In this document: piece after piece, positions 1-64,000 of the stretch | Layout of the letters: every line of letters begins with the position of its first letter | Position numbering within the stretch: the stretch's first letter is position 1 | Translations under genes and position numbers: made by a program | Notes under the pieces: model-generated | What the model saw: only the letters and a program-made list of their open reading frames with translations | What the model was told of the DNA's origin: nothing | Databases searched by the model: none | From: Candidatus Lloydbacteria bacterium RIFCSPHIGHO2_02_FULL_50_18 | GTDB lineage: Bacteria; Patescibacteriota; Minisyncoccia; Phycocordibacterales; UBA6899 | Assembly (NCBI GenBank): GCA_001821395.1 | Contig: MHLM01000003.1 | Location: 46,151 to 110,150, forward strand | Direction of reading: 5' to 3' | DNA length: 64,000 bases

Positions 1-226
1 ATGTGGGAAATATTGTATCATCCAAGGCTATGAAAGGCGCCTGGGTGTATGCTGACCCCATCCTTTGATGCTTCATTTTTTGAATGGAAGAGCAGTCGGG
101 AAACGTATCTCTGTAGTGTTTGTGAGCTAGCATGTACGGCGGATGACAGAATTTAGCCAGCATTTACTTAATATTTTATGTGTGGTACTGTTTTTCGAGC
201 AATAAGCACATTAACTGGAGAAAATT

Positions 227-1030
227 ATGAACGATCTCGACTATATCAAAAAACTTCCATTGGCATACCTGAAATACCTTCCGCGCATCACCGGTCACGC
301 ACTTGTCCTTGGGGGTAGTGGTGGGATCGGCAGTGAGATCGTGCCCGCTCTTGTCGCATACGGTGCAAGTGCGGTCTCTGTCGCGTATGGTCGGAATAAA
401 GCGGCTGCAGAAGCATTGCAGAAAGAATTGCGCGCGGCAAGGGTCACATGTTACATCGGCGCAGTCGATCCGCTTGATGAGAAGAGCTTCAGCGCATTTC
501 TTGACGATGCCGTCCGCGCAGTCGGTGAGGAGATCAGTGTTGCAGTCAATTCCATCGGCTTTTCGCCGAATACTCCGCTTGAAGAACAGACACTTGAAGA
601 ACGGCGGAAAGTGTTCGACGTGAATGTCCATGGCACCGCACTTACATCGCGCTTGATCTTGGCGCGAATGAAGGAAAAGGGTATCGGAGCAAAAGGCTCG
701 CTTGTCCTCATTACGTCGTCGAACGGTATCAATTCGCAGGCATCGTATTCATCGCACTACGATGAGTCGAAGGCGGCACTCATTCCGATGATCAAGAACC
801 TTGCGGAGTTTTATGCGCCGATCCGCGTGAACGGAGTTGCTCCTGGTTGGGTAGAGACTGCAATGAATGACACACTTCCACCTGGAGAGCGCGAAAAGGA
901 AACGGCAAAGATATTCCTCAATCGTTATGCCGATCCCGCCGAGGTCGCCTCATTCGTCGCGTTCATCTCAAGTTCCGGTGGAACGTTCATCAATAATGAA
1001 AATTACAAGATCGACGGCGGTACGCGCTGA
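227..1030 (+). CDS. short-chain dehydrogenase/reductase (SDR) family oxidoreductase
   Basis: 267 aa. N-terminal Rossmann glycine motif (LVLGGSGGIGSEI). SDR-like length and central S...YxxxK-type region. Confidence 0.7.
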   Translation: MNDLDYIKKLPLAYLKYLPRITGHALVLGGSGGIGSEIVPALVAYGASAVSVAYGRNKAAAEALQKELRAARVTCYIGAVDPLDEKSFSAFLDDAVRAVGEEISVAVNSIGFSPNTPLEEQTLEERRKVFDVNVHGTALTSRLILARMKEKGIGAKGSLVLITSSNGINSQASYSSHYDESKAALIPMIKNLAEFYAPIRVNGVAPGWVETAMNDTLPPGEREKETAKIFLNRYADPAEVASFVAFISSSGGTFINNENYKIDGGTR

Positions 1031-1041
1031 TCGATATATTG

Positions 1042-1066
1042 AAAGCCCTCTTCGGAGGGCTTTTTT
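1042..1066 (+). terminator. Rho-independent terminator after SDR gene
   Basis: GC hairpin gccctc-ttcg-gagggc followed by TTTTTT. Confidence 0.8.
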
Positions 1067-1091
1067 GTGACCCTCGTGCCACTTGCATTTT

Positions 1092-1487
1092 TTATAGGGT
1101 TTGGATAATGTTGGTGAATTTTTGTCCGAAGGTTCTCATCTCGATCAGCCTGTGCTCGTCCATCAAGTCGACGATCGCCCCAAGGTCGCCAGCATTTCTG
1201 CTTAAGCGATCCGGGTGCCACGCAAGGATGGCGTTAAACTTGCCCGCCTTGAGGTCATTAATCAGCTCATTGAAGACAGGGCGTTGCCCGGTGCTTTTTG
1301 CCGAGTGTGATTCACGCTTGATGTCGACCACATCAAGCCCCTCCAGTTGTGCCAACTGGAGCATCTCTTTGGCTTGGGAATCGATGGAAAGGGCTTGTTG
1401 TTCGTCCGATTCCGTCGACCTTCTAGCGTATAAACAGTATTTAATTTTTGGCTCGTCAGAGCCCTCTAGCGGGTTTGTATTTTTCAT
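1092..1487 (-). pseudogene. serine recombinase/resolvase N-terminal catalytic domain fragment; C-terminal helix E and DNA-binding domain absent
   Basis: YARRSTESDEQ active-site serine motif and DRLSRN motif. ORF stops after about 130 aa, where the E-helix would begin. No SD. Confidence 0.55.
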
Positions 1488-1551
1488 ACACCACAATGAA
1501 TGACAGAACCCTCCCAGAGAGTCCAGGAAGGGTAGAATAGGTAAAAACAAA

Positions 1552-1581
1552 AGCCACCCGATGAGGGTGGCCTTGTTTTTT
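1552..1581. terminator. bidirectional intrinsic terminator
   Basis: gccaccc-gatgag-ggtggc hairpin with T-runs on both strands. Confidence 0.6.
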
Positions 1582-1589
1582 GTGAGAAA

Positions 1590-2783
1590 TTACAGTCCTC
1601 GTTCAAGTACTGCAATACGCGCAATGTTGTTGCAGAGTTTCCATGTTGCCTGGTCTTTACCAAGCTTGGTTGGATTTCGCATCTCTTTCGCTTGCTCACC
1701 GACAGTTTTTGCCAGCTCATCGGCAAGCGAGCGAAAAACCTTTATTGGGTCGTCCTTCCAGATCGCCTTATCTCCCTCAACTTTCACGAGATTGCGGAAT
1801 GCCGCTAGTACGGGATAGATGAAAGCACTTGGTATTCTATAGTTCGCCTCACTTGAGTTGAAGATAAGTTCTTCATTAGCCATTTTGGGGCGGTTATTGA
1901 TCTGTATCACTCCAGTTAAGGCGCCAAATTTCCCACCGGCAGCTTTATTGTAAGCCTCAGGAAGTTCTCTGTAGATCGTGTCACGTAATTCGAGAATTCT
2001 TGGAATGAGCGGGACATACTTCATCAGGGTGGCTCGATAATTTTTGAAGTGTTCGATCACGTTTGATTTCTGCGAATATGCCATTATTGGATGATGTTCT
2101 TGGTCAAAATGATCGACATCGAAACATACGAGATAGGAAAGAATCTCCTTGATGTCCACATCCTTTGCTTCACCCGTTTTTTCGTCAATCTCATATTCTT
2201 TGTAGGCAATTCGATTTGCATATGGCTTGTCTTTGACTACCTGCTTGATCTCTTCAAAATGCTGATTCAGCTCCTCAAGGCTTTCGGACTTTACTTGAGC
2301 GGAGGTATTACGCGCGAGCACGATCTCAACTGCGTCATCTAGATTTTCAATCCCTTCAATAATTTCGATGCGAACACAGGCATTGATATCCTTTAACTCA
2401 TCTGGATTTGCACTATGGACGAAGTTTTGCAGAACACGGTATGTATGCCCGCCATCCAGTAGGCCGTGACGAGTTGAATCAACTAATTCAAGACTCACCT
2501 CGCCTGTCTTGTTGTCGTATTCGGCCTTGTCAACAAGCAAGGTAATACCGCGATTGCGGAAAAGAAATTGGTCAGGATTGTTTTCGAGTGATTTCTGAAT
2601 CTTCTTGCTGACCCCAGAAGTGATCTTGGGGTCACGCGGATTAATTTTTCGCCACTCCTCTACTTCAGCGGGTAAGTTAACGATGTTTGCTACTGCGATA
2701 TATGATCGGGCCACTGTTTCGTCATGTGGACTCTCGATTCTTCTGAAAGATGCAACTGGAAATTTAATAATTGTGCTTTTCAT
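1590..2783 (-). CDS. defense-island protein, possibly AIPR (abortive-infection phage-resistance) family; contains a DGGH(T) ParB/DGQHR-like motif
   Basis: About 397 aa ORF adjacent to and divergent from the R-M genes. Motif LLDGGHTYRVL. Family call is tentative; no search possible. Confidence 0.4.
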   Translation of the reverse strand: MKSTIIKFPVASFRRIESPHDETVARSYIAVANIVNLPAEVEEWRKINPRDPKITSGVSKKIQKSLENNPDQFLFRNRGITLLVDKAEYDNKTGEVSLELVDSTRHGLLDGGHTYRVLQNFVHSANPDELKDINACVRIEIIEGIENLDDAVEIVLARNTSAQVKSESLEELNQHFEEIKQVVKDKPYANRIAYKEYEIDEKTGEAKDVDIKEILSYLVCFDVDHFDQEHHPIMAYSQKSNVIEHFKNYRATLMKYVPLIPRILELRDTIYRELPEAYNKAAGGKFGALTGVIQINNRPKMANEELIFNSSEANYRIPSAFIYPVLAAFRNLVKVEGDKAIWKDDPIKVFRSLADELAKTVGEQAKEMRNPTKLGKDQATWKLCNNIARIAVLERGL

Positions 2784-3087
2784 ACTGTGTATGGCTAAGC
2801 GAATAAATGGGCAAAATAAAAACATGCCCGGTGCGCATGCTTAGCAGTCGTCTATGAAAAATATTCATTAGGCTGAGCTAAATGTTGGTCGAGATCTCTC
2901 TACGGCCCTCCACAGCTTTCACTACTGGAGTCAGTGTGCGTACATCACTGATTTCATTAGCCTACACCCGTAGCTGGGCTGACGTCAATGAATAACCAAA
3001 CATCCTCTAGAGAGCCAAGAATAAAGGGCAAAAAGCCCATAATTGTCCCCATTTTTCTTAATTTTTTCCTACTTAATTTGATCCGAT

Positions 3088-3098
3088 GTTGCTATAAT
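3088..3098 (+). promoter_or_regulatory. extended -10 promoter element (TGcTATAAT) for methyltransferase gene, short leader
   Basis: tgcTATAAT ends 17 nt upstream of the ATG at 3116. No SD. Confidence 0.4.
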
Positions 3099-3115
3099 TA
3101 GGATACGATTTTTGC

Positions 3116-5041
3116 ATGAGGCTTCTTGAACAACACAAAATTGCTCCCCGCATTTCTGCTTCTCAGGAGAGTGTTTTTGTCACTCGACCACTTCTTAAGT
3201 GGGCGGGAGGGAAAACACAACTGCTTGATGAGCTTCTTCCTAAACTTCCAGATGAGTATGGTCGGTTTATAGAACCGTTCATTGGTGGTGGAGCTTTATT
3301 TTTCAAAGTTAAGCCCAGAAACGGAATAATCGCAGACAGTAACCCGGAACTAGTAAACATGTATCGCTCAGTTGCGGAGAATGTTACTGCTGTCATTGAG
3401 CACCTCACGCGCTATAAGAATACGGAAGAGATGTTTTATAAAGTGCGGGCGCAAGACTGGGGTAATCTTTCTCCAGAGGAAGCAGCCGCACGTACCATCT
3501 ATCTGAATCGCACCTGCTTTAATGGGCTGTATCGAGTCAATAAAAAAGGACAATTCAACGTACCGTATGGTAGATATACGAATCCGCGAATAGTCGACGT
3601 AGAAGGATTAATATCTGCATCTCAGCTTTTGCAGAATACCAAAATAATCTGTGGTGACTACAAGAGCGTGTTGCGCGAAGAAGCACGTGCTGGTGATTTT
3701 ATCTTTCTTGATCCTCCCTATTTGCCCATATCAGAATATGCAGACTTCAAGAGATACACCAAGGAGCAATTTTATGAAGAGGACCACGTGGAACTAGCAG
3801 AAGAAGTACGACGCCTTCATGACTTGGGATGTCACGTTGTTTTAACAAACTCGAATCATCCGTTGGTGCATGAGCTGTATCAAGGATTTGAGATAGAGGT
3901 AATTCAATCAAGGCGCAACATCAGTTCAAATGCAAAGAGTAGAACAGGGGAGGACGTAATTGTCACAGCAATACCTAGGCACCGCTTCAATAAGAGACTC
4001 ATAATTACTCCACAACCTGAACAATTACTGAAGTACCCATCAACAAGATACATGGGATCGAAGAATAAATTGCTAGATCAAATCTGGGCAGTTGCTTCAC
4101 AGTTTAATTTTGATACTGCTGTGGACCTATTTTCGGGATCCGGCATAGTTGGCTATATGTTTAAGGCGCATGGCAAAGAAGTGCTATCAAATGACTATAT
4201 GACGATGTCTGCCGTTTTTGCAAAGGCCATGGTGGAGAATAATAATGTTCGTCTCACGGAGAAAGATATAAATGCACTACTCAAGTCACATCGTGCGGTC
4301 GATCGTTTTGTCCAAGAAACTTTCGGAGGATTGTATTTTACCGACGAAGAAAACAAGCTCATTGATATCGTCAGGTCTAATGTAAAAAAACTGAAAAACC
4401 CGCACAAGAGAGCAATAGCAATGTCTGCGTTGATACGAGCGTGTGTCAAAAAAAGGCCACGAGGTATTTTTACTTATGTTGGACACAGGTATGATGACGG
4501 ACGCCGTGATCTCTCCATCTCTTTTGAGCAACAGTTCGTTGAGGCAATACAGGCCATCAATGCTTCAATCTTCGACAACGGAAAGAAGAACAAGGCACGA
4601 CAGGGTGATGCCATGAGCATTAATACCGGACATCCTGGCTTGGTTTACATTGATCCTCCATACTTTAGTCCATTTTCTGACAATGAATATGTGCGCCGGT
4701 ATCATTTTGTTGAGGGGTTGGCCCGCGATTGGAAGGGTGTTGAAATTCAAGAGCACACACTAACAAAGAAGTTTAAAAACTACCCCACTCCCTTTTCATC
4801 AAGAAATGGTGCATATGATGCTTTTGATCTTCTATTCAAGCGTTTTCGCAATAGTATTTTAATCGTTTCGTATTCTTCAAACAGCCTCCCCACGCTTGAT
4901 GAGATGGTTGCACTTATGGCAAAACATAAGCGACATGTCGAAGTCATACCCGTTGATTATAAATATTCGATCGGCAACCAAGGGCATAAAGTTAACGATA
5001 ACCGGAATAACGTTAAAGAATACTTGTTTGTTGGATACTAA
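3116..5041 (+). CDS. Type IIS-style fused two-domain N6-adenine DNA methyltransferase (M.FokI-like; two Dam/D12-class domains)
   Basis: 641 aa. Domain 1: LLKWAGGKTQLLDEL, FIGGGALFF, LDPPY. Domain 2: YMGSKNKLL, FSGSGIVGY, IDPPYFSP. The architecture and the roughly 640-aa length are those of M.FokI. Confidence 0.85.
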   Translation: MRLLEQHKIAPRISASQESVFVTRPLLKWAGGKTQLLDELLPKLPDEYGRFIEPFIGGGALFFKVKPRNGIIADSNPELVNMYRSVAENVTAVIEHLTRYKNTEEMFYKVRAQDWGNLSPEEAAARTIYLNRTCFNGLYRVNKKGQFNVPYGRYTNPRIVDVEGLISASQLLQNTKIICGDYKSVLREEARAGDFIFLDPPYLPISEYADFKRYTKEQFYEEDHVELAEEVRRLHDLGCHVVLTNSNHPLVHELYQGFEIEVIQSRRNISSNAKSRTGEDVIVTAIPRHRFNKRLIITPQPEQLLKYPSTRYMGSKNKLLDQIWAVASQFNFDTAVDLFSGSGIVGYMFKAHGKEVLSNDYMTMSAVFAKAMVENNNVRLTEKDINALLKSHRAVDRFVQETFGGLYFTDEENKLIDIVRSNVKKLKNPHKRAIAMSALIRACVKKRPRGIFTYVGHRYDDGRRDLSISFEQQFVEAIQAINASIFDNGKKNKARQGDAMSINTGHPGLVYIDPPYFSPFSDNEYVRRYHFVEGLARDWKGVEIQEHTLTKKFKNYPTPFSSRNGAYDAFDLLFKRFRNSILIVSYSSNSLPTLDEMVALMAKHKRHVEVIPVDYKYSIGNQGHKVNDNRNNVKEYLFVGY

Positions 5042-5061
5042 AGATATAGGATTGTGAAATC

Positions 5062-6810
5062 ATGTCAGGAGTATGGAATATAGGAAATACCACAGTTCGC
5101 AACCCCAAAAGAATTGAAATGGGACTACGCCTACTCCACGAAGGTGGATTCTTGGGCAACCTTGAGGGAGAGGAAAATGAAATTAAACTTACCGACGCAC
5201 TGGTGCAGTCTGGGGTTGTTGATTCCGCCTCTAAAGAAAAGAGTTCTGCTTGGCTGGGTCGCAAGTGGAGAAATGTGATGGTGAAGCTGGGCTTTATTAC
5301 CGACAAGGCATATCGAATAGAAGGAAAAGCTGTATCTCACAGTAAAATATTCACAGAAATAGGTGCGGATATGAATGCTTACTCTCTTACTCCCGCAGGG
5401 GAGAGGTTGGTAATGGCAAAGACGCTTGGAGAAGTGCAAGATGTTTTCTTGCAACAACTGTATCGACACCAATTGCCAAATCCTCTTGAAAAGAAAGTTC
5501 CCAAAGACGCACCACCCATGCGACCCTTTGTGCTCCTGCTTGATGTCCTGCTTAGCTTGCAGAACGACGATGCTGGGATTTCCCAGACGGAAACAGCAAT
5601 ATTTATACAAGAAATACAAAGCCACACTCAGGACACGGGAGTAAAGATAGCCATGAAGATTATTGCTTACAGAAAAAAGAGAGGAATGTTGTCTTCAAGG
5701 AGGGAAAAACTAATCTTTGACAAGGAACTTTTGAGCGAAGTTTCAACAAGGGCGAAGGTCAAACTACTGACTCCTCGTGACTATGCCGATACCACAATTA
5801 GATATTTTTCCATGACAGGGCTTTTTGAAGTTCATGGATCCCGGATGTGTATCAAAGCTGAAAAAAGAAACGTTGCAGAGGAATTAGTAAAGAGCTCACA
5901 AGATCTTTTTGTAATTACTGACCCCGTTCAGTATCTCAAGGAGTTTTATGTTGGAACTGGGTTGCCAACCGATAACACGAGGGTGTTAAACGAGGAGCTT
6001 GCTGCGCTCAAAGAAATAGCACATGAATTAAAAATCAAAACCAAGGCTACGGGAGAAAAAGATCCCAACAGGTTAAAGGCGGAAAAATATAAACTTGAAG
6101 AAGATATTTTGTTTGCCAAAGAGGAGCAATTTGCACTTTTGCAACAGAATCCTGATCAGGTTGAAGACATAATCTCGTCCCTGTCTAAGATAGCTACAAG
6201 TGATCGCGACTTTTTGCGCAGCCTCGTGGATCTCCCCGCTTATCTAGAGTGGATTGTTTGGAGAGGATTTTTGTCTGTTGATCATATTACGGTCCCAACA
6301 AAAGAAACACGTGGCTTTCCTGTTGATTCCGATTTGCAGCCAAGATATCCTGCCCCAGGGGGTAGACCGGATATGTCCTTTGAGTTTTTGGACTACAGTC
6401 TTGTTGTCGAAGTGACATTAACCACCTCCACTCGACAATATATTGCCGAGTGTGAGCCAGTAAGAAGACATGTTGCCAACGGAAAAGGTGGAAAGGAGAC
6501 ACTCGGAATTTTTATTGCTCCCACCCTCGACAATAACTTTCTCCATAAAGTGCGAGAGCACTTCCGTGGTGACGAGCTAATAATGCTAAAGATTTTACCG
6601 CTCACGATTTCACATTTTGTTCGCTTGCTTGAGGTACACAAGTCCACATCCATTACGCCCGACGACGTTAAGGATCTAATCTTGAGGGTCAATAGTAGTG
6701 AATCCTCAAATGGTCTTGAGTGGAAGAAGCATATTGAGCAGACTTTTGATGAATGGTTACAAGAACATGGAGCAGTCGATGCTGTGAGAGGAAAGGTCGT
6801 GGCGGCGTAG
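5062..6810 (+). CDS. Type IIS restriction endonuclease, FokI-like (N-terminal recognition region, C-terminal PD-(D/E)xK cleavage domain)
   Basis: 582 aa (FokI is 587 aa). C-terminus GGRPDMSFEFLDYSLVVEVT aligns by eye to FokI RKPDGAIY...DYGVIVDTK. The downstream AECEPVRRHV segment matches ADEMQRYVEE. It sits immediately after the two-domain methyltransferase. Confidence 0.6.
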   Translation: MSGVWNIGNTTVRNPKRIEMGLRLLHEGGFLGNLEGEENEIKLTDALVQSGVVDSASKEKSSAWLGRKWRNVMVKLGFITDKAYRIEGKAVSHSKIFTEIGADMNAYSLTPAGERLVMAKTLGEVQDVFLQQLYRHQLPNPLEKKVPKDAPPMRPFVLLLDVLLSLQNDDAGISQTETAIFIQEIQSHTQDTGVKIAMKIIAYRKKRGMLSSRREKLIFDKELLSEVSTRAKVKLLTPRDYADTTIRYFSMTGLFEVHGSRMCIKAEKRNVAEELVKSSQDLFVITDPVQYLKEFYVGTGLPTDNTRVLNEELAALKEIAHELKIKTKATGEKDPNRLKAEKYKLEEDILFAKEEQFALLQQNPDQVEDIISSLSKIATSDRDFLRSLVDLPAYLEWIVWRGFLSVDHITVPTKETRGFPVDSDLQPRYPAPGGRPDMSFEFLDYSLVVEVTLTTSTRQYIAECEPVRRHVANGKGGKETLGIFIAPTLDNNFLHKVREHFRGDELIMLKILPLTISHFVRLLEVHKSTSITPDDVKDLILRVNSSESSNGLEWKKHIEQTFDEWLQEHGAVDAVRGKVVAA

Positions 6811-6818
6811 ATTAAAAA

Positions 6819-6846
6819 ACAGACCACCCATTAATGGGCGGTCTGC
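6819..6846 (+). terminator. terminator after R-M operon
   Basis: cagaccaccca-ttaa-tgggcggtctg hairpin with one mismatch. T-run slightly downstream. Confidence 0.5.
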
Positions 6847-6871
6847 TCTGCTCCGGTTTTTGTGGAAATAA

Positions 6872-7147
6872 CTACAATCCACGCTCAAGAACGGCAATGC
6901 GAGCACGCTTTCAGACAATGGGTTCGGCCTACGTGTTTTTGATGGCGCGGTAGAAATTCACGATTCGACGATCGCGGGTAACGAAACGGGCATAATGAAT
7001 ACAGATATTGATATGGTGGTTGACGCCACAAGGAATTATTGGGGAGACGCTGACGGGCCGACGCTTTCGGGTGAAGCAGCTGATGGTGACAGCATCTCGG
7101 AAAATGTTTTGACCGAAGGTTTCCTCGTCGCTCCGCCGATGATCTAA
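6872..7147 (+). pseudogene. 3' remnant of a parallel beta-helix (PbH1) repeat protein gene, no start codon
   Basis: Open frame reads ...NGNASTLSDNGFGLRVFDGAVEIHDSTIAGNETGIMNTDIDMVVDATRNYWGDADG...PPMI*. A stop codon lies just upstream and no upstream start is present. Confidence 0.45.
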
Positions 7148-7272
7148 GAAGGGTCGATTACCGATGTTTTGTCCAAGCGCAAGACCACTGGACGGCATCA
7201 CCTATACCGGTAGTCCTTGTCATGAAATTGCCCATGTAAGCATCAAAGAATCCTTCGGTGTGTTAACATGAA

Positions 7273-7521
7273 GTGATGAAATCAAAAGGATGGGGACTTG
7301 AGTTGATCGGGGCGTATGGAATGGTGATGATACTCGGAGCGTATTTTTTGACGTCTTTTAATTATGTTCTTGCCGATAATCTCTGGTATCAATTGATGAA
7401 TCTTACGGGTGGTATGGCTTTTGTGTACTACACGCTCACGAAAAAGGCGTGGGCGTCCCTCGGGGTCAACTCGGTGTGGGTCATCATCGCCGCCGTCAGT
7501 CTCTGGAAGATGTTCATGTAG
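7273..7521 (+). CDS. small hydrophobic membrane protein, unknown function
   Basis: 82 aa with 2-3 predicted TM helices. The antisense ORF looks like noise. Confidence 0.45.
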   Translation: MMKSKGWGLELIGAYGMVMILGAYFLTSFNYVLADNLWYQLMNLTGGMAFVYYTLTKKAWASLGVNSVWVIIAAVSLWKMFM

Positions 7522-7595
7522 CCAAGCGCTCGGCATTTAGGTTGCAATGAACCGGATACCCTACTTGAGGACTTGAGACGTAGCACAAAATTTTA

Positions 7596-7635
7596 AAAGT
7601 ACTATTTATTTGCTATAGCAAATAAATAGTACTTT
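7596..7635. repeat. perfect 40-bp palindrome (arms AAAGTACTATTTA... / ...TAAATAGTACTTT)
   Basis: aaagtactatttatttgcta|tagcaaataaatagtacttt read directly. Lies between convergent genes, 90 bp past the stop of the PaaX-like gene. Confidence 0.9.
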
Positions 7636-7724
7636 CACTTTTGGAGATGAGCACGGGAAGGGGGAGGACGTAATGCTCTTGGTTTGTGGTTGTCGGAGGA
7701 CTGCATCTGCTGTCGTGGGTAGAG

Positions 7725-8372
7725 TTATTGTAAATGAAAGTGGCGGATGAGTTCCGGTGCATTATCGATATCGGTTGCCGTCATAAAGCGGATGTGTCGC
7801 CGGGCATTGTAGAATTCCATTATGTATTCGATCTCGCTTGCGCAAGGGTAGGGGTGCACGAAGACTGATTTTTGAAACTCAGAGAATCCCATGTTCTTGA
7901 AATGCATGCGGAGCGCATCGCGAACGCCTTTCAGATTTTCCGGAACATCAAACATCACCACTCGCCATTTTTTGTCCCAATAAGGAGGCATTTTGATGAC
8001 CAAGTTATCAAGATCATAACGGAGTGCCACTTCCTTACCCTCCTTTGACAGGACAAGAGTGAATGTGCCGTCCTTATTGCTTTTTGTGCTTACGAGCTTG
8101 GACTTATAGAGATTTTGGATCGCCTGATTGAGCGCCCTACGGTTGATGGCGTTCCACTCTGCCTTCATTGCCCTCGCGACACGAAAGTACTGTTTCGGTG
8201 ATCGTGAGAGCCCGAGTGCCAATCCGCCGAGTAAGAGGAGCAGCACCTTTTGTTGCACATGTCCCACTCGTCTCTTTGAAACGTCGCTCGCTGTACCCAC
8301 CCCCTTCTTTATCTCTGTCTTTCGCATGGTGATTTGTTTGGATATTTTTGTCACACCATTCAATCTTTTCAT
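7725..8372 (-). CDS. PaaX-like transcriptional regulator (N-terminal winged HTH + central Cas2-like domain), short C-terminus
   Basis: 215 aa. Cas2/VapD-like pattern WRVVMFDVPENLKGVRDALRMHFKNMGFSEFQKSVF. Basic helical N-terminus. Confidence 0.5.
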   Translation of the reverse strand: MKRLNGVTKISKQITMRKTEIKKGVGTASDVSKRRVGHVQQKVLLLLLGGLALGLSRSPKQYFRVARAMKAEWNAINRRALNQAIQNLYKSKLVSTKSNKDGTFTLVLSKEGKEVALRYDLDNLVIKMPPYWDKKWRVVMFDVPENLKGVRDALRMHFKNMGFSEFQKSVFVHPYPCASEIEYIMEFYNARRHIRFMTATDIDNAPELIRHFHLQ

Positions 8373-8376
8373 AATA

Positions 8377-8424
8377 ACATAAAGTACTATTTACCCGCTA
8401 TCGCGGGTAAATAGTACTTTATGT
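8377..8424. repeat. 48-bp near-perfect palindrome sharing its 13-bp outer arms with the 7596-7635 palindrome; ends 5 nt upstream of the PaaX-like start codon
   Basis: acataaagtactatttacccgc-tatc-gcgggtaaatagtactttatgt. Confidence 0.9.
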
Positions 8425-8492
8425 GGGAGAGGAGAAAGGGAGAGAGAGGGGGTGGAATGGGGTTGGGTATACTCTATTAAGAAAAATTTGTC

Positions 8493-8583
8493 GCGATACG
8501 AAGTTCTGGACTGAAACGGTGCTTGAGATGCTGTACGAGTTGTACTGCCTCCAAACCCGCCAAAGGAAGAACTAGTAGTCCGC
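8493..8583. repeat. copy 1 of an imperfect direct repeat of about 90 bp (about 80% identity to 8723-8815)
   Basis: gcgatacgaagttctggac...ccaaacccgccaaaggaagaactag vs gcgatgtgaagtcctggac...ccaaacccgccgaaggaaggacgag. Confidence 0.8.
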
Positions 8584-8722
8584 AAAATTGAACACGCTAA
8601 AGAGTCTATTCAAATAGCCCCAGATGCGAGGCGCCTTGACAACGGTCCAACACCAGAAGAACGTTCAGATTTTTGATGAGATCTGATGTTGATTTTGTGC
8701 TAAGAGAGTTTCAGTTTCGGAT

Positions 8723-8815
8723 GCGATGTGAAGTCCTGGACAGAGGCGGTGTTTGAGAAGTTGTACGAGCTGTACTACTTCCAAACCCGCCGAAGGAAGG
8801 ACGAGCAGTGCGCCG
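8723..8815. repeat. copy 2 of the imperfect direct repeat of about 90 bp
   Basis: See copy 1. A compensatory change in the terminal pairing segment (agttct/agaact vs agtcct/aggac) is consistent with RNA structure. Confidence 0.8.
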
Positions 8816-8830
8816 AAAATGGAACTCTCG

Positions 8831-10123
8831 CTAGGACCACTTCACTTTGAGGAAGTGAGACGCGCAACTCATACAAGGGTCATACGCCCTTACCAGTTTC
8901 TCCATTTCGAGTGGCATCTTTTCTTTTTCCATTCCTCGCGCGATCAGTCCTTCGACGTAACGCCCCATGTCTTGCTCGATGTTGATCTGGTTCTGCCCGG
9001 TGGGAACGATAACTTCACCGTCTTTGATGAGTCCATCGGCACCCAAGACGAGTTTATGATAAAGCGTTCCGCGGGGAGCCTCAACAATGCCGACACCGAC
9101 GGCATCGCGTGCGGGTTTTTTGATCAAAGGCTCCGGAGTGAATTTGCGCGTGCGGAGTATCTCGACCGCCTCATCGAGGGAGTGCAATATTTCGATCGCT
9201 TGCGCGAGGTTGTTGTGGAAGATGTCGGTCGACGGGAAGAGTGCGAGCGCCTCAGGTATTGATGCTTTGGTGTTTGGGTGGAGTTTGTCTTTTGCAATAT
9301 TGATGCGGGCGAGTGAGCCCACCATGTAGCCGTCGCCTTTATACTGGTATGCAGATGCCTGTGAGTAGGGGAGAACGACATGTTCCAAAAGATTGCGGTA
9401 CTCACTCTTGGGGAATATTTCGCCTCGGCTCGTGCGGATGGTGCCCGTGATGTAGCCAAAGTTGCCTTCGGGAATGAGCGCCTGATAATTGGTCTTGCGA
9501 TCGAAATGGAACGGCTGGTCCTGGAATATCTTGATCAAGCGTAACGCTGCAGGGCGCATCGCTTCCATTTTTTCAATTGCTTCGTCGATGCCCGCCTGGT
9601 CGGGGAAGTGAAGGAACCCGCCGATCGTCGGATAGTGCGCATGGACGGAGCGTCCCGCAATAAGTGTTGCGAGGAAATTTCCCGCGGCCTTGATCCCAAA
9701 GCCGTCATGGAGGATCTGGTGTTCCTCGGGAATATTCTCATCGAGGTCGAGGAAGGCATCCTTGCCGTAGACATCGGGGAGCGAGAAGAGATAGAGGTGA
9801 AGTGCGTGGTCGCGAATGGTGAGTCCGTGCATCGTGAGTGCGCGAAGGACATCGGTCTGCTCCGAGGGTTCGATGTCGAGCGCGTCTTCACATGCGAGGA
9901 TGGCAGCCATGACGTGTGCATTTGAGCAGGTACCGCAGATGCGTGCCAAATGTTGCGGTATTGCAAGAATGGCTTTGCCCTTCATCGCTTCCGTGAAGAA
10001 GCGCTTGTATTCAATGGTCTGGAATTTCACATCGGTCACTTTGCCGTCTTCGACTTTGACCGAGATCGAGGCGTCGCCTTCGATCTTCGTAATGTGTTCC
10101 ATGCTGAGATCAAATGTATGCAT
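8831..10123 (-). CDS. [NiFe]-hydrogenase large (alpha) subunit, group 3-like
   Basis: 430 aa. N-terminal RICGTCSNAH (RxCGxCxxxH) and C-terminal DPCMSCASH (DPCxxCxxH) Ni-Fe ligand motifs. Confidence 0.9.
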   Translation of the reverse strand: MHTFDLSMEHITKIEGDASISVKVEDGKVTDVKFQTIEYKRFFTEAMKGKAILAIPQHLARICGTCSNAHVMAAILACEDALDIEPSEQTDVLRALTMHGLTIRDHALHLYLFSLPDVYGKDAFLDLDENIPEEHQILHDGFGIKAAGNFLATLIAGRSVHAHYPTIGGFLHFPDQAGIDEAIEKMEAMRPAALRLIKIFQDQPFHFDRKTNYQALIPEGNFGYITGTIRTSRGEIFPKSEYRNLLEHVVLPYSQASAYQYKGDGYMVGSLARINIAKDKLHPNTKASIPEALALFPSTDIFHNNLAQAIEILHSLDEAVEILRTRKFTPEPLIKKPARDAVGVGIVEAPRGTLYHKLVLGADGLIKDGEVIVPTGQNQINIEQDMGRYVEGLIARGMEKEKMPLEMEKLVRAYDPCMSCASHFLKVKWS

Positions 10124-10294
10124 ACGTGTTTGGTGTGATATTGGTTAGAACTTTCACATTCGGCGACCTGCTTCGTTGTTTTCCTCGAGTCTCCCTCGTC
10201 GTACTCCGAGTACGCCTCGGTTCGATTCTCGGTCACGCCTCGCAGGTCATCCGAATCCGAAAGTTTTTAATAATTGTTCGTTGTTTTCATACTA

Positions 10295-10816
10295 TTAATT
10301 TGCAGGAGAGATCGCTGCGGCGGGTAGGGCTAGGTCGGGGCGCAGTTCGGTGACAAGTGCGGTGACGGCTTTCAAAAATATATCGGTATTCATGGGACAC
10401 CCGGGAACGGACGCATCAACCGTGACAACGTCTGACACTTTGAGTACCTGGGGCAATGCACCAAAACGGTCGACGAGGAATTGGATGTTCGCGGTCTGCT
10501 CGGGGGTGAAATTATTGCGCTGCGCGGATGGTCCTCCGGTGACTGCACATGCGCCGATCGCCACCAACTTCGTCGAAATACTGCGAATATGTTTCAATTT
10601 CTCGACGTGAGCGGGCGAGGCCATTGCGCCCTCGATGAAGGCGATGTCGAAGGCGTCCATGATGTTGTTCGTTTTCAGGACCTTGACGTGGCGGAAATCA
10701 AAAATGCGTTTCCATTCCTGCCAATGGTCATTCATGAGCTCGGTAAAGACGATGGTGCTGTCTTCACAGCAAGAAAAAGAGAACCAACCGATAGCTATTT
10801 TTTTGTTTGTTTCCAT
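10295..10816 (-). CDS. [NiFe]-hydrogenase small subunit, truncated form with proximal FeS cluster only (HydD/delta-like)
   Basis: 173 aa. IGWFSFSCCEDS, DIAFIEGA, VAIGACAVTGG, VPGCPM are alignable to Pyrococcus HydD N-terminal half. The medial/distal cluster region is absent. Confidence 0.8.
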   Translation of the reverse strand: METNKKIAIGWFSFSCCEDSTIVFTELMNDHWQEWKRIFDFRHVKVLKTNNIMDAFDIAFIEGAMASPAHVEKLKHIRSISTKLVAIGACAVTGGPSAQRNNFTPEQTANIQFLVDRFGALPQVLKVSDVVTVDASVPGCPMNTDIFLKAVTALVTELRPDLALPAAAISPAN

Positions 10817-10912
10817 AGGAAAATGGGAATTAATGAGAGCAGTATAACATCGTTTGTCGTGAAAAACAGCTCACCGCATGCGCGGGCGTTATGCACCGCT
10901 GCTGTCGAGAAA

Positions 10913-10921
10913 CTTCTGGTA
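10913..10921 (+). promoter_or_regulatory. extended -10 (TGgTATAAT) giving a near-leaderless transcript for the OFOR operon
   Basis: tggtataat ends about 10 nt before the ATG at 10932. No SD. Confidence 0.4.
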
Positions 10922-10931
10922 TAATAATCCG

Positions 10932-12662
10932 ATGGAAACAGTAAAACAGAACATTCCGGTCTTTACGGTCGCCGTCGGAGGTGCCGCAGGGGACGGGATC
11001 AAAGAAGGGGGGCTGCATCTCGCCGAACTCGCACAGCGTCTCGGCTGTTTTGCATATCTTACTATGGAGTATCCGTCGCTTATCCGCGGCGGGCACAATT
11101 TTGGGCGGATGACGTACGGGGCGAGCGAGGTGCATGCCGACCATTCCGCGCTTGATGCGGTCATTGCGATGAATGCAGAGTCCGCACTTCTGCATCAGGA
11201 CGAACTGAAGGATGATGCCATTGTCTTTGTTGATACTCCTCATGCCGAGGCGTTGAAGGATATCGGACGGAAGGTGGTCGCAATACCCATGTCGCAGGCC
11301 GTGAAAGAGGTGGGTGCACCGCATGCTGCAGGCCCGTCGGTCGGAGTCGGCGCATATTGCTATCTTGCCGGACTTTCGCGCGAGAATGCCGAGGCACTAC
11401 TTGGAAAGATCTTTGGCGATATCCTGGGCGGTGTTGCGATGAACGTCGCACTTGCACTTCGAGGGTATGATGCCGCAAAAGAGTCGGGACTCACTCCGCG
11501 CACCGAACTCTACGTCGATGGCGCGTGTGCGCACACGGGAGTACTGCTTGAGGGGAACAAAGCGGTCGCTTTGGGATTTCTTTCCGCCGGACTCGAATTT
11601 TATATCGGATATCCGATGACGCCCGCATCGGGCATTCTGCATTTTCTTGCTAAGGAAGCGGTGGGCGGTGCGCTTACGGTGATCCACCCTGAGGATGAGA
11701 TCGCATCGATCAACATGGCGCTCGGCGTTGCGTATGCGGGAAAGCGCGTTGCGACCGGTACGGCAACCGGAGGGTTCGCGCTCATGCAGGAGGCATTTTC
11801 ATTCGCCGGCGTGAGCGAGCTTCCGCTCGCGGTTGCGGTATCGCAGCGACAAGGTCCTGCAACAGGGGCAGCTACGCGGACATCGCAGGGTGATCTACGT
11901 TTCGTCATCTCATCCGGTCATGGAGAATTTCCCCGCATGGTGATCGCTCCGGGCGATGCCGAGGAGGCATACACGGCCGGACGCATCGCACTCAACCTGG
12001 CGTGGAAGTTCCAAACTCCCGCGATCGTGCTGCTTGATAAACAACTTTCCGAAAGCTATCAGACGACAGTTGTCGATGGGGCGGCGAAACAGATCACCCC
12101 GCACAAAGCACAAGAAGAAGGTGACTACCAGCGATTCCGTTTTTCTCCCGACGGCGTATCACCACTCGCCTTTCCCGGCACTCCGAATACAAAAGTGAAG
12201 GCAACGAGCTATGAGCACGATGAATTCGGTATCGCGTCCGATAAGCCCGAAATGGTGCAGGCGATGCAGGAGAAACGCTGGAAAAAAATGGAAGGCATCC
12301 GTGCTGATGCACATAATTTTGAGACGGTAAAAGTGTATGGTGACCCTGCTGCAAAGAACGCCGTCATATTCTTTGGTTCGACCAAGGGCTCCGTTCTTGA
12401 GGCGGCAAAAATGATCGATACCCCGCTTCGGCTCGTACAGGTCCTCTGGATGGAGCCATTCCCCGAGGAGGAAGTTGCCAAAGCACTCGAGGGAGCCATA
12501 CGCATCATCGATGTTGAGGCAAATCACAATGCACAGTTCGCGGGACTCCTGCGTGAAAAGACCGGCATTGTCTGCCACGAGAAGATCCTCAAATTTGACG
12601 CACGGCCATTTGACCCGGCAGTACTCGCAGCAGAATTACGCAGTAAACTTTCATTATCATGA
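10932..12662 (+). CDS. 2-oxoacid:ferredoxin oxidoreductase alpha subunit (gamma-alpha fused), two-subunit OFOR type
   Basis: N-terminal POR gamma domain (GGAAGDGI...). Alpha domain motif GYPMTPASGILHF. The ORF begins at 10878 on the track, but METVKQ at 10932 follows the promoter. Confidence 0.85.
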   Translation: METVKQNIPVFTVAVGGAAGDGIKEGGLHLAELAQRLGCFAYLTMEYPSLIRGGHNFGRMTYGASEVHADHSALDAVIAMNAESALLHQDELKDDAIVFVDTPHAEALKDIGRKVVAIPMSQAVKEVGAPHAAGPSVGVGAYCYLAGLSRENAEALLGKIFGDILGGVAMNVALALRGYDAAKESGLTPRTELYVDGACAHTGVLLEGNKAVALGFLSAGLEFYIGYPMTPASGILHFLAKEAVGGALTVIHPEDEIASINMALGVAYAGKRVATGTATGGFALMQEAFSFAGVSELPLAVAVSQRQGPATGAATRTSQGDLRFVISSGHGEFPRMVIAPGDAEEAYTAGRIALNLAWKFQTPAIVLLDKQLSESYQTTVVDGAAKQITPHKAQEEGDYQRFRFSPDGVSPLAFPGTPNTKVKATSYEHDEFGIASDKPEMVQAMQEKRWKKMEGIRADAHNFETVKVYGDPAAKNAVIFFGSTKGSVLEAAKMIDTPLRLVQVLWMEPFPEEEVAKALEGAIRIIDVEANHNAQFAGLLREKTGIVCHEKILKFDARPFDPAVLAAELRSKLSLS

Positions 12663-13435
12663 GCCTACAACTTGGAACATACGCAAAGATCTCTTGGTGC
12701 CCCGGTTGTCCGAACAACCAGATCCTCGTCGCATTTCGTAAAGCAGTGACCGAACTCTGCGAATCGGGTGCACTCAAAGAGGAAAACATCGTCGCAGCGG
12801 CAGGTATCGGTTGCCATGCGAAGATCCTCGATTATCTCAATATGAATACGTTCAATGCGCTGCATGGTCGCGCGATCCCCGCCATTGAGGGGGTCAAGGC
12901 GGCGAACCCCGCGCTCACGGTGGTCGCATTTTCCGGTGACGGAGACTCATACTCGGAGGGGCTGACGCACCTCATTCATGCCGCACAGCGCAATAGCGAC
13001 ATCAACGTGTTCATTCATGACAATCAGATCTTCGCCCTCACGACCGGTCAAGCTACCGCTACTTCTCCAAAAGGTTTTAAGGGACTCACGCGTCCGTCCG
13101 GTTCGATCGAAGAGCCGATCGATCCATTGCGTATGATGATGAATGCCGGCGCGACATTTGTTGCGCGTACGTATGCGGGTGAATTTGAAAAGACGAAAGA
13201 GATTATGAAGGCGGCGATCGCACACAAGGGTATGTCATTCATCGACATCGCTCAGCCATGTATCACGTTCTTTGATACACGCGATTTCTATAAGGACAAC
13301 ATCACCTGGCTTCCGGAGGGTCACAATGTGACAGACCTCGATGCGGCCTATCACGCGACGAAACAATCTGACGGGAAAATTCCCATGGGTATCTTTTATC
13401 AGGTCGAGACCCCTACATTCGAGCAACAACTTTAA
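12659..13435 (+). CDS. 2-oxoacid:ferredoxin oxidoreductase beta subunit (TPP-binding)
   Basis: WCPGCP N-terminal motif, GDGD TPP-binding motif, four Cys for the [4Fe-4S] cluster. 4-bp overlap with the alpha subunit. Confidence 0.85.
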   Translation: MSLQLGTYAKISWCPGCPNNQILVAFRKAVTELCESGALKEENIVAAAGIGCHAKILDYLNMNTFNALHGRAIPAIEGVKAANPALTVVAFSGDGDSYSEGLTHLIHAAQRNSDINVFIHDNQIFALTTGQATATSPKGFKGLTRPSGSIEEPIDPLRMMMNAGATFVARTYAGEFEKTKEIMKAAIAHKGMSFIDIAQPCITFFDTRDFYKDNITWLPEGHNVTDLDAAYHATKQSDGKIPMGIFYQVETPTFEQQL

Positions 13436-13551
13436 GGGCCTATATAAGCCACCTCGTATCGAGCGTGTGGTCAATTGTTTTAGGCGACGATACCAAAGAG
13501 AAATAGAAGTATGCGCATGCTGCATTCATTTACCTAAGTCCCAAAAATATT

Positions 13552-15585
13552 ATGAATCTTGAAAAATTCTTTCATCCCGAGTCGGTCATGGTGATCGGGG
13601 CGCGTCCCGAGGAAGGACACGTGGGCTCCGCGATCATGAAGAATCTTCTCGCCGGAGCGAAGCGTACGCTCTACCCCGTCACTCCCGACTACAAGGAGGT
13701 GCTGGGTATTCCCGCATATGCCTCCATTGATGAAGTACCCGGAAGTCCCGACCTTGCCGTCATCGCGATACGCTCTGACCTAGTCCCGACCGCACTGCGC
13801 GCATGTGTCGCAAGGGGGGTGAAGGCGGCGGTCGTCATCTCTGCGGGCTTCAAGGAGGCCGGCGAGAAGGGGAAGCTGCTTGAAGAAGAATTGGTAGAGA
13901 TCGGTCGTGAGTCGGGCATTCCATTCCTCGGTCCCAATTGTCTCGGAGTGATCGACGGCAACACGGACCTCAATGCATCGTTCGCATTGCATAAGCCAAT
14001 GCCGGGAGCCATCGGTTTTGTCTCACAGTCCGGAGCTATCGGCACAGCATTCATCGAGTGGTCCCGCTCGGAGGGTGTTGGTATCTCAAAATTCATAAGT
14101 CTCGGGAATGAGGCGGGAGTATCAGAACTCGCGATGCTTGAGTACCTAGGGAATGATCCGGAAACGAAAGCTATTCTCGTCTATCTCGAGCACGTCTCCG
14201 ACGGTGCCCGCTTTCTTTCTGTCGCGAAAGAGATTATCAAAGAAAAGAAAAAGCCCATCGTACTCTTGCGGTCCGGCCGGTCCGCGCGCGGAGGCGCCGC
14301 CGTCATGAGCCACACCGGCTCGCTTGCTCCCGAAGACGCCATCTTCACCGCGGCCTGCAATCAGGCGGGTATCGCGACGGTGACGAACCTGCGTGATCTT
14401 TTTAACGCGTCGAAATTGCTCTCGCTCGGGACGAATTGGGGAGATAAGACGCATATTGCTATCGTGACGAACGGCGGCGGTCCGTCGGTGAACGCCGCAG
14501 ATCTCGTGGAACTTTCCGAATCGATGGAGCTCGTGCGATTCCCTGATGCGACGAAAGATGCGCTGCGCGGCGTGCTCCCATTCATGGCGGCCGTGGGAAA
14601 TCCGATCGATGTGATCGGGGACGCCGGAGCTGATCGCTATCGATCCGCACTGGATATCGTCGTTCAACAACATGATGTAGATGCGATCATCGTGATCGTC
14701 ACGCCGCAGATGATGACGGACGCTCGAGCTATCGCAGAAACGATCGTATCCTTCAAAGATATGAAACTGATCATGCCAGTCTTCATGGGAGGAGAGGTGA
14801 TGCGCGGCGGCATTGATGTGCTTCTTGCGAACGGGATGGTGAACTTTGACCTCCCGTCCGATGCTATTTTTGTACTGGATGCGCTTACTCCGAAGAAGAA
14901 GATCCCGCTTCCCGCAAAGATCCATGCGGCCTCGACCGCAAAGATGCTTTCTCACGAAGCGGCATCGGAGTTACTCAAGAAATATGACTGTGAAATATTC
15001 GGTGCTCTTGCGCACAAAAAAGAAGAAGCGGTACGTATCTTCGCCGAGCTTGGTGTAGAGCATGTTGCGATGAAGGTTGTTTCACAAAATGTCATACACA
15101 AGACCGAAGCCTCTGCAGTGCGACTCAACGTGGGAAGTGCTGACGTTCTCCGCACCTGGGACGAGATAGCGCTCGGAGTGAAGGCTATTGCGCCGGATGC
15201 GACGATCGAGGGGATGCTGCTGCAGCCGATGATCAAGGGAAAAGAAGTGATCATTGGCATGAAGCGCGATGCAACGTTCGGCCCCGTGATCGTTTTCGGT
15301 CTTGGTGGGATATTCGTTGAACTCCTAAGCGATGTGTCCATGCGCATCGCCCCGTTCGCCATCGAAGAGGCGAGAGGAATGATCGACGAGATTGCAGGTG
15401 TACGATATCTCGAAGGCTTCCGTGGATCCGAGCCCGTCGACAAGGAGGCGCTCGCGCAGTTGCTTGTTGCCATCGGTCGTCTCTCCGCTGAAAATCCCAT
15501 GATCACCGAGATCGATCTCAATCCCGTCATCGCAACAAAAAACCGGGCATACATTGTTGATGCTCGGCTGATGTCGGCACAGTGA
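13552..15585 (+). CDS. acetyl-CoA synthetase (ADP-forming), fused alpha-beta (NDP-forming acyl-CoA synthetase)
   Basis: 677 aa. CoA-binding N-terminus (VMVIGARPEEGHVG), succinyl-CoA-synthetase-like and ATP-grasp regions. Confidence 0.85.
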   Translation: MNLEKFFHPESVMVIGARPEEGHVGSAIMKNLLAGAKRTLYPVTPDYKEVLGIPAYASIDEVPGSPDLAVIAIRSDLVPTALRACVARGVKAAVVISAGFKEAGEKGKLLEEELVEIGRESGIPFLGPNCLGVIDGNTDLNASFALHKPMPGAIGFVSQSGAIGTAFIEWSRSEGVGISKFISLGNEAGVSELAMLEYLGNDPETKAILVYLEHVSDGARFLSVAKEIIKEKKKPIVLLRSGRSARGGAAVMSHTGSLAPEDAIFTAACNQAGIATVTNLRDLFNASKLLSLGTNWGDKTHIAIVTNGGGPSVNAADLVELSESMELVRFPDATKDALRGVLPFMAAVGNPIDVIGDAGADRYRSALDIVVQQHDVDAIIVIVTPQMMTDARAIAETIVSFKDMKLIMPVFMGGEVMRGGIDVLLANGMVNFDLPSDAIFVLDALTPKKKIPLPAKIHAASTAKMLSHEAASELLKKYDCEIFGALAHKKEEAVRIFAELGVEHVAMKVVSQNVIHKTEASAVRLNVGSADVLRTWDEIALGVKAIAPDATIEGMLLQPMIKGKEVIIGMKRDATFGPVIVFGLGGIFVELLSDVSMRIAPFAIEEARGMIDEIAGVRYLEGFRGSEPVDKEALAQLLVAIGRLSAENPMITEIDLNPVIATKNRAYIVDARLMSAQ

Positions 15586-15637
15586 CCCCTTGCTATTCTG
15601 CGGGTAGCAGTGATTTAAGGTCGAAATTCGGATCAGC
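15554..15637. repeat. left copy of an 84-bp direct repeat (covers ACD 3' end plus the 3' end of the convergent gene)
   Basis: Identical to 16473-16556 except one transition. Confidence 0.95.
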
Positions 15638-16472
15638 AAGTTGCGATTTTTTAGTTTTAAAATTATTTTTTCCCGAGTACGTTTTCGTATTTGAGTGCTA
15701 AATCAAGGCTGCTTTTTAAAAACTCTTCAAAGGAGCTTCCCGTTTTAATGTGTGTTCGATAACAGTCTTCAAAATACGTTACGAGTTTTTTCGTACCGAC
15801 TTTTAGGTCTGCAAATTCAGTGTATTGGTACTGTTTATGTTTATGGAGGTGCTGTATTTCCTTACTGTTATTGATGATGATTGGTGCAAGTATTTCACTG
15901 AGTTTCCAGACAAGATGGGGAGTATCACGTTCACGTTTCTTTGTTTTAGGGAAAACCTCCATCAATTTTTTGAAATAGAAGAAATGGAGAATCTCATGCA
16001 TTGCAATTGGACGCATGGATGAGGTCTTTGTGTAATCAACGTTGAATTCCCAGGTATCCAAAAAACGGGGATAGATAGGAATAATGGAGACATAAGCAGT
16101 GATCACTTTTTTATTCTTTGGGTACGTGGTTTCGCAAAGCTTCGAAAGAGTATACAGATAGTCATCATTTATTTTACTCCAGTCTTTTTGATAGAGGGAA
16201 ATAGTCTGATCGATTTTGTCTTTGTGTGTCGCAATGAAATGTTTTGCGTACTCAGATATACGTTTGCGGTACAGGCGACGATTACTCGTCTTCAATATTT
16301 CCTCGAGTGAAGGAAATGCTTTGTAGATATTCTTACTCCAGTCGAAACCTGATTTGTCTGGTGTGCAAAAATATAGTAGTAAATCAACCTCCTGCTTTAG
16401 TTGTGCTCTTTTAAATATGACCTTGAGCATGTAAATATGGAAAATTACGAGAATGAGCAAGCATTACTTTTT
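15638..16472. mobile_element. 835-bp very AT-rich single-gene insertion bounded by 84-bp direct repeats
   Basis: Sequence between the repeat copies carries only ORF 15663-16460. Its composition differs strongly from the flanks. Confidence 0.45.
15663..16460 (-). CDS. hypothetical protein with HExxH motif (possible zincin-like metallopeptidase), AT-rich cargo gene
   Basis: 265 aa. PIAMHEILHF followed by downstream Glu candidates. Lys/Tyr/Phe-rich composition typical of low-GC foreign DNA. Confidence 0.45.
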   Translation of the reverse strand: MLILVIFHIYMLKVIFKRAQLKQEVDLLLYFCTPDKSGFDWSKNIYKAFPSLEEILKTSNRRLYRKRISEYAKHFIATHKDKIDQTISLYQKDWSKINDDYLYTLSKLCETTYPKNKKVITAYVSIIPIYPRFLDTWEFNVDYTKTSSMRPIAMHEILHFFYFKKLMEVFPKTKKRERDTPHLVWKLSEILAPIIINNSKEIQHLHKHKQYQYTEFADLKVGTKKLVTYFEDCYRTHIKTGSSFEEFLKSSLDLALKYENVLGKK

Positions 16473-16556
16473 TGTTGATGCTCGGCTGATGTCGGCACAG
16501 TGACCCCTTGCTATTCTGCGGGCAGCAGTGATTTAAGGTCGAAATTCGGATCAGCG
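16473..16556. repeat. right copy of the 84-bp direct repeat (the functional 3' end of the downstream gene lies here)
   Basis: Encodes the C-terminal ...AELADPNFDLKSLLPAE* of ORF 16511-17755 on the minus strand. A non-coding duplicate of the ACD 3' end is disrupted by a T4 insertion. Confidence 0.95.
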
Positions 16557-17755
16557 AGCTCGGCCTTTTTTGTTGAGACGTCAGCGCGTGCGGCAATGAG
16601 GCTCACGATGGGAGCAAGCTCAAGCGTGCGATTGATCATCGACGCGCCGATCACACGTCCACCGCGCAAGATGATGCGGCCAAGTTTCCGCTCCTTCGCA
16701 TTGCCGCGCATGATATATTCTCTGTTCTCTTTCATGCGTCCGTCTCCCGCGAATGCAATGGTGTCCTCGAAGCCGTGGCTTAAGTGGAAGGAGACGAGGT
16801 CGTAGCATGATCTATCTCCGAGCATATTTGCGGCAGCCGTCTTTCCCTGCTTTTGCGCATTCATCCAATTACCCATGACGACAGAATCGTCGAGGGTCAT
16901 ATCTTTGTATCGCGCAGTATCTCCCGCCACCCAGACATCCGGCAGAGAAGTTTCCAGATATTCGTTCGCTAGGATGCCCCGATCGAGCGCTATCCCCGAT
17001 GAAATGAGCCACTCCGTCGGTATCTCAGTGCCGATGAACGCAAAGACCATGTCGCACTCGAGGTGTGTGCCGTCTTTTAATATCACTCCCTCAACCTTCT
17101 TGTCTCCCAAGACTTTCACGATCTCCATGTTCCGCATGATCGTCACACCCCGTTCAAGAAGCCTGTCTTCAACGATGCCTGACTCCTCTCGTGATATTGA
17201 GGGCTCCCAAAAATACGCTTCGCGCATCACTTCGGTGATCTTGATCCCCTTTGAGTAGAGGACGTCGGCGACTTCATATGTCACACAGGAGCTCCCAACG
17301 ATTACGGCGTGCTTGTTTTGCTGGTTGAGGTCCGCGATGATCTTCATCGCGTGATCGAGTGTCCGTAGGTAGAATACTCCATCAAGGTCCGCTCCGGGGA
17401 TTCCCCAGGCGCGATTGTGTGTTCCTGTCGCAAGCAGGAGTTTATCATAGTGAAATATCTCACCGTTGCTCACGGTCAGCATTTTTGTTCCGGCATCAAG
17501 CGCAACCGCACGTTGGCTTGTAAGCAGTGTGATGTTGTTCGTCTTGTACCATTCCGGAGACTTCATCCATATCGTATCGACACTCTTCTCACCAGTCAGG
17601 ATCGAGGGTTTTGAAAGCAATACGCGTGAGTAGAGACGATGCGCCTCATCCGTGAGGATGGTGATCGATCCCTCTTTATCGCGCTTACGAAGCTCTTCCG
17701 CCGCCGTAGTTCCTGCGATGCCGCCCCCAACGATGAGATAAGTGACGCTTTGCAT
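16511..17755 (-). CDS. FAD-dependent pyridine nucleotide-disulfide oxidoreductase (ferredoxin/rubredoxin-NAD(P)+ reductase or NADH oxidase-like)
   Basis: 414 aa. N-terminal FAD dinucleotide motif IVGGGIAGTTAAEEL. Second Rossmann motif VIVGSSCVTYEVA. Confidence 0.8.
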   Translation of the reverse strand: MQSVTYLIVGGGIAGTTAAEELRKRDKEGSITILTDEAHRLYSRVLLSKPSILTGEKSVDTIWMKSPEWYKTNNITLLTSQRAVALDAGTKMLTVSNGEIFHYDKLLLATGTHNRAWGIPGADLDGVFYLRTLDHAMKIIADLNQQNKHAVIVGSSCVTYEVADVLYSKGIKITEVMREAYFWEPSISREESGIVEDRLLERGVTIMRNMEIVKVLGDKKVEGVILKDGTHLECDMVFAFIGTEIPTEWLISSGIALDRGILANEYLETSLPDVWVAGDTARYKDMTLDDSVVMGNWMNAQKQGKTAAANMLGDRSCYDLVSFHLSHGFEDTIAFAGDGRMKENREYIMRGNAKERKLGRIILRGGRVIGASMINRTLELAPIVSLIAARADVSTKKAELADPNFDLKSLLPAE

Positions 17756-17764
17756 ATGTTTCGA

Positions 17765-18025
17765 TTAGACAGGGAAGACCTGCTTTCCTGTTGTATCAAA
17801 AAGAAGGATCGCTTTGGTGGGGCAGGATTCAGCTGCAGCCATTAGGGTTGCATCGTCTGCGGCATTCGGGTCGATCGCAACGACCTTGCTCTCCTCATCG
17901 AGCTGGAACGTCGCATCAGAAACGGCGATACATGATATTGCCGAAATGCAGAGGTCACGGTCGATGACGATCTTACTGATCGCCGATCCCTCCTTTGTGC
18001 GCGGATATTCTCGTTTTTCAGACAT
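17765..18025 (-). CDS. ferredoxin (single-cluster 4Fe-4S/3Fe-4S type)
   Basis: 86 aa. Cys pattern DRDLCISAISC...ESCP. Confidence 0.65.
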   Translation of the reverse strand: MSEKREYPRTKEGSAISKIVIDRDLCISAISCIAVSDATFQLDEESKVVAIDPNAADDATLMAAAESCPTKAILLFDTTGKQVFPV

Positions 18026-18061
18026 AGTGCTGTAAATTATTGGATTAATATTATCGTCCTC

Positions 18062-18337
18062 TTACGTGAGTACGATCTCCCTGATCTCCGGCACCTCTTC
18101 ATTGAGGAGCGTTTTGACCACTTTATTATACGTGAGAGACGCAAGCGGGCATTGTGCACAACTTCCTTCGATCCGAAGCGTGAGTATTTCACCCACAATT
18201 CCGGATACCCACACATCGCCGCCGTGCGATTGGATATACGGTCGTACGCGAGCGATGACCGCATGGACGCGTTCCTCCAGAGAAAGCAGTGATGGGGCGG
18301 CAAGCTCCTTTTCCTGTGTGATCGATCCCTGTTCCAT
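18062..18337 (-). CDS. NifU-like (Nfu) Fe-S cluster assembly domain protein
   Basis: 91 aa. VRPYIQSHGGDVWV...GSCAQCPLA motif characteristic of the NifU C-terminal domain. Confidence 0.75.
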   Translation of the reverse strand: MEQGSITQEKELAAPSLLSLEERVHAVIARVRPYIQSHGGDVWVSGIVGEILTLRIEGSCAQCPLASLTYNKVVKTLLNEEVPEIREIVLT

Positions 18338-18574
18338 GCGTGAATTTTACACTATTTTAGGTGACTCTCCAACGTTCGCGAGTTCGATTTTCCTCATATT
18401 TGACGCGTGCCTTAAGCGGGCACGTCGTGGAAGTAAGGAATATGTGTTACTGTGTGGTAACGAAGCAAGAATCGGTAGCAGTGGGCAACAAGATATCATG
18501 GTATGGAAAAGCTTCCAGCCTTTTTCTTTTATACGGAATGAATGCCCCAAGACCGAGTGATTTATTGATTACCC

Positions 18575-19162
18575 ATGAACAGCACCCCTATGATCTACAC
18601 AAAAAAACTGAAAGAAGCGATTACGTTCTCGATCAAGACCCATGAGGTCTATCAGAAGCAGAAGCGCAAAGGAAAGGACATTCCCTATATTACCCATCCG
18701 CTCACTGTGGGGCTCATCTTGGCGCATGCGGGTGCGAGCGAGGACGTCATCATTGCGGGGATACTCCACGACACGGTCGAAGATAGTTCTCCGGAGAAGA
18801 GTGTGTCAAAAGAAATGATCGCTGAGCGATTTGGGGAGAGTGTTGCCGCACTTGTCATGAGTGTGACGGAAGAAGACCAGTCACGCCCCTGGGAGGTAAG
18901 AAAAAATGACGCGCTGGAACATATCGCCCATTTCTCGCACGGCTCATTACTCGTGAAGTCTGCAGATACCATTTCGAATGTCTCGGAGATCATGGATGAT
19001 CACCGCAAGGATGGCGATGATATGTTCGCACGTTTTCATTCCTCAAAGGAGCGCACCGTTGCGAATTATCTTGAGGTGACGAAACGCTTACTGTTGCGTT
19101 GGCCGGAGAGCCCGCTCGCGAAAGACTTGAAACATATTCACGACCAGTTGCTTGTCGTCTGA
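18575..19162 (+). CDS. HD-domain hydrolase, RelA/SpoT-hydrolase-like (small alarmone hydrolase-like)
   Basis: YITHPLTVGLILA...ILHDTVEDS motif. Confidence 0.7.
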   Translation: MNSTPMIYTKKLKEAITFSIKTHEVYQKQKRKGKDIPYITHPLTVGLILAHAGASEDVIIAGILHDTVEDSSPEKSVSKEMIAERFGESVAALVMSVTEEDQSRPWEVRKNDALEHIAHFSHGSLLVKSADTISNVSEIMDDHRKDGDDMFARFHSSKERTVANYLEVTKRLLLRWPESPLAKDLKHIHDQLLVV

Positions 19163-19238
19163 TGCGCTCATTGTTGAGCTTGACCCCCGCGTGCGCATTA
19201 CCTCCGTCTATTCAGAGAAAAATTAAGACGCTATACTT

Positions 19239-19781
19239 GTGCATATGATGAATAACCTATCGCGACACGTCGCGGGCTTGGAGCAGTTTCTGTTTACCAA
19301 TAAAAAGAGCGCAGTGATATGGTTTGTTATTCGCCTCTATCTCGCGAATATTTGGCTTTCCGCGGGGTATGCAAAATTCATCAATCCCGCCTGGGTCGGC
19401 GCGGATGCGGGAAAGGGCATCATGGGCTTTGTCTCCGGTGCACTACAGAAAACGGGGGGTGCACATCCGGATGTCATGCTTTGGTATGCCTGGTTTCTTA
19501 CACATTGCGTCGCCCCATACCCGCTCTTCTGGTCGTATGCGATCACCTTCGGAGAGGTCGCGGTCGGACTCGGACTTCTTTTTGGTGTACTGACCGCGTT
19601 CGCATCGGGCGCCGGACTGCTCATGAATTTTAATTTTCTCTTCTCCGGTGCTGTAAGTGTGAATCCTATTATGATATTACTCGGTATCCCGCTTCTTCTT
19701 GCATGGAGAGTGTCGGATACGATCGGCGTGCAGCGTTTCCTTGCGGCTTTTTTTCGTAAAAAAACCCCAAAGCGAAGATAA
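19239..19781 (+). CDS. DoxX-like integral membrane protein
   Basis: 180 aa, four hydrophobic segments. DoxX-like N-terminal RLYLANIWLSAGYAK. Confidence 0.45.
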   Translation: MHMMNNLSRHVAGLEQFLFTNKKSAVIWFVIRLYLANIWLSAGYAKFINPAWVGADAGKGIMGFVSGALQKTGGAHPDVMLWYAWFLTHCVAPYPLFWSYAITFGEVAVGLGLLFGVLTAFASGAGLLMNFNFLFSGAVSVNPIMILLGIPLLLAWRVSDTIGVQRFLAAFFRKKTPKRR

Positions 19782-19857
19782 AGATGGTTTGCACCCAAAT
19801 GAGTGAAGAAGGCGTATACATGCTGTAGTTTCATTAACCGCTTTAATTTGTATCGCT

Positions 19858-20259
19858 ATGGAAGAAAAACAAGTAGGATCGGAAAATTCAGGAAGCGGAA
19901 CATGTCACGCTGTAGGTTCATGCGCCAGTACGTGCGAGCACATGCATAAGCTTTGTTTCAGGCACTGCTGCATGGTGAAATGCTTCGCGATCATTATCGT
20001 GCTCGCGGTGGTATTTGGTGCGGGATTCTGTGCCGGCTCCCACGGATTATACCGCCATCATCTGCGCGGTGGGTATCAGAATTATGAGCAGCGATACGGT
20101 CAGTTCGACCAGTATGGCGGTCAATTTCGGGGGATGATGGGTGTTGAAGGGTATCAGAATTCCGGAAGGAATATGATGTATCGTGTCTCGGGTACTCCGA
20201 GCGTTACGGTTTCGACTCCACCTGTTGTACCGGTCATCATTCCTGCTCCTGTCCAGTAA
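19858..20259 (+). CDS. Cys-rich small membrane protein with Gly/Tyr/Gln-rich tail, unknown function
   Basis: 133 aa. CxxxxxCxxxC...CC...C cluster before a TM helix. Confidence 0.4.
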   Translation: MEEKQVGSENSGSGTCHAVGSCASTCEHMHKLCFRHCCMVKCFAIIIVLAVVFGAGFCAGSHGLYRHHLRGGYQNYEQRYGQFDQYGGQFRGMMGVEGYQNSGRNMMYRVSGTPSVTVSTPPVVPVIIPAPVQ

Positions 20260-20284
20260 CATCTTTTCTGTTCACAACGGAACA

Positions 20285-20312
20285 AAAAACACCGAAAGGT
20301 GTTTTTTGTTTT
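20285..20312 (+). terminator. Rho-independent terminator
   Basis: aaacacc-gaaa-ggtgttt hairpin plus T-run. Confidence 0.8.
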
Positions 20313-20446
20313 TCCGATCTCATCAATGAAGGGTGCGGTGAAAAGACTGTAAAATCTTTGACGAGCTCTTCTTTAATAAGGTTATGTGCTATAGTAATAA
20401 ATACATATATCGCGGTTCTTGATCGGTGGCTGTTCGCTGAGTTACT

Positions 20447-21163
20447 ATGGAAATCATCAAACATCATTTCATCAGGCATTTTCGATGGTACGGCGTATTA
20501 GTGATTTTTCCTGTCGGGCTTGTCTCCGGATTTCTTGCGGTAGCCGGGATGTCCGGTGACGCTGCTCCGGTGACGGTCTATTTTTCTCCGTCGCAAGAAA
20601 CGATCGCTTCCGGAACGATATTTGCGGTTGAGATGCGGCTTTCATCGGAGCGTTCGATCAATGCCGTAGGCGTCTCGATTGACTATCCACCGGAGATACT
20701 CGAGGTGCTTAAGGTGGAGAAGAGCGAGTCATTGCTTAATTTATGGATCGAGGAACCCGAATATACCAACCAACCCGGGCGTCTTTCCTTTTCGGGTGGC
20801 GTCTCTGAAAAAGGTGGTTTTCATGGTGAAGGTGCTCTTGTCTCCGTCATTTTTCGCGCTAATCAGCCCGGAGTCGCCCATGTTGCGGTGATAGGGGCAC
20901 AGGTACTTGCGCATGATGGGAAGGGTACCGCGCTTACTACGGAATTAGGTAAAGGCCGATACACGATCGGCACTATGGGGCGAATACCATCTGACCTTAA
21001 TGAAGACGGGAAGGTTGCCATGAGCGATGTGGCTAAGTTTGCTGAGCATTGGGGCACTCCCTACGACGCTTTTTATGACCTGAACGGAAACGGAAAGGTC
21101 GATCTCAACGATCTGCTGTTGCTGATCTTTGTTCTCGCACGTGGCGGTCATCCTTTATGGTGA
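20447..21163 (+). CDS. cohesin-like domain protein with C-terminal dockerin repeats, N-terminal membrane anchor
   Basis: Dockerin type I Ca-binding repeats DLNEDGKVAMSDV and DLNGNGKVDLNDLLLL. N-terminal TM helix. Confidence 0.6.
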   Translation: MEIIKHHFIRHFRWYGVLVIFPVGLVSGFLAVAGMSGDAAPVTVYFSPSQETIASGTIFAVEMRLSSERSINAVGVSIDYPPEILEVLKVEKSESLLNLWIEEPEYTNQPGRLSFSGGVSEKGGFHGEGALVSVIFRANQPGVAHVAVIGAQVLAHDGKGTALTTELGKGRYTIGTMGRIPSDLNEDGKVAMSDVAKFAEHWGTPYDAFYDLNGNGKVDLNDLLLLIFVLARGGHPLW

Positions 21164-21290
21164 ACAAGGAGCGGGACGTCGCGGCGTGAGTGCCGCGTTC
21201 TCGACAATCACCTTTCGGGTGAATTAAAACAACGCGCCCCCGCATTTTAATCTCCTTCAATTGTCACCGGGAGGCGTTCGGACGAAAGTA

Positions 21291-21782
21291 TTATCGGACA
21301 ATGAGCACGCAGAGCAGTCCGAAGACCACCTGAGCGAATGGTCCAAAGACGGGATACTGATCAAGGCTCTCTTTCGCGTGGATCCAATGATGAAAACGCT
21401 GAAGACTGACAAGTGGTTCATGTCGCCATTTGAAATAGACAAATTGCAGTGCATCCGGGAAAATTCCGCCGACTGCGCCGAGCAGTGTCGCCGAAAGAAA
21501 GTAGGGGGTGGATACATGGAAAAAAAGTACCGCAAGGCCGATGCCGAGTATGGCGTCACAGCCCATCTTGAAGAGATCGAGCGGAAAATCTTTATTGAGA
21601 ATGATATCCGAATTCATCGGGTCATTGTGATCGTGTCTGCTTGAGAGAAGTGCGTAATGCCAGTGGGGTATCGCGTCAAGAAAAAAATGACTGACAAAAC
21701 CGGCGACAAAACCCAGCACAGGGTGTCCGGGAAGAAGATTCGCGACCGCGGCTCCGGCGACTGCATGCGTGGCAAGTATCAT
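21291..21782 (-). CDS. membrane-bound metal-dependent hydrolase, YdjM/DUF457-like
   Basis: 163 aa. His/Asp motifs (SHFFLDAIPHWH) in hydrophobic context. Overlapping plus-strand ORF judged spurious. Confidence 0.45.
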   Translation of the reverse strand: MILATHAVAGAAVANLLPGHPVLGFVAGFVSHFFLDAIPHWHYALLSSRHDHNDPMNSDIILNKDFPLDLFKMGCDAILGIGLAVLFFHVSTPYFLSATLLGAVGGIFPDALQFVYFKWRHEPLVSLQRFHHWIHAKESLDQYPVFGPFAQVVFGLLCVLIVR

Positions 21783-21885
21783 GGAAGGATTATAGCAGGA
21801 GTGTGTGCTTTCTTCACGCGGGTGGCAGAAAAGAATTTCTTACATATTCGGCTCATAAAATGGTGGTATACTGGACGGATAGCGT

Positions 21886-23181
21886 ATGAGCGGTGCAATA
21901 ATAAAAAATATCGATGTGCTGGCTACGACACCGCTGCGCCGTGACGCGTTGTCTATTCTTGAGGCCGGTTATCAGGCTGTTCTGACCGAGCGCGTGGTGC
22001 GCGAGCAGGTGGAAATGAAGGGGAATGATATTTGTATCAAAGAGAATGCCATCTGCTTATCGGATTTCGACCGCATTTTTTTTGTCGGTATCGGAAAGTG
22101 CGCGGTTGACGCCGCGCTTGTGTTTGAGGATATTCTTGGTGATCACATCACCGACGGCATTGTGCTTGACGTGAAAGCGGGGAATTTTAAAAAGATCCGT
22201 TCCTTCATCGGAACGCACCCATTTCCTTCCGAATACAATGTTTCGGTGACGAAGAAGATCGTGCACATGCTTGAAAAAGCAACGGCCCGCGATCTCGTTC
22301 TCGTGGTGGTTTCCGGCGGAGGCTCCTCGCTGCTTTGCTTGCCTCATGAAATGCCGATCAGCAAGATCGAAGAGATCACCAAGGCGCTCTGGAAAGGCGG
22401 TGCGACGATCAGCGAGGTCAATACGGTGCGCAAGCATATTTCTGATATTGCCGGCGGGCAGCTCGCAAAGATACTCTATCCGGCGACCGTTGCCTCTTTT
22501 ATTTTTTCTGACGTCCCCGGCGACGACATGAGCGTAGTCGCGTCTGGTCCTACCGTGCGTGATGTCACCACCATCATGGACGCCGAGCATATCCTCGCAA
22601 AATATGACGTGCTCACTCACTGTCAATTTCCCAATTGCCAGCTTGTCGAGACGCCAAAAGATGAGAAATATTTTCAAAAGGTGACCAATGTCACTCTGGT
22701 GACCAACAAGACCGCACTTCTAGCGATGGAGGCACGCGCAAGAGCATTGGGCTATCAAGCCGAGATCCGCGATGCGGCGCTCGAGGGTATCGCCGCCGAT
22801 CTCGGTGCGGCGTTTGCCATCATGCCCATGCCACCCGCGTCTTGCTATCTCTATGGAGGAGAGACGACCGTTCATATTGCACACAACGCGGGAGAGGGTG
22901 GACGCAATCAGGAATTCGCATTAGGTGCAGTCTCCGTTATTCCTGACCACCGGGTTATTGTTGCGGCAGCGTCAGATGGATGGGATAATACTAGCGTCGC
23001 AGGGGCGATCGTGGACGCGGGAGATTGTAAGCGTGCAATGAATGCCGCGATCGACCCGAATACTTATCTTCGCGCAAATGATTCGTACCATTTTTGGAAG
23101 ACGAATGGCGGAGCGATCATCACTGGGCGAACCGGTATCAATGTAGCGGACTTTTATTTACTATTAAGCGAGAAAAAATGA
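21886..23181 (+). CDS. glycerate kinase, MOFRL family (glycerate 2-kinase-like)
   Basis: 431 aa. VVSGGGSSLL and VASGPT motifs. DUF4147/MOFRL architecture. Confidence 0.75.
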   Translation: MSGAIIKNIDVLATTPLRRDALSILEAGYQAVLTERVVREQVEMKGNDICIKENAICLSDFDRIFFVGIGKCAVDAALVFEDILGDHITDGIVLDVKAGNFKKIRSFIGTHPFPSEYNVSVTKKIVHMLEKATARDLVLVVVSGGGSSLLCLPHEMPISKIEEITKALWKGGATISEVNTVRKHISDIAGGQLAKILYPATVASFIFSDVPGDDMSVVASGPTVRDVTTIMDAEHILAKYDVLTHCQFPNCQLVETPKDEKYFQKVTNVTLVTNKTALLAMEARARALGYQAEIRDAALEGIAADLGAAFAIMPMPPASCYLYGGETTVHIAHNAGEGGRNQEFALGAVSVIPDHRVIVAAASDGWDNTSVAGAIVDAGDCKRAMNAAIDPNTYLRANDSYHFWKTNGGAIITGRTGINVADFYLLLSEKK

Positions 23182-23214
23182 CGCGGGTGAAGTATGGGCG
23201 TGTTGAATTATTAA

Positions 23215-25647
23215 GTGATTAATTTTAATGATGTGAATAAAACAGAGCAGACAATCTTATGGTTCGATCAGGTAGGGAATGACGATGTGCAGATCGTCGG
23301 CGGGAAGAACGCGTCACTTGGAGAGATGTATACCGCTCTTGCGAGTAAGGGTATTCGCGTCCCGAATGGGTTCGTTGTGACCGCGAAGGCATATCGGGAT
23401 TTCATTAATACGTCCGGACTTGTCGATATCATCAAAAAAGAGCTGACGGGTCTCGATACGACCAACATCAAGGCGCTGCAGAACGCCGGCAAGACGGTTC
23501 GCGCCGCATTTTTAAAGGTAGAATTTCCACAGACCTTGCGTGATGACATTACGAAGGCCTACGCAGAGATCTCGAAGTCCTATGGAGTGGAAGAGGCGGA
23601 TGTCGCAGTCCGCTCATCGGCGACCGCCGAGGACCTCCCCGGCGCATCATTCGCGGGTGAGCATGAGACCTATCTCAATGTGTACGGTGCCGAGCAGGTC
23701 ATCAAGAAGACCCGTGAGGCGATGGCATCACTGTTTAATGACCGCGCGATATCGTACCGAGTCGACAAAGGCTTCAGTCATTTTGACGTAGCGCTTTCTG
23801 TTGGTGTGCAAAAAATGGCTCGTTCAGACAAGGGTACTTCCGGCGTTATGTTCACCATTGATACGGAGACTGGTTTCCGTGACGTCATTGAGATCAATGC
23901 ATCGTACGGATTAGGCGAGATGGTCGTGCAGGGCAAGGTGACCCCGGACGAATTCATGCTCTTTAAGCCGACATTACGTGACGGCTTCAGGTCCATCGTC
24001 AAAAAATCACTTGGTGAGAAGAAGATGATGATGGTCTACACTGAGAAGCAGGATTCACCGGTCAAAGAGATCAGTGTCCCCGTTGCCGACCAGACAAGAT
24101 TTTCGCTCTCAGATGACGAGGTCATTGAGCTCGCACAGTGGGGAATGATCATTGAGGAGCATTACACCGCACGATTCGGCAAACCGACCCCGATGGACAT
24201 TGAATGGGCAAAGGATGGTGTGGACGGAAAGCTCTATATTGTGCAGGCACGTCCTGAGACGGTGCAGTCCGAGAAGAAGGGTTTCTCGATCACCGAATAT
24301 CTCTTGCAGAAGGGTGCACCGGAAGCATTGACGCACGGTATCTGTGTTGGAGGGAAGATCGCGACGGGGGTAGCGCGCGTCATTCTCTCAGCTTCGAAGC
24401 TTGAAGAATTCAAGAAGGGGGAGATCTTGATCACTGAAATGACCGACCCGGATTGGGAGCCGATCATGAAAATGGCATCCGCGATCATCACCGCAAAGGG
24501 TGGGCGTACGTCACATGCCGCGATTGTCTCCCGTGAGCTTGGAATCCCGGCCGTTATCGGTATCGGCATGGAGGAGATGGCAAAATTGAAGACCGGAATG
24601 GAGCTCACGGTGGATGCGTCATCAGGCTCAGTCGGCTATATCTACCCAGGCAAATTGAATTGGGAAGAGCGCGTTGAGGATCTCTCGCAGGTGCCGGAGA
24701 CAAAGACAAAGATCGCCATGAACGTCGGAAGTCCTGAGGCTGCATTCATGTATGCACATCTTCCCCACAAGGGCGTCGGATTGGCACGTGAGGAATTCAT
24801 CATCATGTCGCAGATCGGTATTCACCCAAAGGCACTCCTTGATTACGACAAGTTGGACAAGGATCTCAAGAAGAAGATCGACGCGCGCACGATAGGATTC
24901 CCCGATAAGGTAGAGTTCTACGTACAAAAACTCGCAGAAGGAATTGCGCAAATTGCCGCAGCGTCCTACCCGCATCAGGTCATTGTGCGCTTCTCAGACT
25001 TCAAGACCAACGAATACTGTACACTCCTCGGTGGCGAGGCATACGAGCCGAGCGAGGAGAACCCGATGCTCGGATGGCGTGGTGCGTCCCGATACTATGA
25101 TCCGAAATTCAAGGATGCGTTCAAACTCGAGTGTGATGCGATCTTGCGTGTGCGCAATACCTACGGACTCAAGAACCTCCACGTCATGGTACCGTTCTGC
25201 CGCACTCCGGAGGAAGGAAAGAAGGTACTCGCGACGATGGCGGAGTTTGGTTTGCGTAAGGATGAGGACGGATTGCATGTCTATGTGATGTGTGAGATCC
25301 CGTCAAATGTGCTTCGTGCCGATGAATTCCTTGATATTTTCGACGGTTTCTCGATCGGATCGAATGACCTCACTCAGTGTACCGTCGGATCCGACCGCGA
25401 TTCGGGTATCGTCGCAGGGATAACGAATGAGAAAGACCCGGCAGTAAAGCAATTGATCTCAATGGCGATCAAGTCATGTAAGGCGCGTGGAAAATACATC
25501 GGTATCTGCGGACAGGCACCATCCGACTTCCCGGACTTCCTGCGATTCCTTATTCAGGAGGGGATTGAAACTGTTTCGCTTAATCCCGATTCGATCATCC
25601 CGATGCTCTTTGAGGTCGCGGAAGAAGAGAAGCTACTTGGTCGATAA
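23215..25647 (+). CDS. ppsA: phosphoenolpyruvate synthase (pyruvate, water dikinase)
   Basis: 810 aa. N-terminal ATP-grasp region. Phosphohistidine domain GGRTSHAAIVSRELGIPAVIG. C-terminal PEP-utilising domain. Confidence 0.85.
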   Translation: MINFNDVNKTEQTILWFDQVGNDDVQIVGGKNASLGEMYTALASKGIRVPNGFVVTAKAYRDFINTSGLVDIIKKELTGLDTTNIKALQNAGKTVRAAFLKVEFPQTLRDDITKAYAEISKSYGVEEADVAVRSSATAEDLPGASFAGEHETYLNVYGAEQVIKKTREAMASLFNDRAISYRVDKGFSHFDVALSVGVQKMARSDKGTSGVMFTIDTETGFRDVIEINASYGLGEMVVQGKVTPDEFMLFKPTLRDGFRSIVKKSLGEKKMMMVYTEKQDSPVKEISVPVADQTRFSLSDDEVIELAQWGMIIEEHYTARFGKPTPMDIEWAKDGVDGKLYIVQARPETVQSEKKGFSITEYLLQKGAPEALTHGICVGGKIATGVARVILSASKLEEFKKGEILITEMTDPDWEPIMKMASAIITAKGGRTSHAAIVSRELGIPAVIGIGMEEMAKLKTGMELTVDASSGSVGYIYPGKLNWEERVEDLSQVPETKTKIAMNVGSPEAAFMYAHLPHKGVGLAREEFIIMSQIGIHPKALLDYDKLDKDLKKKIDARTIGFPDKVEFYVQKLAEGIAQIAAASYPHQVIVRFSDFKTNEYCTLLGGEAYEPSEENPMLGWRGASRYYDPKFKDAFKLECDAILRVRNTYGLKNLHVMVPFCRTPEEGKKVLATMAEFGLRKDEDGLHVYVMCEIPSNVLRADEFLDIFDGFSIGSNDLTQCTVGSDRDSGIVAGITNEKDPAVKQLISMAIKSCKARGKYIGICGQAPSDFPDFLRFLIQEGIETVSLNPDSIIPMLFEVAEEEKLLGR

Positions 25648-25653
25648 TTCATC

Positions 25654-26856
25654 ATGGCCACAATCACCGGAGTACATGCGGATGAGATCCGAGACTCGCG
25701 TGGAAATCCGACACTTGAAGTCACAATCACGACCGAGGAGTACTCTGCTCATGCGTCCGTTCCTTCGGGGAAAAGTTCCGGGACACGAGAGGCCTGTGAG
25801 TTGCGTGACGCAGACGGCGTCGGCGTGACCCGGGCAATAGCAAACGTGAACACGGTGATCCGCGATGCGTTATTGCACGTCACGATTGACTCGGCACAGA
25901 TCGATCGGCAATTGATCGCTCTTGACGGGACCAAGGATAAGCATCATCTTGGCGCCAATGCGATGCTCGGAGTTTCCATTGCGGTCATGCGTCTTGCTGC
26001 GAAAGAGAAGGCGATGCCGCTCTGGAAGTATATTGCGGAACTCGGGGGGTATACCCCGGGTTTTCCGCGTCTCTATATGAATATGCTGAATGGCGGTGCG
26101 CACTCCTCATTTCGGCTCCCGTTTCAGGAGTATATTGTTGCGGTTGGCGCGGCTGGTCCCCGGGAATCGTACGCGAAGGCGAATGCGATATTCGAGACCC
26201 TTGGCACATTGATCAGTGAACGCTATGGTGTTGTCCCAATGGGGGACGAGGGTGGGTATTCACCGGAAATGAACGGTATAGAAACACCTTTTGCACTCTT
26301 GAATGAGGCGATGGGGGCTGAAGCGATGGCATTTTTAGCCATTGATGCCGCCGCGTCGGAATTTTTCCACGATGGAAAATACGTGATCGAGGGCGCACCG
26401 CATAGTAGCGACGAGCTGTTCAAAATATATGAGGACCTGGTGAAGAAATTTCACCTGAAGAGCATTGAAGATCCGTTCGATGAAGTAGATTTTTCCACTT
26501 TTCATCGCATTACCACGGAACTCGGCACACGAGCGCTTATCGTGGGGGATGATCTGACCGTTACAAATCCCGAGATTACCAAAGAGATGATCGCGGAGCA
26601 TCGTGCGAACGGAATGATCATCAAACCTAATCAGGTGGGAACGCTCACGGAGGTGTTTGAAACAGTGCGTCTAGCAAAGGAAGCGGGATGGAAGCTTATA
26701 GCGAGCCATCGCTCCGGTGAGACTGAAGACACGTTCATTGCGGATCTCGCCGTGGGTATCGGTGCCTATGGTTTAAAGGCGGGTGCACCGACCCAAAAAG
26801 AACGCCGTGTAAAATACGAGCGTTTGATTGAAATAGAAAAAGAATTTACTCAATAG
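25654..26856 (+). CDS. eno: enolase
   Basis: N-terminal EIRDSRGNPTLEV and conserved enolase core; 400 aa. Confidence 0.9.
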   Translation: MATITGVHADEIRDSRGNPTLEVTITTEEYSAHASVPSGKSSGTREACELRDADGVGVTRAIANVNTVIRDALLHVTIDSAQIDRQLIALDGTKDKHHLGANAMLGVSIAVMRLAAKEKAMPLWKYIAELGGYTPGFPRLYMNMLNGGAHSSFRLPFQEYIVAVGAAGPRESYAKANAIFETLGTLISERYGVVPMGDEGGYSPEMNGIETPFALLNEAMGAEAMAFLAIDAAASEFFHDGKYVIEGAPHSSDELFKIYEDLVKKFHLKSIEDPFDEVDFSTFHRITTELGTRALIVGDDLTVTNPEITKEMIAEHRANGMIIKPNQVGTLTEVFETVRLAKEAGWKLIASHRSGETEDTFIADLAVGIGAYGLKAGAPTQKERRVKYERLIEIEKEFTQ

Positions 26857-26862
26857 TACTGA

Positions 26863-27882
26863 ATGTTCACTATGCGCATTGCTTATTTTTTCAACGAAGA
26901 GTGGGAAAGGGAATTTGTCGGTTCCCGACTTCCCGATCACACGTTTGATTTTTTTCAGGGAGCGGTGCGTGGAGAGGGCATTCCCGATCCGAGTGTCGAG
27001 GTGCTTTGCATCTTTGCGAATTCAAGGGTGGATAGTGCGGTGCTCGATCGGTTTCCCTCCGTTCGCATCGTGGCGACACGGTCGACCGGTTTCGATCATA
27101 TCGATCTTGAGGAGACGAATAAGCGTGGCATTGTTGTCGTCAATGTGCCCACTTATGGTGAGCATACGGTGGCGGAATTTGCTATGGCGCTCCTTCTTGC
27201 GCTCTCACGACGGATCTGCGATGCGCATCGCCGCGTCGAAACGACTGGTTCTTTTTCCCAGGAAGGATTGCGTGGTTTTGACCTGAAGGGGAAAACGATT
27301 GGTATTGTCGGTACGGGCCATATCGGGGCCCACATGATCCGTCTCGCACGTGGGTTCGATATGAATGTCGTTGCATATGATGCGTATCAAAAAGCTGACC
27401 TTGCGGCCGAGTTTGGTTTTCGTTACGTCTCGCTTGATGAACTGCTCGCATGTGCCGATATCATCTCTCTGCACGCTCCCTATAATGAGCAAACACACCA
27501 TTTGATCAACGCCGAAAACATTTCACGTATCAAGCGCGGAGCGTATCTTATCAACACTGCACGAGGCGGACTGGTCGATTCTATGGCGCTCGCAAAGGCG
27601 CTTGAGGCGGGCATCATCGCAGGGGCAGGGCTCGATGTGATCGAGGAAGAGGGGCACATGGAGGATGAGGTTGGACTTATTGTGATGGAGCATCCCAATG
27701 AGGCAAGACTTCGTGCACTATTGGCGAACCACTATTTTATCCGTCATCCGCGTGTCATCTTGACCGCTCATATCGCGTTCAATACGGAAGAGGCAATCGA
27801 ACGTATCCTTTCTACGACCGTCGAGAACATCAAGGACTTTGTTGGGGGTACGCCGAAAAATGTTGTCACGCATGCGCGTTAG
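26863..27882 (+). CDS. D-isomer-specific 2-hydroxyacid dehydrogenase (glycerate/hydroxypyruvate reductase or D-lactate dehydrogenase-like)
   Basis: NAD-binding GIVGTGHIGAHM. Catalytic R/E/H region typical of the family. Confidence 0.8.
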   Translation: MFTMRIAYFFNEEWEREFVGSRLPDHTFDFFQGAVRGEGIPDPSVEVLCIFANSRVDSAVLDRFPSVRIVATRSTGFDHIDLEETNKRGIVVVNVPTYGEHTVAEFAMALLLALSRRICDAHRRVETTGSFSQEGLRGFDLKGKTIGIVGTGHIGAHMIRLARGFDMNVVAYDAYQKADLAAEFGFRYVSLDELLACADIISLHAPYNEQTHHLINAENISRIKRGAYLINTARGGLVDSMALAKALEAGIIAGAGLDVIEEEGHMEDEVGLIVMEHPNEARLRALLANHYFIRHPRVILTAHIAFNTEEAIERILSTTVENIKDFVGGTPKNVVTHAR

Positions 27883-27912
27883 CGATGCACACGAGTATGT
27901 TGTACGCCTCGT

Positions 27913-27940
27913 CATGACCCCCTTCGGGGTCATGTGTGTT
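27913..27940 (+). terminator. Rho-independent terminator
   Basis: catgacccc-cttc-ggggtcatg (9-bp stem) then T-rich tract. Confidence 0.8.
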
Positions 27941-27944
27941 TAGC

Positions 27945-28099
27945 GCCTATCTCAGTAGGAACTTTCCTGCTCCGTCGCATGATCTTCTGCGGAAACATCG
28001 AAAACTCTTGTCGCTTTGTCCCGACAAGGCTTCGCGAGTTTTCGATGTTTCCGCGAAGAAGCTCTTACGACTCGCGACGGAGGCCCTACTGGGATAGGC
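27945..28099. repeat. approximately 155-bp extended imperfect inverted repeat / long hairpin between convergent genes
   Basis: Outer arms gcctatctcagtagg / cctactgggataggc. Inner arms tcttctgcggaaacatcgaaaactc / gagttttcgatgtttccgcgaagaag. Small central hairpin. Confidence 0.8.
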
Positions 28100-28101
28100 T
28101 C

Positions 28102-29043
28102 TTAGCGGTCGTCACGCGTCTCTCCCTTTATGCTTGGAACACGCGGATCCTGCCCCGGCGCTTCGTCGTCCGACTTGTCAGGGGATACTGTCTCGGACCT
28201 GCTTCTATTGTTGCTATTGGGTTCGATGATCAAAGGAATTTCAGTTACCTCGGTCTCATTGTTGCTTTTGATGTCGGTCGTGCTCACTGTCCTCCCGTCG
28301 CTTTTTTCTGTTTGAGCATTGTCACGTTCGGACTTTTTTGTCTCTTGAAATTGATCTCGGGGTGTTCTGCGTGACGGATCTGCCTCTCGAGCGTCCTGCC
28401 CCTCCTTCCTTTCCCGCTGTTTTCTTTCTTCGCGTGTTTCGAGAGAGACTGCTTGCATCTCCGAAATGATGTCATCGATCACAGTTGTTGCGTTGCCCCT
28501 TCCGTCACGGCGAAGCGTATCACGTGTGGCCTCAAGTTCACGAAGTGCGACCGCTGTTCCGTGCTTTGCCCGCTCGGCGCGTTTTGTCTCTTCTTTTGAA
28601 AGAGCAGGAGTAGTGTCGAATACGGTCTCCGAGCTCGTCGCATACGCGGGATCGGTATCGATGAGTGCCGCAAGTTCGCGCACTTCCTTCAAACGCTTTT
28701 GTGCGAACTCAACTCGCAGTGCTTCCTTTTTCTGTCCGTCTTTGGTCATGATGATCTGTGCCTTCTCTTTGGCGATAGCGATGGGAAACAGTAGGTCACC
28801 CGGCTTGGCGTTGCTCGCATATGCGGTCGCCACGCCTCCCGACAACACAAGCGCCGTGAGGATTCCTGCCACGATCTTGCTCTGTGTGCGCTTCCGGAGT
28901 GCGGTGTATGAAAACGGCGACGGAGCAGCCACGAGGTGCTGTTCGATTATGTTCCATGAGCGGATCTTCTCTTCTTCGGTTATGCCGATCGGCTTATTCC
29001 GGGTGATGCGTTTTTCCATATTAGAGATATCGTTGTTCGACAT
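28102..29043 (-). CDS. putative anti-sigma factor (cytoplasmic N-terminus, one TM, charged low-complexity extracytoplasmic region)
   Basis: Immediately downstream of and overlapping an ECF sigma gene. TM IVAGILTALVLSGGVATAYA. Start position uncertain. Confidence 0.5.
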   Translation of the reverse strand: MSNNDISNMEKRITRNKPIGITEEEKIRSWNIIEQHLVAAPSPFSYTALRKRTQSKIVAGILTALVLSGGVATAYASNAKPGDLLFPIAIAKEKAQIIMTKDGQKKEALRVEFAQKRLKEVRELAALIDTDPAYATSSETVFDTTPALSKEETKRAERAKHGTAVALRELEATRDTLRRDGRGNATTVIDDIISEMQAVSLETREERKQRERKEGQDAREADPSRRTPRDQFQETKKSERDNAQTEKSDGRTVSTTDIKSNNETEVTEIPLIIEPNSNNRSRSETVSPDKSDDEAPGQDPRVPSIKGETRDDR

Positions 29044-29602
29044 ATGCATGAGGAAGATAGGCTTGTAATTCTTTGATCGCACGGTGATGGCGGACCTTGG
29101 CGTTATTCTCCGTCGTGTCGGTTGCGAGCGCGATCTCCCTGAAGGAAAGTTCCGACCAGTAGCGCAGACTGATTACTTCGCTCGACAGCCTGCTCATTTT
29201 TTTTAGTGCGTTTTCGAGGGTGCGGTAGTCTTCGTGCTCAGGAACCTCGGGGCTGGTCGCTTCATGGAGGAATTCAAGCGTTTCATTGTCGAGATCAACC
29301 GGTCGATGCTGTTCATTTTTGCGATAGGCATAGACCTTTCTTCGTGCGATGAGGAAAACAAACCCCCAGAACTCTTCCTCACTCTTCCAGTTGAACCGCG
29401 GGAGCCCCTTCCAGAGGTCAACAAAAACGTCTTGAAGCGTGTCGAGTGCTTGATTGCGGTCGCCGAGTTGACCCAGAAGAAAGCGAAAGACCTTATCATT
29501 TGCCGCATTGAAAACGCTGTGGAACGCATCGCGATCCCCCTTGCTCGCTTTCTTTATGCATTCTCGTAGTATTGCTTCTTGATCCATCGTTTGCTGCACC
29601 AT
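29021..29602 (-). CDS. ECF-type RNA polymerase sigma-70 family factor
   Basis: Region 2 (DAFHSVFNAANDKVFRFLLGQLGD...DLWKGL) and region 4 HTH (LSFREIALATDTTENNAKVRHHRAIKEL). Confidence 0.8.
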   Translation of the reverse strand: MVQQTMDQEAILRECIKKASKGDRDAFHSVFNAANDKVFRFLLGQLGDRNQALDTLQDVFVDLWKGLPRFNWKSEEEFWGFVFLIARRKVYAYRKNEQHRPVDLDNETLEFLHEATSPEVPEHEDYRTLENALKKMSRLSSEVISLRYWSELSFREIALATDTTENNAKVRHHRAIKELQAYLPHAYVEQRYL

Positions 29603-29762
29603 TGTAATGTGATGCTAGCGCGAAAAGGTTACGAAGAACAGAAGATCGACAGCACCGTGTAAAATAATGGCTCTATTGCAGCATATTTTCGTTGCAATTG
29701 ACGAATAGTGCGCAACCGTATCATGCTTCACACAATATTACTTTGCATGCTAAGATTCAGGC

Positions 29763-30377
29763 ATGAACAATACATTTTTATCACGCCTCGAGTGGCGTTT
29801 CGCAACAAAGCAATTTGATGCGGCCAAAAAACTTACCAGTGAACAATTGGGCGAGCTCTTGAGGGCGATTCGCCTTGCTCCCTCCTCGTACGGCGTTCAG
29901 CCGTTTCACGTTGTGATCGTGACAGACCCCGAACTCCGCAAGGAGCTTCGTATAGCATCGTATGATCAGCCGCAAGTGTCTGATGCGTCGCAGTTACTCG
30001 TTTTTTGCGCCCGCACCGATCTCACTGCGCGCGTTGATCAGTACTTTGCATCGATGACGGGAGGCGATGTCGACGCATTGATCATGACAAAGGGTTATGC
30101 GGACATGATGCATGGAGCGCTTGATGCCCGAACGGGTGAAGTTGCATGGGCATCGAAGCAGGCATATATTGCGCTTGGGTTCGGACTCGCTGCGGCTGCG
30201 GAACTCGGGATCGATTCGTGCCCGATGGAAGGATTTGATCCGGTGCAGGTCGATAAGATCTTGGGACTTCCCGCACATATCCGCTCCGTCGCCTATATGG
30301 CGGTGGGGTCGCGTGCTGCGGAGCCGGAGTTTCCTAAATTCCGTTTTGCCGAGAAGGACCTGTTTGAATATCGTTAA
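29763..30377 (+). CDS. nitroreductase family protein (NAD(P)H-flavin oxidoreductase-like)
   Basis: 204 aa. N-terminal RLEWRFATKQF and ...GVQP motifs typical of the nitroreductase fold. Confidence 0.75.
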   Translation: MNNTFLSRLEWRFATKQFDAAKKLTSEQLGELLRAIRLAPSSYGVQPFHVVIVTDPELRKELRIASYDQPQVSDASQLLVFCARTDLTARVDQYFASMTGGDVDALIMTKGYADMMHGALDARTGEVAWASKQAYIALGFGLAAAAELGIDSCPMEGFDPVQVDKILGLPAHIRSVAYMAVGSRAAEPEFPKFRFAEKDLFEYR

Positions 30378-30399
30378 ACAATGAGTTTAGTGCTCGCAA

Positions 30400-30428
30400 A
30401 AACATCCGCCGAACGGCGGATGTTTTTA
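30400..30428 (+). terminator. Rho-independent terminator
   Basis: catccgcc-gaac-ggcggatg plus TTTTT. Confidence 0.8.
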
Positions 30429-30487
30429 TGAAGCCCTGCATGCTCATGACGCGGTGAACAAAAAACACCACTTGTGGTGGTGTCTTA

Positions 30488-30994
30488 CTAGTGGGGTGAG
30501 AGTGCACCCTCCTTCTTGTCCTCGCCAAACATTGAACTCGTCCAATGCGCGGTCACGTTGGTTTTAAGGGTGTCAAACAATAGATGAACTTTCTTTTCCC
30601 GCGTCTTTCCGCTCTGATGGTAGAGTACTCTTCCCATCAGTGCATTGGTGCGCAAGAATGAGATCTCGGCAAGTCCCTTCCCAACCCCTAGTGGGCGCGA
30701 AACGGTAGTAGCGTTTGCGCCGGATATTTCTTTGTTCTCAAAAAAACAACTACAAAAAAGTTCTTCATGCGAAGCGTAGCATTTGTATTGAATGCGCGTT
30801 GTTGGATTTTTGAGTTGCAACAGCTGCATCCCGTCATGTTCTTCTGTAGTTACCTCATATTCATCCGACGTGAGCTCTCTCAGTACGGAGACCAGGTGTT
30901 GCGCAAGGTCTTCCTTACGACGGTAGCGCGGCCACCAGTAGGAAATACTGAACATGAAGGACAGAATGAACAGCGTACCCCAGATCGAATCCAT
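30488..30994 (-). CDS. membrane-anchored hypothetical protein (paralog A)
   Basis: N-terminal TM then WPRYRRKEDLAQ...FCSCFF. Resembles the neighbouring gene. Confidence 0.5.
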   Translation of the reverse strand: MDSIWGTLFILSFMFSISYWWPRYRRKEDLAQHLVSVLRELTSDEYEVTTEEHDGMQLLQLKNPTTRIQYKCYASHEELFCSCFFENKEISGANATTVSRPLGVGKGLAEISFLRTNALMGRVLYHQSGKTREKKVHLLFDTLKTNVTAHWTSSMFGEDKKEGALSPH

Positions 30995-31078
30995 GAAGTT
31001 TCCTTAAAATAATCCCTGCTCAAGCCACCATGATACTATATTTGTGCAAGCAAAAACCCCGCGTTAGCGGGGTTTGTC

Positions 31079-31684
31079 TTATATACGGCCATTGCTCGAA
31101 GACTCCAGTACGGCAAATATCTCTTCTAAGAGTTTGTCGTTGCTGCTTTTAGGGGGTGCCGGGAGGGGGAGAATACCGGACGCGACGAGTGTGGTTGTGC
31201 CCGATGCATTTTTAATTTCGAGTTTGTAAAAAATGCCGTGTCGCATACGTACCGACGCATCTTTGCATCCGTCCGCCTCGATGAGAAAGAGAAGTGCCGA
31301 TCCTCGTTCCTTGCGAACACCGAAGAGAGCAAGCCGCCCTTCAAGTTCAGCATGCTCCGTGATATCGAGATATCCATCGAGGGTGCGCAATATGCGTGCG
31401 CCGTCATCGTTATCACGCTCGGTAGTGGGCGGGTGCGGCCACATACAGTCGCAAAAGAATTTGCGCCCGATAAGTGTCGTATGAGTGAGCGTTTCGTTTT
31501 GTTGCCTGAGTATCTTCTCGGCGCTGGTCGCGCTCACTTGCTTATAAATATATGAGAGAACCGACTCGATGATCGCGGCTTTTTGAGCCAGTTCCTGTCG
31601 ATAGATACGCCATCGAACAATAGCAAGAATGAGCGCCAGTGCGACGACGGCGAAGAGCATGACTATGAAGTTCTGCCGTTCCAT
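31079..31684 (-). CDS. membrane-anchored hypothetical protein (paralog B)
   Basis: N-terminal TM then RWRIYRQELAQ...FFCDCMW. Followed at 31040-31070 by the terminator aaaccccgc-gtta-gcggggttt. Confidence 0.5.
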   Translation of the reverse strand: MERQNFIVMLFAVVALALILAIVRWRIYRQELAQKAAIIESVLSYIYKQVSATSAEKILRQQNETLTHTTLIGRKFFCDCMWPHPPTTERDNDDGARILRTLDGYLDITEHAELEGRLALFGVRKERGSALLFLIEADGCKDASVRMRHGIFYKLEIKNASGTTTLVASGILPLPAPPKSSNDKLLEEIFAVLESSSNGRI

Positions 31685-31821
31685 GTTTCCTCCGCAGATG
31701 AAAAGAAATTCTCCCTAAACCCTAGCACTCGGGGATGTAATTGCAAGACCATAAAATGATTGACCGAAGAGGCTGAGAAGAATAGTCTAAATACAGAGAA
31801 GATTTTTGACAGGAGTGTGTC

Positions 31822-32877
31822 ATGGACGGACTTACCCCCGAGTTCATGGAAGACTACCGCAAGCAAGAGCAGAAGCGGGTTCGGGCAGGCGTGTATCGCA
31901 CCTGGCATGATCAGAAAGAGTCTTTAATGGAAGGCAATGCCATCATTGTGCATGGTTACCGCGGCAACGTGCGCGCTCAGCACTTTAAAGACCTCGCAAA
32001 TGCGTTTGATGATGCACAGTTCAATGTCGCATCATTTGATCTTCCGAATTTCGGAAAGAGCCGCAACCTGCGTCCCGAACTTGAAGGACAGGTCGTCTCA
32101 TTTGCCGAGCTCATCCGTACGCTCAAATCGATGTTGTTTGCCATGCTCGAATCACGTTCGAAGAGCAAGGTTCCGACGATACTCGTCGGCTACAGTATCG
32201 GCGCGCTCGTGATACTGCGCTTGTTACAGATCTATCCATATTTGCAGAAGTATGTTGCGGGTATCGTGCTCATCGCGGTGCCATTACGCGTGGATCACAA
32301 TGCCCGCAAGGAGCTCCTTCGCTGGAAAAAAGTGGTGAAGCCGTTCTTCAAGTTGTTGGTGCGTGTGTATCCGAGCATGTCGGTTGCGGCGTATGAGGAA
32401 GATGAATTTTCCACTAATGATCCCCATCACTTTAAGGGGGCAATGAGTGCATGGACGGCCAATCAGATATTGGTTGCTTCCGAAAAGGCACGAGCTGCCA
32501 TGGGGCGTATCGCGGTACCAGTACTCTTTATCCATGGCAATGACGATAGCACCGCTCCACTAGAAGACATGGAGTGCGCATTCGGTGAGGTTGCGACATC
32601 ACGAGACGATAAGGACAAGATCGTATATCCGCACGTTGACCACCTCGTGTTGCAGAAGCATCGTCATGCCATACTTGATATCGTGAAGTGGGCGAAGATC
32701 CGCGTCAAGCTGGCCAAAGATTCAGTCGTGCGTATCCATACTGAGCAGGGTAAGTTCGAGGAACGACTTGAAGAATTGGTTCATATTTTTCTCGATCTTG
32801 GCCGTCGCATCGTCGTTTTGTTATGGAATGTTCGCGGAGACCTGCTTCACTCGCTCTTGCGACGGAAGAAGAATTAG
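31822..32877 (+). CDS. alpha/beta hydrolase (lysophospholipase/monoacylglycerol lipase-like)
   Basis: GYSIG nucleophile elbow (GxSxG). HG oxyanion motif IVHGY. Confidence 0.75.
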   Translation: MDGLTPEFMEDYRKQEQKRVRAGVYRTWHDQKESLMEGNAIIVHGYRGNVRAQHFKDLANAFDDAQFNVASFDLPNFGKSRNLRPELEGQVVSFAELIRTLKSMLFAMLESRSKSKVPTILVGYSIGALVILRLLQIYPYLQKYVAGIVLIAVPLRVDHNARKELLRWKKVVKPFFKLLVRVYPSMSVAAYEEDEFSTNDPHHFKGAMSAWTANQILVASEKARAAMGRIAVPVLFIHGNDDSTAPLEDMECAFGEVATSRDDKDKIVYPHVDHLVLQKHRHAILDIVKWAKIRVKLAKDSVVRIHTEQGKFEERLEELVHIFLDLGRRIVVLLWNVRGDLLHSLLRRKKN

Positions 32878-32908
32878 CCCCACCTCGGTGGGGTTTTTGT
32901 TTTTTGCT
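32876..32908 (+). terminator. Rho-independent terminator
   Basis: ccccacc-tcg-gtgggg hairpin plus T-run. Confidence 0.85.
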
Positions 32909-32949
32909 GTGTTAACATATGTTCACCATTAGTGAAATAATACTTTCAT

Positions 32950-33324
32950 ATGCTTCACGAATTCAAAACATTTGCCCTTAAAGGAAACGTACTCGATCTC
33001 GCCGTTGGTGTGGTCATCGGTACCGCATTCAGCGCCATCGTTGCTTCGCTTGTCGGTGACGTAATCATGCCGATTGTCGGAGTGATTACCGGCGGTATCG
33101 ATTTTTCAGGACTTCATTACACGGTGGGTGGGGCGACGATCAATTACGGAAAATTCATTCAAGCGTTGTTCATATTTTTGGTGGTAGCATTCACCCTGTT
33201 CGTCGTGGTGAAGGTATTGAATTCATTGCGTAAAAAAGCGGAAATAGAAAAAACAGTTGCTTCGGCGGATCCTGCACCGGACGTACTTTTGCTGACTGAG
33301 ATCCGGGACTTGCTCAAGCAATAA
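32950..33324 (+). CDS. mscL: large-conductance mechanosensitive channel MscL
   Basis: Classic N-terminus MLHEFKTFALKGNVLDLAVGVVIGTAF. 124 aa. Confidence 0.9.
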   Translation: MLHEFKTFALKGNVLDLAVGVVIGTAFSAIVASLVGDVIMPIVGVITGGIDFSGLHYTVGGATINYGKFIQALFIFLVVAFTLFVVVKVLNSLRKKAEIEKTVASADPAPDVLLLTEIRDLLKQ

Positions 33325-33376
33325 GGAAGAAAAATGCTGTCCAGAATGTGTACTTCTTTCATGCTATAATCTTCCC

Positions 33377-33973
33377 ATGGATTTTATTGTCGACCTGATT
33401 CATAACTATGGTTATTACATCGTGTTCTTCGGCACGCTGCTTGAGGGTGAAGTGGTCGTGGCGCTTGCCGGATTCGCCGCATTTCAGGATGACCTCCATT
33501 TGAGTATCGTGATCCCGATAGCTATCGTCGGGGCGGTGATCGGTGATCAGTCTTTTTTCTATTTCGGTCGATTCAAAGGTCGCAAGGTGCTTCATCGCCA
33601 TCCCGAGTGGTACGACCGTGTTGAAAAGATTCACGTATGGATGTCGCGGTATCAGGACCTGCTGATTTTCGGTTCGCGTTTTCTTTATGGTTTTCGTGCG
33701 ATCACCCCTATGGTGATCGGCACAAGCAAGGTCTCAGGGCTGCGCTATCTGGTGTTGAATGTGCTCGGTGCCATCGTGTGGGCACACTTGTTTGCTTTTG
33801 GCGGGTATATCTTCGGCAGTGCCATTGAGCGATTTTTGGGGAACATGAAGAGGTTTGAGGGCACGGTCGTGGGTGTGCTCATTTTGTTGACGATAGGCAT
33901 CCAGTTCATTGCCTGGCTCCGCAGGAGGCGGGAACGTATCCGAGAGATGAAGCACAAGCGCTCGCACGACTAG
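33377..33973 (+). CDS. DedA family membrane protein
   Basis: 198 aa. DedA/SNARE-associated motif pattern (GTLLEGE...G..IGDQ..F..GR). Confidence 0.75.
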   Translation: MDFIVDLIHNYGYYIVFFGTLLEGEVVVALAGFAAFQDDLHLSIVIPIAIVGAVIGDQSFFYFGRFKGRKVLHRHPEWYDRVEKIHVWMSRYQDLLIFGSRFLYGFRAITPMVIGTSKVSGLRYLVLNVLGAIVWAHLFAFGGYIFGSAIERFLGNMKRFEGTVVGVLILLTIGIQFIAWLRRRRERIREMKHKRSHD

Positions 33974-33996
33974 GAGCATTTGCTATACTCTCCTAT

Positions 33997-34641
33997 ATGC
34001 GACTATCAGGCTCAAGCACCCCCATCTCTCGATTTCTGCTCACATTGTTAGCACTTTATCTTTGTCTTTTTGCCGTTCTTGCGATCAACCCCATTGATCG
34101 GCAAGCGTGGTTTGCGGAGAATCTTACGGTGATTATTATCGTGAGCATTCTTGCATCCCTATATTTTTTCCGTATTCGTTTTTCTCATACCGCGTACGCA
34201 TTTATGGCTGTACTTATTTTTCTACATACGATCGGCGGTCATTATACATTCGAAAGGGTGCCGTTTGATTGGGTCACAAATTTTTTTGGTTTCGAGCGTA
34301 ACCATTATGACCGTGTCGCGCATTTTTCGGTCGGATTCTACGCGTATGCGATCGGTGAGTGGCTTCTTGCGAAACGCCTTGTCGCGAATCGCTTCCTCCT
34401 TTTTACGTATCCGATATTCGTCATTGCCACTCTCGCCATGAGTTATGAACTCATTGAGTGGATCTACGCCGCCAATGCGGATCCGCTCGCAGGTGCAGCG
34501 TATCTTGGGAGCCAGGGCGATATCTGGGATGCGCAGAAGGACATGCTTGCGGATACGCTCGGTGCGCTCAGTGTAATGACATTCTTTTTTTGGATGAATG
34601 GTTTTCATCGAATACGGACGCTCCTTTCTCACAAGCAATGA
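33997..34641 (+). CDS. integral membrane protein, possibly DUF2238 (YjdF-like)
   Basis: 214 aa, multiple TM helices. HTIGGHYTFERVP motif. Confidence 0.4.
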   Translation: MRLSGSSTPISRFLLTLLALYLCLFAVLAINPIDRQAWFAENLTVIIIVSILASLYFFRIRFSHTAYAFMAVLIFLHTIGGHYTFERVPFDWVTNFFGFERNHYDRVAHFSVGFYAYAIGEWLLAKRLVANRFLLFTYPIFVIATLAMSYELIEWIYAANADPLAGAAYLGSQGDIWDAQKDMLADTLGALSVMTFFFWMNGFHRIRTLLSHKQ

Positions 34642-36116
34642 ACAGGACGAACGCCCATCTTTTATTGCTCGCCGGTGCATGGCTTTCTCTCGTCGCGTTC
34701 GTGATCGGCGGAAGCGTCATGCTTCCCGTACAAAAGGAAGCGGGAGAACGTTCGACCGCGCTATTGTATAAATTTGCAGCAAATGAATTGACATCGAACA
34801 CGTCGCAAGTAACGGAGTCGGGACGGACGATCGTCGCCAACCTAGAGACGATGGAGGTGTTGCTCTATGATAACGGCACGCTTGTTCGCACATTTCCAAT
34901 CCTCTCAAAAGGACGCCCGGGTACCCCGTGGGAAACCCCATCCGGCGTTTACGCTATCCAGACAAAAGAAATAAAACATCTTTCATCGATTGGCGGAACC
35001 TGGATGCCCTATAGTATGCAATTCTACGGAAATTTCTTCATTCACGGATGGCCGACCTACATGAATGGAAAGGATGTACCGCTCGGATATTCGGGTGGTT
35101 GCATCCGACTTTCGACAGAGGACGCCCGTCTCATGTACGAGTTCGCTCCAGAGGGCGCACGCTTAGTCGTGCTCTCTCCCGGAAGAGGTGATGAATTCGC
35201 AACATCATCACGGTATTATTTACATGGAGAGGGTCATTTGCCGCATGTCACCGCACCATCATTCATGATTGCGGATGTGGATTCGGGGGTGGTGTTATGG
35301 GAGCGACGGAGCCATGATCTCAAGGACCCCAAAGGGCTCACCGCGCTCATGACGAGTCTTGCCGCCGTTGAAACGGTGAATCAGTACAAACTGGTGCGCA
35401 TGAGTGAGTTATTGATGGGGAGGGCTGTCCTCCGTAAGCACTCCATCGGCGCACTTGATGAGATCCCCGCGGGCACATTATTGTATCCGCTCCTTTTTGA
35501 GGGGAGCGATACGGCGGCAAAAGTATTCGCGAAGGAGCATGGGACCAAACAATTCGTGGAATATATGAATGAAAAAAGTACTGCGATCGACATGGGGGAT
35601 ACCGCGTTCAGCGGTGCGTTATCAGGAGACGGATCAACGACGACGGCTCGCGATCTGATGATGCTGCTTCGATATGTGAATGATCATAAGCATTTTTTGA
35701 TCGATGTGACCCTTCTACCGGGGCAGACGCTCTTTGATGATGCGGGAAACGAGCGATATGATTGGACAAATAAAAACCCTTGGGTCATATCGGGTGACGG
35801 GGCATTCCGAGGGGGTATCGTATCCGGTGACGCATCGGGGCGTGATGGCGCGATGCTGCTTTTTGACCTCCCACTCGCTGAATTCACTCCGCGCACGATC
35901 GCAATTGTGGTTATGGATTCTGAGGATATCAATGGTGACATTCGCGCGATCCGCCGATTCGTTGCAGATCACTTCGTGTTCGGTGTCGAACGAGAAGTCG
36001 GTTCTTTTATCCGAGAAAAGGAAGAGCCAACCCCGGGTCTTTTGGAGCGAGCGAAAGCGCTGATCAATCTTGGATCGTTACTAGAAGACGAGGTCGAGTA
36101 CGAACGTGAAGTATGA
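34638..36116 (+). CDS. L,D-transpeptidase (YkuD) fused to a PBP5/S11-like D,D-carboxypeptidase domain with substituted catalytic Ser and Lys
   Basis: YkuD motif FIHGWP...GYSGGCIRL. The later DPKGLTALMTS aligns by eye to the DacA active site NPASLTKMMTS, with S to G and K to A. ATGA overlap with the upstream gene. Confidence 0.7.
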   Translation: MNRTNAHLLLLAGAWLSLVAFVIGGSVMLPVQKEAGERSTALLYKFAANELTSNTSQVTESGRTIVANLETMEVLLYDNGTLVRTFPILSKGRPGTPWETPSGVYAIQTKEIKHLSSIGGTWMPYSMQFYGNFFIHGWPTYMNGKDVPLGYSGGCIRLSTEDARLMYEFAPEGARLVVLSPGRGDEFATSSRYYLHGEGHLPHVTAPSFMIADVDSGVVLWERRSHDLKDPKGLTALMTSLAAVETVNQYKLVRMSELLMGRAVLRKHSIGALDEIPAGTLLYPLLFEGSDTAAKVFAKEHGTKQFVEYMNEKSTAIDMGDTAFSGALSGDGSTTTARDLMMLLRYVNDHKHFLIDVTLLPGQTLFDDAGNERYDWTNKNPWVISGDGAFRGGIVSGDASGRDGAMLLFDLPLAEFTPRTIAIVVMDSEDINGDIRAIRRFVADHFVFGVEREVGSFIREKEEPTPGLLERAKALINLGSLLEDEVEYEREV

Positions 36117-36613
36117 ATACTATTGATGCATATTGGATGATCGTTGTCTCGGTGTCCGTCTTACTGGCGCTGCTTTCGATGCGTGAATACCATCTTCTCG
36201 CCCAGCTTCCCCCTGCGCATCCTGACCGCGGATCGTATTGGTTCAATGTATGCTTGCTCATCCTTGCCTCCGGGGGATTGCTCTACGGCGGTCATTACAT
36301 AGATATAGGGAGACGAACGATCGAGGCGCTGATCGCGATACCTCCATCGTCGCGCTATGCGATCGAGCGTAATGCGGTCATTCATGATGCGACATGGGTC
36401 TACGAGAGCGGAGAGCGCGAGGACGAGATCCGCTCTTTTTATCGGGAGTATGCGCGGGCACAGCACATGACCTTTCTTGAGGATGATCATGACGTGGTGC
36501 GCATGTCGTTTGCGCTCCCATCAGGTCTTCTTTTTTTGACACTGCACACCGAGGGAAAGAAGACGGTATTATATTTTTCTCGCGTCGGGGAGATCCGTAC
36601 CGCTACTCTGTAG
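36113..36613 (+). CDS. hypothetical membrane protein
   Basis: 166 aa, N-terminal hydrophobic helices. ATGA coupling with the previous gene. Confidence 0.45.
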   Translation: MNTIDAYWMIVVSVSVLLALLSMREYHLLAQLPPAHPDRGSYWFNVCLLILASGGLLYGGHYIDIGRRTIEALIAIPPSSRYAIERNAVIHDATWVYESGEREDEIRSFYREYARAQHMTFLEDDHDVVRMSFALPSGLLFLTLHTEGKKTVLYFSRVGEIRTATL

Positions 36614-37262
36614 CCGATGTCTTTGGGACAGCGACGATAAGTCCTTCCAAAACCGGGGCAACACGATCCACGATCCTCTCGTAACCCTTGTCATTCGGAT
36701 GTACCTCGTCGGACATGAGCGCACTGTTGCCGATGAGTCCCAGGAGTACATTGGGGACATAGAGGGACCCCGTTGCTTTTGCGAGTGTCGCGAAATCATC
36801 GTCGTATTGGTCAGTGAGCAGTCCGCCGCGTATGCCGAGTAAGAGGACGATTGCCCCGCGTGATTGTATCCGGGTTATGATCGAGTGGAGGTTCACGAAT
36901 GTTTCTTCTTTGGGGACTTGTTTGAGAATATCATTCCCACCGAGCAGCAGTATGACAATATCAGGTTTTTCATCAAGCACATCCTTCGAAAGTCGGAACA
37001 GCGCATCATACGTCGTATCGCCGCTTACACCTTTATTGATGATCGTGATATTGAGGCGTTTCGCCAGCATTGGAATGAATCCTTTCTCTCTGCTTCCTGC
37101 CCCGATACCGACGATGAGACTGTCTCCGAAGGCAACAATGTGCTCACCTTTCGGCGGGTAATTCTTGATCGGGTGATGCTCTAGAACGAGAGAAGCAATT
37201 TGCCACATGCCCAAAAAAATAATAGCCGCAAAAATAAAAATGAATGGGCGCACTTGTTTCAT
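36603..37262 (-). CDS. SGNH/GDSL hydrolase (TesA/arylesterase-like)
   Basis: Block I VAFGDSL, block III GGND, block V DEVHPN. Confidence 0.8.
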   Translation of the reverse strand: MKQVRPFIFIFAAIIFLGMWQIASLVLEHHPIKNYPPKGEHIVAFGDSLIVGIGAGSREKGFIPMLAKRLNITIINKGVSGDTTYDALFRLSKDVLDEKPDIVILLLGGNDILKQVPKEETFVNLHSIITRIQSRGAIVLLLGIRGGLLTDQYDDDFATLAKATGSLYVPNVLLGLIGNSALMSDEVHPNDKGYERIVDRVAPVLEGLIVAVPKTSATE

Positions 37263-37340
37263 TATTTCATCGTAGCATGTTTGACACGCACTTGCGTGAG
37301 AGGGTAGTGTGGTCGAAGAGGTAATTTATAAGGAGCGAAA

Positions 37341-37745
37341 ATGGCAGCAACGGAAAAAAAGTCGTGTGGCACACCAAGGTCTGCACCGTGGCAAAAACGT
37401 CGCCCGCCGAATGGGTATTCATATCTTGAAGTATTTCGCGAGTTGAAGCGTCGGAAGAAAGGGGACTACCTTCTTTCTTCGGAAGTGCGCAACGATGTAT
37501 TCGAAGCGGGCGTTCATCGATTGTCCGCACAGTATTTCATTTCTTCGATACTCTCAGGAATCATGAAAGAATACGAACTCACTTCGGAGGAATTTCTCTC
37601 ATTGTTCAGCTGTCGAAATGAAGATTCTGCAGACACGTTACTTTCGTGCATATTAAGTCCGTATCAGAGAAGCAAAGACGCGGACATTTCAAATAATGCC
37701 GAGGTGGATGAACTGTTTCCGGCACAGGGTCTGAAGAGAACGTAA
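37341..37745 (+). CDS. hypothetical protein
   Basis: 134-aa ORF followed by a strong terminator. Confidence 0.4.
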   Translation: MAATEKKSCGTPRSAPWQKRRPPNGYSYLEVFRELKRRKKGDYLLSSEVRNDVFEAGVHRLSAQYFISSILSGIMKEYELTSEEFLSLFSCRNEDSADTLLSCILSPYQRSKDADISNNAEVDELFPAQGLKRT

Positions 37746-37751
37746 TAAAAA

Positions 37752-37782
37752 TAACCGCGAGCATTGCTCGCGGTTTTTTGTT
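37752..37782. terminator. Rho-independent terminator
   Basis: aaccgcgagc-att-gctcgcggtt plus TTTTTT. Confidence 0.85.
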
Positions 37783-37794
37783 TGCCGATTTCAT

Positions 37795-38805
37795 TCAGTA
37801 GAACGTCGTACGCACTATCGGTTGAAACAGCTGCGTGTTTTGTGCGCAGACTTTTTTCATAGGGCATGCGTTGCAATTTGGTACCATCATTTCAGGGCAG
37901 AAGATCCGCGCAGACCACTTGAGCGTATCTATCTCATCTCTTGTCCGACCGGACTGCTTAACGAGGAGTGTATCTGCACGGTACGTGGCTTTACGGATGG
38001 AATCCTCCCTTTCCCGTGAGGTAAAGCGGCGTTCCCTATTTTCCTCACGCCATGCCTTTGGCAGTGTTACGTGCCCCATGCGAAGCGTGAGCCTCATATC
38101 GTGGTAATCCACGATCGGGCGGGATACCGTCTCCGCATTTTTGCGGAGAAGCTTATCAGGGCGATTCACAAGCGCCATGAGCAAGAGCTCGGCTTTTTTT
38201 CCTAGCGGATCTTCGTGATATCCCGGGATACCATTCTCCGGATGTGTCAGGACCTCCTGAAGCGCACCGACGGGGTCCGAATATTCACTCGCATATTGGA
38301 CAAGCTCATCGGGGGATTGTCCCGCCATGCGACGCGTACGAAACCATTTCCCGTAGTCGCGCGTCTGCGCGATACGATGCTCCGTGTTGAAAAGAGAGAC
38401 CGGCCCGTCGTCATCGGAAAATATCGTTGCGAATTCCGCATCGGAGATCCGAGCAAGTCTTGGTGGGGAAAAGCATTCCGAGTCCTTCCGCCATGCGGCA
38501 TGGAGCATCTTCCACAGAAGGTCAGAACCCTTCACTCCACTGTTCCCGTTCCATTTTCCATACAGCGGGGAAGTATACCTCGTTCTATCATCGAGCCAAA
38601 AGCCGTAATTGTGAACCATGGCAAAGAAAAAGAAATCAATCGTTCCAGGTGCTTTAAGCGGAGGGTACATATCCTCAAAAATGTATTCCGCTCCTGCTCG
38701 GATAGTGCTGCTGTAGAAATTTATCGGAGGCGCAATGGTCGCAGTTTTTGCAAGCGCGGCAAATGCATTGATCCGTTTTCTATTGAGAGCGGGTGACTTC
38801 TCCAT
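37795..38805 (-). CDS. hypothetical protein with C-terminal C-x7-C-x2-C-x5-C cluster (HhH-glycosylase-like / DUF2419 queuosine-salvage-like?)
   Basis: AAGGAG SD 7 nt upstream of the ATG at 38805. C-terminal CPEMMVPNCNACPMKKVC resembles the Nth/MutY FeS loop. Family is uncertain. Confidence 0.45.
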   Translation of the reverse strand: MEKSPALNRKRINAFAALAKTATIAPPINFYSSTIRAGAEYIFEDMYPPLKAPGTIDFFFFAMVHNYGFWLDDRTRYTSPLYGKWNGNSGVKGSDLLWKMLHAAWRKDSECFSPPRLARISDAEFATIFSDDDGPVSLFNTEHRIAQTRDYGKWFRTRRMAGQSPDELVQYASEYSDPVGALQEVLTHPENGIPGYHEDPLGKKAELLLMALVNRPDKLLRKNAETVSRPIVDYHDMRLTLRMGHVTLPKAWREENRERRFTSREREDSIRKATYRADTLLVKQSGRTRDEIDTLKWSARIFCPEMMVPNCNACPMKKVCAQNTQLFQPIVRTTFY

Positions 38806-38918
38806 GAAGATCTCCTTTTTGTTGGTACGTCTGTGCCAATGTAAACACATTATGATGATAGTGCAAGTAGCCATCGGTGAGTGTTGCGTCCCTCTATATC
38901 GAACGTTATGATAGGTGG

Positions 38919-39380
38919 ATGGACCCAAAGAAAAAAAAAGTTCTTGTACTCAAACTCCTCCTCCCTGTCTTCATTATTGGTATATTTTTTGTGAGCGGAC
39001 GAATGAAGTCGAATAATGATGTCCGGGAAAGTGCGATCATTTCAAATGACGGGCTGTCATCAGGTGTCGCGGCCATAGATCCGGAGTCGGTAGAAAAGAT
39101 GATCACGGACGGAACAACGGGTCGTGAATATTTGTCGAATCAGATCATCGTCGAATTTTTGCCCGGTGTCTCGGAGCAAGAATCGTTGGATAGCATTAGC
39201 GCTGTTGGGGGAAAAATGCTCCAACGCTTCACGATCGCACCGCTTTTTCTCATTCGGGTCAAGGATACCGGTGACGGTAGGGGGTCGGCAGTTGCGATCG
39301 CCGCACTCAACGCAGATACGAAAGTAAAGAAGGCCGACCGGAATTATCTGACGACACTCGATGCTGCTGTTGCGCAATAG
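38919..39380 (+). CDS. secreted/membrane-anchored protein with subtilisin-propeptide (inhibitor I9)-like domain
   Basis: Signal/TM then QIIVEFLPGVSEQESLDSISAVGGKMLQRFTIAPLFLIRV. Confidence 0.35.
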   Translation: MDPKKKKVLVLKLLLPVFIIGIFFVSGRMKSNNDVRESAIISNDGLSSGVAAIDPESVEKMITDGTTGREYLSNQIIVEFLPGVSEQESLDSISAVGGKMLQRFTIAPLFLIRVKDTGDGRGSAVAIAALNADTKVKKADRNYLTTLDAAVAQ

Positions 39381-39455
39381 TTTCCGTCGTTCTCATGGTC
39401 AATGGCTCAACGATGTTTTTGGCCGTTTTGTGTTGGTGGAGTATACTACTCAAAT

Positions 39456-40880
39456 ATGACCATCCGTGAGGGACTGACCTTTGACGACGTGCTTCTTATG
39501 CCGCGACGCTCCGCGGTTTTTTCACGTAAGGATACGTCGACCAAAGCACCGCTTTCAAGGAACATCTCACTCAACATCCCGCTCGTTTCTGCGAATATGG
39601 ATACAGTCACCGAGTCGGGAATGGCGCGCGCGATGGCGCGCATGGGTGGCATCGGTATCATCCACCGCTTCCTTTCTATCGAGCGTCAGGTTGAGGAAGT
39701 GAAAAAAGTGAAACGTGCGGAAAATGTCATCATCGAAGATCCGTTTACCGTGCATCCCGACATCACCCTCGGCGAGGCAAAAAGTTACATGCGTCGGGAA
39801 GGCGTATCGGGCGTGTTGGTAGTGAAAGAAAAAGCGGGCAAGAGACTGCTTGTCGGTATTCTCACGCGTCGGGATCTGCTCTTTGAGACGGATGACCGCA
39901 AGAAGGTGTCATCTCTCATGAGTACGGACCTGATCACCGCTCGCCCCAATGTGTCGCTTGAGCGGGCGAGGGATATTTTGCATGACTACCGCATTGAAAA
40001 ACTCCCGCTGACGACAAAAGAAGGATATCTTGTCGGGCTCATCACGCTGTGTGACATCATCGAGCGCATGCAGAACCCGCTGTCTTCTAAGGACAAGAAG
40101 GGGAGGCTCATGGTGGGAGCCGCGGTCGGAGTGAAAGAAGATACTATCGCCCGCACGGACGCACTCCTCTCTGCCGGAGCGGATGTTATTGTTATCGATA
40201 TTGCGCATGGGCACAATGAACGCGCGATAGAGACAACGAAACTCTTGCGAAAAACATTTGGGAAAAATATCGAGATCATCGCGGGGAATATCGCGACCCC
40301 GGAGGCTGCCCGTGATCTTGCAAAAGCCGGTGCGGACGGATTAAAGGTAGGTATCGGTCCGGGTGCAGCATGCACGACGCGTATCGTAACAGGTGTCGGG
40401 GTACCGCAGTTGACCGCGATCATGGATGTTGCGAAAGAGGCGGCAAAGATTGGTATCCCGTTCATTGCAGATGGAGGTATAAAGAACTCCGGAGATTTTT
40501 CAAAAGCAATGGCTGCGGGTGCAGACACGGTCATGATTGGTAATCTGCTTGCGGGTTGCAAGGAATCGCCCGGAGAATACATCCTCGATCGCGGCGTTGC
40601 GTATAAATATTATCGCGGAATGGCATCTTATGATGCGACACGTGAAAAGATCGATGTTGATGGCGGTACTGATGGTGTTTTTCGTTCGCCTGAAGGCGCA
40701 TCGGGTCGCGTTGCCTATCGCGGAGAGGCAAGCATGGTCGTGATGGACCTGATCGGAGGATTGCGTTCTTCGATGAGCTACCTGGGGGCGAAAACGCTTG
40801 CACAATTTGAAAAGAATGCGGAGTTCATCAAGATGAGTAATGCTGGCCTCACCGAGTCCGGACCCCACGGCGTGAAATAA
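39456..40880 (+). CDS. guaB: inosine-5'-monophosphate dehydrogenase
   Basis: N-terminal [13 protein letters not shown] pair. Catalytic loop [11 protein letters not shown]. Confidence 0.9.
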
Positions 40881-40921
40881 TTCCAGTTTGAGCATATTGC
40901 GTCGTTGACTGCACGAAAAAC

Positions 40922-40962
40922 CTTCAAGCAGTACTCACATGTACAGCTTGAAAGTTTTTTGT
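40922..40962 (+). terminator. terminator after guaB
   Basis: cttcaagc...gcttgaag stem then TTTTTT. Confidence 0.55.
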
Positions 40963-41060
40963 TTGCCGCCTCGCACTATATCTCAAACTTGAATTATTTC
41001 CACATTCTTTCATTGAGGGAAAACATTCGCTTTAAAGGAGAGGCGTTAGTGTTTGTCGAG

Positions 41061-41093
41061 AAAAATAAAAAACGCCGATTATTGATCGGCGTT
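41061..41093 (-). terminator. terminator after ftsH
   Basis: aacgccgat-tattg-atcggcgtt with a T-run on the minus strand. Confidence 0.8.
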
Positions 41094-41098
41094 GCTGT

Positions 41099-43078
41099 TT
41101 AGTCTTTTTTTTCTTTGTCTATTTCTTCTTGCGAGAGTGGCGTCATTCCCAGTTGTGCGGCAAGTTTTGCCGCATCGGGATCGATTCCCGCGACATGCTC
41201 GAGTGGAGGAACCCACGTTGTCACCGGATCATCAACTGGAATTGCTGGAGCCGGTTTCCGTGGCGGGCGATCATTCATAATGTCATCGATCTGGTCAGCA
41301 TCAAGTGTTTCCCATTCGAGGAGCGCCTTTGCCATGACGTGCATCTTGTCCTGATTGGACACAATGAGCGCACGGGCCACTGCATACTGCTCGTCAATGA
41401 TTCTTTTGACCTCAGCTTCGATTATCCGTAGCGTCTCTTCGCTCACGTTCTTGGTTTGGGTCACCGAACGACCGAGGAATACTTCCCCCTCGTTTTCCGC
41501 GTAGACCATGACACCGATCTTTTCACTCATGCCGTATCGCGTCACCATTTCACGGGCAATCTGTGTTGCGCGCTCGAAATCGTTCGAGGCACCGGTGGTC
41601 ATTTCGTCCATGAAGACTTCTTCGGCGATGCGGCCACCAAAGAGCATTGCGAGCATCGAAAGCATGCGCACCTTGTCCGAACTATAACGGTCGGCTTCAG
41701 GAAGTTGCATGGTGACGCCAAGTGCGCGTCCGCGAGGAATGATCGTGACTTTGTGTACCGGGTCGGTCTTTGGCATGAGTCGTGCAACGAGGACATGTCC
41801 TGATTCGTGGTATGCAGTGTTCCTGCGCTCACTTTCGGGCATGATCATTGATTTCCGCTCCGGACCCATCATGATCTTCTCTTTGGCTTTTTCGAAGTCG
41901 ATCATTCCGACATGGTTCGCTTTACGTCTGGCGGCGAAGAGTGCCGCTTCATTCACGAGGTTGGCGAGGTCCGCACCGGAGAATCCGGGGGTGCCACGCG
42001 CTAAAATATCGGCACGAATATCCTTACCGATCGGTACCTTGCGCATGTGCACATGGAGGATCTGTTCGCGTCCTCGTACGTCGGGCAACGTCACAAAGAC
42101 TTGCCGATCGAAGCGTCCGGGGCGCAAAAGTGCCGGATCAAGAATATCGGGTCGGTTTGTGGCGGCGACAACGATGACACCGATGTTCGTATCAAAGCCA
42201 TCCATCTCCACGAGCATTTGATTCAGTGTTTGCTCGCGCTCATCGTTGCCTCCACCAAGACCTGCGCCGCGTTGGCGACCAACTGCATCGATCTCGTCGA
42301 TGAAGAGGATACAGGGCGCACGTTTCTTTGCCTCACTAAACATGTCGCGCACGCGGGCGGCGCCGACACCGACGTACATCTCGACGAAGTCGGAACCCGA
42401 GATCGTAAAGAAAGGAACCTTTGCTTCACCCGCGATCGCTTTTGCGATCAAGGTCTTACCAGTTCCCGGTGGACCAACGAGCAAGCAGCCACGGGGGATG
42501 CGCCCGCCCAATTTTTGGAATTGAGCTGGGTTGCGCAGGAATTCCACAAGTTCCGCCACTTCTTCTTTAGCCTCATCGCACCCTGCGACATCGGCAAAGG
42601 TGATGGCATTCATTGATTTGTCGAGCATTCGCGCTTTTGATTTGCCAAAGCCGCCGAGACCTCCTGCTCCGCCTCCCGCACCCATCTGTTTGCGCATGAA
42701 GAATATCCAGACACCAACCAAGAGCAGTATCGGTCCAAAGGTGACAAAAATAGTCATGAGCATTGACGGCTCCTCCGGCACTTTGACGTCAAACTTGACG
42801 TCATTGTTCCTCAGGTCACCGATCAGACCGCGATCGAGGTGGGTGGCCATCGTAACAATGCTTTTGTCATCGATGGTCAATGCTTTGATCTCGGTCCCGC
42901 CTTGGACTTCTCTCATCTCCACACTCTTGATGTTCTTGCTCTGCACCTCATTGAGGAAGTCGGAATAGGCGATCTCATTGCTTGGTGTCACGCTCTGGTT
43001 GATCTGCTTGAGCAGGGAAAATATCATGAATACGATGAGCGTCCATATTGCGAGCCTCATAAACCCTTTATTGTTCAT
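41099..43078 (-). CDS. ftsH: ATP-dependent zinc metalloprotease FtsH
   Basis: Walker [12 protein letters not shown] region, HESGH zinc motif. GAGGAGG SD before MNNKGF. Confidence 0.9.
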
Positions 43079-43195
43079 GTTGTTCCTCCTCGGAACGAAT
43101 AATAACAAGGAACACTTGTATCGCTACCGCTCACTCAATCACATTAGCGGATAGTGTCAATCGGTAGGCGACATTGGTCGTGTTAGAATACAAAA

Positions 43196-44680
43196 ATGTC
43201 GAAAACAGTAAGACGGAAAATTGGCAAGGAACACATATTTACGGGGATCCGTGCGCTTGTCATGGGGCTTGGTCTTCATGGTGGAGGAGTAGCTACTGCA
43301 AAGTGGCTTGCGCGCCATGGTGCAAAGGTCACCGCAACCGATAAGCGCACAAAAGAGATCTTGGTTGACTCCATAAGGGCGCTCCAGGGTGTCCCCGTGA
43401 AGTACGTACTAGGGGGGCATCGTCATCAGGACTTTCGCACGAACGATCTCATTGTGGTCAATCCCGGAGTGCCGCGTGAAAGTGAGTATTTGGAGACCGC
43501 GATACGAGCGGGAAAGCGTATCGAAAATGACGCAAGTTTGTTCTTTCGTTACTCCACGAATCCGGTGATCGCGATAACGGGGACGAGGGGAAAGACAACC
43601 GTTACGCTTTGGGTCGCAACATTGCTCCAAAAAAAGTATCACGACGTCCTCCCGTCGGGTAATACTCCCGACAATGCCTTTCTGAAGGAGTTTGAGCGCC
43701 TGTCTGCGTGCGACGCACGGGCGGAGGTGCACGGAGACATCCCCGTTGTCGCGGAGATGTCCTCCTGGCAACTTGAACGTCTCTCGTCGGGGGGGCGCGC
43801 ACCTCATGTGGCAGTCGTTACCAATCTGTATCCCGATCATCTTAATCGCTATAACGGCATACGTGATTACGCGAACGCGAAAGTAAACATTTTTTTATTT
43901 CAACAGTCCGATGATTTTCTGATCTTGAACCACGAGAACGCGTGGACGCCCTATTTTTTGAAAAAGAAACCCAAAGCGCTTCTTTTTTTCATTAGTAAAA
44001 AGGCGCTTCCCAAAAACGCGCATGGCCTGTTCGTGCGGAGCGGGATGCTGATCTTTCGTTTCGACGGGATGGAGCAGAAACTATTTTCGATCAAAAGATT
44101 CACCGAGCTGTATGGAGTACACAACCTCGAGAATCTGATGAACGCAGTGCTTGCGGTGAAACTTTTTGATCCGACGATAGCCGTCAGCCTGCGTGACGTG
44201 CTCCATCTTCCTACGCCGAAAATGCGGCAAGAGATTGTAGCCAAGAAGGGGAGACTCACGATTGTGAACGACAGTTGTGCGACATCGCCTGACGGTACGA
44301 TCGCGGCAATTGAGCGTTTTAGGAAAATGGGCAACATCGTGCTCGTCACTGGTGGAACCGACAAGAACCTCGAGTTCGGAGCATTGGCGATGATGATCAA
44401 AAAGTTTATACTCGCGCAGAACCTTATTCTTCTTGAAGGTTCTGCCACTAAAAAACTCATCGCCGCATTCCCCGGTTCAGAATTGTCAAGGTTAAACCTT
44501 GACAAAAAAGTGCTAAAAAACCTTGATTCCTGCGTCGCAGAGGCATTTCGTGCGGCGAAAAAATTAACAGGAAAGACGACCATCCTCTTCTCTCCGGGTG
44601 CCGCAAGTTTTGAGAAGTTTCTTCATGAATTTGATCGGGGGGAGCAATTCAATATATTAGTGAAAAAATATAAGAAATAA
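43196..44680 (+). CDS. murD: UDP-N-acetylmuramoylalanine--D-glutamate ligase
   Basis: N-terminal Rossmann region. Mur ligase ATP motif ITGTRGKTT. Confidence 0.85.
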   Translation: MSKTVRRKIGKEHIFTGIRALVMGLGLHGGGVATAKWLARHGAKVTATDKRTKEILVDSIRALQGVPVKYVLGGHRHQDFRTNDLIVVNPGVPRESEYLETAIRAGKRIENDASLFFRYSTNPVIAITGTRGKTTVTLWVATLLQKKYHDVLPSGNTPDNAFLKEFERLSACDARAEVHGDIPVVAEMSSWQLERLSSGGRAPHVAVVTNLYPDHLNRYNGIRDYANAKVNIFLFQQSDDFLILNHENAWTPYFLKKKPKALLFFISKKALPKNAHGLFVRSGMLIFRFDGMEQKLFSIKRFTELYGVHNLENLMNAVLAVKLFDPTIAVSLRDVLHLPTPKMRQEIVAKKGRLTIVNDSCATSPDGTIAAIERFRKMGNIVLVTGGTDKNLEFGALAMMIKKFILAQNLILLEGSATKKLIAAFPGSELSRLNLDKKVLKNLDSCVAEAFRAAKKLTGKTTILFSPGAASFEKFLHEFDRGEQFNILVKKYKK

Positions 44681-44712
44681 AAAGACCTCGACTTGCGCCG
44701 AGATCATTCCCT

Positions 44713-44949
44713 CTATCGTATCGCGGTACCGTCGCCGCCCGCCACTACCTTATCGAGGCGTTGCCGCATCTTGTTGGCAAGTTCATTTACTTGCCTCTTT
44801 CCCTCCGCAGACAGTGCTGGGTGGCGACACCTCCTCCTACAGGACGAACATATCTGAATGGGCGATCGGACTGCTCCGTGGGGAGGGTCCATGGAGCCAA
44901 CGACCTCCGCTCCACAGCACTTGCTTGGTTCATAGAACGAATCTGTCAC
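44713..44949 (-). CDS. small Cys-containing protein (possible zinc-ribbon), GTG start with strong SD
   Basis: GGAGG 6 nt upstream of the GTG. Peptide has KCCGAE...CSSCRRRC. Confidence 0.45.
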   Translation of the reverse strand: MTDSFYEPSKCCGAEVVGSMDPPHGAVRSPIQICSSCRRRCRHPALSAEGKRQVNELANKMRQRLDKVVAGGDGTAIR

Positions 44950-45030
44950 AGTAAACCTCCCTACTTGTGTTAAGCCGATGAAATCATAATATAATCTTTG
45001 TGGTATATCAAATTCTGCATAAAAAACCTC

Positions 45031-45711
45031 TCACGGATGGAGAGGGTAGACATGATAGCCGAACAGAGACTTTGTGAATCCGAGCGCACGAGGGGTTGCC
45101 TCATAGCGTCGTATGAACGTCTCTTTTTTTGGAGCCCGTTCACGACCGTAATACGCTTGTTTTCGCGCGGGAATGACTCGAATGAGGCGGAATCCTTCTT
45201 CATGAGCGTAATCACGAACGAGTGTGAGGAGCATCTGTTCCCACTGTAGTGGTAGGAGGTAGCGCGTAATGTGCTTGTTGCGCTTTTCGCCCCAATGCTC
45301 CATTGATACTCCCTGAATTTGCCCGACAGTGAGCATGTTCCGTAGGCGAGAGACATTGAAGCCGATACACGCAAGGGGATATTGTCCTTCCTTCCGCGCA
45401 AGAACGATGGTAAATGAGCAATCCCTAAAAATGCGATGCCCGTGGACATATCCGTTCCCCGACGAAACAAAGAGCACATAGGCATCTTGTAGTTCATTCA
45501 CACGATGCCGGTGCGGCTCACCGATGAAACGCTCGATATACGGAGCGAGCGGGATCTTGATCAGGTCAGCCTCCCCCCATCTATCTCGCGGTGGGAAGCA
45601 AAGCACTTTTTGTGGCGGTATCTTGTGGCCAAAGGCTCCGAAGGTGGGGAGATGAAGACCATGCATGGGATTCCTCTGTGGCGAAAATATTTCTCTTTGC
45701 ATAATGAGCAT
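45031..45711 (-). CDS. hypothetical protein (only the 3' approximately 680 nt of the longer tracked ORF is credible; the rest overlaps glmS)
   Basis: Tracked ORF 45031-46086 overlaps glmS. Internal Met candidates at 45711, 45702 and 45666 avoid the overlap. Confidence 0.35.
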   Translation of the reverse strand: MLIMQREIFSPQRNPMHGLHLPTFGAFGHKIPPQKVLCFPPRDRWGEADLIKIPLAPYIERFIGEPHRHRVNELQDAYVLFVSSGNGYVHGHRIFRDCSFTIVLARKEGQYPLACIGFNVSRLRNMLTVGQIQGVSMEHWGEKRNKHITRYLLPLQWEQMLLTLVRDYAHEEGFRLIRVIPARKQAYYGRERAPKKETFIRRYEATPRALGFTKSLFGYHVYPLHP

Positions 45712-45778
45712 GAAGCACTGTTTTGTCAACGCGGAACAAAGAAACGTTTTCCCATAAAGACCGTTATAATAAACAAAT

Positions 45779-47701
45779 ATGTGTGGAATATTTGGATATA
45801 TCGGCGATAAAGAAAAAGAGGTGGCACTTATGGCGAACAGGGCGCTTTGTGAACTTGAGTACCGCGGATACGACTCATGGGGAATCGCCGCCGAGGTCTC
45901 GGGTAAGATGTTCGCAATAAAGGCGATTGGGAAGATCTCTCTCGCGTCCGATAAAGAACTCAAGGGGGTCATGGGAAAGATGTCCATCGGCCATTCGCGC
46001 TGGGCGACACATGGCGGTGTCACCGAGGCGAATGCGCACCCGCATTTCAATACCTCGCGCACCATCGCGGTTATCCATAACGGCATCGTGGAGAATCATG
46101 AAGAGATCAGGAGTTTTTTGCGCGGGAAGCTCGGGAATTCCGTTGATAAGCTTTTTCTCTCCGAGACCGATACCGAGGTCATTCCGCATCTCATTGATTA
46201 CTACATTACCCATGAAGGGAAAACATTCGAAGCGGCTTTCGTTGAAGCGGGGAGAATGCTCGAAGGACGCTACGCGGTCGTTGTGATGAAGCTGGGTGAA
46301 CCTTACCTCCTCGCTATGCGCGACGGATCACCGCTCGTCGTCGGGAAGGGGGAACACGAATATTTTCTCGCGTCTGACGTGCCGGCATTCATTGACCACA
46401 CACGTCAGGTGCTTTATCCTGGCGATCGCGAATACATGAAAGTGAGTGCCGACGCGATCATGTTGCGTAATCTTGATACCGGTAAAAAAGTAGACCGTGA
46501 ATGGATCACGGTGACCTGGGATAAGGGGAGTGCGACGAAAGAGGGTTACCCGCATTTCATGTTGAAAGAGATCATGGAGCAACCGCTCTCTCTTGATAAG
46601 GCGATCCATCAGGAGGATGCGAAGCTGGAAGAATTTGCACGGCTCATGAAAGAGTCCGAGCATCTCTTTTTCATCGGCTGTGGCACTGCCGCCAAGATGG
46701 CAAAACTCGGCGAGCTCTATGCCGCGCGCGTTGCCGGGAAACTCACGAATGCATATGTCGGCTCGGAGTTCGCCGCTTACGGTCAGTTCCTGAACAAAAG
46801 AAGCACTATCGTCGCCGTGTCCCAAAGCGGGGAGACCGCCGATGTGCTCGAAGGGCTCCGCGTCGCGGAGAAGGAAGGTGCGCGCATTCTCGCACTCTTG
46901 AATGTGGTCGGCTCATCTATCGACCGCATGTCGAAGAAGTCGCTGTTCTTGAACGCAGGACCGGAGATTGCCGTGGCCTCAACAAAGGCGGCAACCGCAC
47001 AGATCGCCGTCCTTATCCTTATCGCGCACGCGCTCGCAAAAAAACTCCCCGAGGGTAAACACCTCATGCGCAGTGCGGTAAAAGACATCAAGGCATGGCT
47101 CATACCCGATCTGTCGCGCGATATCAAAAAGATCGCGGAGAAATTGCTGAATAATCCCTCATCTGCTTTGTTGCGGGGCCCCACTAACTCGTCACCGTAT
47201 CAGAATACGCCTCCATCGTTGGTCTTCCCGCGCCGCGCACCTGAGACTTCTTCAGCAATTTCTCTACAGCAGTACCCATTGAGAGATATTTATATTATCG
47301 GCCGAGGATTGAATGCACCTGTCGCACAGGAGGCGGCGATCAAGATCCAGGAAGTATCGTATATTCACGCGGAAGGTTTTCCCGGCGGAGAATTGAAGCA
47401 CGGCCCGATTGCGTTGATCGAGAAGGGGACGCCGGTCATCGCGCTTATTCCGAATGATGAAACGAAGCGGGATATGGAATCGAATACCATGGAGCTGCGT
47501 TCGCGCGGCGCGTACGTCATCGGTATCGCACCCGACAACAGCAAGCTGTTTGATGAGTGGATCCAAGTACCCAACCTCGGACTCGCCTCTCCGATCGCAA
47601 GCATCATCCCCATTCAGCTTCTTGCGTACCATCTCGCGGTCCTGCGCGGAAATGATCCCGACAAACCAAGGAATCTCGCCAAGTCTGTGACGGTAAAATA
47701 A
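45779..47701 (+). CDS. glmS: glutamine--fructose-6-phosphate aminotransferase (isomerising)
   Basis: N-terminal MCGIFGY. Two SIS domains. Carries an extra Pro/Ser-rich segment of about 30 aa before the second SIS domain. Confidence 0.9.
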   Translation: MCGIFGYIGDKEKEVALMANRALCELEYRGYDSWGIAAEVSGKMFAIKAIGKISLASDKELKGVMGKMSIGHSRWATHGGVTEANAHPHFNTSRTIAVIHNGIVENHEEIRSFLRGKLGNSVDKLFLSETDTEVIPHLIDYYITHEGKTFEAAFVEAGRMLEGRYAVVVMKLGEPYLLAMRDGSPLVVGKGEHEYFLASDVPAFIDHTRQVLYPGDREYMKVSADAIMLRNLDTGKKVDREWITVTWDKGSATKEGYPHFMLKEIMEQPLSLDKAIHQEDAKLEEFARLMKESEHLFFIGCGTAAKMAKLGELYAARVAGKLTNAYVGSEFAAYGQFLNKRSTIVAVSQSGETADVLEGLRVAEKEGARILALLNVVGSSIDRMSKKSLFLNAGPEIAVASTKAATAQIAVLILIAHALAKKLPEGKHLMRSAVKDIKAWLIPDLSRDIKKIAEKLLNNPSSALLRGPTNSSPYQNTPPSLVFPRRAPETSSAISLQQYPLRDIYIIGRGLNAPVAQEAAIKIQEVSYIHAEGFPGGELKHGPIALIEKGTPVIALIPNDETKRDMESNTMELRSRGAYVIGIAPDNSKLFDEWIQVPNLGLASPIASIIPIQLLAYHLAVLRGNDPDKPRNLAKSVTVK

Positions 47702-47741
47702 AAACTCGCCACATATGTGGCGAGTAGCGCGATACGCTTGT

Positions 47742-48059
47742 TCACTGAAACAAAAAATGCGTACCCCAAAGTGTGATCTCAAACAGCACACCCCCGACAA
47801 TGAACCAAAGCCAGATTATTACGAGTCCACCATCTTCGTCTTTTAAATAATATTTGTCCACGAGGAATATGATGAACCAGACTCCGATAGTTGATCCAAA
47901 AAAGACATAGAGAGAAACACTCATAAGGTCTTCCGGCGCCATGAGGTTGGCGCAGATCGGTCCAGCGATGATTCCAAGAATAAGCGGACCAAGAAAGATT
48001 ATCCACTGGAACAACTTGAACACCATCTGGAAGAAATTAGCCCAAAACAATTTAGACAT
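47742..48059 (-). CDS. small membrane protein, unknown function
   Basis: 105 aa, three hydrophobic segments. Confidence 0.45.
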   Translation of the reverse strand: MSKLFWANFFQMVFKLFQWIIFLGPLILGIIAGPICANLMAPEDLMSVSLYVFFGSTIGVWFIIFLVDKYYLKDEDGGLVIIWLWFIVGGVLFEITLWGTHFLFQ

Positions 48060-48185
48060 TTGTCACTTTCAAAAATATCTTTTCCAACCCTATCAAAAAA
48101 AGTAATTTGCACAAGCATGATGCTTCAAATGACGCCTTGCGGCTCTTTTGCACAGTCTGCCGCTGCACGTGTTATAATTGGTGTA

Positions 48186-49085
48186 AATAGTTTATTAATA
48201 ATCATTTCATTTATGGAAACAACAGAAGAGAATATTCACTCATGTAATGCAGCAGGCGGTCATTGTGCGGGGAAGTGCTGGAAGAAAAAACTCGGCTGTG
48301 GGATGCTCCTGCTCGCCGTATCGGGATCGCTGTTCTTGCTTGCACTCTTTGCGGGAGAGTTGAAGTCATATCAGTTCATCGGACGGGATGTTCCCGGTGA
48401 GCAGACTTCCATCAGCGTCACGGGTGATGGCGAAGCGTATGCCTTCCCCGATATTGCTGAAATTTCGTTCTCAGTAACGAACGAGGCGAAAACTGCACCA
48501 GAAGCCCGCAAGCTGGTTGATGACAAGATGGTCATCATCAAAGCATTTTTAAAGGAATCGGGAGTCGATGATAAGGATATGAAGACGACCGCATATAATT
48601 TGAACCCAAAGTACGAATGGCAGAAGACCGGTGCATATGTGCCATGTGTACTTGGATACAATTGTCCGCCTCCGGAAGGCAAGCAGGTGCTTGTCGGATA
48701 TGAGGTGACACAATCGGTTGATGTGCGCGTGAGAAAGATCAATGACGCAGGGCTTGTCCTCGGTGGAATTTCCGACAAAGGCGCATCCTATGTCAGTGGC
48801 CTCACCTTTACGGTCGACAATGAAGACAAGGTAAAAGAAGCTGCACGCAACGAAGCAATAGCAAAGGCAAAGGCAAAGGCGAAGGATCTTGCCACGCAGC
48901 TCGGTGTGAGCATCGTGCGTATCACTTCCTTCAATGAGGGAACGAATTACCCTATGTATAATTACGCACGCGTTGGCATGGAGTCAAAGGCAATGTCTGT
49001 GGACATGGCCCCCACACCGGCAACGATCCCCGCAGGGGAGAACAAGTACACGTCCAATGTGACGATTACGTACGAGGTGCGGTAA
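48186..49085 (+). CDS. SIMPL/DUF541 domain protein (BP26-like periplasmic protein), start uncertain
   Basis: TM/signal then VTGDGEAYAFPDIAEISFSV...TAPEARKLVDD...LNPKYEW pattern typical of SIMPL. Confidence 0.5.
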   Translation, partial: NSLLIIISFMETTEENIHSCNAAGGHCAGKCWKKKLGCGMLLLAVSGSLFLLALFAGELKSYQFIGRDVPGEQTSISVTGDGEAYAFPDIAEISFSVTNEAKTAPEARKLVDDKMVIIKAFLKESGVDDKDMKTTAYNLNPKYEWQKTGAYVPCVLGYNCPPPEGKQVLVGYEVTQSVDVRVRKINDAGLVLGGISDKGASYVSGLTFTVDNEDKVKEAARNEAIAKAKAKAKDLATQLGVSIVRITSFNEGTNYPMYNYARVGMESKAMSVDMAPTPATIPAGENKYTSNVTITYEVR

Positions 49086-49110
49086 GTGTCATCATAGAAA
49101 AGACGAATGA

Positions 49111-49144
49111 AAACAACCCCCAAATTGGGGTTGTTTTTGTTTTG
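49111..49144 (+). terminator. Rho-independent terminator
   Basis: acaacccc-caaatt-ggggttgt plus T-run. Confidence 0.85.
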
Positions 49145-49207
49145 ACAGCATGAATGATACCGAGTAGAGTTCCTGCAGAAGTATCATTCTTTGTGAAGGA
49201 GTTTCTC

Positions 49208-50080
49208 ATGAAGTATCTTTCCCGTCTCATCGCTTTGATCGTTGCGGTATTCATGCTCTCTGTCGCATGGGCTGCACCTAGTGTTACACAAGCGGCGCCC
49301 GTGGTGGCGACCACGAGCGGTGCACCCCAACTCGTTACTCCCGATGAAGGAGCATTTCCTCCGGTGGCAACGACAGAGCAATTTGCACTCGGCGAATTCA
49401 CGTCACTCTGGGCATACGCCACGGCGCAGAAGCTCCCGCGCCATGAGTGGCCGAGATATTGGAAGGACGCATGTGTCCTTTCGGGTATCGCCTGCACCGA
49501 TGAGGCTTGGAGAAAACTTCCCGTTGGGAAAGTGATCACTGCTCCGCGCACGGCGAACGCCATTCTCGCAGAAGAAAAAGCGCGCACGGCGAAAGTAGCA
49601 GCTTTCCGCGCGCAGGTTGCGGCATTACAACAAGACCTGATGATCGTGAAGGAAGCAGCGCTCCGCGCGCAGTTCCGTCTCATGATGTCGAGTCTCGCAT
49701 TGTTTGCATTAACGCTCGTGTCCATTACTGCTTTTGTAGTTTTGCGCCGCGAGCGCATGCTTGTGAAAAGTGCTCGTGCGCTTGAGATCGAAGAACTGAA
49801 AGCCTTGCGTGCAGAACGACCGCACACCATTTCCGGCGCTTCTCCAGACTCTCGAGGGCCGATTGAGATGTTTACTCTCCCGCCGCTTCATTGTGCATCA
49901 TCAGGGTGTGATTGCAGTGGGGGAAGCGAATGCCAGTGCGATCCTTCAGTGCATGCGTGTGCGCGTGTAGAGACGAAGGACGTCGCACCGGCCCCGCATG
50001 TTGACGCACCATGTTCCACCAAGGAACCGGTGAAACTTGACTTCAAATACTTTCCTAAAGACACTTCGGAAAAACATTGA
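49208..50080 (+). CDS. secreted protein with signal peptide, internal TM and Cys-rich C-terminus
   Basis: AAGGAG SD before MKYLSRLIALIVAVFMLSVAWA. C-terminal CASSGCDCSGGSECQCD. Confidence 0.5.
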   Translation: MKYLSRLIALIVAVFMLSVAWAAPSVTQAAPVVATTSGAPQLVTPDEGAFPPVATTEQFALGEFTSLWAYATAQKLPRHEWPRYWKDACVLSGIACTDEAWRKLPVGKVITAPRTANAILAEEKARTAKVAAFRAQVAALQQDLMIVKEAALRAQFRLMMSSLALFALTLVSITAFVVLRRERMLVKSARALEIEELKALRAERPHTISGASPDSRGPIEMFTLPPLHCASSGCDCSGGSECQCDPSVHACARVETKDVAPAPHVDAPCSTKEPVKLDFKYFPKDTSEKH

Positions 50081-50167
50081 GGAGCACCAACCAAAGAGGG
50101 GGCGGGAAGTAATTCCCCTTGTGCATATAGTCTATGATGAATGAAGCCCGCTCATTCATTAGACCAA

Positions 50168-50196
50168 AAAAACGCCAAGAAGTGGCGTTTTTCTAT
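50168..50196 (+). terminator. Rho-independent terminator
   Basis: aacgccaagaagtggcgtt plus TTTTT. Confidence 0.8.
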
Positions 50197-50210
50197 CGAT
50201 TAAAAATTGA

Positions 50211-50239
50211 TTGACATTTATTCTATTTCTGCTATAATG
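50211..50239 (+). promoter_or_regulatory. sigma-70-type promoter (TTGACA-17-TATAAT)
   Basis: Consensus hexamers at 50211-50216 and 50234-50239 with a 17-nt spacer. Confidence 0.6.
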
Positions 50240-50334
50240 TAAAAGGATCTTTGAAGCGTTTTCTTGAGTTTGCGCTCACGTTCATGTTTCGTCTATCCGT
50301 TTTTTGTCAATTCATAACCTTAAAGGAGCTCATC

Positions 50335-50964
50335 ATGGGCAAGACACGTACGGTGTTCGCACCGCTTGAAAATTATCCTTTTGCGGAGGCACTCGCCTCT
50401 CTCAAGGCAGACACGGTAGCCGTTATTGATGCGGGTGTCGCATTGAAAGTCCCCCCTGTCTCCGCATCAAAAGTGCATGCAGGCAAGGCCCCCGTCCGCG
50501 AGTCGAAGGCGAAGACGCAAAAGAAGGGTCCTGTTGCACAAACGCAAAAGGCGGCCGACGGTGAAGCGAATCTTCCCGTCGTTGAGCTTTTCCGGCTTCC
50601 CGGCGAAGAGCTTGCTCGTCTGACCAAGGAGGTCTACGCAAATGGCGGGAATGCCATTTTCCGTTTTTTCTTCAAGGCAACACGCACAACACTCGTCATG
50701 AGTGTGGTGCCGGTCCGCGGGCAGTCGATACTGCTCACGGTCGTTGACGGGGAGGGTTGGCTTATCGAGGATTTCCCGGTGGGAACCGCGATCACCCTCG
50801 AAGAAGTTCGTGCACCATTCAATAGCGTCGATGTGCGTCGCTTGAATCTCGTCGCGAATTTCCGCGGTGTGATGAGTGCGCTCCTTGTGGAGCAGCTCCG
50901 CTCGCTTTCAGAGAAACTCACGGTGTTCCAACGCCGCAGTCAGTCTCAAAAAGCACACGAGTGA
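50335..50964 (+). CDS. hypothetical protein
   Basis: AAAGGAG SD before MGKTRTVF. 209 aa. Confidence 0.5.
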   Translation: MGKTRTVFAPLENYPFAEALASLKADTVAVIDAGVALKVPPVSASKVHAGKAPVRESKAKTQKKGPVAQTQKAADGEANLPVVELFRLPGEELARLTKEVYANGGNAIFRFFFKATRTTLVMSVVPVRGQSILLTVVDGEGWLIEDFPVGTAITLEEVRAPFNSVDVRRLNLVANFRGVMSALLVEQLRSLSEKLTVFQRRSQSQKAHE

Positions 50965-51048
50965 TCGACCAGTGCTCACGACCCGCCGTCACAAGCGGTG
51001 AGTCGTGGGCGTTCCTTAATTAAAAAAATTAGTGAAGGAGGACAGCAC

Positions 51049-51522
51049 ATGTCCGATCTGAATCAACGGAGCGTCTCCAGCATCATGCTAGCTGATGAGG
51101 TCAGCATGGAGCGCCAATCTCCGCAGGAAGCAAATCCTGTCGTTCTTGAAAACATCGCCGATGACCGTATCTGGCGCGCCCGGATCGGCGTGCCCGGGAT
51201 CTATGCGATCCATTCGAATAAAAATGAAACTGCGTATTTTCTCGTGACATCGTTCTTTGATTGCCGTCGCGGCCGTATGGCAATACGGGTGTTTCCCATC
51301 TCCCTTTGGGAAGATGGCACCTGTGTGGACAGGGTCGCCGTCCCGCAATCGGGGGAGCACCTCCCGTTTTTGCCCTCGTGCGTCCTCTGGGGCAAGTGCG
51401 ATTATGACCGTCTGCCGAATGAGCATCACGAGATGCTCTCAAGATGGGCAGACACCATCCTTGATGGTATCGATGAGTACGACGATACTCACCCAAGGCA
51501 CATGAGGAAGACTCGCCCGTGA
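51049..51522 (+). CDS. hypothetical protein
   Basis: AAGGAGG SD before MSDLNQRS. 157 aa. Confidence 0.5.
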   Translation: MSDLNQRSVSSIMLADEVSMERQSPQEANPVVLENIADDRIWRARIGVPGIYAIHSNKNETAYFLVTSFFDCRRGRMAIRVFPISLWEDGTCVDRVAVPQSGEHLPFLPSCVLWGKCDYDRLPNEHHEMLSRWADTILDGIDEYDDTHPRHMRKTRP

Positions 51523-51540
51523 ATGTAAGAATGTATTTTT

Positions 51541-51565
51541 AGCCCCCGTTCAGGGGGCTTTTTCT
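51541..51565 (+). terminator. Rho-independent terminator
   Basis: agccccc-gttca-gggggct plus TTTTT. Confidence 0.85.
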
Positions 51566-51580
51566 TTGTTCGCCGAGTCC

Positions 51581-51608
51581 TTGACTTTCGGTGGCAAACG
51601 CCTATACT
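51581..51608 (+). promoter_or_regulatory. candidate promoter (TTGACT-16-TATACT) for secE-nusG
   Basis: Hexamers read directly. Confidence 0.45.
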
Positions 51609-51621
51609 GCGAATATCAATA

Positions 51622-51642
51622 ACACCCCGCGGGGGTTTTTTC
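51622..51642 (+). terminator. short GC hairpin plus T7 in the secE leader (possible attenuator)
   Basis: accccgcgggggt followed by TTTTTT, lying between the candidate promoter and the secE ATG. Confidence 0.4.
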
Positions 51643-51673
51643 TTAAGAGCAGTTATGAGTTAATTTTATCTGT

Positions 51674-51853
51674 ATGTTTGGATTCATCAATTATTTACGA
51701 GAAACAAAAGCAGAGCTGCGGCACGTGACATGGCCAACGCGCGGGGAGGCGATCAATTACACCGTCATCGTCCTTTTGATCTCCATCGGCACGGGTCTTC
51801 TCCTTGGCATGCTCGACTTCTTGTTTGCGAAGGGTCTTGAGAAATTCATTTAA
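51674..51853 (+). CDS. secE: preprotein translocase subunit SecE (59 aa, below ORF-track cutoff)
   Basis: Translates to MFGFINYLRETKAELRHVTWPTRGEAINYTVIVLLISIGTGLLLGMLDFLFAKGLEKFI, a typical SecE, immediately upstream of nusG. Confidence 0.8.
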   Translation: MFGFINYLRETKAELRHVTWPTRGEAINYTVIVLLISIGTGLLLGMLDFLFAKGLEKFI

Positions 51854-51877
51854 TTCATCATTCACCAAATACTTATT

Positions 51878-52441
51878 ATGGAAGAAGAGAACAACATTTC
51901 TGCCACCCCTGTGCCCGCAACGCGTCAATGGTATGCGATCCATACCTACTCGGGATATGAGAATGCGGTGGTGCGCAATTTGCGACAACGTATCGAATCA
52001 CTCGGCATGGAAGATAAGATCTTTGATGTTGTTGTGCCAAAGGAAAAAAAGATCAAGATGAAAGCAGGTAAGCGCGCCGAAGTGGAGGAGGAGATCTATC
52101 CCGGCTATGTGCTCGTCAATATGATCTATGATCCCGACTCATGGTATGTGGTACGCAATACCCCTCGCGTCACGGGCTTTGTCGGCGCCGGCGTTGTTCC
52201 CGTGCCGCTCAATCAGAAGGAGATCGATGCGCTCTTCGGCCGCATGGGCTCAAAGATGGTGAAGCACGCAATCGACCTTACGGTTGGGGAGTCAGTGATC
52301 ATCACCGACGGCCCATTCAAGGAGCTTGAGGGACGTGTGGGCGAAGTGGATACTGAGCGTGGTCGTGTGAAGGTCATGGTCCCCATGTTCGGACGCGAGA
52401 CCCCCGTTGAATTGGATTTCCTTCAGATCAGGAAGATCTAG
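51878..52441 (+). CDS. nusG: transcription termination/antitermination factor NusG
   Basis: NGN domain (WYAIHTYSGYE) and KOW domain (GESVIITDGPFKELEGRV). Confidence 0.9.
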   Translation: MEEENNISATPVPATRQWYAIHTYSGYENAVVRNLRQRIESLGMEDKIFDVVVPKEKKIKMKAGKRAEVEEEIYPGYVLVNMIYDPDSWYVVRNTPRVTGFVGAGVVPVPLNQKEIDALFGRMGSKMVKHAIDLTVGESVIITDGPFKELEGRVGEVDTERGRVKVMVPMFGRETPVELDFLQIRKI

Positions 52442-52498
52442 ATGGTCTAAGGTCACTCCTTGGCTTTGAAAGGTGTGACCTTGATGAAGTTGACCATC
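52440..52498 (+). other. conserved structured hairpin element, copy 1 (overlaps nusG stop codon)
   Basis: agatggtc-taa-ggtcac-t-cctt-ggctttga-aagg-t-gtgacc-ttgatgaagtt-gaccatct. A second copy at 63814-63872 has compensatory stem changes. Confidence 0.6.
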
Positions 52499-52513
52499 TG
52501 AAATTTTTTCAAA

Positions 52514-52548
52514 AAACACCCTCACTTTCGTGGGTGTTCTTTTTTTCA
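52514..52548 (+). terminator. Rho-independent terminator
   Basis: aacaccc...gggtgtt hairpin plus TTTTTTT. Confidence 0.8.
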
Positions 52549-52725
52549 TTGCATCAGTACGAAAGCACTCTTTGCGGTGAGGTTGACAAGATAAAGAAAA
52601 AAAAGAATATGAAAGGAATAGTTCTTTGGGATCGTTTGTCATGGCGGAGTGGGCACCATCGTGAGTACTCCGCTATGACAAACTTACATAAGTAAGAGTC
52701 CGCTAGCGTATTGAAAGGAACAGCC

Positions 52726-53421
52726 ATGACAAAATGTGGAACACCCTTATCACTCGGTCAGTTCACCGAGTTTGCAGCTGCCGTATTGAAGGCCCTTCCG
52801 CGCGATATCGATCCGGGTATTGCTTTGCAGTGGGCTACGAATGGTGACGAGTTAAAAAAGGTCCTCCGAAGCGTACTCTGTCCAAGTAGCGACATAAAAA
52901 CACTCGTTGGTCTTGAGGAAGTTCGGAATTTCCCTAAAGAACGCTTGTGTCATATACCCTCATTCTTTCGTAATCGGCCCGGGTTGTATACCGCGAGTAA
53001 TTTTCACTGGGAAGTTGTGACGCAGTTTCAGGAGCCTGTTGAGATCCATGCAAACCCTCAGGATTCAGGAATAATTAGATGTCTTCAGCCCCACAAAGTG
53101 CGTTCTGCAATGAGTGAAATTTCTGGTTACTTGGAAGGAAAAGTATTTTTTCTCGACGAAATTGCACAGCTTGTTAATGACCAGTGGACTGGTCAAAAAA
53201 AAGTAGGTGGGTTGAACGTAGACGGAAGTCGTAATTATTTCGCCGTCACAGTGAAGAGCGTGATATTCATTGTTTCCGTGCATCGCAGTTCTTTCAAATT
53301 TTGTTCCAATGAGGGAATTACGATAAAGGAATCCTGGAACTATGATGCGTGGACTTCGGAAAAATGGCTGCTAACGTTTCCGCACGTTACGGAAGGAATA
53401 TTTTTTGTTGCCCATCGTTAA
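52726..53421 (+). CDS. hypothetical protein inserted between nusG and rplK
   Basis: AAAGGAA SD before [10 protein letters not shown]. 231 aa. No recognisable motifs. Confidence 0.5.
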
Positions 53422-53423
53422 GC

Positions 53424-53450
53424 CGACCGCCCAATGGGCGGTTTTTCTTT
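53424..53450 (+). terminator. Rho-independent terminator
   Basis: accgccc-aat-gggcggt plus TTTTT. Confidence 0.85.
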
Positions 53451-53586
53451 TTTCAAATATCATTTCCTTCAGTGATCTCGCTCGCTACTTGCGCAAAAGT
53501 CGGAAATTCAGTAGTATCTCCGTATCTGAAGGTGCCTACGTTGGTGGGGCTTCTCACTTCTCAGCGCAAAAATAGCATAAATTCAT

Positions 53587-54012
53587 ATGGCAAAAAAGAT
53601 CACCAAAAAACTTAAATTGCAGATTTCGGGAGGACGGGCAACCCCCGCACCCCCGGTCGGTCCCGCACTTGGTCAGGCAGGTATCAACATCGGTGATTTC
53701 GTCACGAAATTCAATGCGGCAAGCGCAAAGATGATGGGCGACATCATTCCCGTTGAGATCACCGTCTATGACGACCGATCGTTCACCTTCATTTTGAAGG
53801 TCTCTCCCGTGTCACGTCTTATCTTGAAAGCAATGGGCAAGGACAAAGCATCGAACAAACCGGGAACACAGAAGGCGGGTTCGATCACCAAGGCGCAAGT
53901 GCGCGAGATCGCAGAGAAGAAGATGCCGGACTTGAATGCTGCTTCGATTGAAGCCGCAATGAAGACCGTTGCAGGCACGGCACGTTCAATGGGAGTGACG
54001 GTCAGTGATTAA
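53587..54012 (+). CDS. rplK: 50S ribosomal protein L11
   Basis: [16 protein letters not shown]...[13 protein letters not shown]. 141 aa. Confidence 0.95.
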
Positions 54013-54034
54013 TGAACTGGTCAATAAAAAAAGA

Positions 54035-54058
54035 AAAACGCCGCGAGGCGTTTTTTTG
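54035..54058 (+). terminator. Rho-independent terminator directly after rplK (no rplA follows)
   Basis: aacgcc-gcgag-gcgtt plus TTTTTTT. Confidence 0.85.
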
Positions 54059-54060
54059 AT

Positions 54061-54339
54061 TCAGGAAGTAGTACGTTGTCCAGTTGTGAGGTAATTTAGT
54101 TCCGACTGAATTACTGCGAGCGAGTCGGTAAGTCTTTTCCTCTCCCGCTCGTATGTATCCATGTGTCCCCTGTGTTCCCGCTCGAATTGCTCAACCAAGT
54201 TTTTGGTGAGTGCGGCGTTGCCCGCGAGTCCGTGTGCAGTGAGAATCTCCTTGACCCGATTCTCGGTGAGTACCCGATAAACAGCATCCAGATTTAATGG
54301 ACATGCAAAGTCTGCGTCAGTCTTTGTTTTGTCGCTCAT
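54061..54339 (-). CDS. hypothetical small protein
   Basis: 92-aa ORF with a weak SD. Confidence 0.4.
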   Translation of the reverse strand: MSDKTKTDADFACPLNLDAVYRVLTENRVKEILTAHGLAGNAALTKNLVEQFEREHRGHMDTYERERKRLTDSLAVIQSELNYLTTGQRTTS

Positions 54340-54487
54340 ATCATTCTCTCTGTGTCGAAGGTATCCGTCGCAATAGTACCGTGGATGAATATTTTATCAA
54401 GTACGCACAGAAAAAACTGCCCTTAATTGGGCAGTTTTGATTAGGACTCGTCCACCAATAACTTCTAGTTATTGGTGGTGACGGTCC

Positions 54488-54733
54488 TTAGTGCAGATAT
54501 TTGATCGGCGTTGGGATACGCGGTTGGAAATAACGCGGATCGACATCATCAGCGGCCATCTTTTTGTGAAGTGCTTCGAGTTCCTGAAGATCGGAGTAGA
54601 GGCCATCAAGCGTTGAGCGAAGCTGCGCCATTTCCGGCGTATCGAGATACGCGGTCGTTGAGAGCGTCCGCTTCTGTGAAAGAAGGGCAGTTGCGGCGAT
54701 CGCGCTAAGCACAAAAACCAAAAGTGATCTCAT
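54488..54733 (-). CDS. small secreted protein (signal peptide)
   Basis: GGAGG SD before MRSLLVFVLSAIAATALLS. Two terminator hairpins downstream at 54420-54480. Confidence 0.45.
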   Translation of the reverse strand: MRSLLVFVLSAIAATALLSQKRTLSTTAYLDTPEMAQLRSTLDGLYSDLQELEALHKKMAADDVDPRYFQPRIPTPIKYLH

Positions 54734-54823
54734 ATATCCTCCATGGATGAGGCATGAACATCTGTTTTCAGAATACAATTGGTGGATTTTTTGTCAACAA
54801 AAAACAGGCATTGCCTGTTTGTG

Positions 54824-55060
54824 TTAAAGCCACGGTTCACCATTTAGTACTTCCTGTGTGCGCTTGCGGAGTTCTAGCTCGGCTGTCGAATATAATCCCA
54901 GATAAACCAGCTGTCCATTTCTCGTGTGAAGTTCAGCATGGAACGTCGTGTTTTTGATATTGAAAAAAGCGAGCCCCTCTCCACCGCCGGAAGGGTTTTT
55001 GTTCAATTCAGCAAGTACTGCGGTGACCTCTGCGGTGATCGCGACGACATCAAAATTCAT
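54824..55060 (-). CDS. hypothetical small protein
   Basis: 78-aa ORF divergent from the dCMP deaminase gene. No SD. Confidence 0.3.
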   Translation of the reverse strand: MNFDVVAITAEVTAVLAELNKNPSGGGEGLAFFNIKNTTFHAELHTRNGQLVYLGLYSTAELELRKRTQEVLNGEPWL

Positions 55061-55232
55061 AAAGATCTACCAGAAATTACCCCATGAAATTTTAGCGTTC
55101 ATCCTGAGATCGGTCAACAATATCGTGCTGGCGCCTGTCTGCATGCTCAATATGTGCATGCGGGACTCATATAAAGACCTCTCCCCACCTTGTTCACAGA
55201 TGAGGAGAACGCCCATTTGCTATACTCTACGC

Positions 55233-55733
55233 ATGAACAGCGAGGAAAAAAAGACACATCAGCGTCCGTCGTGGGATGAGTATTTTATGAAGATCGCGGA
55301 GATTGTCGGCACGCGCGCAACCTGCGACCGCGGGCGAGCGGGAACGGTCACCGTAAAGAATAAACGCATCCTCACCACGGGTTATGTCGGCTCTCCCGTG
55401 GGGCTTCCATCGTGCGATGAGCTCGACCACGAGCTCCACACGGTCATCCAGGTGGATGGCACAGAGTCACAGCACTGTATCCGCACCACACATTCCGAGC
55501 AGAATGCGATCGTGCAGGCGGCGCGCGTCGGAGTTTCGCTTGAAGGTGCAACGCTCTATACGCACATGGCGCCGTGTTACGTCTGCGCGAAGATGATCAT
55601 CAATGTCGGCATTGTGAGAGTGGTTTGCGCCAAGGATTATCACGGCGCAACGCAATCGAAGAAGGTGTTCAAGGATGCCGGCGTACTTCTGGAGTTGCTG
55701 TCCAAAGACATGGAAGTATACGAGAACATGTAG
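55233..55733 (+). CDS. dCMP deaminase (ComEB-like cytidine/deoxycytidylate deaminase)
   Basis: Zinc motifs HSEQNAI and PCYVCAKMI. Start at MNSEEKK. Confidence 0.85.
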   Translation: MNSEEKKTHQRPSWDEYFMKIAEIVGTRATCDRGRAGTVTVKNKRILTTGYVGSPVGLPSCDELDHELHTVIQVDGTESQHCIRTTHSEQNAIVQAARVGVSLEGATLYTHMAPCYVCAKMIINVGIVRVVCAKDYHGATQSKKVFKDAGVLLELLSKDMEVYENM

Positions 55734-55758
55734 GGCGTATTATTATTTTTTATTTTAT

Positions 55759-56316
55759 ATGGCAAAAAAACTTATTCTCGGTTTTGCGGGAGAAATGGCT
55801 GCTGGCAAGGGGACTGCGGCAAAATATCTGCTGGAAAATAGCGGTGCGGTCACGTATCGTTTCTCGAGCATGCTGCGCGACGTTGTGCGCCGGCTCCATC
55901 TTCCCGAGGATCGTCTTACGATGCAGCGGACGTCGACGGCACTCCGGAGGGAATTCGGTGAGGATCTCATGGCCAAGGTCATGTTCGAAGATGCGAAGAA
56001 AGATGAGCATCAGTTGATCGTGATCGACGGTGTACGCCGCCTTGAGGATGTGAAGTATCTGCGCGAGATCCCCGAGTTCAAGCTCTGCTACATCACCGCC
56101 CCGATGAAGACGCGTTACGAACGGCTTATCGTACGCGGGGAAAATGCCGACGATAATACAAAGACATTTGCGCAGTTCGAGGAGGATCACCAGGGGGAGC
56201 CGGAGCGCGAGATCACGAAGCTTGAGGCATTCGCGGCTGAGGTGATCGACAATACGGGGACGCTCCCAGATCTTTATCGTCAGCTTGACCAGATCGTCAA
56301 AAAATACGGCGAATAG
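55759..56316 (+). CDS. P-loop NMP-kinase-like protein (paralog 1)
   Basis: Walker A LGFAGEMAAGKGT. Shares its motif order with ORF 58876-59652. Confidence 0.5.
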   Translation: MAKKLILGFAGEMAAGKGTAAKYLLENSGAVTYRFSSMLRDVVRRLHLPEDRLTMQRTSTALRREFGEDLMAKVMFEDAKKDEHQLIVIDGVRRLEDVKYLREIPEFKLCYITAPMKTRYERLIVRGENADDNTKTFAQFEEDHQGEPEREITKLEAFAAEVIDNTGTLPDLYRQLDQIVKKYGE

Positions 56317-56383
56317 GCACTGTGCACCGATATTGCTTTGCGGTATGATGCACAAAGATATGTCTAATGTACAAGGAAACAAC

Positions 56384-56995
56384 ATGAAACGCGGGAAATT
56401 TATCGTATTAGAGGGCGGTGACGGTGCCGGAAAGGGTACGCTCGTAAATTATCTCAAGAAGGTATTACCTCCGGGTAAATTCATTTATACGCGGGAACCC
56501 GGAGGTACGCCCGTCGGAGAAAAAATTCGGGACTTGTTACTTAGCGAAGAGATGACTCCTGCGACGGAGCTTGGCCTGCATTTTGCGTATCGATTTGAAC
56601 TTTTTGAAAAGGTGATACTCCCTGCCATAAATAGCGGTGTACACGTGATCGACGAGCGACATGTTGCGTCCACGTACGCATACCAGATCGGCGGACGTGA
56701 ACGGCGTGACCTCTTGCCACTTTTTCGTTCGAATGAGCGTGCTTGTGCAAAGTATGCAACTCCTGATCTCTATGTTTACCTCGATCTCGATCCAAGGGAA
56801 GGGGAGCGCCGCCTAAAAGCCAAGGGCTTCGCACTCGACCGATTCGAGCTTGCGGGTCTCGCCTTTCATCAGCGCGTACGAAAAGCGTATCATCAGTATT
56901 TTCGCAAGCAGCGCCATGTTGTGGTCGATGCCGCAATGGGAGTGGAAGTACTCTGTAAAGAAATGGAACGCATTATTCGTGCAGAAACAAAATAA
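56384..56995 (+). CDS. tmk: thymidylate kinase
   Basis: FIVLEGGDGAGKGT P-loop, DRH/LID region. SD AAGGA upstream. Confidence 0.85.
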   Translation: MKRGKFIVLEGGDGAGKGTLVNYLKKVLPPGKFIYTREPGGTPVGEKIRDLLLSEEMTPATELGLHFAYRFELFEKVILPAINSGVHVIDERHVASTYAYQIGGRERRDLLPLFRSNERACAKYATPDLYVYLDLDPREGERRLKAKGFALDRFELAGLAFHQRVRKAYHQYFRKQRHVVVDAAMGVEVLCKEMERIIRAETK

Positions 56996-57063
56996 CCCTC
57001 ACCCGCCTGATCAATTTGGTCAGGCTTTTTGTTTCTCCCTCGCTCTGATACTATCTCTATATT

Positions 57064-58806
57064 ATGGAATCAAGGCTGCGAGATCATATTAACAGTGTGC
57101 TCACTGAGCTTGGCATGACCGACGTCGCTTTTGCATTAGAGCGTCCGGCGGATCTTTTGCATGGCGATTGGGCGACGAACGCCGCCATGGCAGGGGCAAA
57201 GAAGGCGGGTAAGAGCCCGCGTTCGCTTGCTGAGGAAATAAAAGTAAAACTTGAAGCAATAAATGATGAAGACATTGTCGCGATCGAAATAGCCGGCCCC
57301 GGATTCATCAACGTTAGGCTTTCAAAAACATATTTTGTCCGTGAATTGGAGACGACACTCGCGACGGAGAAGTACGGCAACAACGAAACCCTAAAAGGCA
57401 AAAAAGTGATCGTCGAATACACCGACCCTAACCCCTTCAAGGAATTTCATATCGGTCACTTGATGAGCAATACCATCGGTGAATCTATTTCCCGCATCAT
57501 CGAGGCTAGTGGCGCAGACACAAAACGCGCCTGCTATCAGGGCGACGTAGGCTTGCATGTTGCGAAGGCTATTCGATGGGTGTTAGAGGAAGAGAATATG
57601 GCAGAAAAAATCAGAGATGCTGTCGGTGGAGAGCCCGCCGAAACACTTCATGATTGGGAGTACTTACTTCAAACAGGAAAGGCGTACGCAAGGGGGAGTT
57701 CGGCATACGAAAAAAGTGATGTTGTGAAAGCCCAGATTGTTGAAATAAACAAAAAGCTATATACGAGGTCAGACCCTAAAGTAAATAAAATTTATGATGA
57801 GGGGAGAAAATTAAGTCTCGAATATTTTGAAACAATCTACAAACGTCTCGGTACTAATCATGGCGATGGAAAAGCATTCAATTTTTATTTCTTCGAATCT
57901 GAGACTGGAGTATTCGGTAAAGAAGTTGTTGAAAAATATCCGGATATTTTTGAAAAAAGCGATGGAGCGATCGTCTATAGGGGGGATGAGGCAAAGGGTC
58001 TGCACACACGCGTCTTCATCAACAAAGAGGGGCTGCCTACGTATGAAGCAAAAGAGCTGGGCTTGGCAAAGATAAAGTACGATGCGTTTCCCTACGATGT
58101 TTCTATCGTTGTTACCGGTAATGAGGTTAATGATTATTTCAGGGTTCTGCTTGATGCAATGAGCAAGGTGTTTCCCGAGCTTGCTGCAAAAACAGAGCAT
58201 TATTCCCATGGCATGCTTCGACTTCCGACGGGGAAGATGTCCTCGCGTACGGGCGATGTCATCACCGCCGAGTCGCTCATTGAGGAGACGAAGGAAAAAG
58301 CGCGTGCAAAGGTCGCTGAGAGTACTTTTTCTGATGCAGAGCGGGATGAGGTGGCGGAGCGTGTCGCGATCGGTGCGATCAAGTATTCTATCCTCCGTCA
58401 GGCTGCGGGAAAAGACATTATATTTGATTTTGAACAATCCCTGTCATTCGAAGGAGATTCCGGACCTTACTTGCAATATACCTATGCTCGTACAAGGTCT
58501 CTGCTCGCGAAAGCGGGAGACAAAAAGTTGGATGTCGGCAGCATGGCAGGGGAGGATATTCCTTCGCTCCATAAGCATATGTTGCGTTTCCCTGAAGCGG
58601 TGCTTCGTGCGGAGGCGAGTCGCGAACCGCACCACATAGCGACCTATTTGATAGAGCTCGCGCGTGAATTCAATGCTTTCTATGCGAATAATCCGGTCAT
58701 CGGCAGCAGCGATGAGGGTTACAAACTCGCACTCGTACAAATGACCTCCCGCATCCTTCGGCGCGGACTTGATCTTTTGGGTATCACTGCACCAGAGCGA
58801 ATGTGA
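57064..58806 (+). CDS. argS: arginine--tRNA ligase
   Basis: N-terminal Arg-tRNA-binding domain. HIGH-like FHIGHLMS. C-terminal DALR anticodon-binding domain. Confidence 0.9.
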   Translation: MESRLRDHINSVLTELGMTDVAFALERPADLLHGDWATNAAMAGAKKAGKSPRSLAEEIKVKLEAINDEDIVAIEIAGPGFINVRLSKTYFVRELETTLATEKYGNNETLKGKKVIVEYTDPNPFKEFHIGHLMSNTIGESISRIIEASGADTKRACYQGDVGLHVAKAIRWVLEEENMAEKIRDAVGGEPAETLHDWEYLLQTGKAYARGSSAYEKSDVVKAQIVEINKKLYTRSDPKVNKIYDEGRKLSLEYFETIYKRLGTNHGDGKAFNFYFFESETGVFGKEVVEKYPDIFEKSDGAIVYRGDEAKGLHTRVFINKEGLPTYEAKELGLAKIKYDAFPYDVSIVVTGNEVNDYFRVLLDAMSKVFPELAAKTEHYSHGMLRLPTGKMSSRTGDVITAESLIEETKEKARAKVAESTFSDAERDEVAERVAIGAIKYSILRQAAGKDIIFDFEQSLSFEGDSGPYLQYTYARTRSLLAKAGDKKLDVGSMAGEDIPSLHKHMLRFPEAVLRAEASREPHHIATYLIELAREFNAFYANNPVIGSSDEGYKLALVQMTSRILRRGLDLLGITAPERM

Positions 58807-58875
58807 TGATTGCGGTCAACTTGCGTTTCATCGTGATTTGCATACGATGGAGCAAGAAGTACAGAGGAGGTTGCG

Positions 58876-59652
58876 ATGAAAAAACTGATGTTGGGATTCG
58901 CCGGCGAAACGTCGAGCGGGAAGGGGACCGCCACTGATCTCGTGAAGGCATGGTATCCGGGCACGCCGTCATTCCGTTTCTCGGACTCCTTGCGTGATTT
59001 CTATAGACTGCTTCTGCAGAACTTTCCGCAGTTGCGCGAGCATAAGGTGCCGAGACTTTTTGAAGATCATGTGGCTGTCCGTTTGGTTGAAATACTGAAG
59101 CAGTCTTTTGGTTCCGATCTCGGTGCTACGGGGACTCGCTACGTTGCGTTTCATGAATTTGCCTACTGGCTCGTCGGACGGTTCATGCCGCTCCACTCCG
59201 GTTCTTGGCCGGAGACGGCGAGTACTGCCGACCTGCAGGGTATCTCAACAGCGGTCCGGAAATTTTTTGGAGAGGACACCCTTGAGCGCGCGATCATGTT
59301 TCGTGTCGCACAAAGCGGTATTGAACAGCCGTGTGTCATCATCGAAGGGATCCGTCGAATGGTCGACATCAGCACGCTCATGAATGATCCGAATGTACCG
59401 TTCCGCCTTACGTATGTCGAGGCCGAGCCTTCCATCCGCTTTGAACGGCACCAGTTACGGAATGAAAAGCCGGGTGATGACAAACTCTCGTTCGCGCAGT
59501 TCCTCGAACTGGGACAGGCCGAAGCGGAGGGAGAGATTCGCTCGTTGCGTCCGCACGCACATGCGATCATCCCGAACGATGGAACTCCAAAAAACTTTGA
59601 ACGCAGACTCAAGAAGGTCGTCATGAAGATGGTGGCAGAAATACTCCAATGA
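58876..59652 (+). CDS. P-loop NMP-kinase-like protein (paralog 2)
   Basis: Walker A LGFAGETSSGKGT, RFSDSLRD, IEGIRRMVD. Parallels paralog 1 (RFSSMLRD, IDGVRRLED). Confidence 0.5.
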   Translation: MKKLMLGFAGETSSGKGTATDLVKAWYPGTPSFRFSDSLRDFYRLLLQNFPQLREHKVPRLFEDHVAVRLVEILKQSFGSDLGATGTRYVAFHEFAYWLVGRFMPLHSGSWPETASTADLQGISTAVRKFFGEDTLERAIMFRVAQSGIEQPCVIIEGIRRMVDISTLMNDPNVPFRLTYVEAEPSIRFERHQLRNEKPGDDKLSFAQFLELGQAEAEGEIRSLRPHAHAIIPNDGTPKNFERRLKKVVMKMVAEILQ

Positions 59653-59657
59653 CCGAA

Positions 59658-59685
59658 GACCCCGCATGATCGCGGGGCTTTTCTT
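59658..59685 (+). terminator. Rho-independent terminator
   Basis: ccccgc-atgatc-gcgggg plus CTTTT. Confidence 0.8.
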
Positions 59686-59745
59686 TTGAGATCAAGTGCG
59701 TACAATAACGCCAGAATGATGTTGTGTATTTGGAAAGGGAATCCC

Positions 59746-60075
59746 ATGAGTCTGAAGATCACTGCTGTCGCCGCGCACTATATTCTGGCGCGGGTCCGGA
59801 AAGATCAATTGCCGCTTCGTCTGAGCAGGAAAATAATGAACTGCTGCGGCAACATCTCTCCTCGCTTTGAACGGTCCGCACGGCAACTCCCCGGTGATAC
59901 TCTTGTAGAGGCATACGGATTGGCCCTCGTGTGCGACCTCACTCTCTACCCTGAATTCGCAGACGTCTCGGTCGATCTGTATCTCGGGAAAGAAGGTTTA
60001 TTTCTCTCTGAGAAAGTGGTGGTCATTCCGGATGGTGCACAGCTGTGCGGTTGCGGGGCAAGTATCGTGAAGTAA
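59746..60075 (+). CDS. hypothetical protein
   Basis: AAAGGGA SD before MSLKITAV. 110 aa. C-terminal CGCG. Confidence 0.4.
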   Translation: MSLKITAVAAHYILARVRKDQLPLRLSRKIMNCCGNISPRFERSARQLPGDTLVEAYGLALVCDLTLYPEFADVSVDLYLGKEGLFLSEKVVVIPDGAQLCGCGASIVK

Positions 60076-60173
60076 AAATGTTCGTCGGGAACGCGCAACG
60101 ATCTGTTGTGCGTTTTTTCTTAAATAGCATCTTTTTTGCAATGAGCCCCCAAAACGTATAGTATAATCTCCAC

Positions 60174-63100
60174 ATGGATGAAGAAGACAAAAAACGATCG
60201 ATCAATGAGCGGGAAGAGGCAGTGCTCGCATTTTGGAAAGAGCGAGATATTTTTGAAAAGTCGCTGCAGCAAAATGTGGGCAAAGACCCTTACGTTTTTT
60301 ATGACGGGCCCCCGTTCGCGACCGGACTTCCGCATTACGGGCATTTGCTCCAGAGTACGATCAAAGATCTCATTCCGCGTTATCAGACGATGCGTGGCCG
60401 CTACGTACGCCGAAAATGGGGCTGGGACTGCCATGGATTACCAATCGAGAATATCGTAGAAAAAGAGCTCGGCTTCAAGAGTAAAAAAGATATCGAAGAA
60501 TATGGCATCGAACAGTTCAATCAGATGGCGCGCGATAGTGTGCTCACCTATGACAAAGAGTGGAAAAGTGTCGTTCCGCGCATGGGGCGTTGGGTGGACA
60601 TGGAGCATGCCTACCGGACAATGGATGCATCCTACACAGAGAGTGTCTGGTGGGGGTTCAAGGCGCTGTACGACAAAAAGTTGATCTACGAGGGGTTCAA
60701 GTCGATGCATATCTGTCCGCGTTGTGAAACGACACTTGCTGTTTCGGAGGTTTCACAGGGGTACAAAGATATCAAGGACATTTCGGTCTATATAAAATTT
60801 GAACTCGTTGACGAACCGGGCACATTTCTCGTCGCGTGGACGACAACCCCATGGACTCTGCCGGGCAACGTCGCGGTTGCGGTCAATCCGGATATCACCT
60901 ATAGCAAGATCACTCATGAGGGATCAACTTATATCGTTGCAAAAGAACGATCGATAGAGGTAATGAAACGAGGTTTCGGAGAGCAATTTAGTTTTAACGG
61001 AGACGAGTTTAACACCATCGAAGGCAAAGAGCTCATCGGAAGATCCTACAAGCCGTTGTTTGATTATTATGTGAATGACGAGAAACTTGAGCATCGCGAA
61101 AATGCATGGAAGGTCGTCGGTGCCGACTTTGTAACAGTAGAGAGTGGGACGGGTATCGTGCATGAGGCTCCGGCATTTGGCGAGGAGGACATGGAGCTCG
61201 CAAAGAAATTGAAACTCCCGATGATCCAGCATGTCAGTATGGACGGCACGATGAAGCCGGAGGTAAGGGATTTTGCCGGCATGCATGTCAAACCCAAAAG
61301 TGACGACGATAAGGTCCGATTGAGTACCGACATCGCTGTGCTGAAGTATTTACAGGAGCATGGAACCTTTTTTGCGAAGGAGAACCTCACCCACTCATAT
61401 CCGCATTGCTGGCGCTGTGACACGCCGCTCTTGAATTACGCGGCATCCTCATGGTTCGTGAATGTGACCGCACTCAAACCGCGCTTGATTGAGGAGAACA
61501 AAGAGATCAATTGGATACCGGAAAATTTTCGTGATGGACGTTTCGGAAAATGGCTCGAGGGTGCACGCGATTGGGCGATATCACGCTCGCGGTTTTGGGG
61601 TGCACCGCTTCCTGTATGGAGATGCAATAAGTGCGGAAAGGTTGACGCGCTCGGGTCCCTCAATGAATTACGAGAGAAGATCGGAAGTTCCAATACCTAC
61701 ATGGTGATGCGCCACGGTGAGGCGGAATCGAATCTGAATAATATCGTGAGCTACAAACCGGAGGATGAGATCCATCTGACCGAGAAGGGCCGAGCTCAGG
61801 TGAAGGCGTCTGCCGTGAAGCTAAAGGAGAAAGGAATCGACCTCATCATTGTGTCGCCGGTACTCCGCACGAAAGAGACGGCGGATATCGTCGCGGATGT
61901 ACTTGGAATCGCGAAGAGTGAGATCGTTGTTGATTCGCGTATCACCGAAGTGAATACGGGTGATTTCAGCGGTTGTCCGATAGAGAATTATCGCGCCTAT
62001 TTTACTTCAACGCTTGAGAAATTCACCAAACCATGTCCGGGCGGAGAGACGCTTGAACAAATGCGTATGCGCATCGCGGCATTTCTTTACGATATCGAGG
62101 AGAAGTACCACGGCAGAAAGATACTCATTGTCACGCACGAATACGGTACGTGGATGATGGAGGCTGCGGCAAAAGGGGCAACGAATGAGGAGTCTGCTTT
62201 GATGCGTGAAGAGCAGGGAGAAGATTATATCGATTATGCCGAAGTGCACGTGCTCCCGTTCGTGAACATCCCACATAATCAACACTACGAGCTTGATTAT
62301 CATCGTCCGTATATCGACCGCGTGAATTATCACTGCTCCTGCGGTCTGGGTACAATGACGCGTATCCCCGAAGTCTTCGACTGCTGGTTCGAATCAGGCT
62401 CGATGCCCTATGCCCAGTTTCATTACCTGGGAGATGAAACAACGCCGGAAGGGAAGTTATTCGTGAAAAATTTTCCCGCGGATTTTATTTCCGAAGGTGC
62501 CGATCAAACACGCGGATGGTTTTACACAATGCTGATCCTATCGGTCGGACTTTTTGATCGTGCCGCGTTCAAGAGTGTCATCACGACCGGACTTGTTCTT
62601 GCGGAGGACGGGATGAAGATGTCAAAAAAGCTCAAGAACTATCCCGATCCGGTCGAGATGGCTGAGAAATACGGTGCCGACGCGGTACGTTTTTATATGC
62701 TCAATTCTCCTATTGTGCGCGGGGAAGAGCTTCGTTTTTCAGCGCTTGGTGTTGATGAAGTATTCAAGAAGATCACTATTCGTCTCGATAATGTCCGTTC
62801 ATTCCTTGAAATGTATGCAAAAGATGCGGTGATCGCTCGTGCTCAGCCGCGATCGAAGAATGTGCTCGACCGCTGGATCGTCGCACGCTGGTTTGAGATG
62901 CACGCTGAAGTGACGCATCATCTTGATACGCATGAGCTTGATAGAGCAACGCGTCCGATTATGCCGTTCCTTGATGACCTTTCAACGTGGTACCTGCGGC
63001 GTTCGAGGGACAGATTCAAGTCTGACGACATGGATGATCGCATTGCCGCAACGGAAACGACCGGCTGGATACTGCTTCAGTTCGCCCGCCTCATTGCACC

Positions 63101-63701
63101 CTTCATGCCGTTCATCGCCGAGGATCTTTATCAGCGTCTCGCCATTGAAGACAAGAAGGAGAGTGTGCACCTTGAGCATTGGCCGGATGTCGGTGTCGCA
63201 GCAAGCGGCATCCTGAGCGAAATGGAAGTCGTACGCAAAATGGTAGAGGTCGCCCTCGCGCTTCGCGCTGAATCGGGGATGAAAGTGCGTCAGCCACTCT
63301 CGGAACTCTCATACAACCTCGAAGACAAAAAAGTACTCAGCGATGAAATGCTCGGCATCATAGCAGATGAGGTGAATGTCAAACATGTCGTCTTTGACGA
63401 AGAGATACGTATCACGGCCGAGAACAATAGCGATCACAAGTTGAGCGATCATGCGGGGATGCTCGTTTCCCTCGACATTGCGCTTACTCCAGAACTGAAA
63501 GAAGAAGGACAACTCCGCGACCTCATCCGCACCATTCAGGACATGCGCAAGAAAGCAGGTCTCAATCCAAGTGATCGCATCACCGTGACTGCACCAAAGG
63601 ACCAAATCGTTCTCCTCGAAAAATACCGCACCGAAGCCTCTCCGATCATAGGTGCCGATAATTTTAGCGCTGGCATGGAACTCACCATCGCGAAGGTGTA
63701 G
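60174..63701 (+). CDS. ileS: isoleucine--tRNA ligase (type 2) with an inserted histidine-phosphatase (PGAM-like) domain
   Basis: HYGHLLQS (HIGH), WAISRSRFWGAPLP, KMSKKLKN. 1175 aa. About 209 aa (61704-62330) beginning MVMRHGEAESN and containing IVTHEYG lie between the zinc-knuckle halves WRCNKCG and YHCSCG. Confidence 0.9.
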   Translation: MDEEDKKRSINEREEAVLAFWKERDIFEKSLQQNVGKDPYVFYDGPPFATGLPHYGHLLQSTIKDLIPRYQTMRGRYVRRKWGWDCHGLPIENIVEKELGFKSKKDIEEYGIEQFNQMARDSVLTYDKEWKSVVPRMGRWVDMEHAYRTMDASYTESVWWGFKALYDKKLIYEGFKSMHICPRCETTLAVSEVSQGYKDIKDISVYIKFELVDEPGTFLVAWTTTPWTLPGNVAVAVNPDITYSKITHEGSTYIVAKERSIEVMKRGFGEQFSFNGDEFNTIEGKELIGRSYKPLFDYYVNDEKLEHRENAWKVVGADFVTVESGTGIVHEAPAFGEEDMELAKKLKLPMIQHVSMDGTMKPEVRDFAGMHVKPKSDDDKVRLSTDIAVLKYLQEHGTFFAKENLTHSYPHCWRCDTPLLNYAASSWFVNVTALKPRLIEENKEINWIPENFRDGRFGKWLEGARDWAISRSRFWGAPLPVWRCNKCGKVDALGSLNELREKIGSSNTYMVMRHGEAESNLNNIVSYKPEDEIHLTEKGRAQVKASAVKLKEKGIDLIIVSPVLRTKETADIVADVLGIAKSEIVVDSRITEVNTGDFSGCPIENYRAYFTSTLEKFTKPCPGGETLEQMRMRIAAFLYDIEEKYHGRKILIVTHEYGTWMMEAAAKGATNEESALMREEQGEDYIDYAEVHVLPFVNIPHNQHYELDYHRPYIDRVNYHCSCGLGTMTRIPEVFDCWFESGSMPYAQFHYLGDETTPEGKLFVKNFPADFISEGADQTRGWFYTMLILSVGLFDRAAFKSVITTGLVLAEDGMKMSKKLKNYPDPVEMAEKYGADAVRFYMLNSPIVRGEELRFSALGVDEVFKKITIRLDNVRSFLEMYAKDAVIARAQPRSKNVLDRWIVARWFEMHAEVTHHLDTHELDRATRPIMPFLDDLSTWYLRRSRDRFKSDDMDDRIAATETTGWILLQFARLIAPFMPFIAEDLYQRLAIEDKKESVHLEHWPDVGVAASGILSEMEVVRKMVEVALALRAESGMKVRQPLSELSYNLEDKKVLSDEMLGIIADEVNVKHVVFDEEIRITAENNSDHKLSDHAGMLVSLDIALTPELKEEGQLRDLIRTIQDMRKKAGLNPSDRITVTAPKDQIVLLEKYRTEASPIIGADNFSAGMELTIAKV

Positions 63702-63783
63702 TACTTGAGAACCCTTCAAGCTCTTGCGTATCACATAAAATTGTGATATAATGCGATTATATAAGTTCATTGAATATTTGGTG

Positions 63784-63908
63784 TTGGCCAGAGCAGAAAG
63801 TGCCCCAATTGAAGACGGACTAAGGTCTCTCCTTGGCTTTGAAAGGTGAGACCTTGAAGAAGTTCGTCCGTCTTTTATCAACGAGACTTTTTCTGCTCTG
63901 GCGCAACC
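63784..63908 (+). other. conserved structured hairpin element, copy 2, enclosed in an additional 17-bp outer stem
   Basis: Core gacggac-taa-ggtctc-t-cctt-ggctttga-aagg-t-gagacc-ttgaagaagtt-cgtccgtc-TTTT. Outer stem ttggccagagcagaaag / ctttttctgctctggcgcaa. Confidence 0.6.
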
Positions 63909-63947
63909 AATTTCGGTAAGGCTCGGGCAAATTTGAAAGGAATTGTC

Positions 63948-64000
63948 ATGACACAACGTGTCGCCGACAGTGAAATCGATCGCGCGATGAAAATTGCGCG
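63948..64000 (+). CDS. 5' end of an unidentified gene truncated by the window edge
   Basis: ATG then MTQRVADSEIDRAMKIA..., runs off the window. Confidence 0.3.
   Translation, partial: MTQRVADSEIDRAMKIA

What the first reader, a model, noticed from the sequence alone, without database searches (positions are those of the whole stretch)
15554..16556. 835-bp very AT-rich single-gene insertion flanked by 84-bp direct repeats that duplicate the 3' ends of two convergent genes
The sequence ttgttgatgctcggctgatgtcggcacagtgaccccttgctattctgcggg(t/c)agcagtgatttaaggtcgaaattcggatcagc occurs at 15554-15637 and 16473-16556. It comprises the last 9 codons of the ACD gene, a 13-bp spacer and the last 16 codons (minus strand) of the FAD oxidoreductase gene. 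This is the ancestral convergent junction. Between the copies sits a single minus-strand gene (265 aa) whose base composition is far lower in GC than its surroundings. Its product has an HExxH motif (PIAMHEILHF) with downstream Glu candidates, suggesting a zincin-like metallopeptidase. Target duplications of 84 bp are far longer than transposon TSDs. A Campbell-type integration of a small circular element carrying a copy of this junction, or a cassette-style insertion, would explain it. No integrase is present.
Basis: seen in the sequence. Interest (0 to 1): 0.6.

Follow-up and report, generated by a model that had tools for sequence, protein, structure and literature searches.

The report
Single-gene cassette flanked by target duplication
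A lone gene for a zinc-protease-like enzyme was inserted between two back-to-back metabolic genes of an ultra-small (CPR) bacterium, duplicating 84 bp so both neighbours stayed intact; the same gene family shows similar duplications at unrelated sites in other ultra-small bacteria and archaea, so it looks like an undescribed kind of mobile gene.

Summary
An 84-bp direct repeat (15554-15637 and 16472-16555; one mismatch) brackets an 834-bp, 36-38% GC insert in 52-55% GC DNA. The insert carries one minus-strand gene.

A relative (L171) has the uninterrupted junction in the same synteny, and that junction aligns as a single copy across the whole repeat. So this is an insertion with target duplication. 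Twelve independent contigs carry it, so it is not an assembly artefact.

The insertion is old. A lineage 8-10% diverged (L001) shares the same insert boundaries, and the gene is under purifying selection (dN/dS 0.17). The window's repeat copies are being kept identical.

At least six other members are bracketed by 22-105-bp duplications of unrelated local targets (5/127 family genes vs 0/271 control ORFs; p = 0.003). In a DPANN clade, an ~800-900-bp unit with fixed ends recurs in different species.

No integrase, no terminal inverted repeats (in the window), no tRNA and no circular form were found. The insertion mechanism is unresolved.

The parts
13552..15585 (+). ADP-forming acetyl-CoA synthetase (ACD) gene, 677 aa; left-hand neighbour, intact
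   Evidence: ORF list. Pfam CoA_binding, Succ_CoA_lig and ATP-grasp_5.
15554..15637 (.). Direct-repeat copy 1 (84 bp): functional ACD 3' end with stop (15554-15585), 7-bp spacer (15586-15592), and a non-functional copy of the oxidoreductase 3' end (15593-15637)
   Evidence: It aligns with the single-copy junction of L171.
15638..15662 (-). 25-nt 3' flank of the inserted gene. It may be a decayed continuation of the duplicated oxidoreductase sequence (about 15/21 matches to L171, but A-rich, so not significant)
15663..16430 (-). Inserted gene: 255-aa cytoplasmic, basic (pI 9.5) gluzincin-like metallohydrolase of an unannotated CPR/DPANN family. HEILH at residues 145-149, with invariant E179 and Y203. 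The mechanical ORF extends to a TTG at 16460 (265 aa)
16431..16471 (-). 41-nt 5' flank of the inserted gene (insert-specific; conserved in L001)
16472..16555 (.). Direct-repeat copy 2 (84 bp): non-functional copy of the ACD 3' end (16472-16503), 7-bp spacer (16504-16510), and the functional oxidoreductase 3' end with stop (16511-16555)
16511..17755 (-). FAD-dependent pyridine-nucleotide-disulphide oxidoreductase (ferredoxin-reductase-like), 414 aa; right-hand neighbour, intact
   Evidence: ORF list. Pfam Pyr_redox_2 and Reductase_C. Named as Candidatus Lloydbacteria in a source record.

Best explanation
What it is: an ~834-bp single-gene cassette with no recombinase of its own, inserted between the stop codons of two convergent genes in an ancestor of this Candidatus Lloydbacteria lineage.

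Shown:
- The insertion duplicated at least 84 bp of target, so ACD and the oxidoreductase each keep a complete 3' end plus their original downstream sequence.
- The insertion is fixed in the population and old.
- The gene is maintained by purifying selection.
- The gene belongs to a large, unannotated CPR/DPANN family that is repeatedly found as a discrete ~0.8-kb unit in unrelated contexts. About 5% of copies still carry 22-105-bp duplications of whatever local sequence they landed in: gene 3' ends, a terminator plus promoter, or an RBS plus 5' coding sequence.

Inferred:
- The two repeat copies are kept identical by gene conversion between them, each half being functional in one copy.
- The product is a cytoplasmic zinc metallohydrolase with a gluzincin-type site (H145, E146, H149, E179, Y203). 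Its substrate is unknown.
- Mechanism (my best guess, about 35-40%): the cassette enters as foreign DNA and is joined to the chromosome in an 'ends-in' or staggered configuration by illegitimate (microhomology or nick-primed) repair. The stretch between the two joints is copied on both sides. In these gene-dense genomes only such duplication outcomes survive, because a deletion or a flush insertion would damage a neighbour.
- A trans-acting transposase that makes long staggered cuts is the next-best mechanism.

The confidence given (0.75) is for the 'what it is' part: a mobile single-gene cassette inserted with target duplication and encoding a zincin-like enzyme. It is not for the specific joining mechanism.
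For: - Repeat and composition.
- Not an artefact: 12 contigs carry the same structure.
- Empty site: L171 has the same NifU-ferredoxin-oxidoreductase / ACD-POR synteny and a single-copy junction.
- Age: L001 has identical insert boundaries. Oxidoreductase, ACD and family gene are 92.1, 90.1 and 93.5% identical in nucleotides. The family gene's dS (0.22) lies within the neighbours' range (0.13-0.40) and its dN/dS is 0.17.
- Repeat maintenance: the only difference between the copies is shared with L001. No later substitutions occur in 77 nt of pseudo-ends, where about 8 or more are expected.
- Family: 89 close hits, about 1,003 clusters at 50% identity, 186 species genomes in CPR and DPANN, and no hit in any annotation library.
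- Active-site pattern and fold.
- Recurrent flanking duplications: window, L091, L083, L043, L042, L015, L086, and composite L029. Control: 5/127 family genes vs 0/271 other ORFs at 60 bits or more, Fisher p = 0.003. The repeats are two-copy and local.
- Discrete unit: inserts are 815-856 bp in 6 of 7 tight cases. The L007/L008 paralogs are similar only from ATG-3 to stop+6. DPANN copies are 85-94% identical over ~800 nt with fixed ends in different species.
- No conserved partner gene. Not on viral contigs, phages or plasmids.
Against: - No step of the insertion mechanism has been observed.
- Only about 5-7% of family copies retain flanking repeats. One of them (L023) has a third copy of its repeat nearby.
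- Random illegitimate joining predicts variable insert boundaries. The tight insert sizes and the fixed ends in the DPANN clade fit a dedicated transposition system better.
- That DPANN clade shows a 26-bp inverted repeat but no long direct repeats. More than one mobilisation route may therefore exist.
- L001's pseudo-oxidoreductase end matches the window's oxidoreductase end 20/20 but its own functional end only 16/20. This could mean the copies already differed at insertion, which would favour a donor-derived copy as in the Campbell model.
- The low GC is partly explained by the Lys/Ile/Phe/Tyr-rich protein.
Confidence: 0.75

Rival explanations
1. Non-autonomous transposable cassette (MIC-like), moved in trans by a transposase encoded elsewhere that cuts the target with long, variable staggers. 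Gap fill-in then gives 22-105-bp target-site duplications.
For: - Discrete unit size.
- Fixed ends and a 26-bp inverted repeat around the gene in a DPANN clade.
- There is a precedent for long, variable duplications (8-514 bp) made by IS1549/IS1634, with no known model (PMC2266710).
- MICs are inverted-repeat-bracketed passenger genes without a transposase; the first one described carried a peptidase gene (PMC3913671).
Against: - No terminal inverted repeats or shared end motif in the window or in any repeat-flanked case.
- The clade with inverted repeats lacks long direct repeats.
- No transposase is seen near the gene. The commonest neighbours are NUDIX (11/135) and a serine recombinase (6/135).
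- The inverted-repeat motif has no extra copies in the loci held.
Confidence: 0.2
2. A small circular molecule carrying the gene plus a copy of the junction integrated by homologous or site-specific (Campbell-type) recombination, leaving one junction copy on each side.
For: - It gives exactly this topology.
- The 84-bp repeats could still support pop-out and re-integration.
- L001's pseudo-oxidoreductase end resembles the window's allele more than its own functional end. That is expected if one copy came from a donor.
Against: - Flanking duplications at the other loci are unrelated sequences, so each event would need a circle that had already picked up the local target.
- There is no integrase.
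- No circular contigs: L165, L166 and L170 have no terminal overlap and carry ordinary flanks.
- All 12 contigs of this population are in the filled state.
- The model explains spread within a species, not how the first duplication arose.
Confidence: 0.15
3. Self-mobilising element. The zincin-like protein itself promotes insertion of its own gene, for example by nicking or processing DNA or a DNA-protein intermediate.
For: - The only thing common to all events is this ORF.
- The unit is essentially the ORF alone.
- There is no conserved partner gene.
- The protein is basic, pI 9.5.
Against: - The best structural matches are peptidase catalytic domains with a peptidase-type H-E-x-x-H...E...Y pattern.
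- No DNA-binding domain is recognised.
- No metallopeptidase-fold recombinase is known.
- Most copies look vertically inherited and ameliorated to host GC.
Confidence: 0.1
4. Assembly artefact or chance repeat. The duplication comes from a chimeric or collapsed contig.
For: The source is a metagenome-assembled genome, and the repeat is shorter than a read pair.
Against: - An identical structure is found in 12 contigs from several independent assemblies and samples.
- A diverged lineage (L001) carries the same insert with decayed repeat copies.
- The gene is under purifying selection.
Confidence: 0.01

Closest known systems
Phage 'morons' (single-gene independent insertions between genes that are adjacent in relatives; PMC3594210)
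   Same: One extra gene whose GC differs from its surroundings, sitting between two genes that are directly adjacent in a related genome (L171). No mobility gene of its own. Spread by horizontal transfer.
   Different: It lies in a cellular chromosome inside a core energy-metabolism cluster, not in a prophage. The family is absent from phage and viral collections. No promoter or terminator of its own was found by consensus scan. Morons are not known for long flanking target duplications.
Mobile insertion cassettes (MIC231 and relatives; PMC3913671)
   Same: A passenger gene without a transposase, about 1 kb, with target duplication. MIC231A1 even carries a peptidase gene. A DPANN sub-clade of this family has a 26-bp inverted repeat around the gene.
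   Different: The window's insert and all repeat-flanked copies lack inverted repeats. The duplications are 22-105 bp and variable, rather than a few bp. No cognate IS has been identified.
IS1549 / IS1634 (IS1634 family), which make long variable-length direct repeats (PMC2266710)
   Same: Target duplications of tens to hundreds of bp that vary from copy to copy, with no mechanistic model.
   Different: Those are 1.5-2-kb insertion sequences that encode a DDE transposase and have terminal repeats. Here there is no transposase and the cargo is a zincin-like enzyme.
Integrase-driven elements that integrate into the 3' end of a gene and carry a replacement 3' end (attL/attR direct repeats). From general knowledge, not tested by a cited paper here
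   Same: Direct repeats that reconstitute the 3' end of the target gene, so the gene stays intact.
   Different: No integrase. The repeats are a true duplication of the local target and differ completely between family members. Here two convergent genes are reconstituted at once.
MA-clan gluzincin metallopeptidases (M1 aminopeptidase, M30 and thermolysin-like catalytic domains)
   Different: No sequence-profile match to any Pfam, NCBIfam or PDB entry. The His-to-Glu spacing is 30 residues. It has its own N-terminal helical domain. Foldseek found nothing significant. Activity is untested.

Membership tests
MA-clan (gluzincin) zinc metallopeptidase | HExxH zinc-binding/catalytic motif | tested here: met
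   H145, E146 and H149 are invariant in 44 aligned family members.
MA-clan (gluzincin) zinc metallopeptidase | Third zinc ligand Glu on a helix downstream of HExxH | tested here: inconclusive
   E179 in the 'LSE' motif is invariant, 30 residues after H149, and lies in helix 173-188 of the model. Coordination geometry was not measured.
MA-clan (gluzincin) zinc metallopeptidase | Thermolysin-like catalytic fold | tested here: inconclusive
MA-clan (gluzincin) zinc metallopeptidase | Match to a curated peptidase family profile | tested here: not met
   No Pfam or NCBIfam hit. No PDB sequence relative. One rare fusion partner is Peptidase_MA_2, but that is a separate domain.
MA-clan (gluzincin) zinc metallopeptidase | Zinc-dependent peptide-bond hydrolysis | not testable with these tools
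   Needs biochemistry.
Integrase-mediated integrative element (Campbell-type, attL/attR) | Tyrosine or serine recombinase encoded in or next to the element | tested here: not met
   The insert holds one ORF only. A serine-recombinase fragment lies 14 kb away in a separate island. A recombinase is nearby in only 6 of 135 loci.
Integrase-mediated integrative element (Campbell-type, attL/attR) | Element carries a fixed att core shared by its copies | tested here: not met
   The flanking repeats of the different family members are unrelated local sequences.
Integrase-mediated integrative element (Campbell-type, attL/attR) | Detectable circular or excised form | tested here: inconclusive
   Short contigs that carry homologs are linear with ordinary flanks. 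All 12 contigs are in the filled state. Raw reads were not available.
Autonomous insertion sequence / transposon | Transposase gene | tested here: not met
   The single ORF is zincin-like and matches no transposase family.
Autonomous insertion sequence / transposon | Terminal inverted repeats | tested here: not met
   No inverted repeat longer than 7 nt between the insert ends in any repeat-flanked case.
Mobile insertion cassette (MIC) | Passenger gene bracketed by inverted repeats, without a transposase | tested here: not met
   Not met for the window. Partly met in a DPANN clade, with a 26-bp split inverted repeat in L105, L038, L028 and L039.
Mobile insertion cassette (MIC) | Cognate IS with the same inverted repeats that supplies transposase in trans | not tested
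   Only 6-12 kb is held per locus. The motif has no extra copies there.
Integron gene cassette | attC recombination site at the cassette boundary | tested here: not met
   The repeats are the host genes' own 3' ends, as the empty site in L171 proves. No Rfam or structured element was found.
Phage moron | Located in a phage or prophage genome | tested here: not met
   The neighbours are NifU, ferredoxin, oxidoreductase, ACD and POR genes. The family is absent from viral and phage collections.
Phage moron | Extra gene with deviating GC between genes that are adjacent in relatives | tested here: met

The most novel reading that the evidence does not exclude
The HExxH protein family defines a new class of minimal, single-ORF mobile element shared by CPR bacteria and DPANN archaea. 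In this reading, insertion generates long (tens to about 100 bp), variable target duplications by a dedicated mechanism that is not yet known. That mechanism would be catalysed either by the zincin-like protein itself or by an unrecognised host or partner system, and it would keep the neighbouring genes of these ultra-compact genomes intact.
Probability: 0.2. Interest if true: 0.9.

Novelty: new variant of a known kind. Interest (0 to 1): 0.62.

Why it matters
CPR bacteria and DPANN archaea have tiny, tightly packed genomes. How they gain genes without wrecking their neighbours is poorly understood.

This case gives a concrete, recurrent pattern: a ~0.8-kb single-gene unit that lands in or next to gene ends, terminators and promoters and leaves a 22-105-bp duplication that preserves both neighbours. 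The pattern could come from a dedicated mechanism or from selection acting on sloppy repair. Either way, it is a testable route of gene gain in streamlined genomes.

It also flags a large protein family (about 1,000 clusters) with a confident structure and a peptidase-type active site that no database names. The family is restricted to the two ultra-small radiations across the bacterial-archaeal divide.

Tried and rejected
- **Free circular form.** Contigs of ~930 bp that carry homologs (L165, L166, L170) have no terminal overlap and contain ordinary flanking DNA. Rejected on present data.
- **tRNA, tmRNA or structured-RNA target.** A 'GGTTCGAA' motif in two repeats suggested tRNA-type att sites, but ARAGORN and Rfam found nothing at any target.
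- **The short flanks between ORF and repeat are decayed target copies,** which would make the foreign DNA the ORF alone. This is supported only for L015 (5' side, p = 0.002) and L086 (3' side, p = 0.04); pooled p is about 0.04. For the window, the match of about 15/21 to L171 lies in an A-rich stretch. Not adopted as a general claim.
- **The L051 '135-nt repeat' as a cassette-array signature.** It is just the 5' ends of paralogous nucleotidyltransferase genes.
- **L173 and the extra L001 ORF as further repeat-generating insertions at this junction.** Neither has flanking repeats.
- **A conserved partner or mobilising gene.** None found.
- **Vehicles.** No hits on viral contigs, phages or plasmids.
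- **A strong secondary structure in the repeat (bidirectional terminator).** Fold z-scores of -0.5 to -1.35 are not significant. The consensus scan found no terminator.
- **The afdb50 structure library** was unavailable.
- **Recent inter-domain transfer.** The best archaeal-bacterial identity is only 57%.
Full report
**1. The observation**

The window contains an 84-bp direct repeat at 15554-15637 and 16472-16555, with a start-to-start spacing of 918. The only mismatch is 15605 T / 16523 C. It is the longest direct repeat in the 64-kb window, and only one other repeat family of 30 nt or more exists.

Each copy consists of three parts:
- the last 2 nt + 9 codons + stop of the ACD gene (32 nt);
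- a 7-bp spacer;
- the stop + last 14 codons of the oxidoreductase on the other strand (45 nt).

Copy 1 supplies the real end of ACD (13552-15585, +). Copy 2 supplies the real end of the oxidoreductase (16511-17755, -). The other half of each copy is a non-functional duplicate.

Between the copies lie 834 bp at GC 0.36-0.39, against 0.52-0.58 on either side. They carry a single minus-strand ORF.

The spacer is 7 bp rather than 13. The oxidoreductase part is 14 codons plus the stop rather than 16 codons.

**2. A real insertion, not an artefact**

The exact oxidoreductase protein is encoded on 12 independently assembled contigs. All those inspected have the same gene and the same 84-bp repeat at the same spacing.

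A relative whose oxidoreductase is 71% and whose ACD is 86% identical (L171) has the same gene order: NifU, ferredoxin and oxidoreductase converging on ACD, POR-beta and POR-alpha. In L171 only 10 bp separate the two stop codons. That junction aligns as a single copy along the full length of the window's repeat.

**3. Age and maintenance**

A second lineage (L001) carries the same gene with the same 41-nt upstream and 25-nt downstream insert-specific flanks. That indicates one ancestral event.

| Gene, window vs L001 | Nucleotide identity | Amino-acid identity |
|---|---|---|
| Oxidoreductase | 92.1% | 96.1% |
| ACD | 90.1% | 95.0% |
| Inserted gene | 93.5% | 92.5% |

The inserted gene's dS (0.22) lies within the range of its neighbours (0.13-0.40), and its dN/dS is 0.17. 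The gene has therefore been co-inherited with its neighbours and is functional.

In L001 the repeat copies have decayed. A further unrelated 175-aa ORF has been inserted into copy 2, removing the last four ACD codons.

In the window the two copies differ at one site only. That same difference is present between the corresponding L001 copies, so it predates the split. At the observed dS, the 77 nt of non-functional repeat sequence should have gained roughly eight or more substitutions since the split. None is seen. The simplest reading (inference) is gene conversion between the two copies, with selection acting on whichever half is functional. Near-identity of the repeats is therefore not evidence of a recent insertion.

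**4. The gene product**

Homologs are about 255 aa, so the likely start is the ATG at 16430 rather than the TTG at 16460. The protein has no hit in Pfam, NCBIfam, PHROGs, PADLOC or PDB sequences.

It belongs to a sizeable family:
- 89 close clusters;
- 1,003 representatives at 50% clustering with E of 0.001 or less;
- 186 species-level genomes.

Almost all members come from CPR/Patescibacteria and DPANN archaea. Nearly all are single-domain proteins of about 250 aa.

The protein is basic (pI 9.5) and has no hydrophobic segment. I conclude it is a cytoplasmic gluzincin-like metallohydrolase, only distantly related to known families, with an unknown substrate. The specific suggestions of ImmA/IrrE, SprT or DUF955 are not supported.

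**5. The family behaves as a mobile single-gene unit**

*GC.* Across 80 genome loci and 80 metagenome loci, the gene's GC is below that of its flanks almost everywhere.

*Flanking duplications.* A scan for direct repeats bracketing the gene found long, tightly placed repeats at several independent loci besides the window:

| Locus | Host | Repeat |
|---|---|---|
| L091 | metagenome contig | 71 bp, 94% |
| L083 | Micrarchaeaceae archaeon | ~103 bp, 89-91% |
| L043 | Magasanikbacteria | 44 bp, 100% |
| L042 | Paceibacterota | 49 bp, 94% |
| L015 | CPR MAG (record title: Saccharibacteria) | 68 bp, 96% |
| L086 | metagenome contig | 22-37 bp |
| L029 | composite case that also encloses a MazF-like gene | 49 bp |

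*What is duplicated.* The duplicated sequences are unrelated to one another and are whatever lies at the site:
- L083: the RBS, start codon and first ~28 codons of the downstream gene.
- L043: the tail of the EF-P terminator plus the AT-rich stretch (possibly the promoter) and the start codon of the next gene.
- L015 and L042: terminator-like hairpins.

*Controls.*
- The repeats are two-copy and local. L023 is the exception, with a third copy nearby, so I set it aside.
- With identical settings, 5 of 127 family genes but 0 of 271 other ORFs of similar size in the same loci have flanking repeats of 60 bits or more (Fisher p = 0.003).
- No tRNA, tmRNA or Rfam element lies at any target.

**6. 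The unit is discrete and barely larger than the ORF**

- In six of the seven tight cases, the DNA between the repeats is 815-856 bp. That leaves 5-40 nt after the stop and as little as 7 nt before the ATG.
- Two paralogous copies in one MAG (L007, L008) are 87.6% identical over exactly 777 nt, from ATG-3 to stop+6, and unrelated beyond.
- In a Nano/Woese/Pacearchaeota clade, copies from different species are 85-94% identical in nucleotides over ~800-850 nt. The end points recur from pair to pair and the flanks are unrelated.
- In that clade the gene is preceded by a TATA-like ATTAATAAAC. It is also bracketed by a 26-bp inverted repeat, TGTTATGTCTAATTTCAAATGTGCGC and its complement. The right arm is sometimes split by a ~67-nt hairpin-bearing segment. 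Those copies have no long direct repeats.
- The repeat-flanked copies, including the window's, have no terminal inverted repeats and no shared end motif.

**7. What was not found**

- No recurrent neighbour gene. NUDIX appears in 11 of 135 non-redundant loci, a large serine recombinase in 6, and a small GIY-YIG protein in 5.
- No family member on IMG/VR viral contigs, GenBank phages or PLSDB plasmids.
- No circular contigs.
- Archaeal members form at least two groups. The best archaeal-bacterial identity is 57%, so inter-domain transfer is old.

**8. Mechanism**

*Shown.* The window has an insertion with an 84-bp target duplication that leaves both neighbours intact. The same kind of duplication recurs at unrelated targets for the same gene family. 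The unit is small and discrete. No recombinase is present.

*Inferred.* The duplication implies that the two joints between insert and chromosome were made in a crossed ('ends-in') or staggered arrangement, 22-105 bp apart, and that the intervening segment was copied on both sides. I see four ways to get there.

- **(a) Illegitimate, microhomology- or nick-primed joining of incoming DNA.** Selection in these gene-dense genomes then removes every outcome that deletes or splits a neighbour's end, so only duplications persist. This needs no special enzyme. It explains the variable lengths, the absence of end motifs, and why the duplicated segments always contain something a neighbour needs. It is weaker at explaining the tight unit size. 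Two unrelated accessory genes with weaker flanking repeats (L074, L136) hint that the pattern may not be exclusive to this family. About 35-40%.
- **(b) A trans-acting transposase with long, variable staggered cuts.** IS1549 and IS1634 make 8-514-bp duplications by an unknown mechanism (PMC2266710). Inverted-repeat-bracketed passenger cassettes without a transposase (MICs) are known (PMC3913671). The DPANN inverted repeat fits this. The lack of inverted repeats in the repeat-flanked cases does not. About 20%.
It explains spread within a species and would account for L001's pseudo-end resembling the window's allele. It cannot explain how unrelated targets came to be duplicated at other loci, and no circles were seen. 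About 15%.
- **(d) Self-mobilisation by the zincin-like protein.** About 10%.

The remainder is unassigned.

**9. Comparison with known systems, and novelty**

The finding works like a phage moron transplanted to a cellular chromosome: a foreign-GC single gene between genes that are adjacent in relatives (PMC3594210). It also resembles a mobile insertion cassette. It fails the defining tests for both. It is not in a phage, and it has no inverted repeats in the window. It likewise fails the tests for integrase-driven elements, autonomous insertion sequences and integron cassettes (see the membership table).

Long, variable duplications have a precedent only in the IS1634 family, which encodes a DDE transposase. 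I found no description of this protein family or of this insertion pattern. A survey of horizontal transfer in Patescibacteria (PMC12455944) does not mention direct repeats or peptidases. I therefore class the finding as a new variant of a known kind, a recombinase-less mobile gene cassette. There is a modest chance that it represents a new mobility mechanism.

**10. Verdict**

The insertion and zincin parts of the interpretation are supported. The Campbell-circle mechanism is neither shown nor favoured.

The main added value is the family-level pattern: a CPR/DPANN-restricted, unannotated zincin-like gene that moves as a ~0.8-kb unit and repeatedly leaves long target duplications. Interest 0.62.

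Noticed in passing
window 52440-52491 and 63813-63864: A 52-nt element occurs twice (90% identical), each time just downstream of a gene: a NusG-like ORF at 51878-52441 and a 1175-aa tRNA-synthetase-like ORF at 60174-63701. It forms nested hairpins, and the two copies differ by compensatory changes (AGATGGTC..GACCATCT vs AGACGGAC..GTCCGTCT; GGTCAC..GTGACC vs GGTCTC..GAGACC). It has no Rfam match. It could be a structured RNA or a terminator-like element.
   Followed up: partly
window 1-6810: A low-GC (0.42-0.44) island with restriction-modification or defence-like content: a serine-recombinase N-terminal fragment (1092-1550, -), a 411-aa ORF (1590-2825, -), a 641-aa double DNA-methyltransferase-like ORF (3116-5041, +) and a 582-aa ORF (5062-6810, +). 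A very similar large serine recombinase lies near the family gene in 6 of 135 other loci.
   Followed up: partly
L001 4655-5357: A second, unrelated 175-aa ORF (4734-5261) was inserted inside repeat copy 2 of the related lineage. It removed the spacer and the last four ACD codons, giving ACD a new 7-residue C-terminus. It has no flanking duplication.
   Followed up: yes
L173 6220-7289: In a relative whose oxidoreductase is 64% identical, the same oxidoreductase/ACD junction holds two other small ORFs (163 aa and 176 aa). They have native GC and no flanking repeats. The junction is therefore a recurrent place for gene gain.
   Followed up: yes
L074 8762-9985; L136 1585-2760: Two unrelated accessory ORFs in DPANN/CPR loci also have flanking direct repeats: a NYN/LabA-like gene (L074 9010-9816, 32 nt at 94%) and a secreted-protein gene (L136 1813-2664, 64 nt at 86%). 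This hints that flanking duplications may not be exclusive to the zincin-like family.
   Followed up: partly
L008 2787-3386: The 199-aa ORF immediately upstream of the family gene is a distant paralog that keeps an HEILH motif (hhalign E = 3e-4). In the near-identical strain L088, this ~1-kb upstream segment is replaced by different genes, with the breakpoint at the family gene's start codon.
   Followed up: partly
L105, L038, L028, L046, L040: about +15 to +90 after the family gene's stop codon: In the DPANN clade, a short hairpin downstream of the gene keeps its structure through compensatory stem changes between species. In some loci it appears to split the right arm of the 26-bp inverted repeat.
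   Followed up: partly
L029 5806-7410: A MazF/PemK-like 128-aa ORF (6892-7278, -) lies together with the family gene inside one pair of 49-nt direct repeats. In L023, a NUDIX gene shares the repeat-bounded segment with the family gene.
   Followed up: no

Follow-up and report, generated by a model that had tools for sequence, protein, structure and literature searches.

The window, the 64-kb stretch of DNA analysed here, carries behind nusG and again behind ileS a structured element of about 64 nucleotides, and the question raised by these two copies is whether they are an RNA dedicated to the neighbouring genes or members of something more widespread. CPR (Parcubacteria) genomes are about 1 Mb in size and dense, and are regarded as containing few repeats and little regulatory RNA. 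The reading we favour, with somewhat better than even confidence, places both copies in a REP- or MITE-like family of short palindromes, dispersed across Parcubacteria genomes, whose stable hairpin is transcribed as part of a 3′ UTR or leader. Because both copies lie in strain-specific insertions, the element is taken as a REP-like genomic repeat that does not regulate nusG or ileS specifically.

Copy 1 occupies positions 52438..52501 and copy 2 positions 63811..63875, both on the forward strand, as are all features located below. A covariance model trained on 44 relatives scores them at 78.5 bits (E 7.5e-20) and 79.2 bits (E 4.6e-20), respectively, with the third-ranked match in the window reaching only 13.9 bits. 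The model is strongly strand-asymmetric, assigning about 21 bits to the opposite strand of either copy against about 79 bits in the sense direction. Common to both copies is an exact 19-mer, TCCTTGGCTTTGAAAGGTG (52457-52475 and 63830-63848), which has only these two matches in the 64-kb window even with up to three mismatches allowed (0.01 expected by chance), and both fold into the same hairpin, at −29.6 kcal/mol (z −6.5) for copy 1 and −31.0 kcal/mol (z −4.9) for copy 2. The shared 19-mer, fold and model scores confirm the two-copy hairpin where the original prediction had placed it. Copy number in the source genome is low, with two copies in about 70 kb.

The hairpin consists of a basal stem (P1), an 8-nt bulge RAGAAGUU on the 3′ side, a stem P2 whose first pair is a conserved U·G, and a small hairpin at the apex. 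In copy 1, P1 is formed by 52438-52447 and 52492-52501, its 5′ strand including the nusG stop codon TAG (52439-52441), and P2 by 52448-52456 and 52475-52483; above a U·U opposition (52457 / 52474), P3 (52458-52461 / 52470-52473) bears the apical loop GGCUUUGA (52462-52469), and the 3′ bulge AUGAAGUU spans 52484-52491. The corresponding parts of copy 2 are P1 (63811-63820 / 63866-63875), P2 (63821-63829 / 63848-63856), P3 (63831-63834 / 63843-63846), the apical loop (63835-63842) and the bulge, AAGAAGUU plus an extra C (63857-63865). Three pair-preserving double changes separate the copies (A-U to U-A in P2; U-A to C-G and U-A to A-U in P1), with zero disruptive changes. The bulge had been proposed as conserved and 11 nt long, together with an unpaired 5′ ‘taa’; it is conserved but measures 8 nt, because UAAGG pairs with CCUUG. 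This pairing is supported by covariation across the family, one pair being A-U in 39 copies and G-C in 5, and the next being U·G in 36 of 44. Enclosing copy 2 is an outer hairpin (63787..63902), which had been described as a 17-bp clamp (63784-63800 with 63887-63908) but comprises 15 bp with a 2-nt bulge, 63787-63801 pairing within 63886-63902 (63886-63888 and 63891-63902). This hairpin is locus-specific and does not belong to the repeat family; in loci L017 and L018 the copies are surrounded by a comparable outer stem, of 14 bp.

Across the family the unit measures 64 to about 120 nt, with a 64-nt core of three helices and the bulge. The P1 consensus, aaAGACGGMC / GKCCGUCUuu, is often extended to 14–27 bp with a genome-specific consensus. 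The core is asymmetric, comprising a C-G closing pair, the U·G, UAAGGU facing ACCUUG, and the bulge RAGAAGUU on the 3′ arm only. Within the bulge AGAAGU is invariant and position 1 is A in 24 of 44 copies, and the U·G wobble beside it is conserved in 50 of 64. This bears out the earlier claim of conserved unpaired nucleotides; the basal module is conserved and is probably recognised by a protein. The apex may be as small as an 8-nt loop or as long as a stem of about 30 bp; conservation of the apical loop, also proposed earlier, applies to the two window copies, whereas across the family the loop is the least conserved part. In the alignment of 44 relatives, 93% of paired cells are complementary (77% when shuffled) and double changes occur at 17 of 23 pairs; 11 copies picked by their apex alone gave 92% paired and 12 of 23 pairs, the observed value being reached in none of 500 shuffles. 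Stem G·U and A·C, apart from the conserved U·G, number 42 and 32, an excess that is not significant. By these alignments, stem complementarity is maintained by compensatory change. Further copies that failed to covary had been named as the outcome that would count against a covariation-backed structure, and the opposite was found.

At least 64 distinct further copies are present in public CPR genomes and metagenomes, in Lloydbacteria, Kaiserbacteria and unnamed MAGs. With the apical 19-mer alone, 17 real copies were retrieved from CPR MAGs, a single Lloydbacteria genome contributing six on as many contigs, and an apex-free pattern added about 45 metagenome copies. In 423 kb of element-bearing loci the covariance model gave 139 matches, of which 71 exceeded 43 bits and represent 64 distinct sequences; local density reaches 5 model matches in 14.5 kb. 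Copies are arranged singly, in tandem or as inverted pairs (tail-to-tail in L060, L050 and L096), some are nested within other hairpins, and in some the apex is substituted by stems of about 30 bp. Subtypes are genome-specific, the inner hairpin and even the distal part of P1 being common within a genome. Neither pattern matched viral contigs, by which a phage origin is rejected, and the literature searched contained no description of such a CPR repeat or motif; the best reading is of a previously uncatalogued family that is specific to Parcubacteria (CPR).

Comparison of aligned loci shows copies gained, lost and remodelled between close relatives. L018 and L019 differ by one whole copy and a 56-nt apical insert, the remaining intergenic DNA being almost identical. 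Their repeat tract aligns almost without mismatch, as against about 90% DNA identity in the ftsK region and 70% protein identity in gene X, and the two loci are mosaic around their copies. Elsewhere, some positions persist: four genomes, at only 43–47% protein identity in gene X, have all kept a pair of copies upstream of this gene and a single copy downstream of it, and orthologous copies lie behind the RNR gene in three genomes at about 80% DNA identity. Such persistence fits a selected function as well as mobility.

Upstream of the copies are genes for FolD, an amidase, peptidase M16, DnaJ, GDH, UvrC and a sigma factor, besides nusG, ileS and, assigned by eye, rpoC-like and RNR genes; most copies sit between ordinary housekeeping genes that are functionally unrelated. 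Among 360 ORFs around copies there was no recurrent neighbouring gene family, no transposase and no integrase. In context statistics based on crude gene calls (greedy longest ORFs), about 25 of 41 co-oriented copies start −13 to +17 nt from the stop codon, and of the 23 that face a convergent gene only 3 reach to within 20 nt of its stop codon, antisense to that gene. All three stop codons, TAA, TAG and TGA, occur before copies, and antisense and tandem copies exist, including upstream of genes. On these calls, copies accumulate intergenically and prefer the stop codon of a co-oriented gene. The reading implied earlier, a functional RNA devoted to nusG, to ileS or to the genes downstream of them, is not supported: the element is a dispersed repeat behind unrelated genes, it also occurs antisense and in inverted pairs, and close relatives have neither window copy.

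Both window copies form the exact left edge of an insertion of about 1 kb that carries a single orphan ORF. The insertion at copy 1 (52438..53472) is strain-specific, measures about 1.0 kb and separates nusG from the rplK leader; it also holds a canonical intrinsic terminator (52511..52546; stem ACACCCUCAC/GUGGGUGU, then a U run), the orphan ORF (52726-53421), a second terminator (53425-53452) and a leader hairpin. The first of these terminators had been correctly placed directly after copy 1 by the original prediction. An 11-mer, ATTTCCTTCAG, occurs twice (52416-52426 and 53462-53472), its second occurrence running into the ancestral TGAtctc, and copy 1 has a 4-nt ATCT repeat that may have arisen by chance. 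This site is without the element in relatives whose NusG is 99, 96, 92 and 90% identical, and copy 1 is missing in seven loci from relatives. In the L148–L151 lineage an identical copy 1 adjoins different cargo, and in L150 the same element is followed by a different terminator. Both element-bearing nusG–rplK haplotypes carry cargo, which differs between them, and all four element-less haplotypes carry none; the sequence common to the two element-bearing haplotypes stops right after the element. For the 236-codon ORF as listed (TTG start), an exact-protein look-up found no record, whereas a homology search from its ATG start did recover it. A homologue of the cargo ORF in L155 has no element in the ~60 nt of contig directly upstream of its terminator.

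The second strain-specific insertion, about 1.2 kb between ileS and recO, starts within the window (63753..64000), its remainder being seen in L162. Within it, copy 2 and its outer hairpin come first and are followed by an orphan ORF of 190 aa, from 63949; this start codon and that at 52726 confirm that both copies precede a downstream gene. Because a promoter-like TGaTATAAT (63744-63752) lies just before the insertion, copy 2 may sit in the leader of the 190-aa ORF. Relatives with IleS 91, 81 and 80% identical (three loci) have no element at this site. When the two window insertions are compared, the 45-nt core is all that they have in common, and shared cassette ends are rejected; a search for filled and empty sites found no clean empty site with a target-site duplication, the junctions being messy. 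Judged from sequence comparison, the window copies are recent.

Matches to known RNAs and motifs were sought at both sites. Rfam 15, a check suggested with the original prediction, gave no window match at the gathering threshold, and searches at E up to 10 (both sites) and E up to 0.1 (three long-variant loci) returned only sub-threshold chance matches. Nothing resembling tRNA or tmRNA was detected. The idea that the element imitates the L11/GAC rRNA site, or a leader of L1 or L11, is rejected: the UUGGCUU match is superficial, the GGC of rRNA H43 lying in a stem and that of the element in its loop, and the nusG–rplK spacer of relatives is without the element. A kink-turn has tandem sheared G·A pairs beside a 3-nt bulge, and the consensus has no GA adjoining either helix on the unbulged strand; in the UAA/GAN motif UAA stands opposite GAN, and in the consensus GAN is not adjacent to the flanking pairs. 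Hairpin-ribozyme loop A presents AGAA opposite N*GUC and docks with loop B; GAGAAGU is shared with the element, but the defining partners and the second domain are absent and the Rfam model gave no match. A CsrA site is rejected by the loss of GGA wherever bulge position 1 is A (24 of 44 copies), and a SECIS or other recoding signal by the occurrence of copies after TAA, TAG and TGA, the conserved UAA being in frame only accidentally, in copy 1. Small ORFs listed as starting in the element are ‘first start after a stop’ artefacts, and a pseudoknot between bulge and apical loop is geometrically implausible, with a loop that is not conserved. The TIGR arrays of CPR are tandem arrays (PMC12045711), and are rejected here since the copies are dispersed.

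A hairpin directly behind stop codons also invites comparison with transcription termination. It is highly improbable that the element is an unusual family of intrinsic terminators in which P1 is a GC-rich stem with A-tract and U-tract and the rest a decorated ‘loop’. The P1 consensus aaAGACGGMC...GKCCGUCUuu does resemble A-tract, stem and U-tract, and copy 2 ends in GUCCGUCUUUUAU, but most copies are without a U-tract: none of 37 has five or more T in the 8 nt past P1 (mean 1.9), and only about a quarter of the 37 are T-rich across the P1 3′ end. Copy 1 and the same copy in L150 have their own terminator downstream, antisense and tandem copies lie upstream of genes, ordinary terminators are used elsewhere in the genome, and the element's sequence is conserved across genes and genomes; the earlier view that this is no generic terminator is upheld. 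Rather unlikely, in our estimate, is the view taken in the original prediction, a dedicated cis-acting RNA motif under RNA-level selection as a site bound by a conserved Parcubacteria protein or as a processing signal, acting on the 3′ end of the upstream mRNA (stability, events coupled to termination at the stop codon) or on the downstream leader, with multiple copies reflecting repeated recruitment and not selfish spread. An RNA-level recognition site would show a sense bias at stop codons, an invariant one-sided bulge and a conserved U·G, read as C·A on the opposite strand; each is observed. Strong covariation, strand asymmetry, the positions kept around gene X and behind RNR despite divergence, and the near mismatch-free L018/L019 tract also speak for it. 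Against it are the close relatives without the element at both window sites, the antisense copies and inverted pairs, the unrelated neighbouring genes, the freely exchanged apex, the non-significant excess of G·U over A·C and the lack of any match to a curated RNA family.

The edges of the window insertions bear on a further alternative, in which the core, common to many genomes, is a recombination site or portable homology patch, a joining point for foreign DNA that anchors the swapping of small gene cassettes among Parcubacteria, loosely comparable to integron attC sites or to gene exchange mediated by repeats. Cargo in both element-bearing and none of the element-less haplotypes, shared sequence ending directly after the element, and the mosaic L018 and L019 argue for this reading, and its architecture may be likened to that of attC: a folded single-strand site with two stem boxes, unpaired or extrahelical bases on one arm setting polarity and a variable terminal structure, directly 3′ of ORFs and bordering variable single-gene insertions. 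We nevertheless hold it very doubtful. The attC boxes RYYYAAC / GTTRRRY are absent, the 3′ arm reading GUUGKCC with GUU in the unpaired bulge and the 5′ arm GGMCUAAGG without AAC; there is no array and no intI, or any integrase nearby; and the element precedes its cargo ORF, whereas attC follows. The insertions share nothing beyond the core, the L155 homologue is without an adjacent element, most copies stand among housekeeping genes, and the sample is the two window loci only.

The favoured reading, a dispersed palindromic repeat, finds its closest counterparts in REPs and MITEs. GTAG- and CGTC-tagged repetitive extragenic palindromes carry an unpaired tetranucleotide tag at one end (PMC3733652). 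The Parcubacteria repeat resembles REPs in being a short palindrome dispersed intergenically, mostly downstream of ORFs and often as inverted dimers, with species- or genome-specific subtypes, presence varying between strains, compensatory stem changes and plausible transcription as RNA hairpins. Liang, Rudd and Deutscher are reported to have found in 2015 an effect on translation for E. coli REPs lying no more than about 15 nt from a stop codon, and the stop-codon proximity seen here resembles this. The Parcubacteria repeat differs in its length, which at 64 to about 120 nt is two- to fourfold the 20–40 nt of REPs, in having three helices and a bulge in place of a single short stem-loop, in its 8-nt one-sided bulge, U·G and modular, replaceable apex, and in its CPR host phylum and low copy number in the source genome. 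There is no GTAG, and CCGUC is paired with GACGG inside P1, so CGTC is not an unpaired tag. GTAG REPs are marked by a RAYT (IS200/IS605-type Y1) transposase, of which none recurs in the 360 neighbouring ORFs; as in CGTC REPs, no dedicated transposase is seen. With bacterial MITEs and small mobile repeats such as Correia/NEMIS, RPE, ERIC and BOX (reviewed in PMC2229807), the element shares the form of a non-autonomous palindrome, long RNA hairpins when co-transcribed, strain insertion polymorphism and possible effects on mRNA ends. As a whole, the unit forms an inverted repeat and falls near the bottom of the MITE size range; no target-site duplication, terminal inverted repeats of a known IS or parent element was found.

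As a dispersed repeat, the element would spread or be exchanged as DNA, through a putative transposase or recombinase or by recombination between copies, and its asymmetric core would be the predicted recognition site of a mobilising or RNA-binding protein. Once inserted, it would be co-transcribed with the gene before it or form the leader of the gene after it, and its very stable hairpin may present a generic barrier in the leader or at the 3′ end, in mRNA protection or processing, with some attenuation in copies with a U-rich P1 tail, such as copy 2. Quite unlikely, to our mind, is the bolder version in which the core is recognised by a predicted Parcubacteria protein that joins DNA at these hairpins, the element thereby anchoring, lineage-wide, the insertion and swapping of single-gene cassettes behind housekeeping genes; if true, this mechanism would be integron-like, without attC or IntI, in minimal genomes. 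A second version, on the same footing, would have a specific putative RNA-binding partner work at stop codons.

For annotation, the element is not to be taken as a leader or riboswitch of nusG, rplK, ileS or recO. In genomes of this kind, a lineage-wide structured repeat whose one-sided bulge is invariant makes a useful handle. The repeat marks sites of recent gene gain, both window copies flagging orphan-gene insertions, and it interferes with metagenome assembly, causing breaks or confusion. A putative partner protein in these unculturable organisms, whether a mobilising enzyme or an RNA-binding factor, is predicted from the conserved core, and the cassette-anchor reading, if true, would represent a new route of gene flux in minimal genomes.

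Copy 1 of the element (52438–52501) begins at the stop codon of nusG (51878–52441), whose TAG lies inside the outer stem of the hairpin, and copy 2 (63811–63875) is located 109 nt past ileS (60174–63701). The copies have an exact 19-mer in common, with 2 matches in 64 kb at up to 3 mismatches against 0.01 expected, and fold into the same shape (−29.6 kcal/mol, z −6.5, for copy 1; −31.0 kcal/mol, z −4.9, for copy 2). The outer stem, P1, comprises 10 bp. Inserted above it, on the 3′ arm only, is a one-sided 8-nt bulge (AUGAAGUU in copy 1, AAGAAGUU in copy 2), followed by the middle stem, P2, of 9 bp, of which the first pair is U·G with a U·U mismatch above. At the tip is the small stem P3 (CCUU/AAGG), closed by the loop GGCUUUGA.

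Three pairs are compensated between the copies and no change is disruptive, which confirms the original prediction of two structured copies with compensatory stem changes. The ‘taa’ that it took to be unpaired is paired, as part of UAAGG with CCUUG; the conserved 3′ bulge is present, but spans 8 nt (RAGAAGUU) and not 11. The outer stem described around copy 2 also exists, with 15 bp instead of 17, as an extra hairpin carrying copy 2 in its loop that was found at no other locus. Directly 3′ of copy 1 is an ordinary terminator, as predicted. The suggested comparison with Rfam matched no known family: Rfam 15 gave no matches at gathering score across the entire 64-kb window, and relaxing the cutoff to E 10 at the two copy sites brought up no meaningful hit. 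The window contains no tRNA genes.

A covariance model, likewise proposed at the outset, recovers only copies 1 and 2 in the window (78–79 bits; next best 13.9 bits) and scores the opposite strand of either copy at ~21 bits. Over 423 kb of copy-bearing loci it yields 139 hits, 71 of them above 43 bits, which reduce to 64 distinct sequences when identical ones are merged. In a set of 44 copies, chosen using a weak pairing filter, 93.2% of cells are paired, compared with 76.7% after shuffling and 31–54% with partners slid; double changes occur at 17 of 23 pairs, and none of 500 shuffles matches the observed covariation. Because of that filter, the count was redone on 11 full-type copies taken without one (copies 1 and 2 plus nine genome-scan copies, all with the apical 19-mer), of which 92.1% is paired, with double changes at 12 of 23 pairs and compensation at 9 of 10 P1 pairs. 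Positions 3–5 and 8 of the bulge never vary, and 41–43 of the 44 copies agree at positions 2, 6 and 7; the metagenome search pattern fixed five of the eight positions and limited two more to A or G, and genome copies collected by apex alone conserve the bulge to the same degree. The adjoining U·G is retained in 50 of 64 unique copies.

Scanned over one genome per species, the apical 19-mer identified 20 loci, 17 with a real hairpin and 3 stemless chance matches. All 17 hairpins belong to CPR MAGs (Candidatus Lloydbacteria, Kaiserbacteria, bins labelled ‘bacterium’ and Saccharibacteria), and one Lloydbacteria genome holds 6 copies over 6 contigs. The bulge is present in 11 of these 17 copies, so the base module (the closing C-G, the U·G, UAAGG/CCUUG and the bulge) is conserved though the search did not impose it. 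A metagenome scan anchored on the base only (TAAGGT...ACCTTGRAGAARTT), with the apex unconstrained, added ~45 real copies amid chance matches; their apex is variable, comprising the window type, a 14-nt longer type (GGUUCGACCUUaaGAAUUUGCAUUcAAGGUCGAACC) and near-perfect stems of ~30 bp. Viral contigs contained no copies. Two of the 19-mer matches, both in Saccharibacteria, are a hairpin-only form (L010 535–571 and L014 1840–1875) with 35 nt identical to P2 and P3 of the Parcubacteria and with neither bulge nor conserved P1; the end of one ORF runs into it, and the next start codon is ~20 nt further. The apical module thus also moves by itself and between CPR lineages.

Several loci carry three to five copies each, and inverted tail-to-tail pairs spaced by 5–17 nt occur at L060, L050 and L096. 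P1 is lengthened to 14–27 bp in many genomes, with a consensus that differs by genome (for example, ACAAGGCGGAAGACGGCC...GGCCGUCUUCCGCCUUGU and AUCAAAUGACGGAC...GUCCGUCAUUUGAU), indicating that whole units evolve in concert inside a genome. The loci L018 and L019 differ by one whole copy and one 56-nt apical insert in otherwise nearly identical intergenic DNA. This repeat-bearing tract (L018 5050–6580, L019 3800–2150) aligns with hardly any mismatch, whereas beside it the ftsK region has ~90% DNA identity and a neighbouring gene, gene X, 70% protein identity; the locus is mosaic around the repeats. Four genomes in which gene X is 43–47% identical retain the order ftsK, two copies, gene X and a further copy, and in three genomes orthologous copies with compensated pairs lie behind an RNR gene; both arrangements count against pure turnover. 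Clean empty sites with a duplication were looked for and not found.

At both window sites, several relatives lack the element. Those with NusG 99, 96, 92 and 90% identical have nusG (TGA stop), 70–156 nt and rplK, compared with which the window spacer is an insertion of ~1.0 kb, in the order nusG TAG, copy 1, terminator, orphan ORF, terminator, a second ATTTCCTTCAG and the ancestral TGAtctc. The orphan protein (231 aa) is 100% identical to A2845_04930 of Candidatus Lloydbacteria bacterium RIFCSPHIGHO2_01_FULL, which places the window in a Candidatus Lloydbacteria genome. In a 97% relative (L148–L151) an identical element occupies this position; the terminator behind it differs, and an 81-aa ORF on the opposite strand comes next. 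Sequence shared with the window stops just past the element. In L155, a homologue of the orphan (69%) lies upstream of rplK; the ~60 nt just upstream of its terminator contain no element, and this short contig begins too close to show more.

The spacer (52442–53586; L141–L151, L155) thus varies among close Lloydbacteria, being empty, occupied by the element with the 81-aa membrane-like minus-strand ORF or with the 231-aa orphan, or, in L155, by the 232-aa homologue, any element further upstream being hidden by the contig start. The 11-mer ATTTCCTTCAG at the nusG 3′ end (52416–52426) recurs at the right edge of the insertion (53462–53472), running straight into the ancestral stop and spacer without the four codons ATCAGGAAGATC; this joint could reflect a long duplication plus deletion, or recombination. 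The orphan ORF (52726–53421) has a ~23-bp hairpin (52633–52684; GUUUGUCAUGGCGGAGUGGG...UACUCCGCUAUGACAAAC) in its leader; this candidate cis-regulatory structure is conserved in the L155 homologue above the protein level (69% amino acid identity) with one compensated pair. The ~100 nt upstream of rplK (53473–53586; cuugcgcaaaagucggaaauucaguaguaucuccguaucugaaggugccuacguuggugggGCUUCUcacuucucag) are conserved in close relatives, and RNAalifold on seven sequences of this stretch gave no consensus structure. Within 53587–54340, rplK (L11) is followed by small minus-strand ORFs and not by rplA (L1), as in all fetched relatives, consistent with PMC9297842, according to which some CPR lineages have lost uL1.

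In relatives with IleS 91, 81 and 80% identical, 7–71 nt separate ileS from recO; in the source genome this interval contains the outer hairpin enclosing copy 2, then a 190-aa orphan ORF and, before recO, ~380 nt. The copy-1 and copy-2 insertions have only a 45-nt core in common. Contigs L162 and L163 are identical across ileS, copy 2 and the 190-aa ORF and diverge from ~10350 (recO versus frr); this difference beside the insertion stems from a rearrangement or from variation in assembly. Inserted within the synthetase core of IleS (residues 511–672) is a His_Phos_1 histidine-phosphatase domain, a Pfam domain present in all 120 best homologues. Under any of the readings weighed below, the window copies are recent arrivals and do not regulate nusG, rplK, ileS or recO.

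On crude gene calls, 41 elements share the orientation of their upstream gene and 23 oppose it. Of the former, about 25 start −13 to +17 nt from the stop codon; of the 23 that face a convergent gene, only 3 end within 20 nt of its stop. Spacing to the next start codon is looser (~30–340 nt). The upstream genes are functionally unrelated (nusG and ileS in the window; elsewhere FolD, amidase, peptidase M16, DnaJ, HTH protein, GDH, UvrC and sigma factor, with rpoC-like and ribonucleotide reductase genes assigned by eye). Copy 2 (GUCCGUCUUUUAU) could terminate transcription. U-tracts are rare in the family: the 8 nt past P1 contain a mean of 1.9 T, with at least five T in 0 of 37 copies, and ordinary terminators are present elsewhere in the window. 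In agreement with the original observation, these repeats are thus no generic terminator, and a terminator family, ranked fourth, is highly improbable. Neighbouring genes show no recurrent family beyond shared synteny, hence no linked transposase was seen.

The element behaves like a small palindromic repeat of REP or MITE type: it is dispersed and multicopy, has genome-specific subtypes and inverted dimers, lies behind ORFs, nests inside other hairpins and varies in presence by strain. The same traits are described for REPs, including CGTC REPs without a dedicated transposase (PMC3733652). Membership in the REP families was rejected, the element having no tag, a greater length and another architecture, as was an attC site, attC boxes being absent. 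The first-ranked reading, a REP-like repeat whose transcript forms a generic hairpin, is slightly more probable than not. Three features, namely the invariant one-sided bulge, the conserved U·G and the excess of sense-strand copies at stop codons, suggest recognition by a specific protein, which would act either on single-stranded DNA as the element spreads or on the transcribed RNA. A dedicated RNA motif, ranked second, is a tentative alternative; with that U·G excluded, stem G·U and A·C mismatches number 23 versus 23 in one set and 42 versus 32 in the other, so wobble usage does not mark out the RNA strand. A recombination anchor, with different cargo behind the same element at nusG, is ranked third and is unlikely. 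Rfam 15 and literature searches returned no description of the element. Read as a REP-like repeat, it adds a new family to a known kind of element, in a phylum where such repeats are uncatalogued; its importance would be much greater if it proved to anchor cassettes or to have a specific protein partner.
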